Positions 1 to 64,000 of a stretch of 64,000 nt of DNA are shown in pieces. Under the pieces are notes generated by a model, which was not told the DNA's origin, made no database searches, and saw nothing but the letters and a program-made list of their open reading frames with translations. Every line of letters begins with the position of its first letter. Position 1 is the stretch's first letter. This DNA comes from Candidatus Omnitrophota bacterium. GTDB taxonomy: Bacteria > Omnitrophota > Gorgyraeia > 2-02-FULL-51-18 > JAGOUK01. The position numbers and the translations under genes were made by a program. Location of the stretch: assembly GCA_047639455.1 (NCBI GenBank), contig JBLINS010000002.1, positions 226 to 64,225 on the forward strand. Direction: 5' to 3'.

Positions 1-2
1 TC

Positions 3-3000
3 ATGTCAGAATTAGCTGCTCTGGATTCGGAGGTATTATATTCCTTAGCAAGAACCCAAGATGAGCAATCGCTATGGTTGTTATCCGACAACCTCAAGCT
101 TTTAACCAATCTCATCGACTTCAAATTACAAAGTGAAGACTATACCCAAATCATTTCTAGAAAAGATGTTTTTGACATCACGAAGATTGCCGGGTTTATG
201 AATCAAAAAATACTAGAATTAAAAGATTATCAAGAAAAAGCCCTATTCCTAAAGAATGACTTCAAAGATATTATTAAGTCAGCGCAAAAGTTTTATGAAT
301 TAACTTTAACGAGAGATCAGGCCTTTATTCAAAATGCGATCAAGAAAATAGAGGCAGACGATAATGAAGCGTCAATAATGATAACCGGCGGGTATCATAC
401 CCCCAATTTAAAAAAACAACTCAAGGCCCAGAATATGTCATTCATATCTTTAACGCCTACAGTAACGCATGAGACCAACCGCCCACTTTACGAAGAGCTG
501 CTCCTCAATCAAAGCGTTAGAATCACATCGCCCAATAACGCTAATTCCATGTCATTACTTCCAGTCAGAATGACTAATTCTCCATTATCGTTCTCGACAC
601 TGGCCGGAGAATTAAATGTGGATGTTTTGAGTAGTTTGATTGAGAGTTCGAGAATGGCGGATTATGTGGGTGAGTTTGATGATGGGAAGACCATGAAGGC
701 CGGTACGAGGGCTTATTCTTTTGAGGGGGGCTTGGGCGAGTTAAATAAAGAGTATTGGAATATGTTGAATGAAGAGGATCAGGTTAATATACACATATTA
801 CTTTCGCAGAATGCTGCTAATGAGGAAAATAAACGTTCTTATGTTTATGAATTAATTCATCCGTTTAAGTGGAACCGGATCATGATAACGGAGGTTCAAA
901 TCAAAGGTTTTTATGTGAATCAATCCCAAACACCCGAGAGCCATGCGGGGAGGGGGAATGTTACTGCGAATCTCTTTGGTCCATCAAATCCTGATCCTGA
1001 GGGTGGACTAACACAAAAAGGCGCTGTTAATGAACATAGAATAGCAACTCAATTCTATGCCGATCACAAGCCTCTAAATGGAACTTTCTTAAAAGTGCCT
1101 TTAGGATGGGGCACATTCCCAAATATCAATTATAAAGATCAGCCCTTGGGGTTTGTCATTATGGGTACGCCTAAATTCATGACACGTCGCATGAAAGTAG
1201 AGGACATGATTTTTGGCAAGATATTAGATGGCCTATATCTCAATGGTTTGGGTTTGCGCGACCTACACAATTCAGGTATTGGACATGGATTTTATCATCC
1301 TGGGAATATGTCTTATAATTTGATAGACACTCCCAGCTCAACGGCCGATGTCAATTTGGCTGGCATTCATGATCTTGATAGTGCCTTTTGGCTTGAAGAA
1401 AAAGCGACTCAAAACAAAACCACTGTTGAGCGCATTATTATGGCGGATTTAATATATGCCTTAGTGCAGCTAGTCGATTTATCTGCCGATATAAAACGAA
1501 TGGATGAAAGCGGTTTAATTAATGCCAAAACAATAATAGATGCCTTTTTAGAAGGTTATTTTGCCTACCTTGATGACGACGAACATATAGACGAGGTAGT
1601 TAATAACTCAGCTCGAATTTTTGTAGATTATTATGATTTTCATGTGACTCAAATGAGGATCCTGAAACGTGATTCAGATAAGGTATTAGCATTCTTGCCA
1701 ACCTATCAAAAATTCATTTCTACTCAAACAGATTTACGCCTAATCAATCTCGCCGAAAAAATAATCGGCCTTTATTTGGGCGCCAGACTAAGCGCAAGAA
1801 CACCCAGCACCAATCCCATCTCAGACCAAACCATCAACCAAGCGCCCAATCCTTTTGGAGTTAGGATGGCGGAGGATGAGGACTTGAATTTGTTTGGTCA
1901 AATGGCTAAGTATTATTGGGAAGAACACTTTCCATCTTCTGTGCAATGGCATGTGGCGGGTACATTGGGAGCTTTGGCAGCTATGGATATTGATGAAATA
2001 AGGTCTATGAATATGGAAACCTTCTTGTACAAGCTAGGTGATTCTCTCAAGATAAAAGCCGTGATTTTGGACAAAGACAATAGGCGCCAAATAATGGATG
2101 CTTATGAGGCTAAATTTGGGGTGGCTTTTGAAGATATGGACACCTTGGTCAAAAATATTTACACCGATGTCACTGGGCCCGAAGAACCTAATGCGGCAGC
2201 GCTTTGGCAATTAAAGCATTATGTTCAGGCTATTCGCAGTAATATGCACGACGCCTTGAATAGCACGACTATATCCCTCGATCTCTTCGGTCATATCGAG
2301 ATTATTATGAGCATGCGCAAGTCACCTTATAAAAAAGAGCTCTTAGATTATATGCAAGGAGTGGGGGACATTCTTACTAGTCATTTTGACATACAGCCAG
2401 GGGTGGAGACTTATATTGTTTTTAATCGCGACATGATGATTCAGCAGCATATGTGGCAAAAGTCTATTGGCGTTGTTATGTTTGCTCAGCGCATCGCACA
2501 GAACTTACATGAGTTGGATGATGCTTTTGAATATCATTATCGCTTGTCAGGCCCGGAGGTGATTAAATTAGAGCTATTATTTGCTTTTGCCTTAGGCGGT
2601 CAAGAATTTGTGGAAGAAACCATTCACTTACAAAGACGCTTACACCAAAGACTTCGTCGATCTTATGACGGTAGTAACGAGACGGTGAGTTTGGAAGACG
2701 TTTTTCGATCAGCTCAGAAGGGTGAATTATTAAAGGAATTTGGTATCACGCCTTTTGTGGATGGGCGCGCTATTCAATGGTCCAATTATTGGGCTAAAGT
2801 TCAAGCGGATGATTGGGAATCCTCTCAGCGCGAAGATTGGGGGCGTGTTAAATCGTTGGCTTTAGATGTGATTAGTTCCAAAGAGGATGGCAATCCACTA
2901 CCTACGCTTGTGCTTGGTGGTAGCCGTGATCAATTTGAAGCCCTATCTTTAATGCAATCATTGCCGGATTCATCATTGGCCCATGTCATGCAAGCAAGTC

Positions 3001-6000
3001 GAGCACATGCATTGGCTCCGCAATCGGACTCAGGTAATTCGAATGGTGGCCAAATTACTTATTTAAGAGTTTCGCCAGAATTATTAACACGCCATGATTT
3101 TGAAGAGTCGAGGCCCCGCGTTGCGATTGCTTTTCAATCCATTGAACACACACCCATTGAAGAGGTATTGAGCACGCTATACCATGTGGGTGAGGATGAC
3201 TTAGAAATGCTGTGGGTAGTTGTTCCATGGGATTCAGATAATGCTTTTGAACGTCGCCAAATGATGCAGCACTTGGATGCCGATGTCGCGATAGCCCAGT
3301 TTGGCATTGATTATTTGAAAGGTGACTTAGACGACGTCGACTTTATCCAAGCATTGAATCGAATCCAGCAAGGATTAAATTCGTTTGGATTAGATGATGA
3401 GCGAGCTCAGCGCTTTGAGTCAGACATAGCGTCAATTGAGCTTGATCGCATTGAACAGGAACTCAGCGCATTACAAATTCAATTGTCAGTTTATTTGATT
3501 CCTAAGAGAGATGCTTATAGAGAACGATATAAGCCGATTACTGCTTATTCAGCGAATGCTTTTTCTGATAGGCGGGAAATACGAAAATCGTTTAGAAAGT
3601 TTGGCTTCGATGTCTCAAAAATTGAGCGTATTCAAAACGGCGACGATTCTAGTCTATTTATTGTACGAGCCAAAAAAGGCGCGGAACATAACCGTCTTTT
3701 GTATGAGGGTGATGTAGTCCAATCAGAACCGCTGACTGTACCTGACTATGCAAAACTTGTTAAGCTGCCCTCGTTTCAAATAGCAGCCCAGACTAGCCCT
3801 CCAACACTGGGGGAAAGTTCTCCTGATCCAGTTCAAGATCTTCCGCAAAAGCTTAGACGGGTGAAGTCCTTGACTATTAAAAAAGCTGATCCAATCTTAA
3901 GTGCGGACGAAGAAAGGGCTTTGCGAGGTGTGTGGCCTAATGTATTTGACGTTAACGTCAAAAATTCCAAATTAATTCAATTGTCTCAATTGGGGTTTGA
4001 GGTTTTTGTTGGAGGCAAGATTGAATTAATGAAAATGTTTTCGTCAAACTTACATAAGAATAAAATTTTTAAACAGATCAATCGTGCTGATGTGAATCGC
4101 TTAGAAAATGCGATACAAAACGTAATTGATAATTTAAGACAACATAGAGGGGACGTACCTAGAGGTCTAGAGCGAGGGCTGATTGGAGTGCGTATTGTGA
4201 ATAAAGAAGGTACCCCGTATTTACAATTCGTTTATTTGGATAATGGGCCAGGATTTGTTAATAAGGATAGCCGATCGAGAGTCCCGATATCCATAGCAGT
4301 TATTCAAGGTGAGCCTGGAGACTCACTTGGTGGCAAGGGTACAGGATTTTTGGGAGTCGGAACAACAGTCGTTGTGGGCGCAGCCGATAATATAACTTAC
4401 CGCGAGTACCACAAGAGTGAATCTTTAGAAAGCTATGAAGGATTCGAATGGAGTAAGCGCACTCAATCGGATGATGTTGTCAAAATATTTCATGATGCTG
4501 AATTACCTGTTCAAAAGAGTTTCTCAGGCGTCCAAATAATTTGGGAGGTTCAGTCTCGATTTGTTGATGGTGTGGAGCTTGAAGTTGAGGTTGATAGCGG
4601 ATCAGTTGAAGTGGCCGAGAAAAGAGTTGAAGAATTGACTGGTGGTGCAGCAGAAGCTAGCCTTCTTTCGGAAACACCCTCGCAACGTCAATCTCGACAT
4701 CAAAGATTTCGAGATAGCTTAATAAGAATGGAGATTGCTCCAGCTAAAGCTGCATTAATTGTAAATTTTATTGAGAGTGAATATATTTCGCACTTTCCTT
4801 GGTCGGTCCCATTAAAATCAATCGATTCTTTTCTGGAGCAATATATTCTCAAATTCTATTCAAATAGTTTAAGCACCTTCGTTGATGATCTGGGAGAAGT
4901 GGAGCTTCGCGAATATATTGAATCTGAAGTTGAGAAAAGTGTTTATGGAGAGGACGAGTCGGGTGACTCAATGGCTGCAAGGACGGCTGCGCCGCGTGAG
5001 GCCGAGGGCGAGAATCGGCAAGTTGTGGAGAGGGCATTGGATAGCGTGAGAAACTTGGAAGGTGTGGAAGTCATTGTCGGTGGTGTGAAGGGGGATATTG
5101 CAAGTGGGGATAAAGATGTTTTGGATATAGTCGATGAGCGTGGCTACGTTATAGAGCCTTCTCAGAAGGCAATGCAAAAGGAAGTCCATGCTCAAGGTCT
5201 TTGGCATCGTGTGGCGCATGTATATGTATTTACTCCGGACGGTCGATTGATTTTGCAAAGAAGATCTTTAGCCAAGCCTTTGTCTCCAGGCAAATTGCAA
5301 GTGTCCGCAAGTGGACGCGTGAATGCCGGAGAGTCTGCATTGGACGCTGTCCTCCGCGAAACTGAGGAAGAATTAGGCATTAACTTCTGGCCTGAAGAAT
5401 TGATTCGCATAGGCAAAGAAAATGGACTTAGACGATCGTATGATATTTCTGGTGGGGGTGCGAATAATGAATTCATCACAAGTTACGCAGTTAAACTGTC
5501 GAGTTCAGCCCAAGTAGATCAAATATCCAAAAAGTATAATTTATTAGAAACCCAAGATCTCTGGATTCTGCCTTGGGATACATTTGTGTCGACTGTAAAA
5601 AATGACAAAGACAAATCCATTTTTTCTAATAGCCTTCACGGACTTATTCACAACCCAGAATTATTGCAACAATTAACCGAGAGCCAATCGGACATGGATT
5701 CGACGAGCGGAGGGAGCTCTTTAGATGAAGATCGTGATGTTGGTGGGGTGCGGATGAGTCGGGAGGTTGAGCCGGATAGATTTTTATATCCTATGGCAGG
5801 AACATTATTTATGCAGCCAAGAGATTCAAAACGTGTGGATAAAAATTCATATGATGGTCAGTTTAGGAATGTGGGGCTAAACTTATTAGCAAACTCCGCG
5901 AATCCTATTTCAGGGTTAATTGATCAAGAGATAAAAACTAAAGGTCATATTATTGTGGCCGATATTGGAGCAGGCCGTCAATTGGCGCTAATGGAAGCCA

Positions 6001-7697
6001 AACAAGAATTTGGAGACCAGATCACGACAGTGGCAGTGGACGTGGAGAATCATTTAGAAAGGTTGCAGCCTGATTATATAAGCAATGTCGGCAAGAGGTT
6101 GGGCGTAGAATTGGACGAAACCCATCGCCCTGATTTTATACTTGCACCTTCGCGATCTGTTAAATTCAATGAACCACCAGACATCATTCTCGCTATACGG
6201 TCACTGCCATATGAAGAGGATCCGATGCTTGGATTTGAGAATCTATATAATCAATTAGCGGTTGATGGCACGTTCGTTGCCAGGTATTACCCTGATTTGC
6301 TCAAAAATTTTGATCCTTCAGGAAAAAGCAATTTTGATGAGCCTGATTGGCTATTTAAAGCGTTAACAGAATTAAAATCTAAAGGATTAATTGCCGGGGA
6401 ATTTAGAGCAGGCTTTGTTTTTATTAAAAAAATGTCAGCTAAACAAATCCGTATTAATTTGGAACGCGATGAAACGCGTATTAAAGTTCACCGAACCCAG
6501 CACAATAGCCTTGTTCGTGGAGATTATAAAATCACAGATGGCCATGAAGAGCTGGTGACTATCATTGATGATTCTAATCCACCAGGCGATGCTCCTAAAG
6601 GTGAGGCTAGGATGGCCAATCGAATTACGTCATTTTTAGATGACGAACTTGTCACGCAACATTTTGTAGATAGTTTAAAAGACTATAGTAATGCGGGCTC
6701 CGGGGATGAATTGCCAATATTCTTATATGGACTTTATTTGCAGCGGAATAAGTTCGACGGTAGGCATACGCTGCCATTAGGCTCAAGTCTCATAACACCT
6801 AAGGCGCTTCGTGATGAAAACGGAGAAATTACTTTATATTTAATGCCGGTGGGCACGCCGCTTGATCTTAGCCCGGAAGAAACCATGCTTAGCTCCATAT
6901 TCTTTGTCAAACTTAATGATGCTAGAGACCTTGTCCAAAGCTACCAGCATGATACAAAAGTTTTAGAGCAGAAATATGTACAAGGGAGTGCCGTGGCATA
7001 TCAATTAGAGCTTCGTTCAGCCCGACGAGATTTTGTTAATGATAAGCTTGGGTCAAAGGTATTTTCTTCTAAACGAACTGTGCCTAAAGCCGTTCATATT
7101 TTGGAATCCGCTTATAGTGCTGATATGGATGCCTTAGACATAGAGCAGCAACTGGATTTATTAATCCCTACATTGAAGCATATACATCAAGCGGCTCCTG
7201 AAGTGACTTTTTATTTGGACAAACGTTTTGCCCAACGCAGTTCAAGGGTTGAATACCTATTGAATAAATATAAAGTGAATGATTTTATTCACATTGGTGA
7301 CCCAATTGAATTAGCCGTGATCACGCTTGGTTCACTAGAAGCGGGTATTGGTATTCATATCGACATCAACCCAATTGAGGCTGATGAAATTCCTATGGGT
7401 TTGGCGAGCGCTCTATACCAAGGTATTGTTGAGGCAACTGCCTTAGTTGATATAGGCACACAAAAAATCGATTTTGATATAGTCGATGAAGCGGTTATTA
7501 GCGAATTAAGGCGCAGGCGCAATCAATACCTTAAAGATTCTATAGACGATAATATAACTTATTTACGTATATTAAGCGGCACGGCTCCCAAATCGTTGCG
7601 TCAAAAATTCCTATGGAGTATTGCTCAACAAATCCCCATTGAATTCATCATCCAGGCCGCGCAACGCACCATTAAATATGTGCAGAGATCTACTTAG
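3..7697 (+). CDS. Giant multidomain protein, 5'-partial (more than 2564 aa). It shares an N-terminal module with the second giant ORF and has kinase-like, GHKL-ATPase-like, NUDIX and SAM-methyltransferase-like motifs.
   Basis: Single uninterrupted ORF from the window edge to 7697. Translated motifs: HGFYHPGN...IHDLD (nt ~1290-1385), DNGPGF and GxGTGFLGVG (nt ~4238-4362), perfect Nudix box GRVNAGESALDAVLRETEEELGI (nt ~5309-5377), IVADIGAGRQ (nt ~5950-5977). aa ~125-170 are clearly homologous to aa ~485-530 of ORF 33741..41081. Confidence 0.75.
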   Translation: MSELAALDSEVLYSLARTQDEQSLWLLSDNLKLLTNLIDFKLQSEDYTQIISRKDVFDITKIAGFMNQKILELKDYQEKALFLKNDFKDIIKSAQKFYELTLTRDQAFIQNAIKKIEADDNEASIMITGGYHTPNLKKQLKAQNMSFISLTPTVTHETNRPLYEELLLNQSVRITSPNNANSMSLLPVRMTNSPLSFSTLAGELNVDVLSSLIESSRMADYVGEFDDGKTMKAGTRAYSFEGGLGELNKEYWNMLNEEDQVNIHILLSQNAANEENKRSYVYELIHPFKWNRIMITEVQIKGFYVNQSQTPESHAGRGNVTANLFGPSNPDPEGGLTQKGAVNEHRIATQFYADHKPLNGTFLKVPLGWGTFPNINYKDQPLGFVIMGTPKFMTRRMKVEDMIFGKILDGLYLNGLGLRDLHNSGIGHGFYHPGNMSYNLIDTPSSTADVNLAGIHDLDSAFWLEEKATQNKTTVERIIMADLIYALVQLVDLSADIKRMDESGLINAKTIIDAFLEGYFAYLDDDEHIDEVVNNSARIFVDYYDFHVTQMRILKRDSDKVLAFLPTYQKFISTQTDLRLINLAEKIIGLYLGARLSARTPSTNPISDQTINQAPNPFGVRMAEDEDLNLFGQMAKYYWEEHFPSSVQWHVAGTLGALAAMDIDEIRSMNMETFLYKLGDSLKIKAVILDKDNRRQIMDAYEAKFGVAFEDMDTLVKNIYTDVTGPEEPNAAALWQLKHYVQAIRSNMHDALNSTTISLDLFGHIEIIMSMRKSPYKKELLDYMQGVGDILTSHFDIQPGVETYIVFNRDMMIQQHMWQKSIGVVMFAQRIAQNLHELDDAFEYHYRLSGPEVIKLELLFAFALGGQEFVEETIHLQRRLHQRLRRSYDGSNETVSLEDVFRSAQKGELLKEFGITPFVDGRAIQWSNYWAKVQADDWESSQREDWGRVKSLALDVISSKEDGNPLPTLVLGGSRDQFEALSLMQSLPDSSLAHVMQASRAHALAPQSDSGNSNGGQITYLRVSPELLTRHDFEESRPRVAIAFQSIEHTPIEEVLSTLYHVGEDDLEMLWVVVPWDSDNAFERRQMMQHLDADVAIAQFGIDYLKGDLDDVDFIQALNRIQQGLNSFGLDDERAQRFESDIASIELDRIEQELSALQIQLSVYLIPKRDAYRERYKPITAYSANAFSDRREIRKSFRKFGFDVSKIERIQNGDDSSLFIVRAKKGAEHNRLLYEGDVVQSEPLTVPDYAKLVKLPSFQIAAQTSPPTLGESSPDPVQDLPQKLRRVKSLTIKKADPILSADEERALRGVWPNVFDVNVKNSKLIQLSQLGFEVFVGGKIELMKMFSSNLHKNKIFKQINRADVNRLENAIQNVIDNLRQHRGDVPRGLERGLIGVRIVNKEGTPYLQFVYLDNGPGFVNKDSRSRVPISIAVIQGEPGDSLGGKGTGFLGVGTTVVVGAADNITYREYHKSESLESYEGFEWSKRTQSDDVVKIFHDAELPVQKSFSGVQIIWEVQSRFVDGVELEVEVDSGSVEVAEKRVEELTGGAAEASLLSETPSQRQSRHQRFRDSLIRMEIAPAKAALIVNFIESEYISHFPWSVPLKSIDSFLEQYILKFYSNSLSTFVDDLGEVELREYIESEVEKSVYGEDESGDSMAARTAAPREAEGENRQVVERALDSVRNLEGVEVIVGGVKGDIASGDKDVLDIVDERGYVIEPSQKAMQKEVHAQGLWHRVAHVYVFTPDGRLILQRRSLAKPLSPGKLQVSASGRVNAGESALDAVLRETEEELGINFWPEELIRIGKENGLRRSYDISGGGANNEFITSYAVKLSSSAQVDQISKKYNLLETQDLWILPWDTFVSTVKNDKDKSIFSNSLHGLIHNPELLQQLTESQSDMDSTSGGSSLDEDRDVGGVRMSREVEPDRFLYPMAGTLFMQPRDSKRVDKNSYDGQFRNVGLNLLANSANPISGLIDQEIKTKGHIIVADIGAGRQLALMEAKQEFGDQITTVAVDVENHLERLQPDYISNVGKRLGVELDETHRPDFILAPSRSVKFNEPPDIILAIRSLPYEEDPMLGFENLYNQLAVDGTFVARYYPDLLKNFDPSGKSNFDEPDWLFKALTELKSKGLIAGEFRAGFVFIKKMSAKQIRINLERDETRIKVHRTQHNSLVRGDYKITDGHEELVTIIDDSNPPGDAPKGEARMANRITSFLDDELVTQHFVDSLKDYSNAGSGDELPIFLYGLYLQRNKFDGRHTLPLGSSLITPKALRDENGEITLYLMPVGTPLDLSPEETMLSSIFFVKLNDARDLVQSYQHDTKVLEQKYVQGSAVAYQLELRSARRDFVNDKLGSKVFSSKRTVPKAVHILESAYSADMDALDIEQQLDLLIPTLKHIHQAAPEVTFYLDKRFAQRSSRVEYLLNKYKVNDFIHIGDPIELAVITLGSLEAGIGIHIDINPIEADEIPMGLASALYQGIVEATALVDIGTQKIDFDIVDEAVISELRRRRNQYLKDSIDDNITYLRILSGTAPKSLRQKFLWSIAQQIPIEFIIQAAQRTIKYVQRST
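5309..5377 (+). other. Nudix box (GX5EX7REUXEEXGU) embedded in the giant ORF
   Basis: The translation GRVNAGESALDAVLRETEEELGI fits the canonical Nudix signature exactly. The upstream ...WHRVAHVYVFTPDGRLILQRR... is typical of a Nudix fold beta-strand region. Confidence 0.7.
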
Positions 7698-7976
7698 CCC
7701 TTAAGACTTAGTTTTTTTTGTTTTGGATAGCAAAATAAATACAAGTTCCGACCAGGGGGCAAAGAATCACAAATATCATCCATATGCACTTGGCCAATAA
7801 GTTCAATTTGGACTTGCCGATATATACTAGGGTGACCAAATCAATGATTATTATTAGGATTTCGAAAATTCGGAACATGAGATTTATTTGGGCTCTAATT
7901 GTCTAGATTTAGCTTGTTGTTTGCCAGTCGCGAGTTGTAGTATATCATTCTAAAGCAAGTTATACAGGGGATAAAT

Positions 7977-8240
7977 ATGAGCCAATCACATTCAAGAAGC
8001 GATAAACGTCATTTGAATCAAGTCATAGAAAAGAAAGCTACTCAAAAGCTGAATGCCATCCTTGCGGGGGCCATGGCTATTTTTGGTGCATTGATATGTT
8101 TAGTTATAGGTATTAGCCAAGGCTTTTCTATATACATTGCGCTCATAACCATTGTATTCGTTTTGGGCGGTATTTATTTAATGTATCGTGGATTTAAAAT
8201 CATAACCAAAGAAATAAAGGCCTTAAAAAATGAATCATAG
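7977..8240 (+). CDS. Small membrane protein (two predicted TM helices), hypothetical
   Basis: 87-aa ORF with two hydrophobic segments. AGGGG RBS-like sequence upstream. Confidence 0.4.
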   Translation: MSQSHSRSDKRHLNQVIEKKATQKLNAILAGAMAIFGALICLVIGISQGFSIYIALITIVFVLGGIYLMYRGFKIITKEIKALKNES

Positions 8241-8505
8241 TCAATATAGCCTAATCGTCATAGCCGTCCTTGTTTGCTCTATTTACGGGTCAAGTACAGT
8301 GCATGCCGCCGTTGTTAGCGATGAACGCACTAGTCTCATTTCTTCGGTTGTGGATATAGCTAAAGGTGCCAGTGATATTACAAAAGACGCCGTTAATTCT
8401 GCGTTTGGGCCAACGGGTAAATACCTAAATGACAGCACAACTATTAAAGATGAGTCTCTTCAGACTCGCCAAGCTCAAGTAAACAAGTCGACGACAACTT
8501 CTTGA
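8230..8505 (+). CDS. Small secreted hypothetical protein
   Basis: N-terminal signal-peptide-like segment (LIVIAVLVCSIYGSSTVHA). Confidence 0.4.
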   Translation: MNHSQYSLIVIAVLVCSIYGSSTVHAAVVSDERTSLISSVVDIAKGASDITKDAVNSAFGPTGKYLNDSTTIKDESLQTRQAQVNKSTTTS

Positions 8506-8512
8506 TGAGTGT

Positions 8513-8833
8513 ATGAAAAAAATATTGGCCTTGAGCCTGGCCTTAGCATCATTCACGATAATGACTCCCCAGGTTTGGTCAGCGGATCAAGTCGACTCTG
8601 CCGCCATAGGTTATCAATTGGGCTATAGTCAAGGTCAAGTTGAGCAAGTAGAGGGTATAGAGTCTCAAGACCCTAAAATCATACTAGACTCACCTATGTT
8701 TCAAGGAGGCTATCAACTTTTTGCAAATGAATATGGTCTCAATGATTCAGAATTTAGAGAGTCGTATACAAAAGGTTTTCACGCCGGTTATGCCGCTCAA
8801 GTTGACGCGAGTATTCCGCTGACCAATAATTAG
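8513..8833 (+). CDS. Small secreted hypothetical protein
   Basis: Signal peptide MKKILALSLALASFTIMTPQVWSA. No recognisable domain. Confidence 0.45.
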   Translation: MKKILALSLALASFTIMTPQVWSADQVDSAAIGYQLGYSQGQVEQVEGIESQDPKIILDSPMFQGGYQLFANEYGLNDSEFRESYTKGFHAGYAAQVDASIPLTNN

Positions 8834-9021
8834 GGCCCCGTAAATGAATAGCAGGTACATTTCTACCCCGATCTTCAGCCCATCTTTGTCCGGTCTTCAA
8901 TCGCTATTTCCTCAACGTACAATGGGTACGGCTCGAAAATTGTTCAATCAGATCGAACAAATTTGGACTAAATCTGAGCGCATAAATATACCGGTTATTC
9001 ATTTACGAACCCTCACAAAAC

Positions 9022-9714
9022 ATGTCTAAAAAATTAATAGCCTTCTCCACACTTATAATTAGCCTGCTTATTGGATTGGCATTGTTATTTGCATTCCACT
9101 ATAAAGAACAGTTGAGCGGGGGTGTAGAAAAACATTGGATTCAGGCATCAGCCAAAATGGGCATGGTGATTCTTGACGATAAGGGTTTATTGGCAACAGA
9201 TATATCCAAATTATTTTTATTCCAATTTGGTCAAGACAAGCGCGTTCATCGATTGGCGCGTGGTGTTATAGAGGGGCAACTGTATTATTGTTTTGATTTC
9301 ACGTCATCCAAACGCAAGTGGGGTAGCGCTACTTATCCGCAAAGTGCGACCGTGATAGCCTTTCCGCTTAAAGATGTGAATTTGCCTTTTTTTTGGCTCA
9401 AATATGGCGCTCGCAGGACATGGTATCGCAATATCTCCTTTAATGATTACCCTGCTTTTTCTGATAATTTTATTGTTTCAGGCCCTAATGAAAAGTCCAT
9501 TAAAGCTTTGTTTAATTCACATTTGAGGCGTTTATTCATCGATTTAACTAAGAGTAAATCGATGCGTAGCTTATCATTAGATAATATGCGCATGGACGGT
9601 GGTAAGGAATGGCTAATTGTTTATTCAGCCGATAAATACCTCCAATCACATGAATTGGCGCCCTGGATTAAGAGGGCCAGCCACATCAAAAAACAGCTTT
9701 TACGCTCAATTTGA
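9022..9714 (+). CDS. Membrane-anchored hypothetical protein
   Basis: 230-aa ORF with an N-terminal TM anchor (LIAFSTLIISLLIGLALLFAF). Confidence 0.45.
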   Translation: MSKKLIAFSTLIISLLIGLALLFAFHYKEQLSGGVEKHWIQASAKMGMVILDDKGLLATDISKLFLFQFGQDKRVHRLARGVIEGQLYYCFDFTSSKRKWGSATYPQSATVIAFPLKDVNLPFFWLKYGARRTWYRNISFNDYPAFSDNFIVSGPNEKSIKALFNSHLRRLFIDLTKSKSMRSLSLDNMRMDGGKEWLIVYSADKYLQSHELAPWIKRASHIKKQLLRSI

Positions 9715-9811
9715 ACCCTTTCCGACTAAGTGCTTAAAATTTGTTAAATTATTATATTTTTGTTAATATATATCTATTGAATTAACAGTGAATAACAGGT
9801 AAATTTAACTT

Positions 9812-10114
9812 ATGCACAACTATTTAATTAAGAAATTCACATTGGGCTTTATGGCACTAATAATCGCTTTGACATTATTAGTCCATGGGCCATTAAATGC
9901 TGAGGAATTAGAAGATAGTGCCGAAGTAGGTAATTCTCAATTCATCGTACAAACGGTAACGCCTCCAAATCAGGCCCTAGTGTCTATACCCATGACATCC
10001 CAAGGCGCAGTCTTTACGAGCCAAGCTAATAGGCCAGATAAGGCTTATTGGTTAGATTATTACCACCAACTCCTCGCTGACTCCCAAAAACAAGACCAAA
10101 CCACCGCAGAGTAA
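9812..10114 (+). CDS. Small secreted hypothetical protein
   Basis: 100-aa ORF with a signal-peptide-like N-terminus. Confidence 0.4.
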   Translation: MHNYLIKKFTLGFMALIIALTLLVHGPLNAEELEDSAEVGNSQFIVQTVTPPNQALVSIPMTSQGAVFTSQANRPDKAYWLDYYHQLLADSQKQDQTTAE

Positions 10115-10155
10115 TTCCTAATATCTCAAGATTAGAGTTCCATCTGTGGAGGCAT

Positions 10156-10256
10156 GCGCGTCATCATGAGCTGCGCGGAGCAAGCAGCGTAATGATCTCC
10201 CAGAGAAACCTTTTGCTGTGGGATTGTCGCGCCTGCTGCGCGGCTCACAATGACTC
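10156..10256. repeat. Dispersed short repeat (family copy 1) with an internal imperfect inverted repeat
   Basis: The core GTCATCATGAGCTGCGCGGAGCAAGCAGCGTAATGATC ... CTGCTGCGCGGCTCA closely resembles 17655-17760 and is related to the elements at 22171-22260, 33575-33630 and 59495-59630. Confidence 0.5.
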
Positions 10257-10451
10257 TAATAGACTATTAGATAGTAAATTTCTCTTAACAAATACGATTA
10301 AAAAACCAGCACTTTTCAACCTTTATGCCCAGGATGACGAACGTCACTTACTCCGCGCTTGCCACAGATTGACAAGAGTTGGTAGTGTCGGCTCTAGTGG
10401 TACAATATCTTCTGGTTTAGAGAGTATTTATATCATTGGGAGAATAGCATT

Positions 10452-10682
10452 ATGACAGAATGGCAGAAGAGTCCTTTTAAGATAGAAGTTAAAAATGGTG
10501 ACACCAAGGCTTTTTGTTTATGTGGCGCTTCACAAAACGGGCCATATTGCGATGGGTCACACCAAGGCACGGATAAAAGACCAGAAGTCATTAAATTTGA
10601 TGAAGACAAAACCATTTTTGTTTGTGGTTGCCAAAAGTCTGCCAAAGTACCATTTTGCGATGGAACACATAGTCAGTCATAA
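10452..10682 (+). CDS. CDGSH iron-sulfur domain protein (two CDGSH-type motifs)
   Basis: The translation contains CxC...CDGSH and CxC...CDGTH, the two-domain mitoNEET-like arrangement. Confidence 0.7.
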   Translation: MTEWQKSPFKIEVKNGDTKAFCLCGASQNGPYCDGSHQGTDKRPEVIKFDEDKTIFVCGCQKSAKVPFCDGTHSQS

Positions 10683-10753
10683 GCAGTCTGAATTAAGGAG
10701 TACAGAATGGGCAACGGCAATCATACCAGAAACATTAGCGCGCTAATATTCTA

Positions 10754-11389
10754 ATGGAAACCCTATCCCAAAATGCCGCCATACTTTTGATTGGCTGGGC
10801 ATCAGGTATTAACCTATACTTAACAGTGGCCTTAACAGGCATTTGTGGTCGCATGGGTTGGCTAACTTTGCCAGATAGCATGGACATTGTTCAAAGCCCT
10901 GTCATTATTGGTATAGCTATATTGCTTTATGCGGTTGAATTCTGCGCGGACAAAATCCCTGTGGTTGATTCAGCCTGGGATTCTTTGCACACCATAATTA
11001 GGCCAGCAGGTGCTTTGGTTATGGGATTTTTGGCCGGCTCAGAATATGGCCCTATAGCCCAAACGGTGATTGGTTTATCCACGGGTGCTATAGCTTTGGA
11101 AACGCATACGTTTAAAGCCACTAGTCGAGCGGCCATTAATTTGTCGCCAGAGCCGGTCACAAATATAGCCGCTTCCGTGACTGAGGACGTGGCTGTTGTG
11201 AGTGCATTTTGGTTTTTTATGCAACACCCCATCATCACTTCAATTGTTTTAATATTAACCCTAATAGGCGCTTTTTTTGTCATTATCTCCTTATGGAAAT
11301 TTGTGGCGGGATTATTTGGCGGAAAAAAAATATCCCCCGACCAATCACGGGAATTACGGGACCAGGTCCCAGAGGGACAGGTCCAGTGA
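10754..11389 (+). CDS. DUF4126-like integral membrane protein
   Basis: Multi-TM hydrophobic ORF. The stop codon lies in the loop of the 11354-11434 palindrome. Confidence 0.55.
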   Translation: METLSQNAAILLIGWASGINLYLTVALTGICGRMGWLTLPDSMDIVQSPVIIGIAILLYAVEFCADKIPVVDSAWDSLHTIIRPAGALVMGFLAGSEYGPIAQTVIGLSTGAIALETHTFKATSRAAINLSPEPVTNIAASVTEDVAVVSAFWFFMQHPIITSIVLILTLIGAFFVIISLWKFVAGLFGGKKISPDQSRELRDQVPEGQVQ

Positions 11390-11934
11390 ATTCGGAAGCA
11401 ACCGGACCTGTCCCTCTGGGACCTGGTCCCGTAAAGGCTACTTTTGGAGCAGGTTGTTTTTGGGGTGTAGAAAAAATATATGCTAAATTAAACGGTGTTC
11501 AAACCACATCCGTGGGTTATATTGGCGGCGCATCTGTTAATCCTAGTTATGAGGATATATGCACGGGCCGCACGGGACATGCTGAAGCAGTTCAAATAAC
11601 TTTTGATCCTCAAGTCATATCATATGGCGAATTGGTGAGTACTTTTTTTCAGTGGCATGACCCGACTACATTGAATCAACAGGGTCCGGACTGTGGATCA
11701 CAATACCGCTCCGCTATTTTTTATCATAATGAAGCGCAAAAAGAATATGCACATAAGGCCGTTGATTTATTAAATGCGACTAATATTTATCAAGCCCCTA
11801 TCACTACTCAAATTGAGGCGGCGCCCGAATTCTATTTAGCCGAAGACTATCACCAAGCTTATTTAGTCAAAAACCCCATGGGGTATTGCTCACATCGTTT
11901 GCAATACCCAAAAGTTGCCCAAATACTGCCTTAA
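11293..11934 (+). CDS. msrA: Peptide methionine sulfoxide reductase MsrA
   Basis: The GCFWG active-site motif and the downstream MsrA-typical sequence are present. The only in-frame start is the ATG at 11293, so the Gly/Pro-rich N-terminal extension is encoded by the palindrome. Confidence 0.8.
   Translation: MEICGGIIWRKKNIPRPITGITGPGPRGTGPVNSEATGPVPLGPGPVKATFGAGCFWGVEKIYAKLNGVQTTSVGYIGGASVNPSYEDICTGRTGHAEAVQITFDPQVISYGELVSTFFQWHDPTTLNQQGPDCGSQYRSAIFYHNEAQKEYAHKAVDLLNATNIYQAPITTQIEAAPEFYLAEDYHQAYLVKNPMGYCSHRLQYPKVAQILP
11354..11434. repeat. Perfect inverted repeat (31-bp arms, 19-nt loop) inside the overlapping coding regions
   Basis: 11354-11384 (TTACGGGACCAGGTCCCAGAGGGACAGGTCC) is the exact reverse complement of 11404-11434. 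The arms contain nested GGACC-A-GGTCC sub-palindromes. Confidence 0.85.
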
Positions 11935-12290
11935 TGCTTCGAGAAATAATCGGTTATATATCGATATTTTTTGGCGCCATTTGGCTTCTTAAGCCAGAGT
12001 GGTTGCGCGGCCGTATGGGACGCAAAGCTAATCGAAGAATCACTTGGTCTTTTTATTTATTTTTGATTTATTTATCTATGAATTATTTGGGTTTATTATT
12101 CAGGTTTGAGTCAGGCTTGATTCGCTCTGTCGGTGTTTTGGGCTTATTTGTGGTTAATGCTAACTTGCTACGCACCAAATCCAAAGCTTCTACTAAATTA
12201 ATTGAATTATTCAAGACTTGTCCACTCATCCTATTTAGATGTGTGGCAGCCCTCGGCCTATTGTCTGGCCTCTGGATGATTTACGCTTAA
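11934..12290 (+). CDS. Hypothetical membrane protein
   Basis: ORF with hydrophobic segments. ATG overlaps the msrA stop (TAATG). Convergent with the glycosyltransferase gene. Confidence 0.35.
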   Translation: MLREIIGYISIFFGAIWLLKPEWLRGRMGRKANRRITWSFYLFLIYLSMNYLGLLFRFESGLIRSVGVLGLFVVNANLLRTKSKASTKLIELFKTCPLILFRCVAALGLLSGLWMIYA

Positions 12291-13573
12291 ATCTTTCCCG
12301 GCTGAGTGCAGTCTAAGTCTCTGTAAAACATTAGTAAATCAAATGCGCTTAGATTTTGTTCAGCTTTTTCGTATTGGATGGAATTCAGTAGGGTATTGGC
12401 AACGGTTTCAATGGGCATATTGGCATAATAATGATCTCGGGCATAATGTACGTATTTCAAAACTCTGAAGCCATTGAACCATCTAAAAAAACGCGACACA
12501 AAGCGTGCTAATGAAGTTGAATTTAATTTAATTTCATTCAAGCGTTTTTCAAATCCACCAGGCTCACTTTGGCCTAAAAAATCCTGAATACTTTTTGGCA
12601 TTGAATCAATCTCTAGAGATGCGCTTGAATTAATCTCCCACAAGTGAGGTATATACTCTAGAAAAGTTTTTAAATCATTGAATATTTGAGGGTTGTAGGT
12701 GCTATAAACTTTTTGAGTGCTATCTAGCCATTGCTGAATGGCTTTGCCGGTACCAAAGGGAACTCGATGCGATGGGCGGCTCGATGGATAAATGGTTGTA
12801 GCGACGATATTCCTGAATTTGCCTAATGGGATGAGTTTGTGCAAAAAATAAAAATCTTCACCGGCTTTGCGTTTATTCATACCACCTTCAGATAAATAAC
12901 GTTTGGCAGTCACAGCCATACATGATCCTAAGGTGTGGTAAGCATGGGGATGCCCAGCATAAATTAGACCCCGAATATAATAGCGCAAAAATAATTCATA
13001 ATTAATAATGCCCACATATTCAGCTTCAGGCAAATCTCGTGTTAATGGATGTTCAAAATAAATGCTAGCGGCTTGACAGGCTTTGGACCCATTAAAACTA
13101 TGCTGAACCGCTTGAATGTAATTAGTCTGCACCTCACAGTCTGCATCCAAATTTAGGATAATTCCGTCCGGATGTTGAACAGAGCAAAGTCTTTGAGCGG
13201 CCAAATCCATGCCAATTTTTCGAGCCAAGCCGACACCAGCATCATTGACAGGCATTCGAGTCGCATCCAGACAATAGAATTTGAGTTGGTCATGCGTTTG
13301 GGCGGATGCCCACTTCAGGGCTGAGAGATAGGTATTGTGATTGTTTTTTTGAATATCAATGTTGTCGTCAACCGAATCATTAAGCACCACAAATACTTCT
13401 ACTAGTCCGCTAAAAGTTAGATTACGTGCAAGTGAGTCCAGAGTGCGAATGAGATTCACCTCATCATAACAGGGGATGATAATACATGTGTTCAGAGCTT
13501 CATCAGGGGCTTGTAATTGGGGTTCCATGCGCCGAATAAAGGTTTTTGTATTCAATATTGCCTGCGCACGCAT
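12287..13573 (-). CDS. Family-2 glycosyltransferase
   Basis: N-terminal GT-A fold signatures (IIIPCYDE..., VVLNDSVDDN, LDADCEV DxD-type motif). Confidence 0.7.
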   Translation of the reverse strand: MRAQAILNTKTFIRRMEPQLQAPDEALNTCIIIPCYDEVNLIRTLDSLARNLTFSGLVEVFVVLNDSVDDNIDIQKNNHNTYLSALKWASAQTHDQLKFYCLDATRMPVNDAGVGLARKIGMDLAAQRLCSVQHPDGIILNLDADCEVQTNYIQAVQHSFNGSKACQAASIYFEHPLTRDLPEAEYVGIINYELFLRYYIRGLIYAGHPHAYHTLGSCMAVTAKRYLSEGGMNKRKAGEDFYFLHKLIPLGKFRNIVATTIYPSSRPSHRVPFGTGKAIQQWLDSTQKVYSTYNPQIFNDLKTFLEYIPHLWEINSSASLEIDSMPKSIQDFLGQSEPGGFEKRLNEIKLNSTSLARFVSRFFRWFNGFRVLKYVHYARDHYYANMPIETVANTLLNSIQYEKAEQNLSAFDLLMFYRDLDCTQPGKI

Positions 13574-13603
13574 TATGATATAATTAACTTAGGGGTTGAG
13601 ATT

Positions 13604-13942
13604 ATGAGTTTATTTAAGGCAGTAATCCAAATTGTTTTAATCATAGTTATGAGCAGTTTAGCATATGCTGATCCACTCACAGGTAGAGATTGGCTAGCTT
13701 TGAATCCCGCAACCCAAAATCAACAGATACAGAATTTGGCTAAAGATGCACACCAAAATGGCATGCCGTTATCCAAAGATTATCGCGAATACACCCAGTT
13801 GATCCAATCGTATTTGACGGAAGACGAATTTTTGGCTGAGGACGGCTTGAACAATATATTTTTAGACGTTATTTATGAATTTGAGCCAAATTGCCGCGAT
13901 GCCATTGACCTAATACGAATGCCTACTTGGGGCAAAAGCTAA
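13604..13942 (+). CDS. Small secreted hypothetical protein
   Basis: In-frame ATG at 13604 preceded by AGGGG. Signal peptide MSLFKAVIQIVLIIVMSSLAYA. Confidence 0.4.
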   Translation: MSLFKAVIQIVLIIVMSSLAYADPLTGRDWLALNPATQNQQIQNLAKDAHQNGMPLSKDYREYTQLIQSYLTEDEFLAEDGLNNIFLDVIYEFEPNCRDAIDLIRMPTWGKS

Positions 13943-13945
13943 TCC

Positions 13946-14365
13946 ATGCACAAAATAATAATAATCGCCGTAGCTTTTATTTCAATGCTTTGTATAACTT
14001 CACTTAATACGCAAGCAAAAACCACCTTGGGAGGTAAGATTATTTCTCCCAATGACGTGGTCCAAAGCATAGAATGGACTAAAGCTGAATTAGGCCAAGA
14101 TATAGCCAAGCGAGACTTATTCATCAATAGCGTCTGCAGCCATCATATTATTCGTTTGAGCAAAAGTGAAGCGCCTCATACCCACCCCAATCGTGATTTG
14201 AGCATTATTATCCTAAGTGGTGCAGTTCATATGCATTATGGAGATAGAAAGATAGTTGCTAGACAAGGCGACGTTATCATTATTCCGCATGGTGAGGAAC
14301 ATTGGGCTGAAGTAGCAGCGAATAAAATTGCAGTTGCCTATGCTATTTTTACTCAAGCTGAATAA
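13946..14365 (+). CDS. Cupin-domain protein, secreted/periplasmic
   Basis: Signal peptide plus cupin motifs (HTHPNRDLSIIILSG ... GDVIIIPHGEEHWAE). Confidence 0.6.
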   Translation: MHKIIIIAVAFISMLCITSLNTQAKTTLGGKIISPNDVVQSIEWTKAELGQDIAKRDLFINSVCSHHIIRLSKSEAPHTHPNRDLSIIILSGAVHMHYGDRKIVARQGDVIIIPHGEEHWAEVAANKIAVAYAIFTQAE

Positions 14366-14386
14366 TATAGCTCACATTTAGCTGAA

Positions 14387-14402
14387 TGTGATCTATGTCA
14401 CA
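14387..14402. promoter_or_regulatory. CRP/FNR-type binding site TGTGA-N6-TCACA (TGTGATCTATGTCACA), ~90 bp upstream of the hemerythrin gene
   Basis: Perfect match to the CRP-family half-site consensus with 6-bp spacing. It overlaps a second inverted repeat, TCACATT-N6-AATGTGA (14372-14391). An identical 16-mer in reverse complement lies at 16164-16179. Confidence 0.6.
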
Positions 14403-14488
14403 GCATTTACTTCTCTCCTCAGGTATCATCTAATCAAGGTCATTAATACGATTTTTGAAAATGAGGCTTAGTTTGTTTAGGGGGTAGT

Positions 14489-14905
14489 ATGAAAAAAGAA
14501 ATCCATTGGAAGTTATCTTATTCAGTGGGAGTACTTGATTTAGACGTGCATCATCAAGGCTTGATTGAATATATGAATATATTAGATAATGCTGAGAATT
14601 ATAAACAGGATTTGGATGAAATGATATTGAAGACACTAAATGATTTGAGTCGCTATACTCAGTATCACTTCGATCAAGAAGAAAGTTATATGCGACGTCA
14701 TGATTACCCGGGCTTGAATGAGCATCTAGAGGAACACGCGCTTTTTAAGAATGAAATCGAGAACTTTAGTGTGGCCTACAAATTAGGGGATAAAGAAATA
14801 GCGCTTAAGGTAGCTAGTTTTTTAAAGACTTGGTTTATTAAACACATACTCACTATAGACAAGCAATACTCTGACTATTATAAGGAGCGCGGGATAAGCG
14901 TTTAG
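14489..14905 (+). CDS. Bacterial hemerythrin
   Basis: Hemerythrin iron-ligand pattern (W..SVG...DLDVHHQGL; HFDQEESYM...YPGLNEHLEEH; WFIKHILTID). Confidence 0.8.
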   Translation: MKKEIHWKLSYSVGVLDLDVHHQGLIEYMNILDNAENYKQDLDEMILKTLNDLSRYTQYHFDQEESYMRRHDYPGLNEHLEEHALFKNEIENFSVAYKLGDKEIALKVASFLKTWFIKHILTIDKQYSDYYKERGISV

Positions 14906-14908
14906 TTT

Positions 14909-15334
14909 CTAGAGAGATTTGGAATAACGGAATTTCATAAAAGCGACTCCACCTGCCAAAACGACCCGCCAAGCTAATTCTATTTTGTCATTGAATTTGG
15001 GGTCAAATTCTTTAACTGTATCGACGAGTGTATCAAGCCATATGTCATAAAACCGTGGTTCAATATTCAGTTTTTTTGCATTGTGTAAAGTAGCAATATG
15101 CTCTAATGGCTCATCTATGGCTCGCGAGGAGAAGAGATTCATCATATACAAAAGAGAAGCATGTAGCATTTTTTCTTGCCTATGCATATCAGCATCTGTG
15201 AACTTAGCTTTAATTTCGGGTGATTGAGCTATAAACTTCTTATAAAATTGACCATAAAATGCGTGGCTATCTGTGCCCTGAACGCGTTCCAAGCTATCAT
15301 TGAATATTTCGTCTAACTGCATAACTAAAACCAC
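14909..15334 (-). CDS. Single-domain bacterial globin
   Basis: Globin-fold signature stretches (FYGQFYKKFIAQSPEIKAKF..., proximal-His-containing HIATLHNAKKLNIEPRFYDIW). Convergent with the hemerythrin gene. Confidence 0.65.
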   Translation of the reverse strand: MVLVMQLDEIFNDSLERVQGTDSHAFYGQFYKKFIAQSPEIKAKFTDADMHRQEKMLHASLLYMMNLFSSRAIDEPLEHIATLHNAKKLNIEPRFYDIWLDTLVDTVKEFDPKFNDKIELAWRVVLAGGVAFMKFRYSKSL

Positions 15335-15464
15335 CTTGTCTCATCATATAGTGTTTTATTGGCCTCAAATTTAAGCATTCATGATAACACAAAGCTTCAT
15401 TGCGTAACCCCGGTTTAAGCTAACTATGCCCACGACACAGATATTGCTGTACAATGCAGGTACT

Positions 15465-16139
15465 ATGATTAACTTTGAAGATATCCATTTATTTAAGGGC
15501 GTGAACCCAAAAGCGCTCAAAGCTTTGGAAGCCAAAGCTATGCTGAGGAGTTTTGATAAGGGGCAGATTCTGTTTCGTAAAGAGGATGCTTGTAAGAGCA
15601 TATATTTCATTCAAGCCGGTGCTGTCAAAGTTTATAACTTATCCACATCTGGGCGAGAGCAAATATTGCATCAAATGGGTCCTGGAGAGTCCTGTGCTTG
15701 CCATGCTGGCTGTGGTGCGCAAACATGCTCTTCTTCTGCCGAAGCGATTGAAGATACAAAGGCTTGGCGTATATGGGCTGGCGACTACTCTGCATTTATT
15801 GCGGCCAATCCCAATAGTTTAGGCCAATTATGTGATAGTTTTGCTGAGCGCATACGTTCGTATTCCACTTTAATTGACGACTTGTCTCTTAAAGATACAC
15901 GCCAACGTCTGATTCGCTTTTTATTGGATATGACGCGTGCAGCCAAAGGCGAGACAGTCTCTGATGCAGATTTGTCGCTTGAGTTCACCCGTGAAGAAAT
16001 AGCTCAGCGTTTGGGAACTACTCGAGAGACAGTTGCGCGTAATTTGTCACTTTTAAAAAGAGAGGGCTTTATTGAAGTCAAGCCGCGCCACATTCGCATT
16101 CTTGACGTTGAAGGCCTTAAGAATATAGATCCCGCCTAA
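15465..16139 (+). CDS. Crp/Fnr-family transcriptional regulator with an internal Cys cluster (C-x-C-x3-C-x4-C)
   Basis: cNMP-binding-domain motifs (FDKGQILFRKEDA...YFIQAGAVKVY) and a C-terminal HTH (REEIAQRLGTTRETVARNLSLLKREGFI). CACHAGCGAQTC cluster in the sensory domain. Confidence 0.8.
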   Translation: MINFEDIHLFKGVNPKALKALEAKAMLRSFDKGQILFRKEDACKSIYFIQAGAVKVYNLSTSGREQILHQMGPGESCACHAGCGAQTCSSSAEAIEDTKAWRIWAGDYSAFIAANPNSLGQLCDSFAERIRSYSTLIDDLSLKDTRQRLIRFLLDMTRAAKGETVSDADLSLEFTREEIAQRLGTTRETVARNLSLLKREGFIEVKPRHIRILDVEGLKNIDPA

Positions 16140-16163
16140 ATAATCCTCGCTGCAACCAATAAC

Positions 16164-16179
16164 TGTGACATAGATCACA
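16164..16179. promoter_or_regulatory. CRP/FNR-type binding site TGTGACATAGATCACA inside a 22-bp palindrome, AACTGTGACATAGATCACAGTT
   Basis: Perfect TGTGA-N6-TCACA. The core is the exact reverse complement of the 14387-14402 site. It lies ~45 bp upstream of ORF 16225. Confidence 0.6.
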
Positions 16180-16224
16180 GTTATTCTTAGCTATATCCCG
16201 CATACTATAAACAGAGACAGAAAG

Positions 16225-16551
16225 GTGTGTGATGTTATGTGGCAAAACCCAGTTCACAAAAAGGCCTATTGGATGTGCATTGATGAGGATTTTAAGAAAA
16301 TGCTCGCTCAATTGATGGTTGCCGAAAGAGATGAAGAATCTGATTTATTTCGTTTTGAATTACATTTGAGAGACGCCGCCGAAATGGCTGTTTTTTCTGC
16401 TGAAGAACAAAAGATTATACGCGACATATACAAAGAATTAATGGTCGACACTGCGCGACATGCTAAAACCATTTATAAGATTTGTGATTTATTGAATGCA
16501 TTATATGAGCGAGAGACAGGGGGTAAGTCGTGCGAGACGAAGAAATCTTAA
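16225..16551 (+). CDS. Hypothetical protein (first half of a possible split ferritin-like pair)
   Basis: ORF directly downstream of the CRP box. Overlaps the next ORF by 22 nt in a different frame. Confidence 0.4.
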   Translation: MCDVMWQNPVHKKAYWMCIDEDFKKMLAQLMVAERDEESDLFRFELHLRDAAEMAVFSAEEQKIIRDIYKELMVDTARHAKTIYKICDLLNALYERETGGKSCETKKS

Positions 16552-16775
16552 CCTTATGGGAACACAGATTCAAACAAATAGTCAAACTTGAAGTTGAATC
16601 TAGTCAAGAATACCAGCACTTACTTAAGCGTTTTTCGCATTTATTGGATGGCACCAAGGTTAGAAAAATTATTCAAAAAATTATTCATGATGAAGACAAG
16701 CACGTCGCAATGTCAAAAAAACTTTTTGATATTGTCAAAAATGAAAAGAAACGTAGGCTTGAAAAGACGGAATAG
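16530..16775 (+). CDS. Hypothetical protein with two ExxH motifs (ferritin/rubrerythrin-like half-site)
   Basis: GTG start preceded by AGGGGG. EYQH and EDKH motifs ~35 aa apart. Confidence 0.4.
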   Translation: MRDEEILTLWEHRFKQIVKLEVESSQEYQHLLKRFSHLLDGTKVRKIIQKIIHDEDKHVAMSKKLFDIVKNEKKRRLEKTE

Positions 16776-16790
16776 AGGCAGTTTGAGAAT

Positions 16791-17318
16791 ATGAGTAATC
16801 GATACGAATATATCAATCAGCTAGAGGGTTGTGGCACAGGCATGTTGACAGCAACAGCCCAATTGAATGAATTAATATTGCAATTAGACCCTTCTAAAGA
16901 AGACGAATTCATGCGTGGCTGTTTGCTAGATATTCAGGCGAGCCTTGCGCGACTAGTCAAAGATATGACTAATCACATCAAGTTGGAAGAAAATATTTTC
17001 TTTCCTTTTGTCTCTACACATATACCTCGCTTGGATATGAGCATCCATTTACTCAAATCAGAACATGGTGATATTTTTAATGAGTTAAGCTACTTAGACG
17101 ATGCATTAATCCGCGGACTCAAGTCATCGCAAGGTTGTGTGTCAGATGTATTTGATGAATTGCACAAAATTGCTGCATGTTTAATGAATATAGTTCGCCA
17201 TCATGTCAATATTGAATCAAGATCAATGCATATGGCCATATTCGCCTATTTAAAACCGCGCGAATTGAATCTATTAAACAAAAAGTTAGACGATTATTCA
17301 TTACAAATAAAAAGTTGA
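16791..17318 (+). CDS. Hemerythrin HHE cation-binding domain protein (RIC/ScdA-like)
   Basis: Pattern H..LEENIFFP ... EHGDI typical of the HHE domain. Confidence 0.55.
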   Translation: MSNRYEYINQLEGCGTGMLTATAQLNELILQLDPSKEDEFMRGCLLDIQASLARLVKDMTNHIKLEENIFFPFVSTHIPRLDMSIHLLKSEHGDIFNELSYLDDALIRGLKSSQGCVSDVFDELHKIAACLMNIVRHHVNIESRSMHMAIFAYLKPRELNLLNKKLDDYSLQIKS

Positions 17319-17384
17319 ACCGTGCGTGTCGAGTTTTGTGCGTCTAGTATCCATAAGAACCTCACTCACTCGGCCCGCTCGTAG

Positions 17385-17765
17385 CATAGACTCTTTATTC
17401 ATCGTCCACTCACCACCACTGCTCCGAGTGCCCCAGGATGACGGTCTTCTCTAATTTATAAATTCTAGACACATAGAATTATACGCTCTCGCATGGCTTC
17501 TCTCACAAGACCAGGTGTAAGGTGTCACGATTAAGGTAGCATCACCACCCTATGACACAATCATCACAAAGTGTTGGTCCTGGGCTTGTAATTATGCGCA
17601 ATAAAATGTGCTAAGTCTTAAAAATATAAAAAAACACTACCACGTCCTCAGCATGTCATCGTGAGCTGCGCGGAGCAAGCAGCGTGACGATCCCCCAGAA
17701 AAAGCTTTTGCTGGGAGATCCTTACGTCGCTTGCTCCGCGCGACTCAGGATAACGTTGTGACCTA
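17385..17765. repeat. Cluster of dispersed repeat elements (degenerate copy A of a longer element)
   Basis: The blocks CCACTGCTCCG...CAGGATGACGGTCTTCTCTAATTTATAAATTCTAGACACATAGAATTATAC, GACACAATCATCACAAAGTGT and GTCATCGTGAGCTGCGCGGAGCAAGCAGCGTGACGATC...ACGTCGCTTGCTCCGCGCGACTCAGGATAACG all recur at 18590-19060 and 10156-10256. Confidence 0.5.
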
Positions 17766-18047
17766 AATTGTGAAATATTGCACCAGGTCTCGTAAAATGT
17801 GTTTATGTGTGAAAGAAATAATTAGATAAGTTATGATTTGAGTATTTTGTTAACTTAGTTTGTGTTAAAAAATCAAAATACGGATTTATATTATCAATTG
17901 TATTGATTTTGAATCAAATAGTGTGGTATTTTCAATCTTCTGAGGGATAAAAAGACATTTATTCAAAATCAAGCATTGAACTAGGTATATTTCAGTATAT
18001 TTTAATATATTTTAGTATTATCTAAGATTAAAGAGGGCGGTATTGTA

Positions 18048-18578
18048 ATGGAAAAAAGAGATATTGAGAGAGAAGAGCGTATGTTTCAGATGATGGAGCG
18101 AATTGCTATGTCACTCGAAAAAGTTGTTGAGGGCCAAATGGCCGTGATTGAAGCTAGTAAAGAATTAGTTGATCGTAGGGCTGGGGTTGGGAGTCGACGT
18201 GCGATTTTAGAGGATAGACGTAGTCAAAGTGCGATTGATCGCCGTGCCGCTGAAGGTTTGCCGGCATTACCGCTTCAATCTAATGGCAATGGTAATAACG
18301 AAGCCTTAGAGGACCAAACAACTACGAGCAATGGCGCTTTTGAGCACCCTAGTGTATTAACTGCGACACAAGTAGCGCGCATGCTGAATACTTCTAAAGG
18401 CACTGTATATCTTTGGGTCAATCAAAACAAAATTCCTTTTATCAAAATTGGTGGCTCCATCCGTTTTCCTGAAGATGAAATTCATAGATGGATATCTAAT
18501 GGCACAGTTTTAGAAAAACCGTCTAGTAGTGCACGCCGCATCCAGAGAAGAACTTCCGAGAGCACCAACCCAGCATAG
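18048..18578 (+). CDS. Excisionase-family (HTH_17/MerR-like) DNA-binding protein with an N-terminal coiled-coil region
   Basis: C-terminal LTATQVARMLNTSKGTVYLWVNQNKIPFIKIGGSIRFPEDEIHRWI matches the excisionase-type HTH pattern. Confidence 0.6.
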   Translation: MEKRDIEREERMFQMMERIAMSLEKVVEGQMAVIEASKELVDRRAGVGSRRAILEDRRSQSAIDRRAAEGLPALPLQSNGNGNNEALEDQTTTSNGAFEHPSVLTATQVARMLNTSKGTVYLWVNQNKIPFIKIGGSIRFPEDEIHRWISNGTVLEKPSSSARRIQRRTSESTNPA

Positions 18579-18589
18579 ATTATCTCTTT

Positions 18590-19060
18590 AGCTCACCCGT
18601 CATCCTGGACACAATACTCACAAAGTGTGGGTTTTAGTGTTGGTTTTTTAAAAGCAGGTTGTAAGAATACTTGTCAGAAAGTAAATTAAGCACGTCATTG
18701 TGAGGAGCAATTACGACGGTGAGTGCCCGACGAATAAGGAGGGCTTGCTACGAACGGGCCGATTCGGTAAGGCCCTTGTAGATCCCACAGCAAAAGGCTT
18801 TCATAGCTACGCATGGATCCTGCTTTGCGGCTTCTGGGAGATCCTCATACCACTGCTCCGCGCCTGTCTGCCGACAGGTAGATGGTTCAGGACGACAGTC
18901 TTCCCCAATTCATAAATTCCAGACACACAGAATTGCACAAGAATGCTTTTAAGTTGATCAATGTTGACCTATTAAGAGTCTCTTCTGGGGGATCCTCACG
19001 CCTGGCAAACAGCGCCAGACTCAGGATGACGGGGCGGCCTAGTTCCGAAATATCTCATGT
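18590..19060. repeat. Cluster of dispersed repeat elements (degenerate copy B)
   Basis: Shares ~80-85% identical blocks with 17385-17765 (e.g. CAGGACGACAGTCTTCCCCAATTCATAAATTCCAGACACACAGAATTGCAC; GACACAATACTCACAAAGTGT). Contains the reverse complement of the GAAACCTTTTGCTGTGGG block of 10200-10220. Confidence 0.45.
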
Positions 19061-19320
19061 TGATGCATCTCACGACCACAAGATGGACTCAGCTCTTTTG
19101 TGCTGGAACTCCAGTCACACAAAACTTGACACACTCTCCACACGTTTAAGCTCACCACCCCCCCCAATAATAGAGCTTTAGTGAAATAATTAATGTTAAG
19201 CACTTGAAAATGATAAGAATTGCATGTATATTACTATAAAAGAGTTAAAAAGTAGTAAATTAGATATAATATATAAACAAAATAGTACAAATTTGACACA
19301 TTGAACGGAGGTAGGGAATT

Positions 19321-19560
19321 ATGAGCTCAATAAATAAACTTGGGAGTGATTTGATGAAGCTTAAGGAGATATCGGCATATATACACGTACACCCAATGAC
19401 GATTTATCGGCTCTTGAATAGCAGGAAATTGCCTGGGTTTAAGGTTGGCGGACAATGGCGGACTAAAAAGATAATTTTGGACGAATGGTTGCGAGATAAT
19501 TCCGAATTTGTAGAAATTGAAATCAAGGCGAATATGCGCTCTAAGAGCGTTAAAGCCTGA
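19321..19560 (+). CDS. Excisionase-family HTH DNA-binding protein (small)
   Basis: LKEISAYIHVHPMTIYRLLNSRKLPGFKVGGQWRTKKIILDEWL matches the HTH_17 pattern. GGAGG-like RBS upstream. Confidence 0.6.
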   Translation: MSSINKLGSDLMKLKEISAYIHVHPMTIYRLLNSRKLPGFKVGGQWRTKKIILDEWLRDNSEFVEIEIKANMRSKSVKA

Positions 19561-19571
19561 AGGAGAGAGAA

Positions 19572-19790
19572 ATGGAAGAGATTGATATGGCTAGATGCGG
19601 ATATTGCTTCAGTTTATTTGATGGTAAACAAGATGCTGATGAAGACGCGCTGCAAGTATGCGACGACTGTTCATTTGATTCTGATGCGAAGCTATTGCAT
19701 TTGGTTTGTGCTGAATGTGGCGTGCAATTAGAAGGTGTATCCGAAGACTATCGCTGCTCTCACTGTGGATCCTGGACAGCTGGACATTAG
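19572..19790 (+). CDS. Small cysteine-rich zinc-ribbon protein
   Basis: Four CxxC pairs (CGYC...CDDC...CAEC...CSHC). RBS AGGAGAGAG upstream. Confidence 0.45.
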   Translation: MEEIDMARCGYCFSLFDGKQDADEDALQVCDDCSFDSDAKLLHLVCAECGVQLEGVSEDYRCSHCGSWTAGH

Positions 19791-20007
19791 CTGGGATTCT
19801 AATGCATAGTTCCAACGCCTAGTAATCAGAAGCAGCATATTTATTCAATTAACCCAGCTAGTTCGTAGAGTCTTTCTAACTCTTGAATTTATGACTACAT
19901 ATACCCTAATGCTGGTACCCTCAAATCTTCGACCTTATTTCAGATAATTTGCTATAATCAAACTTAATATTTATATTTAATGATCAGTATGGTCGGGGAG
20001 AAGAATT

Positions 20008-20577
20008 ATGAAGTATTTTGGGTATTTACTCGCGGGTATGCTTACTCTTTTTGTGCTAAGCCCTGGTGCCCACGCCAAGGAAGCAGAATTAGTGGATGGA
20101 GTTTATGAAGTCCAGGGTGATAGTAATTTGATGACGCAAAAAGCTACTCTTAAAGAGGGTGAGTTGAATGGCTCTACCAAAAGTTTTTATGAAAGCGGAG
20201 AATTAAAATCCCTTTATCAGTTTAAGAATGGCAAGTTGCATGGCATAGTCAAACAATACGCAGAAGATGGTCGCCTATTGTCCGAAAATGAATATAGAAA
20301 TGGAAAACGTTTTGGTGTTTCACGAGCCTATTATGACAATGGTAAGTTGCGTTATGAACTCAATGTACAAAATGGCGCTATGGCAGGCGCTGCCAAAATG
20401 TATTATGAAGATGGCAAATTAAAACGCAAGGCTCAATTCAAAGACAATCAATTAGATGGCGTTGAACAATGGTTTCATAAAAACGGACAATTGTGGGAAG
20501 AGCGCCAATGGTCTATGGGGCAGCGTGGTGATACATTGCGATCTTTTGATGAAAGTGGCCTAGAGATAGCGTTATGA
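20008..20577 (+). CDS. Secreted MORN-variant (YwqK-like) repeat protein
   Basis: Signal peptide and repeated G-x-x-K/E-x-Y-Y-x-N-G-K-L motifs. Confidence 0.55.
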   Translation: MKYFGYLLAGMLTLFVLSPGAHAKEAELVDGVYEVQGDSNLMTQKATLKEGELNGSTKSFYESGELKSLYQFKNGKLHGIVKQYAEDGRLLSENEYRNGKRFGVSRAYYDNGKLRYELNVQNGAMAGAAKMYYEDGKLKRKAQFKDNQLDGVEQWFHKNGQLWEERQWSMGQRGDTLRSFDESGLEIAL

Positions 20578-21482
20578 AACATAGCTGCTTATATCAATGC
20601 GCCAGTTTTTTTATAGTTGGATTAATGCTTTTGATGCCCGCATCTGCTCAAGCAACACATCGCTATGAGTATTCGCTAAAAAATGGCCAGACGCAAGAAA
20701 GAGGTAATCGTTACGCCGATAGTATTAATACAGCTCCGATATCGATACCGATTTCAAGACAAGGGCAAGTGTTAGCTTCAAAGTCCATAATCGTGCAGCC
20801 GCCCGATTTATCTACAGCATTCACCATAGTGAAGACGGATGCCGGAGTATCCAAGAGGACAACAAATTCAACCACGCCACAAATATTGACTGCCGGCCAA
20901 CCTCTGAGTGCAGGAGATCGCTTGTACCTTGCGGGTGGTTCTAGGACTATCGTGGCATTGGATAAAACATTCAAGAATCTATTAGAATTGCGGGGCCCGG
21001 CGGAAGTTGAGGTGATATCAACCAATTTGAATCAATGGTTATTGCACTCCGGAAAGATTGTCGTTATACTCGATAACCCTGACTTAAAAGCTATTGTAGA
21101 GATCTCAACGCGACATGCTTTTGCCAGGGCGCAGGAAGCTCTTTTTATGGTACAGGCGCATGCGGATGGTGCTCGTTTTGCTAACTTAAGCGGCTCACTA
21201 TTTGTGCAGGGTAGAGATTATGCAACTGGCGCATTATTGTTTGAATTCGGGGATTTGGACCCGGGTCAATCTATCGATTTTGGTGATAACCGCACTCAAT
21301 CTGAAGAAATCACAGCACTTGCTTATGCCGATGAATTATTGATTCGCGATTCAAGGCAGAGGGGTGAATTAGCGCGTGCGCCCTATGAGTTGGTTTTTGA
21401 TAGAACTGAATTCATTGAGAACACACGCCTCAAAGCTCAAGCGGACTATCAAAAATTGCAGAATACGCTTGTGAGCAAATAA
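20574..21482 (+). CDS. Secreted hypothetical protein, possibly with a FecR-like beta-sandwich domain
   Basis: Signal peptide. The FecR-like assignment is weak. Confidence 0.35.
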   Translation: MKHSCLYQCASFFIVGLMLLMPASAQATHRYEYSLKNGQTQERGNRYADSINTAPISIPISRQGQVLASKSIIVQPPDLSTAFTIVKTDAGVSKRTTNSTTPQILTAGQPLSAGDRLYLAGGSRTIVALDKTFKNLLELRGPAEVEVISTNLNQWLLHSGKIVVILDNPDLKAIVEISTRHAFARAQEALFMVQAHADGARFANLSGSLFVQGRDYATGALLFEFGDLDPGQSIDFGDNRTQSEEITALAYADELLIRDSRQRGELARAPYELVFDRTEFIENTRLKAQADYQKLQNTLVSK

Positions 21483-21533
21483 GAACAAAAATAATGATAG
21501 TCACTAAAAAAATTAATGAATTGGAGTTCAGGG

Positions 21534-22145
21534 ATGGCAACTAATCTAAGTTTTAAGGAAATTGTTGAGCAGCGCCATGCAGCCAAAGGTTTTAATGATC
21601 AAGTTATTTCGGATGCGCTTATGGCTGAATTAGTAGAAATGATTCGATTGACACCGACTTCATTTAACTTACAGCCCTGGAAAGTTAAAGTGGTTACAGA
21701 ACAGAGTGTTAAAGACCAGCTCTTACCCGCATCCTGGAAACAGCCCCAAGTGACGACTTGTTCACATTTATTGGTATTTTGCGCAAATATGCGCCTAAAC
21801 GAATTGGCCGACAAATTAGAATCTCAAATGTTGGCTGACGGTACTCCGGAAGCAACGGTTAGTTTTTTTATTGGCATGATACGTCAATGGGTATCAAGCT
21901 TAGATGCCAATGGCCAATTGGTTTGGGCTCAGAAGCAGGTTTATATCGCATTGAGTCATGCCATGAATGGAGCCAAAGCGCTTGGATTTGACTCTTGTCC
22001 GATGGAGGGTTTCGTCCCGGTAGATTATAGTCGTATATTAGAACTTCCTGATGATTTGGTCCCAACCGTTGTTTTGCCTTTGGGCTATACCGATACACCC
22101 TCTCGGACCAAGTTAAGATTCAAAACCGAGGATATGTTTTTTTAA
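21534..22145 (+). CDS. NAD(P)H nitroreductase-family protein (NfsB-like)
   Basis: N-terminal FNLQPWKVKVV and overall similarity to NfsB-type nitroreductases. GGAG RBS 7 nt upstream of the ATG at 21534. Confidence 0.75.
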   Translation: MATNLSFKEIVEQRHAAKGFNDQVISDALMAELVEMIRLTPTSFNLQPWKVKVVTEQSVKDQLLPASWKQPQVTTCSHLLVFCANMRLNELADKLESQMLADGTPEATVSFFIGMIRQWVSSLDANGQLVWAQKQVYIALSHAMNGAKALGFDSCPMEGFVPVDYSRILELPDDLVPTVVLPLGYTDTPSRTKLRFKTEDMFF

Positions 22146-22170
22146 AGTAATTTTTTATTAAGCTAGTGTG

Positions 22171-22260
22171 ACCACTCAGGTATCGTCATTGCGAGAAGCG
22201 CGTAGCAGCGCCGTGGCAATCTTAGACTTTTAAAACGAGATTACTTTGCTGACAATGACA
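22171..22260. repeat. Dispersed short repeat (family copy)
   Basis: GTCATTGCGAGAAGCGCGTAGCAGCGCCGTGGCAATCTTAG is near-identical to 33581-33622 and related to the 59600-59630 tail. Confidence 0.5.
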
Positions 22261-22313
22261 ACATCTGAATAGTTACAAGTCAATTGATGTATTAAAATAT
22301 TTATAAGATTGAT

Positions 22314-22472
22314 ATGCCAAAAAAATTTAGATTCAAGTGTCAGTTTTTGTGCCCGAAATGCCAAAAGAAATTTCCCAAAATGGGAGCATGCATACCCAAA
22401 ACATGTCCCGCCTGCGATTATTCCGGCAAGTCATTCGAGCTAATAAAGAAAATTGATCTAAGTATTAAATAA
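22314..22472 (+). CDS. Small (52 aa) zinc-ribbon protein, not in the ORF track
   Basis: ATG...TAA ORF encoding MPKKFRFKCQFLCPKCQKKFPKMGACIPKTCPACDYSGKSFELIKKIDLSIK with CxxC...CxxC pairs. Confidence 0.35.
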   Translation: MPKKFRFKCQFLCPKCQKKFPKMGACIPKTCPACDYSGKSFELIKKIDLSIK

Positions 22473-22528
22473 CCCATAAATAATTGATAAGTAACTCACG
22501 AACCTTGTCTTTATTTAAATGAATAGGT

Positions 22529-24583
22529 GTGCAAGTGAACAAGACGATTGAAGATATTCCTGAGGCAAGCCAAACCCCATTCAAACATCAATATCATAAC
22601 CAAGAGTTTGTGGATAGTTATGCCTGGCTTAAAGATAGAGATTCAGCTAATACCCGCGCTCATTTAGAAAAAGAAAATAAATATTTTGATTCAGTTATGA
22701 GTTCTGAGGATGATAATCGCCAGCGCTTATATGCTGAAATGGTGGCCAGAATCAAGGAGACGGATCAGTCTGCTCCAGAAAAAGATGGCGAATATGTCTA
22801 TTACTCACGAACTCTAAAAGGTGAGCAATATTCCATATGTTGTCGCAAGAAGACCATTGCGATGGACACTGAAGAAGTTATTTTGGATTTGAATAAGCTA
22901 GCCAAGGGCCATGATTTTTTTGACTTAGGCATTTCGGATATTAGCTCGAATCATCAGATTCTTGCCTTTTCAACCGATGTCACGGGTGATGAAATTTATA
23001 CCATACGTTTTAAAGACTTGATTAGTGGTGAATTGCTTGATGATGAGCTGACTGGCACTTGTCAGGTTTCAGAATGGGCTGAAGACAATCGTACTTTTTT
23101 CTATGGTGTTTTGGATGACTTGAAACGGCCTTATAAAATAATGCGGCATGAATTAGGAACCGAGCAAGGTCAGGACGTCGAGGTTTATGTAGAAAAGGAT
23201 GATGCCTTTTTTGTCAATATATACAAAACCAAAGATTCCAAGTATTTGATTATTGAGTCTGAAAGCAAAAATACAACCGAAGCTAGGTATGTGAACACTC
23301 AGGATACGCATGCAGAGTTTGAGGTATTCGAACCTCGTCGCGGCAATCATGAGTATTCCGTAGACCATCACGAAAATGGTTTTTATATCTTAACCAATGA
23401 TCAGGCCGAAAACTTTCGCTTGATGTCATGCCCAGACAAAGCAACGGGTATTCAACATTGGCAAGAGGTTCTTGAACATAGACCTAATACAAAATTAGAG
23501 GATATGGATATCTTCAAAGATTTTTTAGTTGTGCATGAACGCACTCAGGGCTTGATGCAAATCCGCGTGACAAACTTATCAAGCGGTCAGGTTCATTATG
23601 TAAAATTTGATGAACCGATATACACTTTGGATGAGGGCTCCAATCCAGAATATGACACCCAATTATTACGCTTTCATTATTGCTCATTAATTTCGCCGCA
23701 TACTGCCTATGATTATAATATGGGCTCTAAAGAGCGTGTCATTGTCAAAACCCAAGAGATTATGACTGGGTATGACAAAAGTCTATATATGACACAACAA
23801 GTTATGGCCCAATCCAAAGATGGAACGTTAATTCCGATTTCCCTAGTGATGCGTAAGGACAGGCCGGCGAGTGGTCCTTTGCATTTATACGGGTATGGGT
23901 CCTATGGCATCACAATAGACCCTACGTTTTCATCCATACGGCTTAGTTTATTGGATAGGGGCATTGCCTTTGCGATTGCGCATGTGCGTGGGGGTGGCTA
24001 TTTGGGCAGGCCTTGGTATATGAATGGCAAGCTAACGAGCAAACAAAATACATTCGATGATTTTATTGCATGTGCAGAACATTTGATAAATGAGAAGGTC
24101 ACAACAAAAGACCAATTAATTATTTCTGGGGGAAGTGCGGGTGGACTATTGGTGGGGGCCACGCTCAATCAAAGACCAGATTTATTTTTAGGCGCCATTA
24201 CGCATGTGCCTTTTGTTGATGTGGTGAACACAATGATGGACGAAGCATTGCCATTAACGATCACCGAATATGATGAATGGGGAGATCCACACGATAAACA
24301 AGTTTTTGATCGACTGCTCACCTATTCTCCTTATGAAAATATAAGTGCGCAACATTATCCTCATATTATGGTGACTGCAGGTTTGAATGATAGCCGTGTT
24401 CAATATTGGGAGCCAGCCAAGTGGGTGGCTAAACTGCGAACACACAAAACGGACACCAATACCTTGATTTTAAAGACACATATGCAAGCTGGGCATGCGG
24501 GCCCATCAGGTCGTTATGAATATATTCGTGAAGTTGCTCTTGATTATGCCTTTATGCTAAAAATATGGAAGATAAAGGTTTGA
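22529..24583 (+). CDS. ptrB: Oligopeptidase B / S9A prolyl-oligopeptidase-family serine protease
   Basis: Beta-propeller N-terminal region and a C-terminal alpha/beta hydrolase with GGSAGGLLVGA (the GGSxGG nucleophile motif). Confidence 0.8.
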   Translation: MQVNKTIEDIPEASQTPFKHQYHNQEFVDSYAWLKDRDSANTRAHLEKENKYFDSVMSSEDDNRQRLYAEMVARIKETDQSAPEKDGEYVYYSRTLKGEQYSICCRKKTIAMDTEEVILDLNKLAKGHDFFDLGISDISSNHQILAFSTDVTGDEIYTIRFKDLISGELLDDELTGTCQVSEWAEDNRTFFYGVLDDLKRPYKIMRHELGTEQGQDVEVYVEKDDAFFVNIYKTKDSKYLIIESESKNTTEARYVNTQDTHAEFEVFEPRRGNHEYSVDHHENGFYILTNDQAENFRLMSCPDKATGIQHWQEVLEHRPNTKLEDMDIFKDFLVVHERTQGLMQIRVTNLSSGQVHYVKFDEPIYTLDEGSNPEYDTQLLRFHYCSLISPHTAYDYNMGSKERVIVKTQEIMTGYDKSLYMTQQVMAQSKDGTLIPISLVMRKDRPASGPLHLYGYGSYGITIDPTFSSIRLSLLDRGIAFAIAHVRGGGYLGRPWYMNGKLTSKQNTFDDFIACAEHLINEKVTTKDQLIISGGSAGGLLVGATLNQRPDLFLGAITHVPFVDVVNTMMDEALPLTITEYDEWGDPHDKQVFDRLLTYSPYENISAQHYPHIMVTAGLNDSRVQYWEPAKWVAKLRTHKTDTNTLILKTHMQAGHAGPSGRYEYIREVALDYAFMLKIWKIKV

Positions 24584-25026
24584 GTAAAAAAAATAAAGTA
24601 GTTATATTTGATATTGATGGAACCTTATCAAATTGCGAACATAGGCAACATTTCTTAGAGGCTGAGCCAAAGGACTGGACTAATTTTTTCAAATCAGCTG
24701 AACACGACGAGCCTATTGAGCCAATGCACGGTTTGCTTACTTTATTAAAAGCAACTGGGGATATAGATATCGTTTTATGTACGGGCAGGGCAGAACGAAT
24801 GCGACCCTTAACATTGAAGTGGCTAGAACAGCATAAAGTAATTTTTGATGAATTGCATATGCGACCTGATTCAGATAGACGCAGTGATGCTTTGGTGAAG
24901 AAAGAAATGATACAAATCATTGGCAGAGAAAGAATTTGGTTTGTTGTGGATGATAGAAATCAGGTTGTCCAAATGTGGCGCAAAGAAGGCTTATTATGCC
25001 TGCAATGCGCCGATGGAAACTTTTAG
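24565..25026 (+). CDS. HAD-superfamily phosphatase-like protein
   Basis: N-terminal VVIFDIDGTL (HAD motif I) and a downstream WFVVDDR-type motif. Confidence 0.5.
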   Translation: MEDKGLSKKNKVVIFDIDGTLSNCEHRQHFLEAEPKDWTNFFKSAEHDEPIEPMHGLLTLLKATGDIDIVLCTGRAERMRPLTLKWLEQHKVIFDELHMRPDSDRRSDALVKKEMIQIIGRERIWFVVDDRNQVVQMWRKEGLLCLQCADGNF

Positions 25027-25038
25027 GAGAAGACTTTA

Positions 25039-25653
25039 ATGATAGGTATAATTTGTCCGAGTACTTTTGAGTTTGATCATTTGAATATCGTTAATCAAGA
25101 TGCGGATATCGATATTATTTGTTCGGGCATGGGAAAAGTTAGAGCTGCTTTGGCTTGCCATCATTTAGTGAATCGTAATACCCAATTAGATTATATACTC
25201 CTAATAGGCTTTGCTGGGGCGCTGAGCCCTACTTTGGCTATTGGCGATTTGATCGAGCCAACTAACTTCATTGAACAAGATTATAATGCTGAGCCTTTGG
25301 AATCTTTTCCAAATAGAGTTAAGCGCGCTCCATTCAAAAAGCTACATAGTGAAGCTAAGGATGCGGTTATGCTAACGCAAGACCGTTTTTTGACACATAA
25401 TCCTTATACAGACTTAGCGTCACAACCTGGGTATGAAAGCATAGCTTGCGACATGGAGTCTTATGCCGTGGCTTATTGCAGTCAAGAGCTCAAAATACCT
25501 TTTTCAGCTTTAAAATTTATCTCTGACAATGCGGATAGCGATGCAGACCATGACTTTTTGGGCAATTGCGAACGCTTGGCACCCAAATTTAATGCTACGG
25601 TTAATGAGGCTATTCAAACAATCCAACAAAGATTGGTGAATAAGGTTTCGTGA
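25039..25653 (+). CDS. MTA/SAH-nucleosidase-family protein (candidate futalosine hydrolase, MqnB-like)
   Basis: PNP_UDP_1-type pattern (IGIICPSTFE...SGMGKVRAA...IGFAGAL...CDMESYAVAYC...ISDNAD). Immediately upstream of a UbiD-family gene, with a 4-nt overlap. Confidence 0.55.
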   Translation: MIGIICPSTFEFDHLNIVNQDADIDIICSGMGKVRAALACHHLVNRNTQLDYILLIGFAGALSPTLAIGDLIEPTNFIEQDYNAEPLESFPNRVKRAPFKKLHSEAKDAVMLTQDRFLTHNPYTDLASQPGYESIACDMESYAVAYCSQELKIPFSALKFISDNADSDADHDFLGNCERLAPKFNATVNEAIQTIQQRLVNKVS

Positions 25654-27530
25654 TGGCCTATAGTAGTTTATTAGACTGTGTTAATGACTTAGAGTCCAAA
25701 AATCTACTCATTCGCATTGATGATGAGGTGGACCCCAATTTGGAAATTGCTGAGATTCAACGTCGGGCATATAAAGCTAAAGCCCCAGCCATTCTCTTGA
25801 CGCGGGTTAAAGGATCAAAATTTCGCGTACTAATCAATCTATACGGAACTGAGCAGAGGACTAATTATCTCTTTCACAAGACCTTGTCTGGCGTTCAGCA
25901 GGCGATCCGCATGAAAACAACACCTGGTGAATTACTTAGTGAAGCTTTTGGCATTGGCTCAAAACATATGCAATTAGGCAAGTTAACTGATGTGATGAAA
26001 TCAGCTCGATACACTTTACCAAAACAAGTGGCACCGCAAAAGGCGCCCGTATTTAAAAATGAAATTAGTTTAAACGAGTTGCCAATGCTTCGATCTTGGC
26101 CTCTGGACGGTGGTGCCTTTATTACTTTACCGCAAGTTTTTACGCGCGACCCAGAATCGAAGGATGTCAAACGTTCTAATATGGGTATGTATCGCATTCA
26201 ATTAGCAGGCAATGAATACGAGCCGAATCAGGAAGTAGGACTGCACTATCAAATCCACAGAGGTATAGGCATACATCATCAAAAAGCGATTTCAATGAAA
26301 AAGCCTCTCAAAGTGAGTATATTTATTGGCGGTCCGCCAGCACATGCCTTTGCAGCAGTTATGCCTTTGCCTGAATCCGTCCCAGAAATATTTTTTGCCG
26401 GCATGTTGGCCGGTAGACGTTGGCGTTATGCATTGCATGAGGATGCAGTCATTTCAGCCGATGCCGATTTTTGTATTACAGGTACATTAGTGGACGGTGT
26501 GACTAAGCCTGAGGGCCCGTTTGGCGATCACCTGGGCTATTACAGTCTTAAACATCAATTCCCTGTTATGCGTGTTGAACATGTTTATCATAGGGACGGC
26601 GCAATTTGGCCCTACACTGTTGTTGGCCGACCCCCGCAAGAGGACACGCATTTTGGTGCTTTGGTTCACAAAATAGCCGGACCCGCTTTACCAAGCCAAA
26701 TTCCAGGTGTGAGTGCCGTGAATGCTGTTGATGCAGCTGGTGTACATCCTTTATTACTAGCGATTGGTTCGGAGCGTTATATTCCTTACGAAAAACTCAT
26801 CCCACGTGAGATTTTGACTCAAGCGAATGCGATTCTGGGATTTGGACAATGCTCTTTAGCTAAGTATTTGTGGATTATTGATGGTACTGGCAGTGACGCC
26901 GTCCCGGACATTTCAGACATCAAAGCCTTTTTAATTTATGCATTGGAGCGCATTGATTTTGCTAGAGACCTGCACTTTCAAACAAGCACAACTATGGATA
27001 CATTGGATTATTCTGGCACAGCGGTGAATCAAGGCTCCAAAGTTGTTATTGCAGCAGCTGGAGCACCTATTCGTGAACTCATTACAAAATTGCCCAAAGA
27101 TCTTTCTCTACCTAAAGGCTTAAATAATCCTAAGTGGGTATTGCCTGGCGTCGTGGCTGTGAATGCCCCACCGCATAATGACTCGGAGAAGAGCATTGCT
27201 TGGCTCAAAGGTGTGAGTGAGTTTTCGGACTGGTTGAAGGGCATTGCTTTGGTTGTTTTGGTGGATGATAGTAATTTTGTCAGTGAATCTTTGGATAATT
27301 TTATATGGGTTAGCTTCACGCGTTCTAATCCATCACACGATTGCCACGGCAATCAAGCGCATATCTCAAATAAACATTGGGCCTGCGACGCGCCTTTAAT
27401 CATAGATGCGCGCATAAAAAAGCACCATGCGCCCATTCTTGAAGAAGACCCTAAAGTCACTCAGCGCATAGACGCGTTATGTGAATCGAATTCAGTGCTT
27501 AGGTCGGTCTTAAAGGTTCAAAAAGATTGA
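25650..27530 (+). CDS. UbiD-family (prenylated-FMN-dependent) decarboxylase
   Basis: N-terminal UbiD signature (LESKNLLIRIDDEVDPNLEIAEIQRR...APAILLTRVKGSKFRVLINLYGTEQR). Longer than canonical UbiD. Confidence 0.7.
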   Translation: MMAYSSLLDCVNDLESKNLLIRIDDEVDPNLEIAEIQRRAYKAKAPAILLTRVKGSKFRVLINLYGTEQRTNYLFHKTLSGVQQAIRMKTTPGELLSEAFGIGSKHMQLGKLTDVMKSARYTLPKQVAPQKAPVFKNEISLNELPMLRSWPLDGGAFITLPQVFTRDPESKDVKRSNMGMYRIQLAGNEYEPNQEVGLHYQIHRGIGIHHQKAISMKKPLKVSIFIGGPPAHAFAAVMPLPESVPEIFFAGMLAGRRWRYALHEDAVISADADFCITGTLVDGVTKPEGPFGDHLGYYSLKHQFPVMRVEHVYHRDGAIWPYTVVGRPPQEDTHFGALVHKIAGPALPSQIPGVSAVNAVDAAGVHPLLLAIGSERYIPYEKLIPREILTQANAILGFGQCSLAKYLWIIDGTGSDAVPDISDIKAFLIYALERIDFARDLHFQTSTTMDTLDYSGTAVNQGSKVVIAAAGAPIRELITKLPKDLSLPKGLNNPKWVLPGVVAVNAPPHNDSEKSIAWLKGVSEFSDWLKGIALVVLVDDSNFVSESLDNFIWVSFTRSNPSHDCHGNQAHISNKHWACDAPLIIDARIKKHHAPILEEDPKVTQRIDALCESNSVLRSVLKVQKD

Positions 27531-27602
27531 CTTTAAAAATTAACTCGAATAATAGTCCAAAAATTGTGATAATGCTGACTTTGTCAGGCGTGAGGTTTGT
27601 TG

Positions 27603-28100
27603 ATGTCAGAATATAAATGTCCTATATGCAATTCGTCCAAAAGTCCAGATGACGTCTTTTTTGGAGGCGCATCCACAACCTCAATCATTTGTTGCAAAAG
27701 TTGTTCCAAGGGATTTTTAGATGACCATTCGACTATTAACAAAAACCCCCTATTAGCAACGAGACTCGCTTTTCGGCGTGTATTGCAAGATATTAAAGGT
27801 ATCGAAATTGTTAGTGTGCAGCTTAATGACCCTGCGCGCCATGAACTCACATTCAAAAAATCTGATTTAGACGAATGGAATGAAGCTCTTAAAAAAGTAT
27901 TTGGGCCCATTGCCAAGAACATAGGCGAAGAATGTGACGCTGAGCAAAAAAAAGCTTGTCGTCCGCATGGTGGTATCAGAAAACACCAAATCCTTTATAT
28001 GAAAAAATTTGTTAGCCACACCTTAATTGCCATGATTTGGCAATGGGCTGATAGAGATTTGGCCTCATTGAAGTTAATCGTCGAGCCGCAACCCAGGTGA
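27603..28100 (+). CDS. Hypothetical protein with an N-terminal Cys-rich zinc-ribbon-like segment
   Basis: CPIC...CCKSC motif. No other recognisable domain. Confidence 0.35.
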   Translation: MSEYKCPICNSSKSPDDVFFGGASTTSIICCKSCSKGFLDDHSTINKNPLLATRLAFRRVLQDIKGIEIVSVQLNDPARHELTFKKSDLDEWNEALKKVFGPIAKNIGEECDAEQKKACRPHGGIRKHQILYMKKFVSHTLIAMIWQWADRDLASLKLIVEPQPR

Positions 28101-28125
28101 CTTGCTCTAAAAACGATTATTAAAT

Positions 28126-28854
28126 ATGAAGCTCAATAAAGATGTGGCATGGATTAAAGGCGCATTATTCATTATCATATCAAGTCTCATTTATGTAGCG
28201 GATGTGAGTGCTGCAAGTACAGCATTTGATGCCGGTACATTAGAACGTGATATTATCGCCTCATACCCCGCAACTGATTTAAGGACTTATCACTTGTCTG
28301 AATCAGTCAATTCGTATACTTTTAAATCAAATTCAACGCCTGCAATGACTTTTTATTTTAAGAATAAGTTGTTGATTAAAGGCCTGCGTGATGATCGCCA
28401 TGAAATAGTTAGGCAATATTTAAGCGAGTTTTGCGCAACTTCACTAAAACAGCAATTTAGTTTTGTTTATGATGCATTGTTCCAAATTATGGAGGCATTG
28501 CCTGATGATGTATTTTGGGAAATAACGAAGCGAGATTTTCCTATTATTTTTACAGAAATATTCTCCTCAGGTAATGCAAGTTTAGCTAATTCCTCAGCGA
28601 CACGAAGCATGCCAATGGATCCGCCTACTTTCATGAATGGGTTTTGGCTCGTGAAATTAGGGTCAAACTTAGAGGCTAGCCAAAATATTTTGGCCATAAA
28701 GGGCGTTATTGCCCATGAAATCGCACATCGATATTTGAACCATAGTCACGGGAACGGTGAATCTGGGGAGCGCGCTGCGAATCGCCTGATTCAAACATGG
28801 GGTTTGAAGGCTGAATATGTGGCGGCTAAGGCAGAGTTTGGTCATGCAAGCTAA
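28126..28854 (+). CDS. Secreted putative zinc metallopeptidase (HExxH)
   Basis: Signal peptide and the single HEIAH motif followed by ...NHSHGNGESGE. Confidence 0.45.
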   Translation: MKLNKDVAWIKGALFIIISSLIYVADVSAASTAFDAGTLERDIIASYPATDLRTYHLSESVNSYTFKSNSTPAMTFYFKNKLLIKGLRDDRHEIVRQYLSEFCATSLKQQFSFVYDALFQIMEALPDDVFWEITKRDFPIIFTEIFSSGNASLANSSATRSMPMDPPTFMNGFWLVKLGSNLEASQNILAIKGVIAHEIAHRYLNHSHGNGESGERAANRLIQTWGLKAEYVAAKAEFGHAS

Positions 28855-30073
28855 AGTTTGGCCCACTATTATTATTGGTGCAGGGGCCGCTGGTTTAATG
28901 ACCGCAATACAGCTCGGACGTTGTAAAAAAGATGTATTATTATTGGACAGCCGCAAACGAATTGGCGCCAAAATCCTTATGTCGGGTGGCACAAGATGCA
29001 ATTTAACTAATCGCCGCGTGACACATTTAGACTATGCGACCGAAAATCCATCTATATTAAGATCCATTCTAAAGCAATTCTCATCTAAAGAAGCCATTGA
29101 TTTCTTTGCTGATATTGGCGTTGATGTTGACGTAGAAGCTAGCGGCAAGTATTTTCCTAAGTCACATTCGGCCCAAACAGTATTAGATGCATTAATGGTG
29201 GAACTCGAGAATGTAGGCATTGATTTGCACACAGAAAAGCGGGTTACGCAAATAGAAAAAAAAGAGCAACTATTTTGTGTGACTGGAGAATCTTTTGAGT
29301 ACATGGCCGAGAGAATCGTTTTGGCTACTGGCGGACTTTCTTTTCCATCTACAGGCAGTGATGGCGGCGGCTTGAGTATATCCAGCGCTCTTGGACATCA
29401 AATGATTGAGACAACGCCCGCATTAGTGCCTTTACTGACAACAGACAAAATATGGAAATCCCTTTCTGGACTAACCTTGCCCGTATGTCTAACTCTTAAA
29501 ACCAAAGCTAAAAAGGCTCAATCTGTACAAGGCTCTTTTTTATTCACGCATTTTGGATTTAGCGGACCAAGTGTATTAAATATAAGTCGTTATTGGTTGC
29601 GCTTACGTGATAAACAAAACAGCACATTAACGGTTAATTTTTTACCTGAAATGAGCTATGAACGTCACGAAGAAGTGATATTAGAATTACAAAAGTCCAA
29701 ACCTACTTTAAATATGAAAAATTATTTGAAGCAATATCTGCCAGAACGACTTGCTAGCGCAGTATTAAAAAAGGCGCATATTTTGCCAAATATTTCTATG
29801 GCACATTTGAAGCGAGAGCTAAGAATTGCTTTGCTGACTCAATTACATGCAAGCCCGCTCAATATAAGCGGATCTATGGGTTATGCAAAGGCGGAGGTAA
29901 CGGCCGGCGGCGTTAGTTTGAATGAAGTATCACGTAAGTCATTGGAATCAAACAGGTTAAAAGGACTTTATTTTTGCGGAGAAATTCTTGATGTCGATGG
30001 ACATATCGGTGGATTTAATTTTCAATGGGCTTGGAGCAGTGCTACGGTAGTCGCTAAAGCACTTTGTGCGTGA
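28844..30073 (+). CDS. HI0933/BaiN-like FAD-dependent flavoprotein
   Basis: N-terminal Rossmann motif IIIGAGAAGLMTAIQL...LLLDSRKRIGAKILMSGGTRCNLTN, characteristic of HI0933-family proteins. Confidence 0.75.
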   Translation: MQAKVWPTIIIGAGAAGLMTAIQLGRCKKDVLLLDSRKRIGAKILMSGGTRCNLTNRRVTHLDYATENPSILRSILKQFSSKEAIDFFADIGVDVDVEASGKYFPKSHSAQTVLDALMVELENVGIDLHTEKRVTQIEKKEQLFCVTGESFEYMAERIVLATGGLSFPSTGSDGGGLSISSALGHQMIETTPALVPLLTTDKIWKSLSGLTLPVCLTLKTKAKKAQSVQGSFLFTHFGFSGPSVLNISRYWLRLRDKQNSTLTVNFLPEMSYERHEEVILELQKSKPTLNMKNYLKQYLPERLASAVLKKAHILPNISMAHLKRELRIALLTQLHASPLNISGSMGYAKAEVTAGGVSLNEVSRKSLESNRLKGLYFCGEILDVDGHIGGFNFQWAWSSATVVAKALCA

Positions 30074-30111
30074 ATTTGGAATTTGGTCTTTATATCGTGT
30101 AAGCTTTAGGT

Positions 30112-30420
30112 ATGATGAGACAAGCGCAATTTATTGTTGGCCAAGTTATTCACCATATAGAGTTCGAGTATCGTGGTGTTATCATTGGGATTGATTCCGA
30201 ATGCAAAGCATCTGAAGAATGGTATGCTGAAAATACGGATCAGCCAAATTGTGACCAACCTTGGTACCACATCCTAGTTCACTCAGAAACACATATGACT
30301 TATGTGCCTGAAGAATACTTAAAGCAATCCGAAAGCGAAGAAGTTGTTAAGCACCCCATGCTTATGCATTTTTTCACTAGTTATGCTAACGGCCGTTACT
30401 TCAAAGAGTCTTTAAACTAA
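30112..30420 (+). CDS. hspQ: HspQ/YccV-like hemimethylated-DNA-binding domain protein
   Basis: FIVGQVIHHIEFEYRGVIIGIDSE...PWYHILVH matches the HspQ/YccV pattern. Confidence 0.6.
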   Translation: MMRQAQFIVGQVIHHIEFEYRGVIIGIDSECKASEEWYAENTDQPNCDQPWYHILVHSETHMTYVPEEYLKQSESEEVVKHPMLMHFFTSYANGRYFKESLN

Positions 30421-30426
30421 TCTCTA

Positions 30427-30466
30427 AATTCAATTTAATTCAATTTAATTCAATTTAATTCAATTC
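30427..30466. repeat. Tandem repeat, 4 copies of the 10-bp unit AATTCAATTT
   Basis: Read directly from the sequence: AATTCAATTT x3 then AATTCAATTC, in the hspQ / FecR-like intergenic region. Confidence 0.85.
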
Positions 30467-30521
30467 ATTTGCTTTGTAATCCCAAAACTAGGATAATTTC
30501 TTGCATAAACAGGAGGAATAT

Positions 30522-31148
30522 ATGAAGAACGTTTTAACTACATTTGCAATAGTGCTAGGTTTGATATTGGCGATACCGTCGCAAGCGAGCGCTAATCGAG
30601 TTGTCGTATCGCATTTGGATGGAGAAGCGTCTATTTTTCGAGAAGATGGACACCATGCAGCCAGCGTTGGTTTGGAATGTTTGCAAAATGACATTATTGG
30701 AGTGTCTAGTGGCGGCATGCTAGATCTATCATTTAACCAAAATGCAGGTAGCCGTTTTTTGGCAAATACTCAAGCCACTTTGAATCACGTTGATCCAGAT
30801 AATGCCCGATTAACAATTTTGCAAGGTAATGTTATTCTCAATGTCGATAAACTGAAACCCGGCCAAAGTTTCGCTATGGAGACACCAATGGCGACAGTTT
30901 GGGCGAGCGGGGCTAAGTTTTGGGGCCGCGTATTGCCGCCTAGCGCCTTAGAAAATGGCATTGTGGCAACGGTTGCTGTTCTAGAAGGTGCTGTGCGAAT
31001 ACAACCTATAGGTTCTGACCAAATGGTGGACCTTAAAGCAGGTCAGGCGGTGGACATATCGAAAAAGGGTATACCAACGATTAGACCGGCTTTACAGGCT
31101 GAGCTTGATGCTATGGCCATGGCTAACGAAATCGCCATTTCGGTATAA
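30522..31148 (+). CDS. Secreted FecR-like domain protein
   Basis: AGGAGG RBS 5 nt upstream of the ATG at 30522. Signal peptide. FecR-like pattern (VSHLDGEASIF ... TILQGNVILNV ... LEGAVRIQP). Confidence 0.45.
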   Translation: MKNVLTTFAIVLGLILAIPSQASANRVVVSHLDGEASIFREDGHHAASVGLECLQNDIIGVSSGGMLDLSFNQNAGSRFLANTQATLNHVDPDNARLTILQGNVILNVDKLKPGQSFAMETPMATVWASGAKFWGRVLPPSALENGIVATVAVLEGAVRIQPIGSDQMVDLKAGQAVDISKKGIPTIRPALQAELDAMAMANEIAISV

Positions 31149-31917
31149 GTTAATTAAAAAATTTAGCACCACAATCCCTATAATCTTCTTCGGAGTTATT
31201 TTTTACGGCATGTTTGCCGTGCAAAATGCTTGGGCGGTCACTTACTCGTCCGCCAATGCCCCTCAATTATCTTTAGTCGAGTTATATACGTCTGAGGGGT
31301 GTAGCAGCTGCCCTCCTGCTGATAAAAAAATGTCGGACTTTACAAGAGATAAGGGATTGTGGGATAGCTTTGTTCCGATAGCCTTTCATGTTGATTATTG
31401 GGATCGCCTAGGTTGGAAAGATAAATACGCCAATAGCAGCTTTGCTGATCGACAAAGAGAATATGCTAATCTTTGGCAATCAAAATACACTTATACACCT
31501 GGGTTTGTGGTGAGTGGCCTTGAATGGGATCGATGGCGAAATCAGGCGCGGCCCAAAAAAACATCTATGAATAAGGGCGTATTGACAGCTACAGATATTG
31601 GCCCTTACGAATTCAATGTGTCTTATGACCAGCCTTTGGAGCAAGGTCATTCTTGGAAGGCGCATGCGGTACTTATGGGATTCAATTATGATTCTCCTAT
31701 ACGTGCGGGTGAAAATCGCGGTAAAAAATTAAGGCATGATTTTGTTGCCCTTGATTTAAAACACAAAATAATGCTTAAAAAAAATTCGTACTTTGAGGCA
31801 CGGTTCAAATTAAACGTACCACCAAATTTAGAGACAGATAAATACGCAGTTGTTTTTTGGATTGAGTCATCGGAATTACAAAAGCCAATTCAAGTCACGG
31901 GTGGATACTATGGTTAG
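31105..31917 (+). CDS. DUF1223 thioredoxin-like protein (secreted)
   Basis: The motif ELYTSEGCSSCPPAD is typical of the DUF1223 family. An N-terminal hydrophobic segment is present. The exact start is uncertain because the ORF overlaps the upstream gene. Confidence 0.6.
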   Translation: MMLWPWLTKSPFRYKLIKKFSTTIPIIFFGVIFYGMFAVQNAWAVTYSSANAPQLSLVELYTSEGCSSCPPADKKMSDFTRDKGLWDSFVPIAFHVDYWDRLGWKDKYANSSFADRQREYANLWQSKYTYTPGFVVSGLEWDRWRNQARPKKTSMNKGVLTATDIGPYEFNVSYDQPLEQGHSWKAHAVLMGFNYDSPIRAGENRGKKLRHDFVALDLKHKIMLKKNSYFEARFKLNVPPNLETDKYAVVFWIESSELQKPIQVTGGYYG

Positions 31918-31937
31918 TGCGAGGTTAAAAAAATAAT

Positions 31938-32606
31938 ATGCATGTATATGCGCACCGCGGTGCACGTCTTGAAGCTACTGAAAATAGTTTAGAAGCATTT
32001 CGACTAGCTGCAGAATTAGGGGTGGATGGAATTGAGACGGATGTCCAAAGAACGGTCGATGGCGCATGGGTATTAATGCATGATGATTACGTATTAATTA
32101 ATGAAAGTTATGTATATGTACGTCAATTAACATTGAGTGAACTTAAGAAAAGCGTCGCTGCCGACGTAGTTCTTTTGGACGAATTGTTAGATGACGTTGG
32201 TCAAGGCCTGCCCATATTGCTTGATATTAAGCAAAATGATATTGCCTATGATTTGGCAAAAAAAATATTTATAGAGAATAAATTTGAGCATATTGAGATA
32301 TCTTCGTTTAGACATGAAGATATTAAATTGATAACCCAACATTACACCCAAATCAAAACATCCATCATCGTTGCGTCCATGCCATTGCGTCCAGAGATTT
32401 GTGTGCAAGCTGTTGGTGCCAAAGGCATTAGCTTGGTCCGCACGGCACTAACTCAAAGAGGTATTGATAGCTTGCAAAAAGCAAAGATAGACATCAAAAT
32501 TTATACGGTTAATGATATTAATGAAGCCCAAATGTTCAAAGATATGAATATTAATGCGGTTATTACCGACGACCCCAGACGAATTATGAACGTCTCAAAA
32601 AAGTAG
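31938..32606 (+). CDS. Glycerophosphodiester phosphodiesterase-family protein
   Basis: N-terminal HRGARLEATENSLEAFRLAAELGVDGIETDVQRTVDGAWVLMHD (GDPD catalytic motif). Confidence 0.75.
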   Translation: MHVYAHRGARLEATENSLEAFRLAAELGVDGIETDVQRTVDGAWVLMHDDYVLINESYVYVRQLTLSELKKSVAADVVLLDELLDDVGQGLPILLDIKQNDIAYDLAKKIFIENKFEHIEISSFRHEDIKLITQHYTQIKTSIIVASMPLRPEICVQAVGAKGISLVRTALTQRGIDSLQKAKIDIKIYTVNDINEAQMFKDMNINAVITDDPRRIMNVSKK

Positions 32607-32769
32607 CATCGAGCAGGAACGCTGTTATTACTTGATATATTCAGGATCCATGTTTACAATGTGTTTATAGTTAGCAAGTCATTGTTAGCTAACTTAAATG
32701 CGAGTTAGAAATAATAAAGCAGTCGACACAATAGAAGCGGTAGAAATATTAAAAACGGAGATACTAAAT

Positions 32770-33048
32770 ATGTCAATGGGTAAAGGTGATTTAACAGAAG
32801 CAATTGCAAAAAAAGCAGAGATTTCAAAAGCTCAGGCCGCCGAAATTTTGAACATAACAATCGATACAATTCAAGGATCATTGAAAAAGGGTAAGAAAGT
32901 TTCTATTACTGGTTTTGGTACTTTTGTAGTACGCAAACGCAAAGCTCGCACTGGTCGCAATCCACAAACTGGCAAAGCCATTAAAATTGCTGCTAAAAAA
33001 GTTGCTGCTTTTAAAGCCGGAGCTACATTAAAAAGCGCAGTTAATTAA
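32770..33048 (+). CDS. HU/IHF-family DNA-binding protein
   Basis: The ATG at 32770 has a GGAG RBS. GDLTEAIAKKAEISKAQAAEILN...ITGFGTFVVRKRKARTGRNPQTGKAI is the canonical HU fold signature. Confidence 0.85.
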   Translation: MSMGKGDLTEAIAKKAEISKAQAAEILNITIDTIQGSLKKGKKVSITGFGTFVVRKRKARTGRNPQTGKAIKIAAKKVAAFKAGATLKSAVN

Positions 33049-33072
33049 GTTATAAATTCAAAAATAAAAAAA

Positions 33073-33104
33073 CGCCGTAGAGACTCTCTACGGCGTTTTT
33101 TTTA
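33073..33104 (+). terminator. Rho-independent terminator downstream of the HU gene
   Basis: 10-bp perfect stem CGCCGTAGAG / CTCTACGGCG with a 3-nt loop, followed by TTTTTTTTT. An A-run precedes it, so it may work in both directions. Confidence 0.8.
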
Positions 33105-33264
33105 TTTGGTACCGCTTACTATTGAGGGGAAGTAGTCGGCGCCATGTTCATCTCACTCACGAGAAGAGTAGTTCTAACTAAGTATTAAGCCAATACCATT
33201 GAGAAAACAACATCCGTTTGATAATTGCCACTAGGTTGATCAACTGGGATGAGCTCACTCGCGC

Positions 33265-33411
33265 TTACATCACCAATGCGTCAACAACCGCAGCGCTTAT
33301 TGGTATTACTGGGCTATTTGCCCCATGATTACCCCCACCCATAGCAAAAGCCATGGCCGTGATCATTAATGCCATTGTAAGCGTGAGTCCGACAGTGAGT
33401 GAGCGTTTCAT
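33265..33411 (-). CDS. Small (48 aa) hydrophobic peptide ORF with a strong RBS, not in the ORF track
   Basis: Minus-strand ATG preceded by AGGAGG at 7-nt spacing. It encodes MKRSLTVGLTLTMALMITAMAFAMGGGNHGANSPVIPISAAVVDALVM. Confidence 0.3.
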   Translation of the reverse strand: MKRSLTVGLTLTMALMITAMAFAMGGGNHGANSPVIPISAAVVDALVM

Positions 33412-33574
33412 GAATTAACCTCCTAAGGTTAAATAAATAACTTTCAAAAGATCTTATGAAAATAGTTTATCATGTTTAGTGGGCTTGTCAACATAAATAA
33501 ATTTATTTGTTAAGTTTCATATCATTCTCCCAATACATCCATGCACGCGCGCATATACTGAGGACGTTTACTAA

Positions 33575-33630
33575 TTAACGTCATTGCGAGAAGCGCGCAG
33601 CAAGCGACGTGGCAATCTAGGGTTATGCTG
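33575..33630. repeat. Dispersed short repeat (family copy) upstream of the giant ORF
   Basis: ACGTCATTGCGAGAAGCGCGCAGCAAGCGACGTGGCAATCTAGGG, near-identical to 22187-22225. Confidence 0.5.
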
Positions 33631-33740
33631 ATATCACTAAACTCAATCTAATTTACTATTACAAGTTATTCCTTGCACGACTTGCTTGAGTGTAAATCGA
33701 GCAAAAAAAACCCCCGAGACCCTTTAAAACGCCCATTCTA

Positions 33741-36700
33741 TTGGGTATACTTCCTTATATGTTTATATATACGAATTCTATATATACAGTATCCCGAATA
33801 ATTAAATCTATTAGTCTATTAATCATCTTTTTGATGACTGTGGAACAATTATGCTTTGCTGCTCCCGTGGGCCAATTAGGGTCATCCTTGACACAATTAA
33901 TAGGGTCTCAGAACAAGCCTCAAACGCTCCTTTCTTTAGTGGATTTGGTTCAAAACCCAGTTAACATTAAGCCCACCTTTAAATACGCCCATGTTCAGAA
34001 TATTCATCAAGGTACGAATGGAAAATTAATCATTCATATTCAGGATGCGCATGCAAACTTTTCTGGTCAAATGAATTTGGCCAAAACTATAGATGACTTA
34101 ATGACCAAATATGGAATTAAATTGGTATTGGCAGAAGGTGGCGAAGGAGACGCTTCACTTTCAACTTTACGATCAAAAATGACCACAAGAGATATGGATG
34201 CAGCAGCTAATCGTCTACTTATGGATGGCATGATAGCTGGTCATGAATATTTGGATTTGACATCCAAACACAAAATGAAATTAGTCGGCATAGAAAATAA
34301 AGAATTGTATTTGAGCAATTTAAAGGCCTATAGCGAATTAACCCAAACAAGAAAAAAAATCACGGCTCACTTGCACAAAATAAAAGTGGCCATTCAACGC
34401 TTGAAGAACAAACTTTATTCCAAAGATATATTGGAGTTAGAGTCCATAGAGGAATTCAATAAACAATTTGAGGCTTTGCTCCAATTAAATGATGGGCGCA
34501 TTCAATTAAGCACATACCCACAAATGCAATTATTAAAGAATCTTAAATCAGAAGAAAAGCTAATTGACTTCGATAGACTTAATCTCGAAAGAGAAGCTCT
34601 TTTTGACCTATTGTCCGCAAAAGGTCAAAGCGAAGCTTTGAGGAAATTAGTCCAAGACATGAGGCAAGGCCAGTCTTCTCAAATCACACAGTCCTTTAAT
34701 ATGCGCAAGCTATTTGAATTAGCTCATCAGAATCAAATCCAAATGCAAAGATTCTACAATCTCCAAAAATACAATGATTATCTAAAAGAATTTGTCCAAT
34801 TGGATTTTAATCATCTGTTGGAAGAAGTCGATGAATTTCAAACCCTGCTCTACCAGAACTTATTCCAAGGAGAGAAAGACCCATCTATCTTGAGGGCAAT
34901 AGACGTGTATAAAGATCTTTTAGATAAAGCCACCCAAATTCAAATGACGTCACGAGAGTTTCAAACCTTTATGGCGAATGAAGAGAAATTCGACGAAGAA
35001 GCCTGGCAAGCCTTTTTGAACCAAAAGCTATTAGACTTAGAATATTACGACAATCTCATCCCTTTTAAAGAAGAACTCACCGAATTCAAGCAAAAACTAA
35101 AGAATTTTTACCGACTAGTGAACCAAAGGGATGAAGCCTTTATCCAAAATATAAGCAAAGTCCTAAACCAAGAAGATGAACAAGCGGCCTTCTTAGTAAC
35201 TGGAGGTTACCATACCCAAAACCTCACCAAGCTTGTGCAAGCAGAGGGCTACTCATTCATCACCCTAAGCCCCAAAGTCACTTCAGAAACAAATCACCAA
35301 CAATACGAATCTCTTCTACTCAAAGAATTGAACCAATCAATCTCTAGTGGCGCTCAAACAAAGTCACCCATGCAAGTCATAACCACAACCCTAGTCCAAA
35401 CCCTATCCCGCATGTCTCAAGTTCGCATCCCCGAATACGCTAGAAGATTCTCTAATGAAAGATTTGGTCAAGTTGCTCAAATGATTGTGGACCCACGAAG
35501 TGCTTCCAGGATGACTAATTATCCAAACAAGCATATATTTAATGATTACGCTTCTATGATTCAGTGGCTTAAGATTGAGTTGGGAATGGACGATGAGCAA
35601 ATTGGCGTTGTGATCGTAGATGGTCCTGCTGCTTCTGGAAAGAAAGCTGTAGCGAAACACTTGTCGGATAATGGTGAGGTTGCTCATTTCAAAATGGATG
35701 GTTTTGCGTCTCAAGCTATGAGAAACGCACTGGCTCTGGCATTAGGTTTCTTTATAGGCCCTCTCTTATTGGGTCGTTTTTTGGATCGATTCATATTGAG
35801 GTTTTTTCATGACCATGAGGCTATCTTAGATCTTAAGCAACAAATAGCACATGCTATAAAACAAGTGGAAGAATCGAATGCCGAATCCGTAGAGGTTTCT
35901 CCACAGTATGGATTCAAAAATCTGGATCCAGAGTCTGCTATCAAAGCAATGCAGGATTCAAAGCAAACTGTAAAGAAGAGCTCCACAATTATTGTTTCTG
36001 GTCTTAGGGGAAAAGAGCTTCTTGGGACGGGCATGCCTCAGCAGCAATCCATATTGGTCACAACCGATTGGAACACCACATACAATCGTTACCAGGATCG
36101 ACAGACACAAGGAAATTCAAAACAATTTTGGCCATGGGCTTTAATACGTCAATTCACTGCTAGTTTTAAGTGGGAAGAGTCTTTCTTTGCCCGACGTCAA
36201 AACGAATATGATTTTGTAATCGACTCAACCAACATCGACCGCCCTACCGTGATTGATCAAAGAAACCTAACGACTGACTCAACGAGAATGAGCCCTAACT
36301 CAGTACCATTTGAAGGTAGAGCGCGAATGTCGAATCCGAACAATGATTCTTTACCTTTACCAGCTGGTGTTGATGGATATATTGTTGATCCTGGTGCAGA
36401 GGGGTCAGGCCGTGACTTGCCGATAAGTAAAAGTGGAGCGCGGATGACGAGTTCTTCCACTGAGCATGTAGCTGAAGAGGTGCCCGACCCTTTGGCTACA
36501 GGCGAGGATGGCGCAAGCTTAGCGGAAAAAAAGAAAGTTACGGGCAAGCGACCTGGCAGGGTTAGGCAAGTAGGTCACGTACCACTTGAATCTAAGAATT
36601 TTAATTTGATTATGGAATTTATTAAGAGATATCGCAAGATTGATTCCGACACCATTGAATATTCTACTTATTTAAGGGGAATCAATCCTCTCTTAGAAAC

Positions 36701-39700
36701 ATTACGACAAGAACCCAGGGCTCGAAGAAAGGAAACCAGAGCTCTCTTAGCCTTAACAGAAGGTTTTATCCAAAAGAAAAGCCATATTCAACCCACGCTA
36801 GATGAAATCATGGCCGTTGCCGTAGCTTCTTTTTCTATACCTTTAAATTCGCACCTCTTGGTGATTTATGCTTTAACATTAAAAATGCTTGATATGACAG
36901 GCAAAGATTTACTGAATGCCCAACAAATCAGTCAATTTGAAAAAGAATTACACGCATTAGTAGATCTTTATTCTTCCAAACATCCTCAGGAGAAAAATAT
37001 TAACTTAGCAACAATCATCAGACAAATTCTCTCAATACAAATGAAGGATAGTAAATCAAACTTATTATCACAGTCGCAATGGCACTTCTCTTCTGCCCTC
37101 CAAAGCGAGTTAGCCAAAATTGAATTACAAGAAATGGGTCAAGCATTACGACACGACCCTTCTGAATCTATTGGGCGAATTCAAACCTCTCATCACGCTT
37201 TAAAATTGGGAGCTCAAAATAATCAAATTGCCAATGTCGTTGATTGGACTCATGGATTAATGAGTCAGGATCATCGGGTTCGCAGAATGATTCGATCTCA
37301 TGAAGCATCCGAAATTCCTGCTAAATCCTCAATACAAAATGCGCTTCAACCAACAGTTAATGCAGTTAATGATAATTTGGACACATTGATTTTATGGACT
37401 CTAGAAGCCCTTAAAAAAGATGACTCAAATAATCAAACACGTGATAAGAAAAAACCCTTAATCGCTCAAACTGGTGTATCTCGATATGGACTGTCCTGCA
37501 AATCTGGCTCCGCTTGCAATCAAGCTGCGGCTCGGTGGAATGATGAACACACCCTCGATGACATTCTCGAATCAAGGGAATTGTTAGAAGAATTTAGTAT
37601 GCATATTGGTCAAACAAATCAAAGCCACGCCTCATTTACGCTTAACTACGGTCAAATATACGAACATACATTGCAACGCTTAATATACTTAAGAGCTGCG
37701 GACTTTCCATTCGATGCCTCGGATTCCGATGCCGAAAGCATTTCTGCGAATCTGGATCAGATCAAGTCGTTATTGCCGAAAGAATATTTCAAGATTTATA
37801 AACTCATCGTTTCAGGTACTGCAAGCAATTCACTAAAGGCGATCCAATTAATGGAGGCTAGTCAGTGGCTGAACGAATCATTGTTAGCAGAACTGTATCA
37901 ATATATTTCCAGAGATTTATTAAGCAAGGTTTTTGTTCACCAAGATGAAGCTTCTATTGAGGAAATAAAAATAATTTCTAAAGACAATAATGATGGAATC
38001 ATAGTGAACGTTAATCCAAACGGTTTGGCCGAAGTCTTCATTGACAATAGACAATATTTTGATAATCCTCGGATGATCACGATACCATTGCCCGATCACG
38101 CTGGTTCACAAGTGAGACTAAGAGCTCAGCGCGATTCAAGATCATTCTTATGGCTACACGCATTTTCTGTGAGTGAGGACTTATTCTTAGGCCAATTCTT
38201 TTACGACTCGGAAAGGCGTGAAATGTTACATGAAAAAAAACACTTTAAGTCCAGAGTCCTCAAAGGTCATGAGGGAGTTCCTGATATGCCCGACTCGGTA
38301 CCCGTAACTATGCAGAAAAATGAAATGGGTAATTATTTTGCATTTAAATATGAGGACAAAACCTATAACCTTTCACGCCCCTATGAGGCTCGTTATAAAG
38401 GTATACGCGATGATGCTGATCTGCAAACAATTCATATACGAATCATCCGTCAGCAAAACAAGGACTATGTTTATGGCTTCTTAAATCCGGACGACGAATT
38501 AGCCTCGGATGCTTTTGCCAAATGGTTATGGGTACCCAGCAAGGACGGTGGCCGTCATCGATTTGAAGCTGAATACTTTTATGTTCCTGGAACTAAATTA
38601 TGGTTTTACCATTTACTCCGCAATAATATCACTACCTCTAGAATCTACCAGGCTAGGATTGATTTAGATGACAAAGGACAAGCTATTATTCACAAAGAAT
38701 TAAAATTACGCTTAGGGGATATGTTTAAAGGTGGGGGCCAGAATATGCCTTCAGAAGCCCTTATGACAAACACATTAGCTGACCCATCGCGCGTGGATAT
38801 TTATGATGCACCTGAATCTGAGGACAAAAAAGAAAGAGGCAGTTTTGATCCGCGTCAAATGAGATTCATTGCTAGTAAATATTATTCTAAACCTCGCAGC
38901 ATGTTCCAGCGGGATTGGCAAATCGTAACGCAAAGACATAATGAATTTCTATCAGACTCCAATCTCATAGTTCCTAACCCTGACCCCGTTGTGGTTAGAA
39001 TGCCCATTGGTGTTGATACTAGAGCCAAAACCGGTCACCCCAAGCATATTATTGATACACCCACAGGCAAGCCCATTACATTCGAAAAAACCGAACATGT
39101 TGATGAGCTTGTTATGATTCGCTTTAATCAATTCAAAATGAATGGAAGAATACAGCGTGGCATTGAGCTCATCGCGCTGTCAGAAGACTTTGTACCCAAG
39201 TTTTTGATAAGACGCGGTTATTATCACGCACCGGGTGATGAATTTAAATGGCAAAGCCCTCGCAGGAGAAAATCTTATACCATTGAAGAAAGATATCAAA
39301 TTGAAGAAGTCCTGATTCATACAGGTTATCTAGGATCCTTCGTTCATCATATGACAATCAAAGCGGATTATCTGACTCGCGAATTTGTTCAAATGGTGAA
39401 TAATGAATTGCAATTAGCTCAAATAGATGTAGAAAAAGTACTTGATGAATACAATCATGTCTTAACTGAATTGGACAAAATTAAGGCATTCCTACTCAAG
39501 CAAAATTGGGAATCTTCAGAAATGGATAAACACTTTGGCCGAATCAGTGATGTCATTAGCCCCGTTTATCGTCAAGCCATCGATCAAGTTCAAAGGAATC
39601 AGCAAACTTATCCCATTGGAACACGTGTCAGGTTTAGGCATCGCAAAGCGACTGTGGAGGGTTATCAATCAATAGAGGGTGGAGTAATTCTTATTACCCT

Positions 39701-41081
39701 AAAAATGGATGACATGAAAAGAAAGCCAAATCTTGAGGACCGCCTCGAAACCTATTCCCTAAGCTCCATAGTCGAGGAATTGCAATTTCTTCCCATTCAA
39801 CAGCACCCAACCCAATCAGACACCACCACTCACCCGCCCTCGAATGATGACCACGCAAGATTAGCCGCACCGCAGTTAACTTCATCTGAGGATTCAGGCC
39901 CCAACTTGGCTACATTTGATAGCAGAGCAACAAGATTAGCTGGTTCTAATAGCATTTCTAAGAAATCAATTGTTGGAGAGGATATCTTTAAGCAAATATT
40001 ATTAGCTGTGGATTTGGATTTACCGGTGAGGGGGGCTTTGGTGCCGGAATTGAAGTCTTTGTTTGTGCGGTGGTTTGGCCGGGCACGTGTAGAAGAGGAT
40101 GTTTATGCGATTGGTCATTCTGGTAATCGCTTTTCTCGGGTGAGGATATATTCTTTGGGAGCTAAAGGCTACCATGTATTGGATGAGGTGACGGGTGAGC
40201 GTCTTAATATTTCTTTGGAAGAAATAGCGGCTTATAGATTGGATTTGAAGAAGAATGGTTCACAACCAGAGTCAATTATGCAAAGACTAGGAGATGCCGA
40301 CTTTAGTTATAATGCCTTGGAATTGAAGTCTAGTATTAAACGGTCTCTAGCTCTTCTTAGACAAGGCATTGGGGTTGTGGCCGCATTACCTAAAAAGCTA
40401 GTGCGTTTTAAGATGGTGACTGATTTTGCGAGCATTAAATCTGCTATTGGGCAGAATATGGAATATTTGTATGTGATGAGTGAGGATAGGCGTTTTAGTC
40501 AAAGAGCGTCACATGTCTTTATTGGAACCGTTGAGGACCAATTGGCATTGGATGCGTATAGAGAGAACTTGGATGGAGATGCGGACTTCTTAGGCTTTGT
40601 GAATCAAATTCAAATTGTGGGTTTGGCGGATATTCTACGTAATTATGATGTCAATTCTAGTCCTCGAATTGTCTTTGCGAGCACACCCAAAAGTTTTGAA
40701 CGGGCTTATGCTTCGAATAAGGACTTTAGACGCTTAGTGGACGTGGATTTGGTTTCAATAGCGCCTACCAGCGCGGCAGCGAATAATGAGCTATTGGATA
40801 TGCTGAATTTATTGAATACAGCTGATATATTGGCTCATTGGGCACAATTATCACAAGAAGAGCAAGCTGAGCATCAAGTGCATATTGGACGCTATCTGAA
40901 ACGTGCTTATCAAATTGATGGGTCTAGAGAGCATATTGATTCCCTAAGCTATGCTTCAGGCTTTGAGGAAGACACACACTGGTATCAACGGATTAGCTTG
41001 CCACCCTTAGGGCGCTATGTGGATGCTATATTTCATAGCTTTATTCCCACGATTCGCAATGCTGTATTGGCCTCAGCTTAG
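33741..41081 (+). CDS. Giant protein (2446 aa) with an N-terminal signal/TM segment, a module shared with the first giant ORF, and a Walker-A-like motif
   Basis: Uninterrupted 7.3-kb ORF with a hydrophobic N-terminus (IIKSISLLIIFLMTVEQLCFAAPVG). aa ~440-530 are homologous to the start of ORF 3..7697 (FLVTGGYHTQNL...FITLSPKVTSETNHQQYESLLL). GPAASGKK at nt 35622-35645. Confidence 0.8.
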   Translation: MGILPYMFIYTNSIYTVSRIIKSISLLIIFLMTVEQLCFAAPVGQLGSSLTQLIGSQNKPQTLLSLVDLVQNPVNIKPTFKYAHVQNIHQGTNGKLIIHIQDAHANFSGQMNLAKTIDDLMTKYGIKLVLAEGGEGDASLSTLRSKMTTRDMDAAANRLLMDGMIAGHEYLDLTSKHKMKLVGIENKELYLSNLKAYSELTQTRKKITAHLHKIKVAIQRLKNKLYSKDILELESIEEFNKQFEALLQLNDGRIQLSTYPQMQLLKNLKSEEKLIDFDRLNLEREALFDLLSAKGQSEALRKLVQDMRQGQSSQITQSFNMRKLFELAHQNQIQMQRFYNLQKYNDYLKEFVQLDFNHLLEEVDEFQTLLYQNLFQGEKDPSILRAIDVYKDLLDKATQIQMTSREFQTFMANEEKFDEEAWQAFLNQKLLDLEYYDNLIPFKEELTEFKQKLKNFYRLVNQRDEAFIQNISKVLNQEDEQAAFLVTGGYHTQNLTKLVQAEGYSFITLSPKVTSETNHQQYESLLLKELNQSISSGAQTKSPMQVITTTLVQTLSRMSQVRIPEYARRFSNERFGQVAQMIVDPRSASRMTNYPNKHIFNDYASMIQWLKIELGMDDEQIGVVIVDGPAASGKKAVAKHLSDNGEVAHFKMDGFASQAMRNALALALGFFIGPLLLGRFLDRFILRFFHDHEAILDLKQQIAHAIKQVEESNAESVEVSPQYGFKNLDPESAIKAMQDSKQTVKKSSTIIVSGLRGKELLGTGMPQQQSILVTTDWNTTYNRYQDRQTQGNSKQFWPWALIRQFTASFKWEESFFARRQNEYDFVIDSTNIDRPTVIDQRNLTTDSTRMSPNSVPFEGRARMSNPNNDSLPLPAGVDGYIVDPGAEGSGRDLPISKSGARMTSSSTEHVAEEVPDPLATGEDGASLAEKKKVTGKRPGRVRQVGHVPLESKNFNLIMEFIKRYRKIDSDTIEYSTYLRGINPLLETLRQEPRARRKETRALLALTEGFIQKKSHIQPTLDEIMAVAVASFSIPLNSHLLVIYALTLKMLDMTGKDLLNAQQISQFEKELHALVDLYSSKHPQEKNINLATIIRQILSIQMKDSKSNLLSQSQWHFSSALQSELAKIELQEMGQALRHDPSESIGRIQTSHHALKLGAQNNQIANVVDWTHGLMSQDHRVRRMIRSHEASEIPAKSSIQNALQPTVNAVNDNLDTLILWTLEALKKDDSNNQTRDKKKPLIAQTGVSRYGLSCKSGSACNQAAARWNDEHTLDDILESRELLEEFSMHIGQTNQSHASFTLNYGQIYEHTLQRLIYLRAADFPFDASDSDAESISANLDQIKSLLPKEYFKIYKLIVSGTASNSLKAIQLMEASQWLNESLLAELYQYISRDLLSKVFVHQDEASIEEIKIISKDNNDGIIVNVNPNGLAEVFIDNRQYFDNPRMITIPLPDHAGSQVRLRAQRDSRSFLWLHAFSVSEDLFLGQFFYDSERREMLHEKKHFKSRVLKGHEGVPDMPDSVPVTMQKNEMGNYFAFKYEDKTYNLSRPYEARYKGIRDDADLQTIHIRIIRQQNKDYVYGFLNPDDELASDAFAKWLWVPSKDGGRHRFEAEYFYVPGTKLWFYHLLRNNITTSRIYQARIDLDDKGQAIIHKELKLRLGDMFKGGGQNMPSEALMTNTLADPSRVDIYDAPESEDKKERGSFDPRQMRFIASKYYSKPRSMFQRDWQIVTQRHNEFLSDSNLIVPNPDPVVVRMPIGVDTRAKTGHPKHIIDTPTGKPITFEKTEHVDELVMIRFNQFKMNGRIQRGIELIALSEDFVPKFLIRRGYYHAPGDEFKWQSPRRRKSYTIEERYQIEEVLIHTGYLGSFVHHMTIKADYLTREFVQMVNNELQLAQIDVEKVLDEYNHVLTELDKIKAFLLKQNWESSEMDKHFGRISDVISPVYRQAIDQVQRNQQTYPIGTRVRFRHRKATVEGYQSIEGGVILITLKMDDMKRKPNLEDRLETYSLSSIVEELQFLPIQQHPTQSDTTTHPPSNDDHARLAAPQLTSSEDSGPNLATFDSRATRLAGSNSISKKSIVGEDIFKQILLAVDLDLPVRGALVPELKSLFVRWFGRARVEEDVYAIGHSGNRFSRVRIYSLGAKGYHVLDEVTGERLNISLEEIAAYRLDLKKNGSQPESIMQRLGDADFSYNALELKSSIKRSLALLRQGIGVVAALPKKLVRFKMVTDFASIKSAIGQNMEYLYVMSEDRRFSQRASHVFIGTVEDQLALDAYRENLDGDADFLGFVNQIQIVGLADILRNYDVNSSPRIVFASTPKSFERAYASNKDFRRLVDVDLVSIAPTSAAANNELLDMLNLLNTADILAHWAQLSQEEQAEHQVHIGRYLKRAYQIDGSREHIDSLSYASGFEEDTHWYQRISLPPLGRYVDAIFHSFIPTIRNAVLASA

Positions 41082-41174
41082 CCTACCCTAGCCCAACCAT
41101 TTTAACACCCCAGGGGTGTTAAAATGGTTGGGGTTTGAGCGAATAAATGTTGTAAATGTTGTACAATAGCCATC

Positions 41175-42056
41175 ATGAAAAAAATGACAATTACTTTCAC
41201 CTTAATACTGCATGCTATTTGTTTCCTAGGGCCTTTAGATGCCCACGCCTCGAGTAAAGGCGTCTTAGCCAAATCATCCATTTCAAGAATTGAGTCTGTG
41301 GATGCTGTTGCAATGGCGGCACAGGAATTACGTCAAAAAAAATTAGACTATGGAATCCAAAGCATTGAGGCAGTTGATGCCATGGCTGATTTAGCCCAAG
41401 TTTATGAAGATGCGGGTCGAAATTCCCAGGCAGAACTTTTTTATGCGCGCTCATTGTTGATGTATCAAAAGATTTATGGTCATTCGGATGTCAGAACAGC
41501 CAGAATTATGTATCGCGTGGCTTCGAGCTATTTGCACATGGGCACACCCCAAGAAGCGCTTAAGTTATATAGGAGGTCTCTGGTTATTACGGAGGCTGAG
41601 TATGGACCAACAGACATAAGGGTAACCGCGTCACTTGGTGGATTAGCCGAAACATATAAAGCCTTAGGTATGTATACAGAATCGCTTGAAGCATTCCAGC
41701 GTGTATTGGATTTGTTGGACATAAAGAATGCCGATTACCGTGCCGGCGTGATATCGTCTTATACACACATAGCTGATATTTATTTAAAGCAAGGTGAGTT
41801 TGAAAAATCAGAGCTAACCCATTACTCCTTAATCCATACTTTAGAATTAGAATTTGGTAAACAGCATTGGCAAATAGCACCCTTATTTAATAATTTGGGG
41901 AATTTGTATAAACAATGGAAAAAGGCTGATCAGGCTGTAGTCGCCTATGAAGAATCCTTGAATATATTATTAAAACACTTTTCTCCCGATCACCCCGAAG
42001 TGCAATTGGTTATGACTAATTTAGATCAATTGTTTGTTGCCAAAGAGTCCTTTTAA
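41175..42056 (+). CDS. Secreted tetratricopeptide-repeat protein
   Basis: Signal peptide plus several TPR-like 34-residue repeats (A..Y...G....A...Y..sL pattern). Confidence 0.65.
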   Translation: MKKMTITFTLILHAICFLGPLDAHASSKGVLAKSSISRIESVDAVAMAAQELRQKKLDYGIQSIEAVDAMADLAQVYEDAGRNSQAELFYARSLLMYQKIYGHSDVRTARIMYRVASSYLHMGTPQEALKLYRRSLVITEAEYGPTDIRVTASLGGLAETYKALGMYTESLEAFQRVLDLLDIKNADYRAGVISSYTHIADIYLKQGEFEKSELTHYSLIHTLELEFGKQHWQIAPLFNNLGNLYKQWKKADQAVVAYEESLNILLKHFSPDHPEVQLVMTNLDQLFVAKESF

Positions 42057-42059
42057 TTC

Positions 42060-43271
42060 ATGAGCTCAACTCCAGAGCTGTTTACTTTATTCGGCGTATA
42101 TTTCATTGGCTTAGGCTTGAACTTGACGCCATGTGTATACCCCATGCTCTCCGTTACCGCTTCAATCTTTGCTAGACGCACAGACACTCAATTAAGTTTG
42201 GCTTTTTTCAAAGCTCTAGTTTATGTATTAGGCATTGTATGCATGTACACCATACTGGGTGTTTTGGCAGCCTTGGGCGGTGGTGTGTTTGGAGAGTGGT
42301 TGCAGAATAAGTGGGTTTTAATACTAATAGCCACATGCATATTTATTTTTGCTTTAGCCATGTTTGGAGTCTGGCGTATTGAAGCGCCTGGTTGGCTAAT
42401 TAATAAATTAGGCAGCAAATCAACACTGGGTTGGTTGGGGCTATTTTTATCAGGGTTATTTGTGGGTATTATTGCCGCGCCTTGCATCGGGCCACCAGTG
42501 GCGGCTTTATTAACACATGTAGCATCAAAGGCCGACCCTGTTTATGGATCCAAAATCTTTTTTGTTATGGCTATGGGTTTGGGCACGCCTTATTTAATTT
42601 TAGGAACCTTTTCACATTTATTAAGCCGATTGCCTAAGTCAGGCGCATGGATGATATGGGTTGAGCGAGTCTTTGGGTGTATTTTGCTCACAATTTCAGC
42701 CTATTATTACCTCGTGGCTTTGTATCCGAAGGGCATACATTATTTATTACCCATAGCTACTTTGGTCAGCTCTGTGTATTTGGGATTCTTTCAGCGCTCA
42801 GGTGATGAGAAGCGGTTTTTTTATTTACTGAAACGAATAGCAGCTGTTGTGATTATTATAGTGATGGTGCCTCTGTACAGGCCAACTGGCGCAACTCAGG
42901 TAGAGTGGCAGAATTACACTCCCCCAACCTTTGAGTCCGCTTTAAGCAATGGCAAGCCTATGCTTTTGGATTTTTATGCGGATTGGTGTATACCTTGTCA
43001 CGAAATGGACCAAACCACCTACAGGAACTCAGAAGTCATTCAATTACTCAATGGTTTTGATCGCATTAAGGTGGATTTGACGGACGGCGATGATGTTGCC
43101 ACCAAGGCTATGGCTAGGAAATACCTCATTATAGGCATGCCTACGACTGTATTCATTGACTCAGAGGGCAAGGAGATCAAGGATGCACGCGCTATTGGCT
43201 ATGTATCCGCGTCAAATATGATTCAAATTTTGACTTCTATAAAGTCAAATTCTTATAAAGAAAATCAATAG
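42060..43271 (+). CDS. dsbD: DsbD/CcdA-type thiol:disulfide interchange membrane protein with a C-terminal thioredoxin domain
   Basis: Multi-TM core with conserved Cys-containing helices (LTPCVYPML; IAAPCIGP). C-terminal DFYADWCIPCHEMD (CxxC thioredoxin motif). Confidence 0.75.
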   Translation: MSSTPELFTLFGVYFIGLGLNLTPCVYPMLSVTASIFARRTDTQLSLAFFKALVYVLGIVCMYTILGVLAALGGGVFGEWLQNKWVLILIATCIFIFALAMFGVWRIEAPGWLINKLGSKSTLGWLGLFLSGLFVGIIAAPCIGPPVAALLTHVASKADPVYGSKIFFVMAMGLGTPYLILGTFSHLLSRLPKSGAWMIWVERVFGCILLTISAYYYLVALYPKGIHYLLPIATLVSSVYLGFFQRSGDEKRFFYLLKRIAAVVIIIVMVPLYRPTGATQVEWQNYTPPTFESALSNGKPMLLDFYADWCIPCHEMDQTTYRNSEVIQLLNGFDRIKVDLTDGDDVATKAMARKYLIIGMPTTVFIDSEGKEIKDARAIGYVSASNMIQILTSIKSNSYKENQ

Positions 43272-43437
43272 TTATTAACTATAATTAACTATACTTACAC
43301 CAAAAAGCCCACTTTTTCTTCACCACTCATTTCATGTCCCAAAATCCCTAAAAGGGTTAAATTTAATATTCACACTTGGCGTTTTATCTGATAGACTGTG
43401 GGGCTCTAGTCAGGTAATTACGTTCGATTGTGGGGTT

Positions 43438-44706
43438 ATGTTGGAAGCTAAAGAATCCATTGCTTGTGTTGTTTTAGCCGCGGGAGCGGGAACACGAATG
43501 AAGAGCAAGACTCCCAAAGTCCTTCAACTCATGTGTGGATTGCCGGTACTAGGACATATACTCAATACCTTGGATGAATTAGGTATTGAGAAAGTAACGA
43601 CTGTTGTTGGTCATCAAAAAGAATTGGTGACAGAGTTCGTTAGCGAAAGGGCCGAGGTGGTCGAACAAATACCACCTCGCGGAACAGGCCACGCTCTTTT
43701 ACAAGCCAAGACTCCTTTGGGAGATTTTATTGGCACTATAATTGTTGTTTGCGGTGATGCACCGCTCATTACTGCGCAATCCTTGCGTCAGTTAGTCCAA
43801 AAAAGAATTCAACATCAAGCTGCTTGTGTCGTATTGACCTTTGATGCGCCCTCACCAAAAGGTTATGGTCGTATTATTAAGGACGAGCAAGAGCAAATTA
43901 TTGGCATTATTGAAGAAGCGAATGCAAATACTGACCAAAAATTAATTACTGAAGTGAATTCAGGCGCTTATTGCTTTGATGCGCAAAAATTATTTAATGT
44001 ATTAGATCAGCTCAAACCTGATCCGATAAAGAACGAAATTTATTTAACAGATGCTGTCGCCATTATGGCTAAAGAATCCAAAGTTGTGGCAGTTAAGACG
44101 GATGATTATCGCGAGACCTTAGGGATTAATTCGCAAAAGGATTTAGCAACGGTGACAAAAATTAAGAAACAACAAGTTTTGGATGGCTTAATGGCTCAAG
44201 GCGTTAAGATTGTGGATGAGGCGACTACCTATATATCAGTGGATGTTCAAATAGGCCAAGATACGGTGATTCACCCTAATACGGTTATTGAAGGCCCTGT
44301 TAAGATTGGCGAGAATTGTCAAATTGGACCATTTGCACGTATTCGTCCAGGCGTCGTTATTGAAGATGGGGCAGTTATAGGAAACTTCGTAGAAATTAAT
44401 CGCAGTCATATTGGAAAAAATAGTTTAGTTAAACATTTGTCATATTTGGGTGATGCCAAAATAGGCGCTGATGTGAATATAGGCGCTGGCACAATTACAG
44501 CCAATTTTGATGGCCAGAACAAATATGAAACCATTATTGAAGACGGTGCATCTATTGGCAGCGGCACAGTTTTGATAGCACCAGTACATGCTGAGCCGGG
44601 AGCCGTTACTGGAGCCGGAGCCGTAGTGACAAAGAATACCAAAATTAAATCTAAACAAACTTTTGTTGGCATGCCAGCTAAAGTAGTCAAGAAGAAGGAG
44701 AAATAA
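43438..44706 (+). CDS. glmU: Bifunctional UDP-N-acetylglucosamine pyrophosphorylase / glucosamine-1-phosphate N-acetyltransferase
   Basis: N-terminal nucleotidyltransferase motif (VVLAAGAGTRMKSKTPKVL) and C-terminal left-handed beta-helix hexapeptide repeats. Confidence 0.85.
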   Translation: MLEAKESIACVVLAAGAGTRMKSKTPKVLQLMCGLPVLGHILNTLDELGIEKVTTVVGHQKELVTEFVSERAEVVEQIPPRGTGHALLQAKTPLGDFIGTIIVVCGDAPLITAQSLRQLVQKRIQHQAACVVLTFDAPSPKGYGRIIKDEQEQIIGIIEEANANTDQKLITEVNSGAYCFDAQKLFNVLDQLKPDPIKNEIYLTDAVAIMAKESKVVAVKTDDYRETLGINSQKDLATVTKIKKQQVLDGLMAQGVKIVDEATTYISVDVQIGQDTVIHPNTVIEGPVKIGENCQIGPFARIRPGVVIEDGAVIGNFVEINRSHIGKNSLVKHLSYLGDAKIGADVNIGAGTITANFDGQNKYETIIEDGASIGSGTVLIAPVHAEPGAVTGAGAVVTKNTKIKSKQTFVGMPAKVVKKKEK

Positions 44707-44709
44707 TTC

Positions 44710-45666
44710 ATGAGCATGGGAAGTAAATTAATTTTACTTAGCGGGAATGCAAATCGTTCTTTAGCGCAAGAAATTGCTGAATATTTATCGATTCCATTAT
44801 CTGATGCAATTGTGAGTTCTTTTTCTGAGGGCGAAAGTCGTGTCCAAATTCTGGATGATGTGCGTGGAGCTGATGTTTTTGTCATTCAGCCAACAAGCCC
44901 ACCAGTGAATCAGAATTTGATGGAATTATTAATTATGATGGATGCTCTAAAGAGAGCTTCGGCAGATCGAATCACTTGTGTGCTGCCATATTACGGGTAT
45001 GCACGACAAGATCGCAAAGATAGGCCTCGCGTCCCGATTTCAGCCAAATTAGTAGCCAATTTATTAACTTCCGCTGGGGCTAGCCGCGTCTTAACTATGG
45101 ACTTGCATGCCGGCCAAATCCAGGGATTCTTTGACATACCCCTAGACCATTTGTATGCGGTGAACGTATTCATGGATCACTTTGAACGCTTGAATATTGA
45201 AGATAAAGTTGTTGTGTCACCCGATGTTGGCGGTATCAAAATGGCCCGAGCTTATGCTAAAAAATTCAATGCTGATTTGGCCATTGTGGACAAGCGCCGT
45301 GCAGAAGATGGTGATACAGAGGTGATGAATATCTTAGGTACTGTCAAAGATAAAAATGTCATTATGGTTGATGATATTTGCGCAACAGCAGGCTCATTGT
45401 GTAATGCGGCTGAGGCGGTCAAATTAGCGGGTGCTAAAAAGATTTATGCAGCGATTTCGCATCCCATTCTTTCGGGTCCAGCATATGAGAGAATTGAAAA
45501 AGCGCCTATAGATCAATTGTGTGTGACTAATTCAATTCCGATACCGGAAGATAGACCTTGTGGCAAGATTAAAGTTTTGAGCATAGCGCCCTTATTGGGT
45601 GAAGCAATTCGTAGAATTTATCATTCTGAATCTGTAAGCGGCCTATTTGGTTCGCATATTATCTAG
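44710..45666 (+). CDS. prs: Ribose-phosphate pyrophosphokinase
   Basis: Full-length PRPP synthetase signature (LLSGNANRSLAQEIA...; the DLHAGQIQGFFDIPLDHLYA motif; PRPP-binding loop VDDICATAGSL). Confidence 0.9.
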   Translation: MSMGSKLILLSGNANRSLAQEIAEYLSIPLSDAIVSSFSEGESRVQILDDVRGADVFVIQPTSPPVNQNLMELLIMMDALKRASADRITCVLPYYGYARQDRKDRPRVPISAKLVANLLTSAGASRVLTMDLHAGQIQGFFDIPLDHLYAVNVFMDHFERLNIEDKVVVSPDVGGIKMARAYAKKFNADLAIVDKRRAEDGDTEVMNILGTVKDKNVIMVDDICATAGSLCNAAEAVKLAGAKKIYAAISHPILSGPAYERIEKAPIDQLCVTNSIPIPEDRPCGKIKVLSIAPLLGEAIRRIYHSESVSGLFGSHII

Positions 45667-45692
45667 TTTTTAGTTTAAAAGAGGAGAAAGTA

Positions 45693-46361
45693 ATGGAAAG
45701 AGTTTTAATGGCAGTAAAGGAACGTGCAGTTAGCGGAAAGAGTCCTAATCGCACTATGAGGAATGAAGGCATTGTACCCGGAATTGTGTATCACAAACAT
45801 GAGCCTTCCGTGGCCATCGCATTGAATATAAAAGAATTAACTAAGAACTTAAGAACTGAAGCGGGACGTAATATATTAATCGATTTAAATATTAATGAAT
45901 CGACCGCTAAAGACAATAAGACCGTTGTGGTAAAAGAAATTCAATACCATCCAGTTAGCGGACATATGATTCATGTCGACTTTCATCAAATATCATTAGT
46001 AGACAAAATTAAAGTAGTCGTAGCTGTTTTTGTTACGGGTACTCCAGACGGAGTTAAAAACGAGGGTGGTGTTGTAGAATTGCACGCTCGTGAGCTCGAA
46101 GTCGAATGTTTGCCTACAAGTATGCCAGATCGTATTGAGGTTAAAGTGGATCACTTAAAGCTAAATGAATCTTTGCATGCTAGCGATATAGTGCTACCAG
46201 AGGGTGTGTCTATATTATCTGAGGCCGAAACAGTCATTGCTCAGGTTGTGCTGCCGCATGTTGAAGAAGCAGCAGCGACTGAAGAAGGTGAAGACGCTGC
46301 TCAGCCTGAAGTTATCGGCGCTAAGCCAGATGAAGCTGAGGCTGGAGAAGCTAAGAAATAA
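45693..46361 (+). CDS. rplY: Ribosomal protein L25 (Ctc-form, long)
   Basis: L25/Ctc N-terminal pattern (R...GKSPNRTMRNEGIVPGIVY) and an acidic C-terminal extension. Conserved prs-rplY-pth synteny. Confidence 0.8.
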   Translation: MERVLMAVKERAVSGKSPNRTMRNEGIVPGIVYHKHEPSVAIALNIKELTKNLRTEAGRNILIDLNINESTAKDNKTVVVKEIQYHPVSGHMIHVDFHQISLVDKIKVVVAVFVTGTPDGVKNEGGVVELHARELEVECLPTSMPDRIEVKVDHLKLNESLHASDIVLPEGVSILSEAETVIAQVVLPHVEEAAATEEGEDAAQPEVIGAKPDEAEAGEAKK

Positions 46362-46372
46362 GAATATAGATT

Positions 46373-46993
46373 GTGAAACTAATTGTTGGATTAGGGAATC
46401 CTGGGAAGAAATACTCAGGAACTCGGCATAATGTTGGATTCGAGGTGCTCGATTTTTTTTGCGACACTTTAGACAAGCGACGAATAGTAAAAGCGCAAAA
46501 AATAAAAACAGTGACTCAGGATGGAAATCGCGTACGATTTTCTATTCAAGAATTTGAGTCCAAGGATGGTTTGGATTCGATTGTGGTCATTAAACCCGAA
46601 AATTATATGAATCTTTCGGGCTGGACAGTCAAATTCTGTGTTAATGAATATTTATTAGATGCAGATGACTTTATTATTGTTGCAGATGACATTGCATTGC
46701 CAATTGGCAAAATTAGATTTAGGGAAAAGGGTTCCTCGGGTGGCCAGAAAGGCATCCAATCGATAATTGATGAATTAGGAACTCAGAACTTTAGTCGTTT
46801 GCGAATTGGAATACAGTCTGAAGAGAATGTGGGTGATTTGGCTGATTTTGTTCTAAAGCCTTTTATGCTTAGTGAACATAAGCAAATTAATCAGGTGGTT
46901 GAGACCGCAGCCCTTAGTTTGAATACATGGATTGATCGCGGGATGCCCGCTGCCATGAATGATTTTAATGGGAATATTAACGATAAGGAGTAG
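46373..46993 (+). CDS. pth: Peptidyl-tRNA hydrolase
   Basis: GTG start. N-terminal KLIVGLGNPGKKYSGTRHNVGF is the Pth signature. Confidence 0.85.
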   Translation: MKLIVGLGNPGKKYSGTRHNVGFEVLDFFCDTLDKRRIVKAQKIKTVTQDGNRVRFSIQEFESKDGLDSIVVIKPENYMNLSGWTVKFCVNEYLLDADDFIIVADDIALPIGKIRFREKGSSGGQKGIQSIIDELGTQNFSRLRIGIQSEENVGDLADFVLKPFMLSEHKQINQVVETAALSLNTWIDRGMPAAMNDFNGNINDKE

Positions 46994-46995
46994 AA

Positions 46996-47466
46996 ATGAA
47001 TAAGTATGAGGCAATGTTTGTATTTGTTGGGTCTGCGAGCGCTGACGCTTTAACTAAACAAATGCAAACAGTTCAAACAACTATCACTGAATGTGGTGGA
47101 AAAATAACACAAGTTGATGAATGGGGTAAGAGAAAATTAGCTTACTTAGTTAATAAGGTTGCAGAAGGCCATTACTTACTAGTTTATTTTGAAAGCGAAC
47201 CAAGCGCTATTGATGAAATGAATAAAAAGTATAAGTTCAATACAGACATTATTAAATGCATGATTCTTTCGTATGATCCTCTGCAGGATAAACAAAAAGA
47301 AATCAAGGCTGCAAAAGAAGCTAGAGCTAAGTTTGAAGAAGATGAGCGTGCTGTATCTGAATCTACACCTGCTGCTGCACCTGTTGCTGCTGCATCTGAA
47401 GCCACGCCTGTTGCTGCTGCGTCTGAAGCTACGCCTGAAGCTGCACCTGAAGCGGTTTCGGAGTAA
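46996..47466 (+). CDS. rpsF: Ribosomal protein S6 with a repetitive Ala/Glu/Pro-rich C-terminal tail
   Basis: S6 N-terminal fold sequence (YEAMFVFVGSAS...GGKITQVDEWGKRKLAY). The tail PVAAASEATPVAAASEATPEAAPEA is encoded by a near-perfect DNA tandem repeat (47365-47440). Confidence 0.85.
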   Translation: MNKYEAMFVFVGSASADALTKQMQTVQTTITECGGKITQVDEWGKRKLAYLVNKVAEGHYLLVYFESEPSAIDEMNKKYKFNTDIIKCMILSYDPLQDKQKEIKAAKEARAKFEEDERAVSESTPAAAPVAAASEATPVAAASEATPEAAPEAVSE

Positions 47467-47504
47467 TTTTGAATTTAAATATACTCAACTCATGGAGGTG
47501 ACAC

Positions 47505-47987
47505 ATGGCATCATTTAATAGAGTATTTTTAATGGGTAACTTAACAAGAGACCCAGAATTAAAATACATCCCTAGTGGCAGTGCAGTGGCGACATTTAGT
47601 TTAGCGATTAATAGAGTGTATCGCTTACAAACAGGCGAAAAAAAAGAAGAAACTACTTTTTTACGAATTGTCGTTTGGGGAAAAATGGGTGAAAACTGTG
47701 CGCAATATCTCAAAAAAGGTAGTGCTGCATTTGTTGAGGGGCGAGTTGTAGCTCGTAATTGGGATGCTCCGGATGGTAGTAAACGAACCACCACTGAAGT
47801 CATTGCGACCGCAGTTCAATTTTTAAATAGCAAAACAGGTGTTGCTGTTAGCGAAGAGGGCTATGGTCAATCATCAGCACCATCCCAATCAGCACCAAAA
47901 AAAGAACCGTTAGAAGAAATTTCATTAGACATGCCATCCGAACCGCCTACAGGCAAAGGTGATGGTAGTGATGTGGTTCCATTTTAA
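47505..47987 (+). CDS. ssb: Single-stranded DNA-binding protein
   Basis: OB-fold N-terminus (NRVFLMGNLTRDPELKYIPSGSAVATFSLAINR), a Gly/Ser/Pro-rich linker and a C-terminal ...DVVPF tail. Confidence 0.85.
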   Translation: MASFNRVFLMGNLTRDPELKYIPSGSAVATFSLAINRVYRLQTGEKKEETTFLRIVVWGKMGENCAQYLKKGSAAFVEGRVVARNWDAPDGSKRTTTEVIATAVQFLNSKTGVAVSEEGYGQSSAPSQSAPKKEPLEEISLDMPSEPPTGKGDGSDVVPF

Positions 47988-48017
47988 GTTTGATTAGTTA
48001 ATTACAAGGAGAAGATA

Positions 48018-48281
48018 ATGGCAGTTTTTGCTGGAAAAAAGAAAACAGATTTAAAAGGTAAGCGTAAGAAAAAAGTCTTTCGCAAAAAAGTTTGTAAATT
48101 ATGCGCTGATCGCATAGTTCACATAGATTACAAGGATGCATCTCGCCTTCAGCGTTATATCACTGAAAAAGGCAAGATCATTAGCAGCAAAATTAATGGT
48201 AATTGCGCTAAATGTCAGCGTCGATTAGCGACCGCTATTAAGCGTGCACGTCAAATCGCTTTATTGCCATATTCTGGCTAA
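48018..48281 (+). CDS. rpsR: Ribosomal protein S18
   Basis: [50 protein letters not shown] is the S18 signature. Confidence 0.9.
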
Positions 48282-48365
48282 TATTTACTATTTCAATAGT
48301 CACGTTAGTTGTAATACTTAATAATAGTTCTTAATCTTGAATAATTATTTGTAAAGAGGTGAGAT

Positions 48366-48974
48366 ATGAAGATTGTATTAAATAAAAATATAGAAAACGT
48401 CGGTTCAGTTGGTGACGTTGTTGCTGTTAAGGACGGTTTTGCCAGAAATTTTTTAATTCCTGAGGGATCGGCTGTATTGGCAACACCTGGTAATATCAAA
48501 GTAATCGAACAAGAGAAATCGCAAGAAATTGCCGTTGAGAAAAAAAATCGTGTTGAAGCCGAAAAAATAGCCGAAAAAATTCGCACATTAACATTAAGTC
48601 ATGAAGTTAGTGTGGGTGAAGAGGGTAAGTTGTTTGGCGCTGTTACAGCTATTGATATCGTACAATTATTAGGAGCTGCTGGCGTTGAAGTGGATAAGAA
48701 AAATATCCGTATGGCTAAGTCTATCCGTAAAATTGGTGAATATGATATCGAAGTACGCTGCTATAACAGTGTTAAGGCGATATTTAAATTTTGGGTTTTA
48801 GACAAAGATAAAGATGCTAAAGAAGCTAAGGCAGAAGCTGTAGCATTAGCTGCTAAAGAAGCTGCAGAAATTGCTAAAAAGGCTGCTGAAGCCGAGGCTG
48901 CTGCTAATCCAGAATCTACCGAAGTTGAAGCAGAAGCATCTACGGAAACTGTTGATAAAGCAGAATCTAAATAA
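48366..48974 (+). CDS. rplI: Ribosomal protein L9 with a ~55-aa Ala/Lys/Glu-rich C-terminal extension
   Basis: L9 N- and C-domains are recognisable (MKIVLNKNIENVGSVGDVVAVKDGFARNFLIP...). They are followed by KDKDAKEAKAEAVALAAKEAAEIAKKAAEAEAAANPESTEVEAEAS. Confidence 0.85.
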   Translation: MKIVLNKNIENVGSVGDVVAVKDGFARNFLIPEGSAVLATPGNIKVIEQEKSQEIAVEKKNRVEAEKIAEKIRTLTLSHEVSVGEEGKLFGAVTAIDIVQLLGAAGVEVDKKNIRMAKSIRKIGEYDIEVRCYNSVKAIFKFWVLDKDKDAKEAKAEAVALAAKEAAEIAKKAAEAEAAANPESTEVEAEASTETVDKAESK

Positions 48975-48988
48975 GGACAACTAATTCC

Positions 48989-50368
48989 ATGGATATGGAG
49001 ACTATAGATCCTCCTGTTGTTGGCGGTAAGGTGCCTCCTCAAAATGTGGAAGCTGAATCAGCTGTCTTAGGTTCAGCCTTGCTGGATGATGCTGTTATAC
49101 CACTTATTATTGAGCGCCTTTCAGCTGACGCTTTTTACCACCCGCCTCATCGAAAAATATTCGAAGTCATGGTGAGCTTGTTTGAAGACAATCTCGCTAT
49201 TGACTACATCACTCTCACGGAGCGCTTGTCTAAAGGCGGCTTTGTTGAGCAGGTGGGTGGCGCGGCTTATTTGACGGAATTATCTTCAGCAGTACCTACA
49301 AGTGCTAATGTTGAATATTACATTCAAATCGTGCACGAAAAATCTATCCTCAGACGCTTAATCGCCACTTCTACCAAAATAGCGACTGGTTGTTATGAAA
49401 CAGGCACTAATCCCAGTGAATTATTAGATAGTGCTGAGAAATCGATATTTGAAATAGCCGGCGAGCGCTTTGGCAGTGAAGCTATGGTGCTTAAAGATAT
49501 TGTTCATAATTGCATCGAAAATATTGATCGCCTATATCAGCGCAAAGAAAACATTACTGGTATACCAACAGGCTTTCATCAATTTGATGTACAAACGGCT
49601 GGATTACAGCCTTCAGATTTAATCATTATTGCCGCACGTCCAGCTATGGGTAAGAGTTCTTTCGTAGTTAATATTGCCGAACATGTCGGTATTATAGAGC
49701 AAGTGCCGACAGCTATTTTTAGTTTAGAAATGTCAAAAGAGCAATTAACACAACGTATGCTATGCTCGCAAGCGCGCATTAACGCCCACAAGGTACGCAC
49801 AGGCTTCTTAGCTCAATCTGATTGGCCCAAGTTGACTGAAGCTGCAAATAAATTATCTAAAGCCCCCATCTATATCGACGACTCACCGGGTATATCCGTT
49901 TTGGAACTTAGAGCCAAAGCTAGACGTCTTAAAGCTCAGTTTGATATCCAATTAATTATTTTGGACTATATGCAATTAATGGGTTCAGAAGGGCGCACTG
50001 AGAATCGCCAACAAGAAATTTCGACGATTAGCCGCTCCATGAAGGCATTGGCTAGGGAATTGCACGTGCCTGTAGTTGTGATTAGTCAATTATCTCGAGC
50101 AGTTGAAAGTCGGACTGATCATCGTCCACAATTATCGGATTTGCGTGAATCAGGTTCTATTGAGCAAGATGCAGATGTGGTGATTATGCTGACGCGTGAG
50201 GAATACTATAAACCAACTGAAGAAAATCGCGGTCAGGCCGATGTAATCATAGCTAAACAGCGCAATGGGCCAGTTGGCGATATTAAACTCGCATTCATTA
50301 AAGAGCTCACTCGATTCGAAAATTTGGCTGTGCCAAGATACGATTCAGCTATGCCGAATGAGGTATAG
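48989..50368 (+). CDS. dnaB: Replicative DNA helicase DnaB
   Basis: N-terminal DnaB domain (PPQNVEAESAVLGSALLD) and a RecA-like C-terminus with Walker A (AARPAMGKSSF) and Walker B (LIILDYMQLM). Confidence 0.9.
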   Translation: MDMETIDPPVVGGKVPPQNVEAESAVLGSALLDDAVIPLIIERLSADAFYHPPHRKIFEVMVSLFEDNLAIDYITLTERLSKGGFVEQVGGAAYLTELSSAVPTSANVEYYIQIVHEKSILRRLIATSTKIATGCYETGTNPSELLDSAEKSIFEIAGERFGSEAMVLKDIVHNCIENIDRLYQRKENITGIPTGFHQFDVQTAGLQPSDLIIIAARPAMGKSSFVVNIAEHVGIIEQVPTAIFSLEMSKEQLTQRMLCSQARINAHKVRTGFLAQSDWPKLTEAANKLSKAPIYIDDSPGISVLELRAKARRLKAQFDIQLIILDYMQLMGSEGRTENRQQEISTISRSMKALARELHVPVVVISQLSRAVESRTDHRPQLSDLRESGSIEQDADVVIMLTREEYYKPTEENRGQADVIIAKQRNGPVGDIKLAFIKELTRFENLAVPRYDSAMPNEV

Positions 50369-50485
50369 AATCATCTCGCAACAGACTATGTGGTGTGATA
50401 TATTATTTTACTTAAATAGCACCATACGCGATGCCTAAAACATTAGAATAACTAACGGCAAAGACCCCAGGGAAAAAAATCAGCA

Positions 50486-52798
50486 ATGACCAAAAATAAA
50501 ACCGTATTAACGACTTTACTCATTACAATGTGTTTGACGTTAGGATTTACGCACTCAGCCTTAGCTGAGGACGTCAAGGTTGTTTCAGCTATCGAAATAG
50601 AAGGAAATGACACAGTTGCTCAACAAACTATATTGAGCCAAATTCGGACTGTGCCTGGTCGACCCTTAAATCAATCTTTATTAAGCGAAGACTTGAAGCG
50701 TTTGTATAGCTTGGGTTTTTTTCGCGATGTACAAATTCGTCAAGTCGATGATGCAAGTAGTCAAATTATATTACGCTTTTTAGTTAAAGAAAAAGCGATT
50801 CTCGGCAAAATCACTATTGCTGGTAATAGTCAGATTAAAGAAAGGGCCATTCGTGATGTATTGCGAGCTAAAACGGGTGACTTTTTTGACGAACAAACCA
50901 TACGACGGGATATAGACTCGGTTAAAAAGATATATGAGGCCAAAGGTTTTTATGATATCAATGTAACGCATGAATTAGAGTTTGATGACATTAATAATCA
51001 AGCCGAACTTATTATCCGCGTTGATGAAGGTGTTAAGGTCGTGATCAAAAGCATCACTTTTGAGGGCATGAATTGGTTTAAGCCCGCCAAGATTCTTAAA
51101 AGCATAGAAACCAAATCTCGTGGTTGGTATGGCCTTATTAGCGGCTTACTCAAAGAGGATGCGCTTGATATTGACATTCAGCGAATTCGCTCCATGTATG
51201 ACGAAGAAGGTTTTAGTGATGCCAAGATTGGACACCGACTTGATGCAACTGATGAACCTGGCCAGGTTAATTTGATTTTTGAAATTAATGAGGGCCGCCA
51301 ATACCTAGTCGGAACCATTGATTTTCAGGGCAATCAACTATTTTCCAATACTGCCTTAATTTCCGCTTCGGCCACTAAACCTGACTCACCTTTTTCTAGA
51401 CGTGGTTTGCGTCAAAACGTTTCTGATATCCAAGACTTGTATTTTGAAAAAGGGTATATGAATGCGCGCATCATCTTTGATTCGTCCTTTAATGATGAAA
51501 CTGGACGGGTTGATTCGATTTATAAAATAACTGAGAATAGCATCACTTATGTGAATCGCATTAAAATAATGGGTAATACCAAAACAAAGGATATAGTCAT
51601 ACGACGTGAGTTGCGCGTTTATCCAGGTGAGCCGTTTAACGGCGCTTCGCTAAAGCGATCTAAGGAGAGATTGTTTAATTTGGGTTACTTTGAAGAAGTT
51701 CAATTTGACACAGAAGACACGGAGAAAAAAGATCACAAGAACTTAATCGTGTCGATTAAAGAGCAGAAGACCGGCGAATTTAGTTTTGGCGGTGGTTTTA
51801 GTTCTATAGACAAAGCGTTAGGGTTTGTTCAAATACGCCAACGTAATTTTGATCATGGTAATTACCCATCGTTCACAGGTGCTGGAGAAGATTTGTCCGT
51901 TAGATTGCAACTAGGTACTGTTCGGTCACAGGGCGAATTATCCTGGACTGATCCATGGTTTATGGGGCATCCTTTTTCGCTTGGATTTGATTTATTCAAA
52001 CGCGAGTCTTCTCGAACCCGTAGTTCTGGACTTTTCTTTGATGAAGATAGGCAGGGTGGAAGACTGCGCATTGGTAAAGAATTAAGTGATTTTGATATTG
52101 TGAACGCATCGTATGCATATGAACAGGTTGATATTTCTGATGTGCCTGATGACGCATCTGCGGATTTGCAAGCTGAAGAAGGTGAAACTAATGTTTCTAG
52201 ATTGGCGCTGAACCTGACACGCGATAAACGTGACAATCGCTTTGTGCCAACAAATGGATACCTTCTATCAGGTAGCAGCGAGCTTGCTGGTGGTTTTTTG
52301 GCTGGTGATCGTGATTTTTGGAAGATGAGCGGATTAGCTGCTGGTTATTGGCCGCATAGAGGCGATAATGTCATTGAGCTCAAACTACGCGGCGGAATTT
52401 CTGACGCTTATGATGATTCCGAAAAAGTGCCGATATTTGAAAGATATTATGCTGGTGGTGCCAATACAATACGTGGTTACAAAGAGCGCCGGGTTGGCCC
52501 TAGAGACACTGGCACGGGAGATCCAATTGGTGGCGAAGCTTATTGGGTGGCCAATGCTGAATACACATTTCCAATTGTAGAAGGCGTGCTTAAGGCTGCT
52601 GCATTTTATGATATTGGTGCAGTTGATGCCACAATTGATGACTTTGGAGCAGGGGACATAGCACAGGGCATAGGTATGGGCGTGCGCATCAAAACTCCTA
52701 TTGGCCCTGTCAAAATTGATGCTGGGTTTCCGATAAATGACGTTGAGGGTGAGGATAAAGAAGTGCGTTTCTATTTTAATATGAGCCGTGGTTTTTAG
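50486..52798 (+). CDS. bamA: Outer-membrane protein assembly factor BamA
   Basis: Signal peptide, POTRA-like repeats and a C-terminal beta-barrel ending in an aromatic residue (…FYFNMSRGF). Confidence 0.85.
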   Translation: MTKNKTVLTTLLITMCLTLGFTHSALAEDVKVVSAIEIEGNDTVAQQTILSQIRTVPGRPLNQSLLSEDLKRLYSLGFFRDVQIRQVDDASSQIILRFLVKEKAILGKITIAGNSQIKERAIRDVLRAKTGDFFDEQTIRRDIDSVKKIYEAKGFYDINVTHELEFDDINNQAELIIRVDEGVKVVIKSITFEGMNWFKPAKILKSIETKSRGWYGLISGLLKEDALDIDIQRIRSMYDEEGFSDAKIGHRLDATDEPGQVNLIFEINEGRQYLVGTIDFQGNQLFSNTALISASATKPDSPFSRRGLRQNVSDIQDLYFEKGYMNARIIFDSSFNDETGRVDSIYKITENSITYVNRIKIMGNTKTKDIVIRRELRVYPGEPFNGASLKRSKERLFNLGYFEEVQFDTEDTEKKDHKNLIVSIKEQKTGEFSFGGGFSSIDKALGFVQIRQRNFDHGNYPSFTGAGEDLSVRLQLGTVRSQGELSWTDPWFMGHPFSLGFDLFKRESSRTRSSGLFFDEDRQGGRLRIGKELSDFDIVNASYAYEQVDISDVPDDASADLQAEEGETNVSRLALNLTRDKRDNRFVPTNGYLLSGSSELAGGFLAGDRDFWKMSGLAAGYWPHRGDNVIELKLRGGISDAYDDSEKVPIFERYYAGGANTIRGYKERRVGPRDTGTGDPIGGEAYWVANAEYTFPIVEGVLKAAAFYDIGAVDATIDDFGAGDIAQGIGMGVRIKTPIGPVKIDAGFPINDVEGEDKEVRFYFNMSRGF

Positions 52799-52848
52799 TA
52801 TTTGTAATTTTAATTGTTTAGTCAATCTGTACGTAAAAGGAGAACAAA

Positions 52849-53346
52849 ATGAAAACAAAGAGTATATTTTTAGTATTTGCAATCACGATTAGTATAGCAT
52901 TCGCCATGAATTCATCAGCCGCAGCACAAACGGTGGGCTATGTGAATTTATCAAAAGTATTTGACGCATATAATAAAACAAAAGAATTCGACGCTAATTT
53001 ACAAACGGAAGCTGAAGCAAAGCGTGGCGAAAGAGACGCTATTGTTGAGGGTATTAAGAGTTTGAGAGACGACTTGGAATTATTAAGCGCTGACGGCCGT
53101 GCCGAGAAGCAAGGTGAAGTTGATGCACGCGTACAAGAGCTGCAAGCCTTTGATAATGACAGTCGTTTGGAATTAAGGCGCAAAAGAGATACTATGATTC
53201 GCGATATCCTTAAAGAAATTGATGATATCATTCAAGAGTACGGCAAAGAAAATGGATATGATTACATCTATAACGACCGTATTCTTTTATACAAAACCGA
53301 TCAAAGCGATTTGACTGAGACCATTACCGAAATTCTAAATGGCTAA
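52849..53346 (+). CDS. skp: Periplasmic chaperone Skp (OmpH)
   Basis: Signal peptide and the OmpH-like N-terminus VGYVNLSKVFDAYNKTKEFDANLQTEAEAK. Position between bamA and lpxD. Confidence 0.7.
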   Translation: MKTKSIFLVFAITISIAFAMNSSAAAQTVGYVNLSKVFDAYNKTKEFDANLQTEAEAKRGERDAIVEGIKSLRDDLELLSADGRAEKQGEVDARVQELQAFDNDSRLELRRKRDTMIRDILKEIDDIIQEYGKENGYDYIYNDRILLYKTDQSDLTETITEILNG

Positions 53347-54385
53347 TTCCAGTTCCACTGCCTCAATCATATCGATTTCTTTAGCAGAAATTAATCAAAT
53401 GGTTGGCGGCGAATCCGCCGACTTTGAAGCCATTCATATCACCGGAGCATGCAGTCTTCAAGACGCAGGCTCCGGTGATATTGCTTATGCCAGTGGCAAG
53501 GCTCAAAATGCTTTATTAAAGCGAACTCAGGCCAGTGCCGTCATCGTTGCATTGGATTCGGAGTATTCAGCCAAACCAGTCATACGAGTCGCTAACCCAG
53601 CCAAAGCTTTTTTAGCCATCTTACGTTTGTGGCATACAGGCACAGAAAAATTAGCAAAAGAGGGCATCCATAAGAGCGCCGTTGTTGATGAAACCGCCAA
53701 AATTGGTCAGCGCGTATTTTTGGGTCCCGGTGTGATTGTCGATGAGAATGCTCAGATTGGCGATGGTTGCACGATATTAGCCAATACCTATATTGGTGCT
53801 AACGTTACGCTAAAAAATGATGTTCTAATATTTGAAAATGTCACTATAAGTGAAGACACAATCATTGATCAATTAGTAACCATACATGCAGGCGTCGTTA
53901 TTGGTTCGGATGGATTCGGCTATGAGAGAATTGATGATGTTTATATTAAAGTACCTCAGCGTGGTAATGTGTTGATTGAACAAAATGTTGAAATAGGTGC
54001 TAATACCTGCATAGATCGTGCCCGTTTTGGAACGACACGCATTAAGCAGGGGACCAAAATCGATAACTTGGTCCAAATAGGTCATAATGTTACCATTGGC
54101 GAAAGATGTCTTTTGGTATCCCAAGTCGGCATTGCTGGTTCGTCCGAACTGGGCGATGACGTAGCACTTGGCGGACAAGTCGGTGTTTCGGGTCATATTA
54201 AAATTGGCCCGCGCACTCAAATAGCGGCTCAGAGCGGCGCTTATACCAATATCGGGTCTGATCAAATCTTATTAGGTAGCCCGCCAAGGCCTTTTCGTAA
54301 AGAAAAAGAAATCATTGTTTATACATCTCGCCTACCGCAGTTATTCAAAGAAGTGCGTGAAATTAAAAAAAAGCTTTCTGAGTAA
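53339..54385 (+). CDS. lpxD: UDP-3-O-acylglucosamine N-acyltransferase
   Basis: LpxD N-terminal domain followed by extended hexapeptide repeats. Synteny skp-lpxD. Confidence 0.85.
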   Translation: MANSSSTASIISISLAEINQMVGGESADFEAIHITGACSLQDAGSGDIAYASGKAQNALLKRTQASAVIVALDSEYSAKPVIRVANPAKAFLAILRLWHTGTEKLAKEGIHKSAVVDETAKIGQRVFLGPGVIVDENAQIGDGCTILANTYIGANVTLKNDVLIFENVTISEDTIIDQLVTIHAGVVIGSDGFGYERIDDVYIKVPQRGNVLIEQNVEIGANTCIDRARFGTTRIKQGTKIDNLVQIGHNVTIGERCLLVSQVGIAGSSELGDDVALGGQVGVSGHIKIGPRTQIAAQSGAYTNIGSDQILLGSPPRPFRKEKEIIVYTSRLPQLFKEVREIKKKLSE

Positions 54386-54388
54386 TAA

Positions 54389-55243
54389 ATGCGACTTCAA
54401 CGTACAATTCGGGAATCGGGTCAAATATTAGGTTTAGGCGTTCATTCGGGTGAAGAGTGTTGTCTTAAGTTTAAGCCGCTACCAGAAAATTCGGGCATTG
54501 TTTTTTGTCGCAAAGATTTGGCAGAAGAAATGACTTGGGTCGTTGGTCAGCCGGGATTTGAGACTCCATTAAATGGAGATCTTCGTCAGACTACCCTTGG
54601 TTCCGATACAGGTTCTATTAAAACTATTGAACATTTGATGGCCGCACTCTGGGCTTTGGGTATATGTAATCTATCTATAGAGGTAATGGGTGGCGAAATA
54701 CCTATCCTGGACGGTAGCAGCCTTGATTTTATTAATGCGTTCAATGATATGGGAATAATAGATCAGACTGTAACTAAGCCGGAGTTCGTCTTAAAAGAAC
54801 CTTTATTTGTGTCTGGAAAGCAGTCTGCAATATTGGCCTTACCGAGCGCCGGGTTTAGCATTACCTATACACTAGATTACCCGCACCCACAATTAAAGGC
54901 GATGACATTAGCTATCAATATAAATCCTGAAGAATTTATTGAAAAAATCGCGCCAGCTAGGACATTTTGTACAAAAGATGAGGCCCAGCAACTTTTGGAT
55001 TTAGGCTATGGTAAGGGTGCGAATACTAACAATACATTAGTCCTGGCTGAAGATGGTCCAATTGAGAATGTGTTGCGGTTTGACAATGAGCCGGTGCGTC
55101 ACAAGATATTGGATTTGGTAGGCGATTTAAGCCTATTAGGGTATGATTTTAAAGCCCAAATTATTGCGATACGAAGTGGCCATGCATTGAATCATGCATT
55201 GCGAGCAAAAATACTTAAAACGAGTCAACTACAAGCTAATTGA
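54389..55243 (+). CDS. lpxC: UDP-3-O-acyl-N-acetylglucosamine deacetylase
   Basis: LpxC signatures (RQTTLGSDTGSIKTIEHLMAAL; KILDLVGDLSLLGYDFKAQIIAIRSGHALNH). Confidence 0.85.
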   Translation: MRLQRTIRESGQILGLGVHSGEECCLKFKPLPENSGIVFCRKDLAEEMTWVVGQPGFETPLNGDLRQTTLGSDTGSIKTIEHLMAALWALGICNLSIEVMGGEIPILDGSSLDFINAFNDMGIIDQTVTKPEFVLKEPLFVSGKQSAILALPSAGFSITYTLDYPHPQLKAMTLAININPEEFIEKIAPARTFCTKDEAQQLLDLGYGKGANTNNTLVLAEDGPIENVLRFDNEPVRHKILDLVGDLSLLGYDFKAQIIAIRSGHALNHALRAKILKTSQLQAN

Positions 55244-55275
55244 AATTTGATAAATTTATTTTAAGGGAGTGAACA

Positions 55276-55737
55276 ATGGCTGAGAGTACATTATTTGATC
55301 CATATCAAATGCCCATGGATCAAGAAGGTATAAAAAAAATAATTCCGCATCGCGACCCTTTTCTTTTGGTTGATCGAATCACTTCTTTAACTGAAGATAG
55401 CGTGATTGGTGAAAAAACATTAAGCGGTGAAGAGGATTTTTTTAGAGGCCATTTTCCAAGCAAGCCAGTCATGCCGGGCGTCTTAATGATTGAGGCATTG
55501 GCGCAAGTTACAGGCGTTATGATTTGTTCACGGCCTGATTTTCGTAATCGCATGGGATTTTTTGCATCCATTAATAAAGTTAAGTTCAGAGAAATGGTTA
55601 GTCCTGGCAGCACTTTGCGCCTCGAATCTATTAAAGTTCGTGAGAAGAAAATGTTTTATATTGCGCAAGCAAGGGCAATGTTGGGCGACAAAATGGCATG
55701 TGAAGCTGAAATTATGCTGTATATGGATGTACAATGA
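55276..55737 (+). CDS. fabZ: 3-hydroxyacyl-ACP dehydratase FabZ
   Basis: Hot-dog-fold signature (ILPHRDPFLLVDRI...; HFPSKPVMPGVLMIEALAQV). Confidence 0.9.
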   Translation: MAESTLFDPYQMPMDQEGIKKIIPHRDPFLLVDRITSLTEDSVIGEKTLSGEEDFFRGHFPSKPVMPGVLMIEALAQVTGVMICSRPDFRNRMGFFASINKVKFREMVSPGSTLRLESIKVREKKMFYIAQARAMLGDKMACEAEIMLYMDVQ

Positions 55738-56531
55738 TTGCTCACTCTACCGCGATTATTTCTCCCAAAGCACGTATTGATGATGATGTTGAGGTAGGTC
55801 CTTTTTGCATTATTGGTGATGACGCCGTTATTGGTTCTGGAACCAAAATCGAGTCCCACGCGGTTATAGAGGGGCATACTACCATTGGTAAAAATAACAT
55901 TTTGGGCGTTGGTTCTGTTATTGGCGGTTTGCCGCAAACAAAATCTTATGATGGTGAAGAATCTTATGTGAAGATTGGTGATTCTAATCATATCCGCGAA
56001 TATGTCACTATTCATCGCGGTAGCCACGGCACTCGTACCACAAAAATAGGTGATTCAAATTATCTTATGGCTTACTCTCATTTAGGACATGATGTTCAAG
56101 TGGGTAATCACGCAGTTGTAGCTAATGGTGCGATGATGGGCGGCCATGTAACAATTGGGGATAACGCCATTGTTGGCGGGCTTGTGGGCGTGCATCAATT
56201 TCAGCGCATTGGACGGTTTGCTATGGTTGGAGCGATGAGTCGTATTAGTTTTGATGTGCCACCTTTCTCGATTGTTGACGGTAATCCGAATGCCTTAGGT
56301 GGTGTTAACACAACTGGACTAAAGCGTGCAAATTTTTCGGTGGATGACATTCGCCAAATTCGAAATAGTTTTAAGCAACTATTTTTTTCTGACAAATTAT
56401 TCAAAGATGCGGTTGCTGAGGCCAAAATCAAGCAAGCTGATTGTGTGTATATGAAGGAATTATTGGATTTTATTAAGGATACCAAGAGATCAGTGATTAC
56501 ACGTAGAAAATCTAGTTCACATGCTGCATAA
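55734..56531 (+). CDS. lpxA: Acyl-ACP--UDP-GlcNAc O-acyltransferase
   Basis: N-terminal IHSTAIISPKARIDDDVEVGPFCIIG, hexapeptide repeats and a C-terminal helical domain. Confidence 0.9.
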   Translation: MIAHSTAIISPKARIDDDVEVGPFCIIGDDAVIGSGTKIESHAVIEGHTTIGKNNILGVGSVIGGLPQTKSYDGEESYVKIGDSNHIREYVTIHRGSHGTRTTKIGDSNYLMAYSHLGHDVQVGNHAVVANGAMMGGHVTIGDNAIVGGLVGVHQFQRIGRFAMVGAMSRISFDVPPFSIVDGNPNALGGVNTTGLKRANFSVDDIRQIRNSFKQLFFSDKLFKDAVAEAKIKQADCVYMKELLDFIKDTKRSVITRRKSSSHAA

Positions 56532-57378
56532 TTTATTTAAATTCAAATTAAGCGCTTTACCGAATCCCAAAAAACATTGCTTGGGTGTCGTCGCAGCTTC
56601 AGGAAAATTGCCTATCCAAATTCTGGAAAATGCGAAGTCCCAGGGATATAGACTAATTGTATTGGGTGTTGAATTAAAGGATGATCGAGTTGAGGCGCTG
56701 GCAGATGAATATCTAGCGGTTAAAATGACTGAGGGTCAAAAGGCTTTGGATTATTTGGTCACCGCTGGCGTCAAACACTTAGTTTTATGCGGCAAATTTC
56801 CAAAAACGGATTTTGCTAGTCATTATAAGCCGGATTCTTTGATTGCTGGTACATTGAAAAAAACTCTGAACGGCAAAGGTGATGATGGTATTTTAAAAGC
56901 AATATCAGGCTTATTGCGATTAAAGGGCATAAAGGTTTTGCCAATACTACCTTTTTTAATCCATGCTGCTGCACCTAAGGGTGTTTTGACCAAAACAAAA
57001 CCAACCCAAGCGCAATTCACTGATTTGGCATTTGGTTTTCGTATGGCCAAAAAGATTGGTCGATTAGATATTGGTCAAACGGTGGTGATTAAAAATGAAG
57101 TTGTTTTGGCGGTAGAAGCTATTGAGGGCACCGATGCTACCATTAGGCGCATTAATGAATTTAACTCAGAAGGTGCAGCGGTTGTAAAAGTCTCTAAGCC
57201 ACAACAAGAATTAAGATTTGATATGCCCGTGATTGGCTTGAGCACTATAGAAAGTTTGATTGCAGCCAAATGTGCTTGCATTGGTATTGAGGCTGGTAAG
57301 ACGTTATTAGTGGATCAAAGCGACGTTATTGAATTGGCTGACAAAAATCAAATTTGTGTAGTAGGGATTACGCAATGA
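56521..57378 (+). CDS. lpxI: LpxI-type UDP-2,3-diacylglucosamine hydrolase (DUF1009)
   Basis: N-terminal LGVVAASGKLPIQIL and LVLCGKFPKTDF resemble the LpxI/DUF1009 motifs. Located directly after lpxA. Confidence 0.6.
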   Translation: MLHNLFKFKLSALPNPKKHCLGVVAASGKLPIQILENAKSQGYRLIVLGVELKDDRVEALADEYLAVKMTEGQKALDYLVTAGVKHLVLCGKFPKTDFASHYKPDSLIAGTLKKTLNGKGDDGILKAISGLLRLKGIKVLPILPFLIHAAAPKGVLTKTKPTQAQFTDLAFGFRMAKKIGRLDIGQTVVIKNEVVLAVEAIEGTDATIRRINEFNSEGAAVVKVSKPQQELRFDMPVIGLSTIESLIAAKCACIGIEAGKTLLVDQSDVIELADKNQICVVGITQ

Positions 57379-58067
57379 CAGGCAGAGTATTAATTATTGG
57401 GCCCAAAGATGCAGATATGGATGCATTATTGGAATACGTAAAAAAGGAATCGCATTTTATACCTCGGCTTGTTGATTTATCAGACATCAATGAGGAAGCG
57501 ATATTAGCCTTTAAGCCGGACATCATTATTTTTAATGCAGGCGCAAGTCCTGAGACGGCAATTAAATTCTTTGATCGCTTTATGAAACTTGATTCCCTTA
57601 AAGACTTGCCCTGTCTAATTGCAGTGGAAGAAGATAAAATTATTTCGGCATCCAATTCATTGCCCATGGGTGTAGCTGATATTGTTGCTAAGCCAATACG
57701 ACCTTTTGAAGTTGTTGCCAAGATGCAATTGCTATATCGCAAGACACATAGAATATCAGACACATCTATAATTCGCTCTGCTGAATTAGAAATTGATATA
57801 TCTAAATACGAAGTTAGGGTGAGTGGCAAAAAAGTTGATTTAACATATACGGAGTATGAATTATTAAAATTCTTGGCTAGTAATCCAGGCCAGGTGTTTG
57901 GGCGGGACCTATTATTGAATAAGGTTTGGGGCTATGATTATTTTGGTGGCGCCAGAACTGTTGATGTTCATGTTAGGCGCTTGAGATCAAAGTTAGAAAC
58001 TAATACTGGCAGATATATTGAAACTATTCGACATATCGGATATAAATTTGTGCATGAAGAAGAGTGA
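57375..58067 (+). CDS. Atypical OmpR-family response regulator (receiver domain with Asn at the phospho-acceptor position)
   Basis: C-terminal winged-helix (LTYTEYELLKFLASNPGQVFGRDLLLNKVWG...RTVDVHVRRLRSKLE). The N-terminal receiver-like domain keeps the K-P motif (AKPIRPFE) but has ...PDIIIFNAG where the phosphorylatable Asp normally sits. Its ATG overlaps the lpxI stop (ATGA). Confidence 0.75.
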   Translation: MTGRVLIIGPKDADMDALLEYVKKESHFIPRLVDLSDINEEAILAFKPDIIIFNAGASPETAIKFFDRFMKLDSLKDLPCLIAVEEDKIISASNSLPMGVADIVAKPIRPFEVVAKMQLLYRKTHRISDTSIIRSAELEIDISKYEVRVSGKKVDLTYTEYELLKFLASNPGQVFGRDLLLNKVWGYDYFGGARTVDVHVRRLRSKLETNTGRYIETIRHIGYKFVHEEE

Positions 58068-58082
58068 GTAGCGGAGTGAATC

Positions 58083-59471
58083 ATGGGTAAGAAAATAATA
58101 AAAGCAACGAATAAAAAAAGTAATCTCAAACTTAAAGAAGATGCTATTAGATTTTTGGTTAACAAAGCACGTCAAGGTGATGTCAAATTCATACGCATTT
58201 GGTTCACTGACATACTTGGGGCGTTAAAGAGTTTTGCGATCACAATAGACGTATTAGAAAATTCTTTAATGGATGGTATTGGCATTGATGGATCAGCCAT
58301 AGAGAGTTTTGCAAGATCTGAAGAACACGATATGGTTGCGATTCCGGATATAAGTACCTTTGAAATTCTGCCGTGGAGACCTAGTGAAAACGCGGTTGCG
58401 CGTATGTTTGCTGATATTCATTATGTGAACAAAAAACCTTTTGAGGGTGACCCGCGTCATTGCCTAAAAAATCAATTGAAGTTGGCTAAGAGTCTAGGTT
58501 ATACATTTTATGTTGCTCCAGAGATTGAGTATTTTTATTTCAAATCTTCAACTAACCCTGAGCCTGTTGATAATGGAGGTTATTTTGATTTAACACCGCT
58601 CGATACGGGCAGTGATTTGAGGCGGCAGACGGTTTTGATGCTCGAAGCTATGGGTATAAGCGTGCACTCTAGTCATCATGAAGTTGCTCCTAGCCAACAC
58701 GAAATTGGCTTAAGACATATGGATGCCATGACTATGGCGGATAATGTCATGACCTATCGACTCGTAGTGAAAGAAATTGCTTTAAAACACGGTTTGCATG
58801 CCACATTTATGCCTAAACCTATTGAAAAGCAAAATGGTAATGGCATGCATATTCACCAGTCGCTATTTGGTGTTTCGAGTAAGGGTGAACACAATGCTTT
58901 CTATGACGCTAAAGATAAATACAGCTTATCAAAAGTCGGACGCAGTTACGTAGCCGGCCTTCTCAAGCATGCCCGCGAAATGGCAATAGTCACAAATCAA
59001 TGGGCTAATTCATACAAACGTCTTGTGAGTGGATATGAGGCTCCAACTAATATACTTTGGGGCCAAAGAAACCGCTCGGCATTAGTTCGCATTCCTATGT
59101 ACCAAAAGGGCAAAGAAAATTCCATGCGCGCAGAGTTTCGTTCCCCTGACCCAGCCTGTAACCCATACCTCGTTTTTAGCGTTATGTTAGCAGCGGGTCT
59201 AAGAGGTATCCAAAAGTCCTATAAATTGGAAGATGCCTTAGAAGAAGACGTAACTCAATGGTCAGCGGATAAGAAGAAACGAACAGGAGTGACGGAGTTG
59301 CCAACTAATTTGGGCGAAGCAATTCGCGTGGCTGAAGATTCTGCTTTTTTACGTGAGGCTTTGGGCGAACACATCACAACCAGCTTAATTGCCAATAAAA
59401 AAATTGAGTGGGACCAATACTGCCGCCATATCTCCCAATACGAAATTCAAAAAGACTTACCTAACCTATAA
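58083..59471 (+). CDS. glnA: Glutamine synthetase
   Basis: GS signatures (GIDGSAIESFAR...; KPIEKQNGNGMHIHQSLF; the downstream ATP/glutamate-binding regions). Confidence 0.85.
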   Translation: MGKKIIKATNKKSNLKLKEDAIRFLVNKARQGDVKFIRIWFTDILGALKSFAITIDVLENSLMDGIGIDGSAIESFARSEEHDMVAIPDISTFEILPWRPSENAVARMFADIHYVNKKPFEGDPRHCLKNQLKLAKSLGYTFYVAPEIEYFYFKSSTNPEPVDNGGYFDLTPLDTGSDLRRQTVLMLEAMGISVHSSHHEVAPSQHEIGLRHMDAMTMADNVMTYRLVVKEIALKHGLHATFMPKPIEKQNGNGMHIHQSLFGVSSKGEHNAFYDAKDKYSLSKVGRSYVAGLLKHAREMAIVTNQWANSYKRLVSGYEAPTNILWGQRNRSALVRIPMYQKGKENSMRAEFRSPDPACNPYLVFSVMLAAGLRGIQKSYKLEDALEEDVTQWSADKKKRTGVTELPTNLGEAIRVAEDSAFLREALGEHITTSLIANKKIEWDQYCRHISQYEIQKDLPNL

Positions 59472-59494
59472 CGCGATTCAAAAGACATTTAGAC

Positions 59495-59630
59495 TACGTC
59501 ACAACAATTCGTCACCGCCTGCCGGCAGGCGAGGCGCGCGTAGGCCGGTTACACTCTAGTTCCACCGGCATTAGGTGTCTCGCTGTGAGGCTCGCACCGT
59601 CACAGCAACGCGGCAATCTAAGCTAAATAT
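59495..59630. repeat. Dispersed repeat-related element with internal palindrome CGCCTGCCGGCAGGCG, between convergent glnA and lpxB
   Basis: The tail GTCACAGCAACGCGGCAATCTAAG resembles the ...GCAGCGCCGTGGCAATCTTAG tails at 22207-22225 and 33603-33620. Palindrome at 59517-59532. Confidence 0.4.
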
Positions 59631-60727
59631 GTAAGTATTTCGTCCGCCGCACGATCACAAGCGCCAACTTCCCCTAGCAACAACACGGAGGCTTTTAAAT
59701 CAGATTTAACAGCCTCATACTTAGTGCCATCCTCAAGCCAATCATTAACGATGGAAGTTATATTGGGTGTAGTGAAGTTTTCTTGAACTAATTCAGGTAC
59801 GATTTCTTTATTAGCTAATATGTTAGGAAGGCCGATGTATTTAGTTTTGATGAGCGGACGCATGATTAAGGAATCAAAAGAGCGCATTTTGTAAACTATA
59901 ACAATAGGTAAGTGATGTACGGCGCATTCTAATGTGACCGTTCCGGAGCTAGCAATACCTATATGTGACTGTTGAATATGATCTGCAGCCCGACCTTCGA
60001 CTAATTCTATGCCATTGGAGACAAAATCCTTATATAGAGCTGCTTTGAGGGCCGGCGCTTTGAGGACTTTGAATATAAGCTCAGGGTGTTTATTTCTAAG
60101 TGCATTAACTGTTTCAATTAAAGTTGCTTGATGGATATGTAATTCATTAGTTCGAGATCCGGGTAGGATTAAGATTTGTTTTACATTAGTGATTGGCTTA
60201 GTATCAGGTATAGCCACTTGATGTTCGGGCATGTCCTTAATCGGATGACCTACAAAGGTGGCGGGGCAATTATGTTTTTTATAAAACTCTTCTTCAAATT
60301 TGAATATAACTAAACATTTTTTAAAAAGTCGACGCATTAAATGAATACGTTTTTGCTTCCAAGCCCAAACTTGGGGACAAATATAATAAATCATGGGAAT
60401 ATTTAATTTGCTAAATTTTTTTGCTAAGCGTAGGTTGAATCCGGGATTATCAATAAAAATAATTAAATCAGGCTTCACTTCCGCCACCTGTCGTTCCACG
60501 TCTTTAAACAATTTAAGGAATTGCGGCAATAGTTTAAGCACAGGCACTATTCCAGTGGCATGCACATGACCTACATCGATAAAAGTTTTGGGGTGGCATG
60601 CTTTGAGGTTGTCACTACCCATGGCATGAATTTCTAATTCGGGCTGCACTTTTTGTAACGCTAAAAATAAATTAGCACCATGGATATCGCCTGAAGATTC
60701 CCCAGTGATGATGAATATTTTTTTCAT
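59618..60727 (-). CDS. lpxB: Lipid-A-disaccharide synthase
   Basis: N-terminal KIFIITGESSGDIHGANL and overall LpxB pattern. Confidence 0.85.
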   Translation of the reverse strand: MKKIFIITGESSGDIHGANLFLALQKVQPELEIHAMGSDNLKACHPKTFIDVGHVHATGIVPVLKLLPQFLKLFKDVERQVAEVKPDLIIFIDNPGFNLRLAKKFSKLNIPMIYYICPQVWAWKQKRIHLMRRLFKKCLVIFKFEEEFYKKHNCPATFVGHPIKDMPEHQVAIPDTKPITNVKQILILPGSRTNELHIHQATLIETVNALRNKHPELIFKVLKAPALKAALYKDFVSNGIELVEGRAADHIQQSHIGIASSGTVTLECAVHHLPIVIVYKMRSFDSLIMRPLIKTKYIGLPNILANKEIVPELVQENFTTPNITSIVNDWLEDGTKYEAVKSDLKASVLLLGEVGACDRAADEILTYLA

Positions 60728-60768
60728 AAGTAATTATAAACTATTAGAACCTCAAGCTGTATATAGCT

Positions 60769-61710
60769 TTATACGAGCGATCCAGTTTTGGACTGAATTT
60801 GATCAAGAATTTGTAGGGCTACGGCTAATGCGGCACGGCCATCACGGCCATCAACTTGTGGTTTGATATTATTGTGAATTGCATGCGTGAATGCTTTGAT
60901 TTCCTCTTCAAGAGGGTTGGTTTTGCGAATATCAACAGGCATATACACAGACTCACTAATTTGTGCGCTTTCTTTGGTAAAAGTTTGCGCTTCTTGCCGG
61001 TAGTAATCGAGTGAAATATAACGCCGCTCTTCAAATATCCTTATTTTCCTAAGCCTTTTTTGAGCCATGCGACTAGCCGTCAAATTTCCTACAGCGCCAC
61101 TCTCGAATAATATTCTCGCATTGGCAAAGTCTTCGCTATCAGAAATAACAGTCATACCCATGGCATGTATTTCTTTAACAGGTGAGTCGGCAAAGTAGAG
61201 CAAGATATCGATATCATGAATCATCAAATCTAATATGACGCCGACATCGCTAATACGGGGGTCGTAAAAACCAATGCGATCACACTCAATATAAATAGGT
61301 TTTTTGACTATTTTTTTGACAGCACTTATTGCGCCATTAAATCGCTCTATATGACCTGTTTGTAAGACTAAGTTCTGTTTTTGAGCAATGTCGATTAAAT
61401 CATCCGCATCTTCAAGTTTGGCGGTTATGGGCTTTTCGATTAATAAGTGGATACCAGCTTCTAATAGGGGCACAGCTACTTTGTGGTGATGAATTGCGGG
61501 TGTGCACACACTTGCGGCATCAACCGCTTTTTTCATGGCTTCTGGGGTTTCAAAAGCTATAACACCTAGGTTATCAGCTAGCTGCTTAGCCTTGTCTGGC
61601 TGAGTATCATAAACTCCCACAAGATTGACATCCGGAATTCGATTATAGATTTCAGCATGACGAGTGCCTAAGACACCACAGCCAATAACGCCTACATTGA
61701 AATTTTTCAT
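60769..61710 (-). CDS. Gfo/Idh/MocA-family NAD(P)-dependent oxidoreductase
   Basis: N-terminal Rossmann motif (VGVIGCGVLGTRHAE...) and the EKP motif (LIEKPIT) typical of this family. Co-directional with and adjacent to lpxB. Confidence 0.75.
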   Translation of the reverse strand: MKNFNVGVIGCGVLGTRHAEIYNRIPDVNLVGVYDTQPDKAKQLADNLGVIAFETPEAMKKAVDAASVCTPAIHHHKVAVPLLEAGIHLLIEKPITAKLEDADDLIDIAQKQNLVLQTGHIERFNGAISAVKKIVKKPIYIECDRIGFYDPRISDVGVILDLMIHDIDILLYFADSPVKEIHAMGMTVISDSEDFANARILFESGAVGNLTASRMAQKRLRKIRIFEERRYISLDYYRQEAQTFTKESAQISESVYMPVDIRKTNPLEEEIKAFTHAIHNNIKPQVDGRDGRAALAVALQILDQIQSKTGSLV

Positions 61711-61788
61711 GGGCGAATTATAACATATAGATCTCTCAAGTACGAGAGCAGGCTATTACTGTGGGACCCGCATGCTATAATATCGGAC

Positions 61789-63609
61789 ATGAAAAACTAC
61801 TTAAGACTTATTAGCTTTGTGAGACCGCATATCAAGATATTGGGCTTAGCTGCTGTATGTATGTTCACGACCACTTTATTCAAGAATTCACCGATAGCCT
61901 TAATCATACCTGTATTTGATCGCATATTTGCCAATAAGCCCATTATTGTCCCTGATCGTCAAAGGTTGCCCCAATTTCTATTAGATGTGATTGACCGTCT
62001 GAATGCTATGGACCCACTAACTTTACTGGGGGCTATTGTGGTGATTTCTGTTGTCATGACTACGGTGTTTGCCATATCACGTTATTTGCAAACTATTTTA
62101 ATGAATGAGGTGGGCCATAGAGTCACTCGTGACATACGTTTACAGCTTTATGCCAAAATGATTCACTTGCCTTTGAGATTCTTCGGCAAACAAAGGGCGG
62201 GGGATTTGGTTTCGCGGATCACTTATGACACGGGTGTGGTGCGAGATGCAATTGCCGAAGGTCTATTGGACGTGATTTTGCAACCCATGGAATTGATTGC
62301 CAATATTGTTATGCTCTTAAGTATACGCTGGGCATTTGGCATACCTTGGTCTTTGGTTTTGATCATAACCGTTGTTTTGCCTTTGGTGGCATATCCTATA
62401 ATTCGGATTGGCAAAGCCCTAAAAAAAATTAGTACCACAGCCCAGAAATCCATGGCCGACATCAACTCGTCTTTATTCGAATCCGTTAGCGGAGTGAGGG
62501 TGGTTAAGGCTTTTGGGATGGAAAGCTATGAAGAAAAACGATTTGCAAAATCGAACCACCATTATTACGCGAGCATGATGAAATTAATTAAACGCAATCA
62601 ATTGATTCAACCTTTGACAGATATAGTGAACGTGATTTGTGGGGCCACGATATTGTGGTTGGGCGGTCGGCTGGTTTTGTCTTCGCAAATGTCGCCGGGT
62701 GCGTTCTTTGCTTTTTCAGCCGCTTTATTTTCTATTTTTCGCCCATTCAAGCGTTTGAGCCGACTCTACGGGATAAATCAAATGGCGCTGGCTGCAGGTG
62801 AGCGCGTATTTGCGATTATGGATGAGCATAATGAGATTCAAGAAATAGAAAAGCCTATTTACTTGCCTGGCATTAAAAAATCTATTCAATATTCTAATGT
62901 AGATTTTGAATATGAAAAGGACCAACCCATACTCAAGAAAATTAACTTTGAATTAAAAGCTGGTCAAATATTGGCCGTTGTAGGATCCAGCGGATCTGGC
63001 AAATCTACGCTATTGAATCTATTACCTCGATTTTATGACCCCATATCTGGAGAAGTGCGCATAGATGGCGTGGCAGTCAATCAAGTCGCCAAACAAAGCT
63101 TGATGAACTTGATTGGTATTGTGACACAAGAAACAATTCTTTTTAATGACACTGTTGCCGCAAATATCGCTTACGGTCAAAGTCATATAGATCAGGCCAA
63201 AATAGAAGAAGCTGCGCGCATAGCTAATGCTAGCGATTTCATTCAAGCTCTCCCCAATGGATATCAAACACGCGTGGGCGATCGAGGCTTTAAGTTATCT
63301 GGAGGCGAAAAACAAAGGATAGCTATAGCGCGTGCCATTTTAAAAAACCCACCCATACTTATGCTAGATGAAGCCACAAGCTCTTTAGATGCAGAGAGTG
63401 AGCAATTGGTCCAAAAGGCCATTCATGAGCTCATGCAAGGTCGTACGGTCTTGGTTATAGCACATCGCTTATCTACTATTAAAGATGCGGATAGAATTCT
63501 TGTTCTAAAAGACGGGTGCATAGTCCAAGAAGGTCAGCATGATGAATTATTGAGTGAAGCGGGCGACTATAAAAAACTTTATGACTTGCAATTCGCTTCG
63601 ACTCAATAG
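61789..63609 (+). CDS. msbA: ABC transporter permease/ATPase of the MsbA (lipid A flippase) type
   Basis: Six-TM N-terminal domain plus NBD with Walker A (GSSGSGKST), the ABC signature (LSGGEKQRIAIARA) and Walker B (ILMLDEATS). Confidence 0.8.
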   Translation: MKNYLRLISFVRPHIKILGLAAVCMFTTTLFKNSPIALIIPVFDRIFANKPIIVPDRQRLPQFLLDVIDRLNAMDPLTLLGAIVVISVVMTTVFAISRYLQTILMNEVGHRVTRDIRLQLYAKMIHLPLRFFGKQRAGDLVSRITYDTGVVRDAIAEGLLDVILQPMELIANIVMLLSIRWAFGIPWSLVLIITVVLPLVAYPIIRIGKALKKISTTAQKSMADINSSLFESVSGVRVVKAFGMESYEEKRFAKSNHHYYASMMKLIKRNQLIQPLTDIVNVICGATILWLGGRLVLSSQMSPGAFFAFSAALFSIFRPFKRLSRLYGINQMALAAGERVFAIMDEHNEIQEIEKPIYLPGIKKSIQYSNVDFEYEKDQPILKKINFELKAGQILAVVGSSGSGKSTLLNLLPRFYDPISGEVRIDGVAVNQVAKQSLMNLIGIVTQETILFNDTVAANIAYGQSHIDQAKIEEAARIANASDFIQALPNGYQTRVGDRGFKLSGGEKQRIAIARAILKNPPILMLDEATSSLDAESEQLVQKAIHELMQGRTVLVIAHRLSTIKDADRILVLKDGCIVQEGQHDELLSEAGDYKKLYDLQFASTQ

Positions 63610-63949
63610 TTGAGTTTATGTGCATTTATATTTAGCTAGCAATAGTTAACAATAACTATCAAAAAAAACATAAGCAACCGAATCAATACCTCAATTTTTT
63701 TTAAACACTTAATATTGAAAAGTTGTTCAATTGAGGTGATTCAAATAGCCATTTTAACTTGTAAATAAGGACTTGCCCTAAGCTAACCAACCCAGTATAA
63801 TACGGCAACTTAGAGCCTACCCCTATAATTATAGATGCTACTCATACGGCCTAAGAATCTATTGGTTTAAACCGATAAAATGTCTTTGTTAATATTCAAT
63901 CAATTTTTTGTGCATTGAGGCTTAAGCCTTGCATGATAAGGAGGAAACT

Positions 63950-64000
63950 TTGTCTCAAGAACTAGCAGATCAATTATTAGAAGCTGGCGTTCATTTTGGA
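63950..64000 (+). CDS. rpsB: Ribosomal protein S2, 5' end only
   Basis: AGGAGG RBS then a TTG start. The translation SQELADQLLEAGVHFG matches the conserved S2 N-terminus. Truncated by the window edge. Confidence 0.65.
   Translation, partial: MSQELADQLLEAGVHFG

Follow-up and report, generated by a model that had tools for sequence, protein, structure and literature searches.

An aspartate-less OmpR/PhoB-type regulator at the lpxI–glnA junction of Omnitrophota, a candidate counterpart of actinobacterial GlnR

Gene content and order at the lpxI–glnA junction

Our analysis centered on a 64-kb stretch of a Candidatus Omnitrophota MAG (hereafter, the window), whose plus strand carries a string of genes in the order bamA, skp, lpxD, lpxC, fabZ, lpxA, and lpxI (50486–57378), delineated from ORF coordinates, the Pfam LpxI assignment, and an identical order in relatives with Pfam labels. 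Successive genes of this string either overlap or are separated by at most 50 nt. Its last member, lpxI (56521–57378, plus strand; Pfam LpxI_N and LpxI_C), is followed on the same strand by an ORF for an OmpR/PhoB-type regulator of 230 aa (57375–58067), and the string is presumed to be an envelope operon ending in this regulator gene. As the first-pass annotation had noted, the regulator ATG overlaps the lpxI TGA as ATGA (57375–57378, plus strand), an overlap also present in an 89% identical relative (L112); across the other relatives, the spacing runs from abutting genes (L003) to a 19-nt gap (L087), so that the full range extends from a 4-nt overlap to 19 nt. We placed the start at the ATG at 57375 rather than at the in-frame TTG at 57354, since the homologs all begin with MTG or MVG.

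Downstream, a 15-nt spacer containing a GGAG ribosome-binding site (58068–58082, plus strand) separates the regulator from glnA (58083–59471, plus strand), again as first described. The latter encodes a type I glutamine synthetase of 462 aa, identified by Pfam Gln-synt_N and Gln-synt_C and by NCBIfam TIGR00653 (452 bits, above the cut-off of 429). So short a spacer leaves no room for a promoter. Beyond glnA lies the convergent lpxB (59618–60727, minus strand; Pfam LpxB), which bounds the lipid A cluster at its opposite end, an arrangement kept in relatives; the glnA/lpxB spacer is GC-rich. Facing lpxB, the regulator gene and glnA form the 3′ end of the plus-strand bamA-to-lpxI string. The original description of both genes as lying inside the lipid A operon is correct for the cluster, within which they sit, and incorrect for the transcript, as they are at the end of the string and not mid-transcript. 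No RNA family was detected when the entire window was scanned with Rfam, and a promoter and terminator scan of 48–64 kb, which returned fewer sites than in shuffles, was uninformative on operon boundaries.

Loss of the phosphorylation site in the receiver domain

In its AF2 model, the regulator comprises five β-α units followed by a wHTH. The N-terminal part (residues 1–125; 57375–57749, plus strand; pLDDT 85) has the (β-α)5 receiver fold, and four of the five residues of the canonical receiver set (DD, D, T/S, and K) are missing, the corresponding positions being Gly9, Pro10, Asn54, Val84, and Lys106. Gly9-Pro10 (57399–57404, plus strand) occupy the acidic DD positions in an alignment with PhoB, OmpR, WalR, and MtrA. 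Asp12 and Asp14 lie near the pocket but are out of register with this pair, and the earlier claim that the acidic pocket residues are retained does not stand. Asn54 (codon AAT, 57534–57536, plus strand) aligned with the acceptor Asp of MtrA in phmmer and with that of PhoB, OmpR, WalR, and MtrA in MAFFT, and the AF2 model places it at the C-terminal end of predicted strand β3, in agreement with the Asn-for-Asp replacement initially reported. Val84 takes the Thr/Ser position. The only retained catalytic-site residue is Lys106, which together with the conserved Pro107 (57690–57695, plus strand; MAFFT alignment) constitutes the Lys-Pro pair that had also been correctly recognized.

A Pfam scan did not detect Response_reg in the regulator. 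Nevertheless, a profile of the pseudo-receiver matched ~50,000 receiver-containing proteins in a search of 1.8 billion representatives, which confirms receiver homology; with the pseudo-receiver alone as query, this search recovered generic and multi-receiver proteins only and no specific outgroup. Pseudo-receivers are defined by recognizable receiver homology without the D site (PMC12632262), and the regulator combines such homology with Asn at the acceptor position. Being aspartate-less, it is unable to use canonical Asp phosphorylation. No histidine-kinase domain (HisKA or HATPase_c) was found in the window ORFs of at least 150 aa, two giant ORFs included, nor was a histidine kinase found among the called genes within 4 kb (L112) to 8 kb of each flank in eight related contigs. 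Phmmer, MAFFT, and the AF2 model bear out the initial assignment of the protein to the atypical OmpR-family regulators, with a pseudo-receiver that is aspartate-less.

These features bear directly on whether the protein could be a PhoB/PhoP-type phosphate regulator, or a generic response regulator whose kinase is encoded elsewhere. The best NCBIfam match is indeed PhoB, at a sub-threshold 122 bits against a cut-off of 296, and some family members carry the JGI label "alkaline phosphatase synthesis response regulator PhoP". We rejected the PhoB/PhoP annotation because no NCBIfam equivalog cut-off was reached; NCBIfam contains no curated GlnR model. Moreover, the acceptor Asp and the Thr are lost in the family, and in the window protein both acidic residues as well, making phosphotransfer implausible, and no kinase, pst, or pho genes lie nearby. 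We therefore regard this identity as very improbable.

A phylum-wide Omnitrophota family with lpxI as its constant neighbor

At least 120 clusters make up the Omnitrophota family of which the regulator is a member, a family that extends across the phylum and has so far gone undescribed. Among 120 members, the acceptor position is occupied by Asn in 99, Ser in 17, Asp in 3, and Val in 1, and is hence non-Asp in 117. At the first DD position, 101 members have Gly and 16 have Ser, while 100 have Asp at the second; 109 members carry Arg and 10 carry Lys at position 106, and the Pro that follows it is invariant. Around the former active site lie residues conserved specifically in this family, namely Asn54-Pro55-Lys56 (in the main clade), Asp/Glu85-Glu86, Arg106, and Arg109. 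The window protein departs from the main clade in having Ala55-Gly56 and Lys106.

In each of the eight distinct contigs that protein look-ups recovered, lpxI stood directly upstream of the regulator gene, as it did in every one of the 19 metagenome loci that include upstream sequence; the metagenome scan was run with the main-clade alignment only. Downstream, glnA follows at 11 distinct loci (the window, L004, L086–L089, L099–L101, L110, and L112), exbBD-glnA at one Omnitrophota locus, and (exbBD-)amtB-glnK(-glnA) at about nine Omnitrophota loci. Nitrogen genes thus nearly always follow the regulator, an exception being L003, where the regulator stays with lpxI and no nitrogen gene comes after it; the invariant partner of the regulator gene is lpxI, not a nitrogen gene. 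The lpxI-regulator-glnA order is kept in Omnitrophota relatives down to 43–50% identity, a positive outcome for the gene-order check proposed in the first-pass annotation.

This constancy of lpxI invites the interpretation that the protein is an envelope regulator, which controls or autoregulates its own outer-membrane and lipid A operon and has the nitrogen genes as neighbors through synteny only. The retention of lpxI at L003 fits such a role, as do the exbB-exbD genes (Tol/Exb-type envelope genes) that precede the nitrogen genes in several lineages. However, the whole dnaB-to-frr region is syntenic across related genomes, so adjacency alone is weak evidence; glmU lies within the same syntenic block. 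Taken together with the cis-elements and relatives described below, which point elsewhere, we consider an envelope role unlikely.

The position of the gene exactly at the conserved junction of both gene sets across the phylum, with glmU in the same block, also raises the idea of a coupling regulator that would tie nitrogen status (glutamine for UDP-GlcNAc) to envelope synthesis, its input being the remodeled receiver pocket or PII. The family-specific residues around the former active site speak for it. In a more specific form of this idea, the pseudo-receiver would have been rebuilt as a sensor of PII or of a small molecule, for instance 2-oxoglutarate or glutamine, with its site formed by Asn-Pro-Lys, Asp/Glu-Glu, and Arg-Pro-x-Arg around the old phosphorylation pocket; owing to the fixed place of its gene in the BamA/lipid A operon, the protein would tie nitrogen status to outer-membrane synthesis. 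To our knowledge, no regulatory link between nitrogen status and outer-membrane synthesis has been described in any bacterium. Against coupling, Ala55-Gly56 and Lys106 of the window protein indicate that family members differ in this pocket, and the link is one that we infer, with no cis-elements found on the envelope side. Both the general proposal and its sensor version appear to us quite unlikely.

The DNA-binding domain and the resemblance to GlnR

The C-terminal half of the regulator is a winged-helix DNA-binding domain, Trans_reg_C (residues 151–225; 57825–58049, plus strand; Pfam E 1e-27), whose recognition helix is RTVDVHVRRLRSKL (residues 194–207). A (β-α)5 receiver fold followed by a C-terminal winged-helix Trans_reg_C is the architecture of the OmpR/PhoB family, and Foldseek retrieved KdpE, PhoP, GlnR, and other matches at probability 1.0. 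With phmmer, the top three PDB matches were actinobacterial GlnR proteins (8HIG and 8HML from S. erythraea and 8HIH from M. tuberculosis; E 3e-33 to 9e-29), with the next family among solved structures at 4e-25, eight orders of magnitude behind the best GlnR value of 3e-33. The DNA-binding domain shares 49% identity with that of S. erythraea GlnR (rmsd 1.5–1.7), and 12 of the 14 DNA-contact residues of M. tuberculosis GlnR are identical in the window protein. These contact residues are no proof of GlnR-like specificity, because they are largely common to PhoB and MtrA.

Of the three atypical regulators with which the protein had originally been compared, GlnR is the closest solved relative. 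HP1043 (2hqr and 2k4j; E 2e-9 to 5e-11) ranks far behind GlnR, MtrA, VbrR, and RegX3, and ChxR is not among the best 60 of the 74 PDB matches passing the threshold. ChxR of Chlamydia and HP1043 of Helicobacter are presumed to be constitutive dimers on direct repeats, and they resemble the Omnitrophota regulator in their OmpR-type output domain, a receiver without catalytic residues, and the lack of a partner kinase; they differ in their regulons and genomic settings and show no specific sequence relationship to it.

A GTDB scan with motifs of the family's DNA-binding domain recovered mainly Actinomycetota GlnR and Chloroflexota proteins among the matches listed. A GlnA-like match occurs within 7 kb in 26 of the 80 loci listed, and in about 21 of these 26 glnA lies directly upstream on the same strand (Acidimicrobiia and related Actinomycetota, one Solirubrobacterales, and one Armatimonadota). 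When the full-length alignment was used, the matches listed were mostly from Actinomycetota, with few from Omnitrophota. In a neighbor-joining tree with only four outgroups (PhoB, MtrA, WalR, and OmpR; three of the sequences entered by hand) and an ingroup gathered by motif, the GTDB loci grouped with the Omnitrophota family in 100 of 100 bootstraps.

The resemblance to GlnR extends over several levels: both are orphan OmpR/PhoB-type regulators with a non-canonical receiver pocket, their recognition helices and DNA-contact residues are nearly identical, and both are genomically linked to glnA, amtB, and glnK, the core GlnR regulon. There are also clear differences. According to a review, GlnR keeps its acceptor Asp50 in unphosphorylated form and needs it, with Arg52 and Thr9, for the homodimer; the corresponding residues are Asn54, Gly56, and Gly9 in the window protein and Asn, Lys, and Gly in the main clade. 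Furthermore, the receiver halves are too diverged for phmmer alignment, and the host is a Gram-negative-type Omnitrophota bacterium in which the gene lies at the end of a lipid A/BamA operon. The GlnR-type interpretation offered at the outset accordingly holds for the closest solved relatives, and does not carry over to the aspartate that GlnR needs, which is replaced in the Omnitrophota family.

Candidate operator repeats

In 94.5 kb of related loci, we found nine occurrences of a direct repeat, G[AT]AA[CT]N6GTAAC, against 0.64 expected, a count reached by none of 1000 shuffles. The second site of L097 and the L098 site played no part in deriving the pattern, which then retrieved them. In relatives, most of these repeats precede amtB or come shortly after the regulator gene, mostly at a fixed distance of 9–10 nt upstream of a −10-like TAnnCT hexamer. 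An NtcA-type palindrome, GTA-n8-TAC, was considered for the amtB element and rejected on inspection because the half-sites are direct, not inverted, repeats.

In the pho box, two direct-repeat half-sites in 11-bp phase take the place of the −35 element, with the −10 hexamer about 10 nt farther downstream. The candidate Omnitrophota promoters share this layout, and most DNA-contact residues are shared with PhoB; however, PhoB is a canonical regulator phosphorylated with PhoR that reads the half-site CTGTCAT, whereas the Omnitrophota protein lacks a nearby kinase, the Asp, and a pho context. The half-sites and 5+6+5 spacing of the repeat equal those of the published GlnR box, which consists of an a-site gTnAc and a b-site GaAAC separated by n6, so that GTnAC and GAAAC half-sites with the same 6-nt spacer add to the likeness with GlnR. 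From adjacency and family resemblance, we infer that the family protein, rather than another regulator, reads this candidate repeat.

Within the 64-kb window, the GlnR box GTNAC-n6-GAAAC with one mismatch gave six matches against 9.5 expected and is not enriched, the Omnitrophota-derived pattern gave five against 11 expected, and the repeat PWM gave no match of 9 or more. Direct control of the adjacent glnA consequently finds no support in the window, given the 15-nt gap and no operator-like repeat in 64 kb. We likewise found no operator-like direct repeat within the bamA-lpx string or ahead of it, either in the window or in relatives, which counts against control of the envelope genes; the nearest characterized relatives and the only conserved cis-element both point to nitrogen genes.

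A proposed role in nitrogen assimilation

We favor, at a probability of roughly 60%, the interpretation that the regulator is an orphan, phosphorylation-independent OmpR/PhoB-type transcription factor, the Omnitrophota counterpart of GlnR that controls nitrogen assimilation. Its gene would be transcribed as the last conserved member of the bamA-skp-lpxD-lpxC-fabZ-lpxA-lpxI string, in which it is probably translationally coupled, and this position may provide steady expression. The pseudo-receiver would take no phosphoryl group and could serve as a dimerization or regulatory module, probably via the usual α4-β5-α5 face. The winged-helix domains are predicted to bind head-to-tail to G(A/T)AAC direct repeats with half-sites 11 bp apart; occupying the −35 place 9–10 nt upstream of the −10, these repeats would allow RNA polymerase to be recruited as by PhoB and GlnR. 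Likely targets are amtB-glnK-type promoters, and also glnA wherever a promoter of its own is present. In the window, glnA would simply be co-transcribed behind the regulator, and the operators would have to lie elsewhere in the genome.

GlnR-type nitrogen control has been described as an actinobacterial specialty. Here, an uncultivated phylum of Gram-negative type proves to have the same kind of regulator, apparently with an operator grammar like that of GlnR, and genomes of Chloroflexota and Armatimonadota also contain relatives linked to glutamine synthetase. These occurrences suggest that the GlnR lineage, and with it the connection to glnA and amtB, is far more ancient and widespread than has been assumed. 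Our survey also shows that, throughout the phylum, the gene for a putative nitrogen regulator is joined to the lipid A operon. Lacking the dimerization Asp of GlnR, the Omnitrophota branch is a natural setting in which to examine how receivers without the aspartate stay active or switch, and the repeat with its −10 hexamer upstream of amtB provides a concrete regulon prediction for organisms without genetics.

Setting of the regulator gene

The regulator, a 230-aa OmpR/PhoB-type protein (57375-58067, plus strand), is encoded in a string of nine plus-strand genes (50486-59471) whose ORF calls lie at most 50 nt apart or overlap slightly: bamA (50486-52798), skp (52849-53346), lpxD (53339-54385), lpxC (54389-55243), fabZ (55276-55737), lpxA (55734-56531), lpxI (56521-57378), the regulator itself and glnA (58083-59471). 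Pfam identified lpxI, the regulator and glnA, the last also scoring above the NCBIfam type I cut-off; the other names follow the same, Pfam-labelled gene order in relatives and, for bamA and lpxA, tblastn hits linking the window proteins with the relatives' loci. As described in the first-pass annotation, the ATG of the regulator overlaps the lpxI stop codon (ATGA, 57375-57378) and glnA starts 15 nt past the regulator; this spacer contains GGAG. Since bamA is preceded on its own strand by glmU, prs, rplY, pth, rpsF, ssb, rplI and dnaB (43438-50368), the regulator lies within a long housekeeping syntenic block, which in relatives runs on to rpsB-tsf-pyrH-frr. Downstream, lpxB (59618-60727, minus strand; Pfam) and, alongside it, a Gfo/Idh/MocA oxidoreductase gene converge on the string, and msbA is next on the plus strand.

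The spacer between the convergent glnA and lpxB (59500-59612) is GC-rich and hairpin-rich, though the genome has 40% GC; it contains the perfect palindrome CGCCTGCCGGCAGGCG, and its plus strand folds at -53 kcal/mol (z -2.9). It has no Rfam match, and its conservation in L112, an 89%-identical relative, is limited to the ends and one hairpin. It is probably a bidirectional terminator. The window also holds two giant ORFs: one of 2564 aa (3-7697), with NUDIX (residues 1735-1825) as its sole domain match, and one of 2446 aa (33741-41081), with zero Pfam matches.

An aspartate-less receiver domain

Pfam detected the C-terminal Trans_reg_C domain alone. The AlphaFold model (pLDDT 85) nevertheless has five beta-alpha units arranged as a receiver, with a winged helix behind them, and matches full-length OmpR-family structures in Foldseek, while residues 1-128, used as a profile, matched about 50,000 receiver-containing proteins. 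We placed the catalytic positions by alignment with MtrA (sequence from a search result) and with PhoB, OmpR and WalR, together with the strand ends of the model. This located Gly9-Pro10 at the DD pair, Asn54 at the phospho-acceptor, Val84 at the T position and Lys106-Pro107 at the K position. The asparagine and the retained Lys-Pro reported from sequence alone are thereby borne out; the acidic pocket, also reported as retained, is not, as Gly9-Pro10 occupy its positions. By the definitions in PMC12632262, the protein has an aspartate-less receiver, and the domain is a pseudo-receiver. That it might be a PhoB-type two-component regulator is highly improbable: the missing catalytic residues exclude this, and the NCBIfam scores fall below threshold.

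A protein search recovered at least 120 homologue clusters (41-100% identity; 203-233 aa, nearly all 221-233 aa), with Response_reg absent in nearly all and every named cluster from Omnitrophota or Omnitrophica. The window protein itself has an exact match on record, from a Candidatus Omnitrophota MAG. Over the 120 clusters listed, the first DD position is Gly in 101 and Ser in 16, and the second Asp in 100, Glu in nine and Pro in three. The acceptor is Asn in 99, Ser in 17, Asp in three and Val in one; the T position is hydrophobic in every case, the K position is Arg in 109 and Lys in 10, and Pro107 is invariant. Conservation is extreme in the DNA-binding domain, where 42 columns do not vary across 38 aligned sequences. 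This lpxI-linked family spans the phylum Omnitrophota and, judged from its sequences, is a functional protein under selection rather than a decaying gene.

Resemblance to actinobacterial GlnR

The best three PDB matches were GlnR structures, namely 8HIG (S. erythraea, E 3e-33; identity taken from the PDB title), 8HIH (M. tuberculosis, 2e-31) and 8HML (S. erythraea, 9e-29), the latter two identified as such in PMC10235972, followed by MtrA (4e-25). A GTDB scan with the two most conserved DNA-binding-domain motifs of the family listed 80 loci, mostly from Actinomycetota, with Chloroflexota and one Armatimonadota genome also represented. At L074, one of these loci, the encoded N-terminus is that of Streptomyces-type GlnR. 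A GlnA-like match lies within 7 kb in 26 of the 80 listed loci, and in about 21 of these glnA is directly 5' on the same strand (Acidimicrobiia and related Actinomycetota, one Solirubrobacterales and one Armatimonadota; L009, L021, L024, L026, L032, L033, L042 and L047 are among the loci of this arrangement), whereas the order is reversed in Omnitrophota. At a Dehalococcoidia locus, L028, glnA is 1.5 kb downstream of the GlnR-like gene. In a neighbor-joining tree with few outgroups (PhoB, MtrA, WalR and OmpR) and an ingroup gathered by motif, the GTDB-scan proteins and the Omnitrophota family grouped together in 100/100 bootstraps.

Every non-Omnitrophota member compared keeps the acceptor Asp, as do L007, L011 and L057, representing a further Omnitrophota group, of high GC, whose GlnR-like genes do not adjoin lpxI; only the lpxI-linked family has therefore lost the Asp. 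In GlnR this residue is unphosphorylated, yet required for dimerisation together with Arg52 and Thr9, according to a review, whereas the lpxI-linked family mostly has Asn or Ser. The DNA contacts of M. tuberculosis GlnR match the window regulator at T151, R171, W179, R188, T189, H193, R195, R196, R198, T211, R213 and Y217, and differ at K153 (Thr) and N214 (His); the latter position is Asn in most of the family. PhoB has most of the same contact residues, so the agreement indicates fit to a TGTnAC-like half-site and is no proof of GlnR specificity. Overall, a GlnR-like nitrogen regulator is a reasonably supported reading of the window protein.

A junction between envelope and nitrogen-assimilation genes

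The gene order proved conserved. All eight contigs from protein look-ups have dnaB-bamA-skp-lpxD-lpxC-fabZ-(lpxA)-lpxI-regulator, in which lpxI and the regulator overlap by up to 4 nt or lie up to 19 nt apart, and a metagenome scan with the main-clade (Asn-acceptor) pseudo-receiver gave 22 loci, with lpxI directly 5' in 19/19 having upstream sequence. As had been remarked for the surroundings of the gene, no histidine kinase was found, either among the window's ORFs of at least 150 aa or among the called genes of the eight contigs, covering 4 kb (L112) to 8 kb of flank per side. In L087, L092, L099 and L101, the fabZ-lpxI interval has no lpxA homologue, though all other genes of the cluster are in place.

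Immediately 3' of the regulator, glnA is found in the window and in 10 other distinct loci (L004, L086-L089, L099-L101, L110 and L112), and exbB-exbD-glnA in one. About nine loci have amtB, mostly plus glnK (PII), often with exbB-exbD intervening and in one case with glnA trailing. L003, where ispH comes next, is the sole clear case without a nitrogen gene. With that exception, the regulator thus marks a junction of envelope and nitrogen-assimilation genes, and it keeps its place by lpxI despite exbBD insertion or missing nitrogen genes. Control of envelope genes, in whose favour this invariant lpxI linkage is the sole point, is unlikely, and coupling of nitrogen status with envelope synthesis is a speculative and improbable reading.

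Where exbB-exbD (MotA/TolQ/ExbB and ExbD/TolR) is inserted, as in L001 (8694-9706), L094-L097 and L108, the regulator becomes internal to the envelope gene string. In L088, glnA is read as two overlapping ORFs of 263 and 205 aa (8703-10059), reflecting either a frameshift or pseudogene, or else an assembly error. L092 (4794-5240) and L094 (about 2180-2510) carry two small conserved membrane-protein ORFs of about 57-87 aa (e.g. MGGTTKGSGWALFWFLLGF...), between a GlnR-box-like promoter and an amtB with a signal peptide; they appear to be unannotated amtB-operon members.

A candidate operator in relatives

In relatives, the intergenic regions 5' of amtB have a direct repeat in common, G(A/T)AAY-n6-GTAAC. 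A -10-like hexamer (TAnnCT) stands 9-10 nt beyond it, and after another 25-45 nt (more where amtB is of the signal-peptide type) come GGAGG and the amtB start. Nine matches to the pattern G[AT]AA[CT]N6GTAAC occur in 94.5 kb (21 metagenome loci, including the near-duplicates L094 and L095); the expectation from block shuffles is 0.64, and not one shuffle in 1000 reached nine. Seven of the nine are gene-oriented, directly 3' of the regulator or exbD and 5' of amtB. Outside the derivation set, the pattern found a triple half-site 5' of the second amtB in L097 and a repeat 44 nt past the regulator stop in L098. The high-GC L007 has GAAAA-n6-GTGAC about 100 nt 5' of an amtB 6 kb away. The repeat has the same half-sites, 6-nt spacer and '5+6+5' unit as the actinobacterial GlnR box. 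PhoB-type activator sites stand in for the -35 element and end about 10 nt short of the -10, and the Omnitrophota repeat is similarly positioned. From adjacency and family resemblance, we infer that the lpxI-linked regulator binds it.

Implications for glnA and for the GlnR family

The first-pass annotation saw in the regulator a candidate for control of the adjacent glnA. Its GlnR-like character is reasonably upheld; control of this glnA has no direct support, because pattern and PWM scans found no candidate operator repeat anywhere in the 64-kb window and a promoter would not fit into the 15-nt spacer. The window also contains no amtB or PII gene. On the simplest reading, glnA would be co-transcribed with the regulator as the tail of the envelope operon, and the regulator's targets would lie elsewhere in the genome.

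Reviews describe GlnR as actinobacterial. We found no GlnR-Omnitrophota link in the full-text literature, whose incomplete coverage makes this absence of evidence only, and no GlnR paper among the matches listed for GlnR/OmpR in Chloroflexi, Armatimonadetes, Omnitrophica and Dehalococcoides. Against this background, the window gene is best described as coding for an orphan regulator of GlnR-like type from outside Actinomycetota, one whose receiver lacks the aspartate and whose gene consistently closes the lipid A operon.
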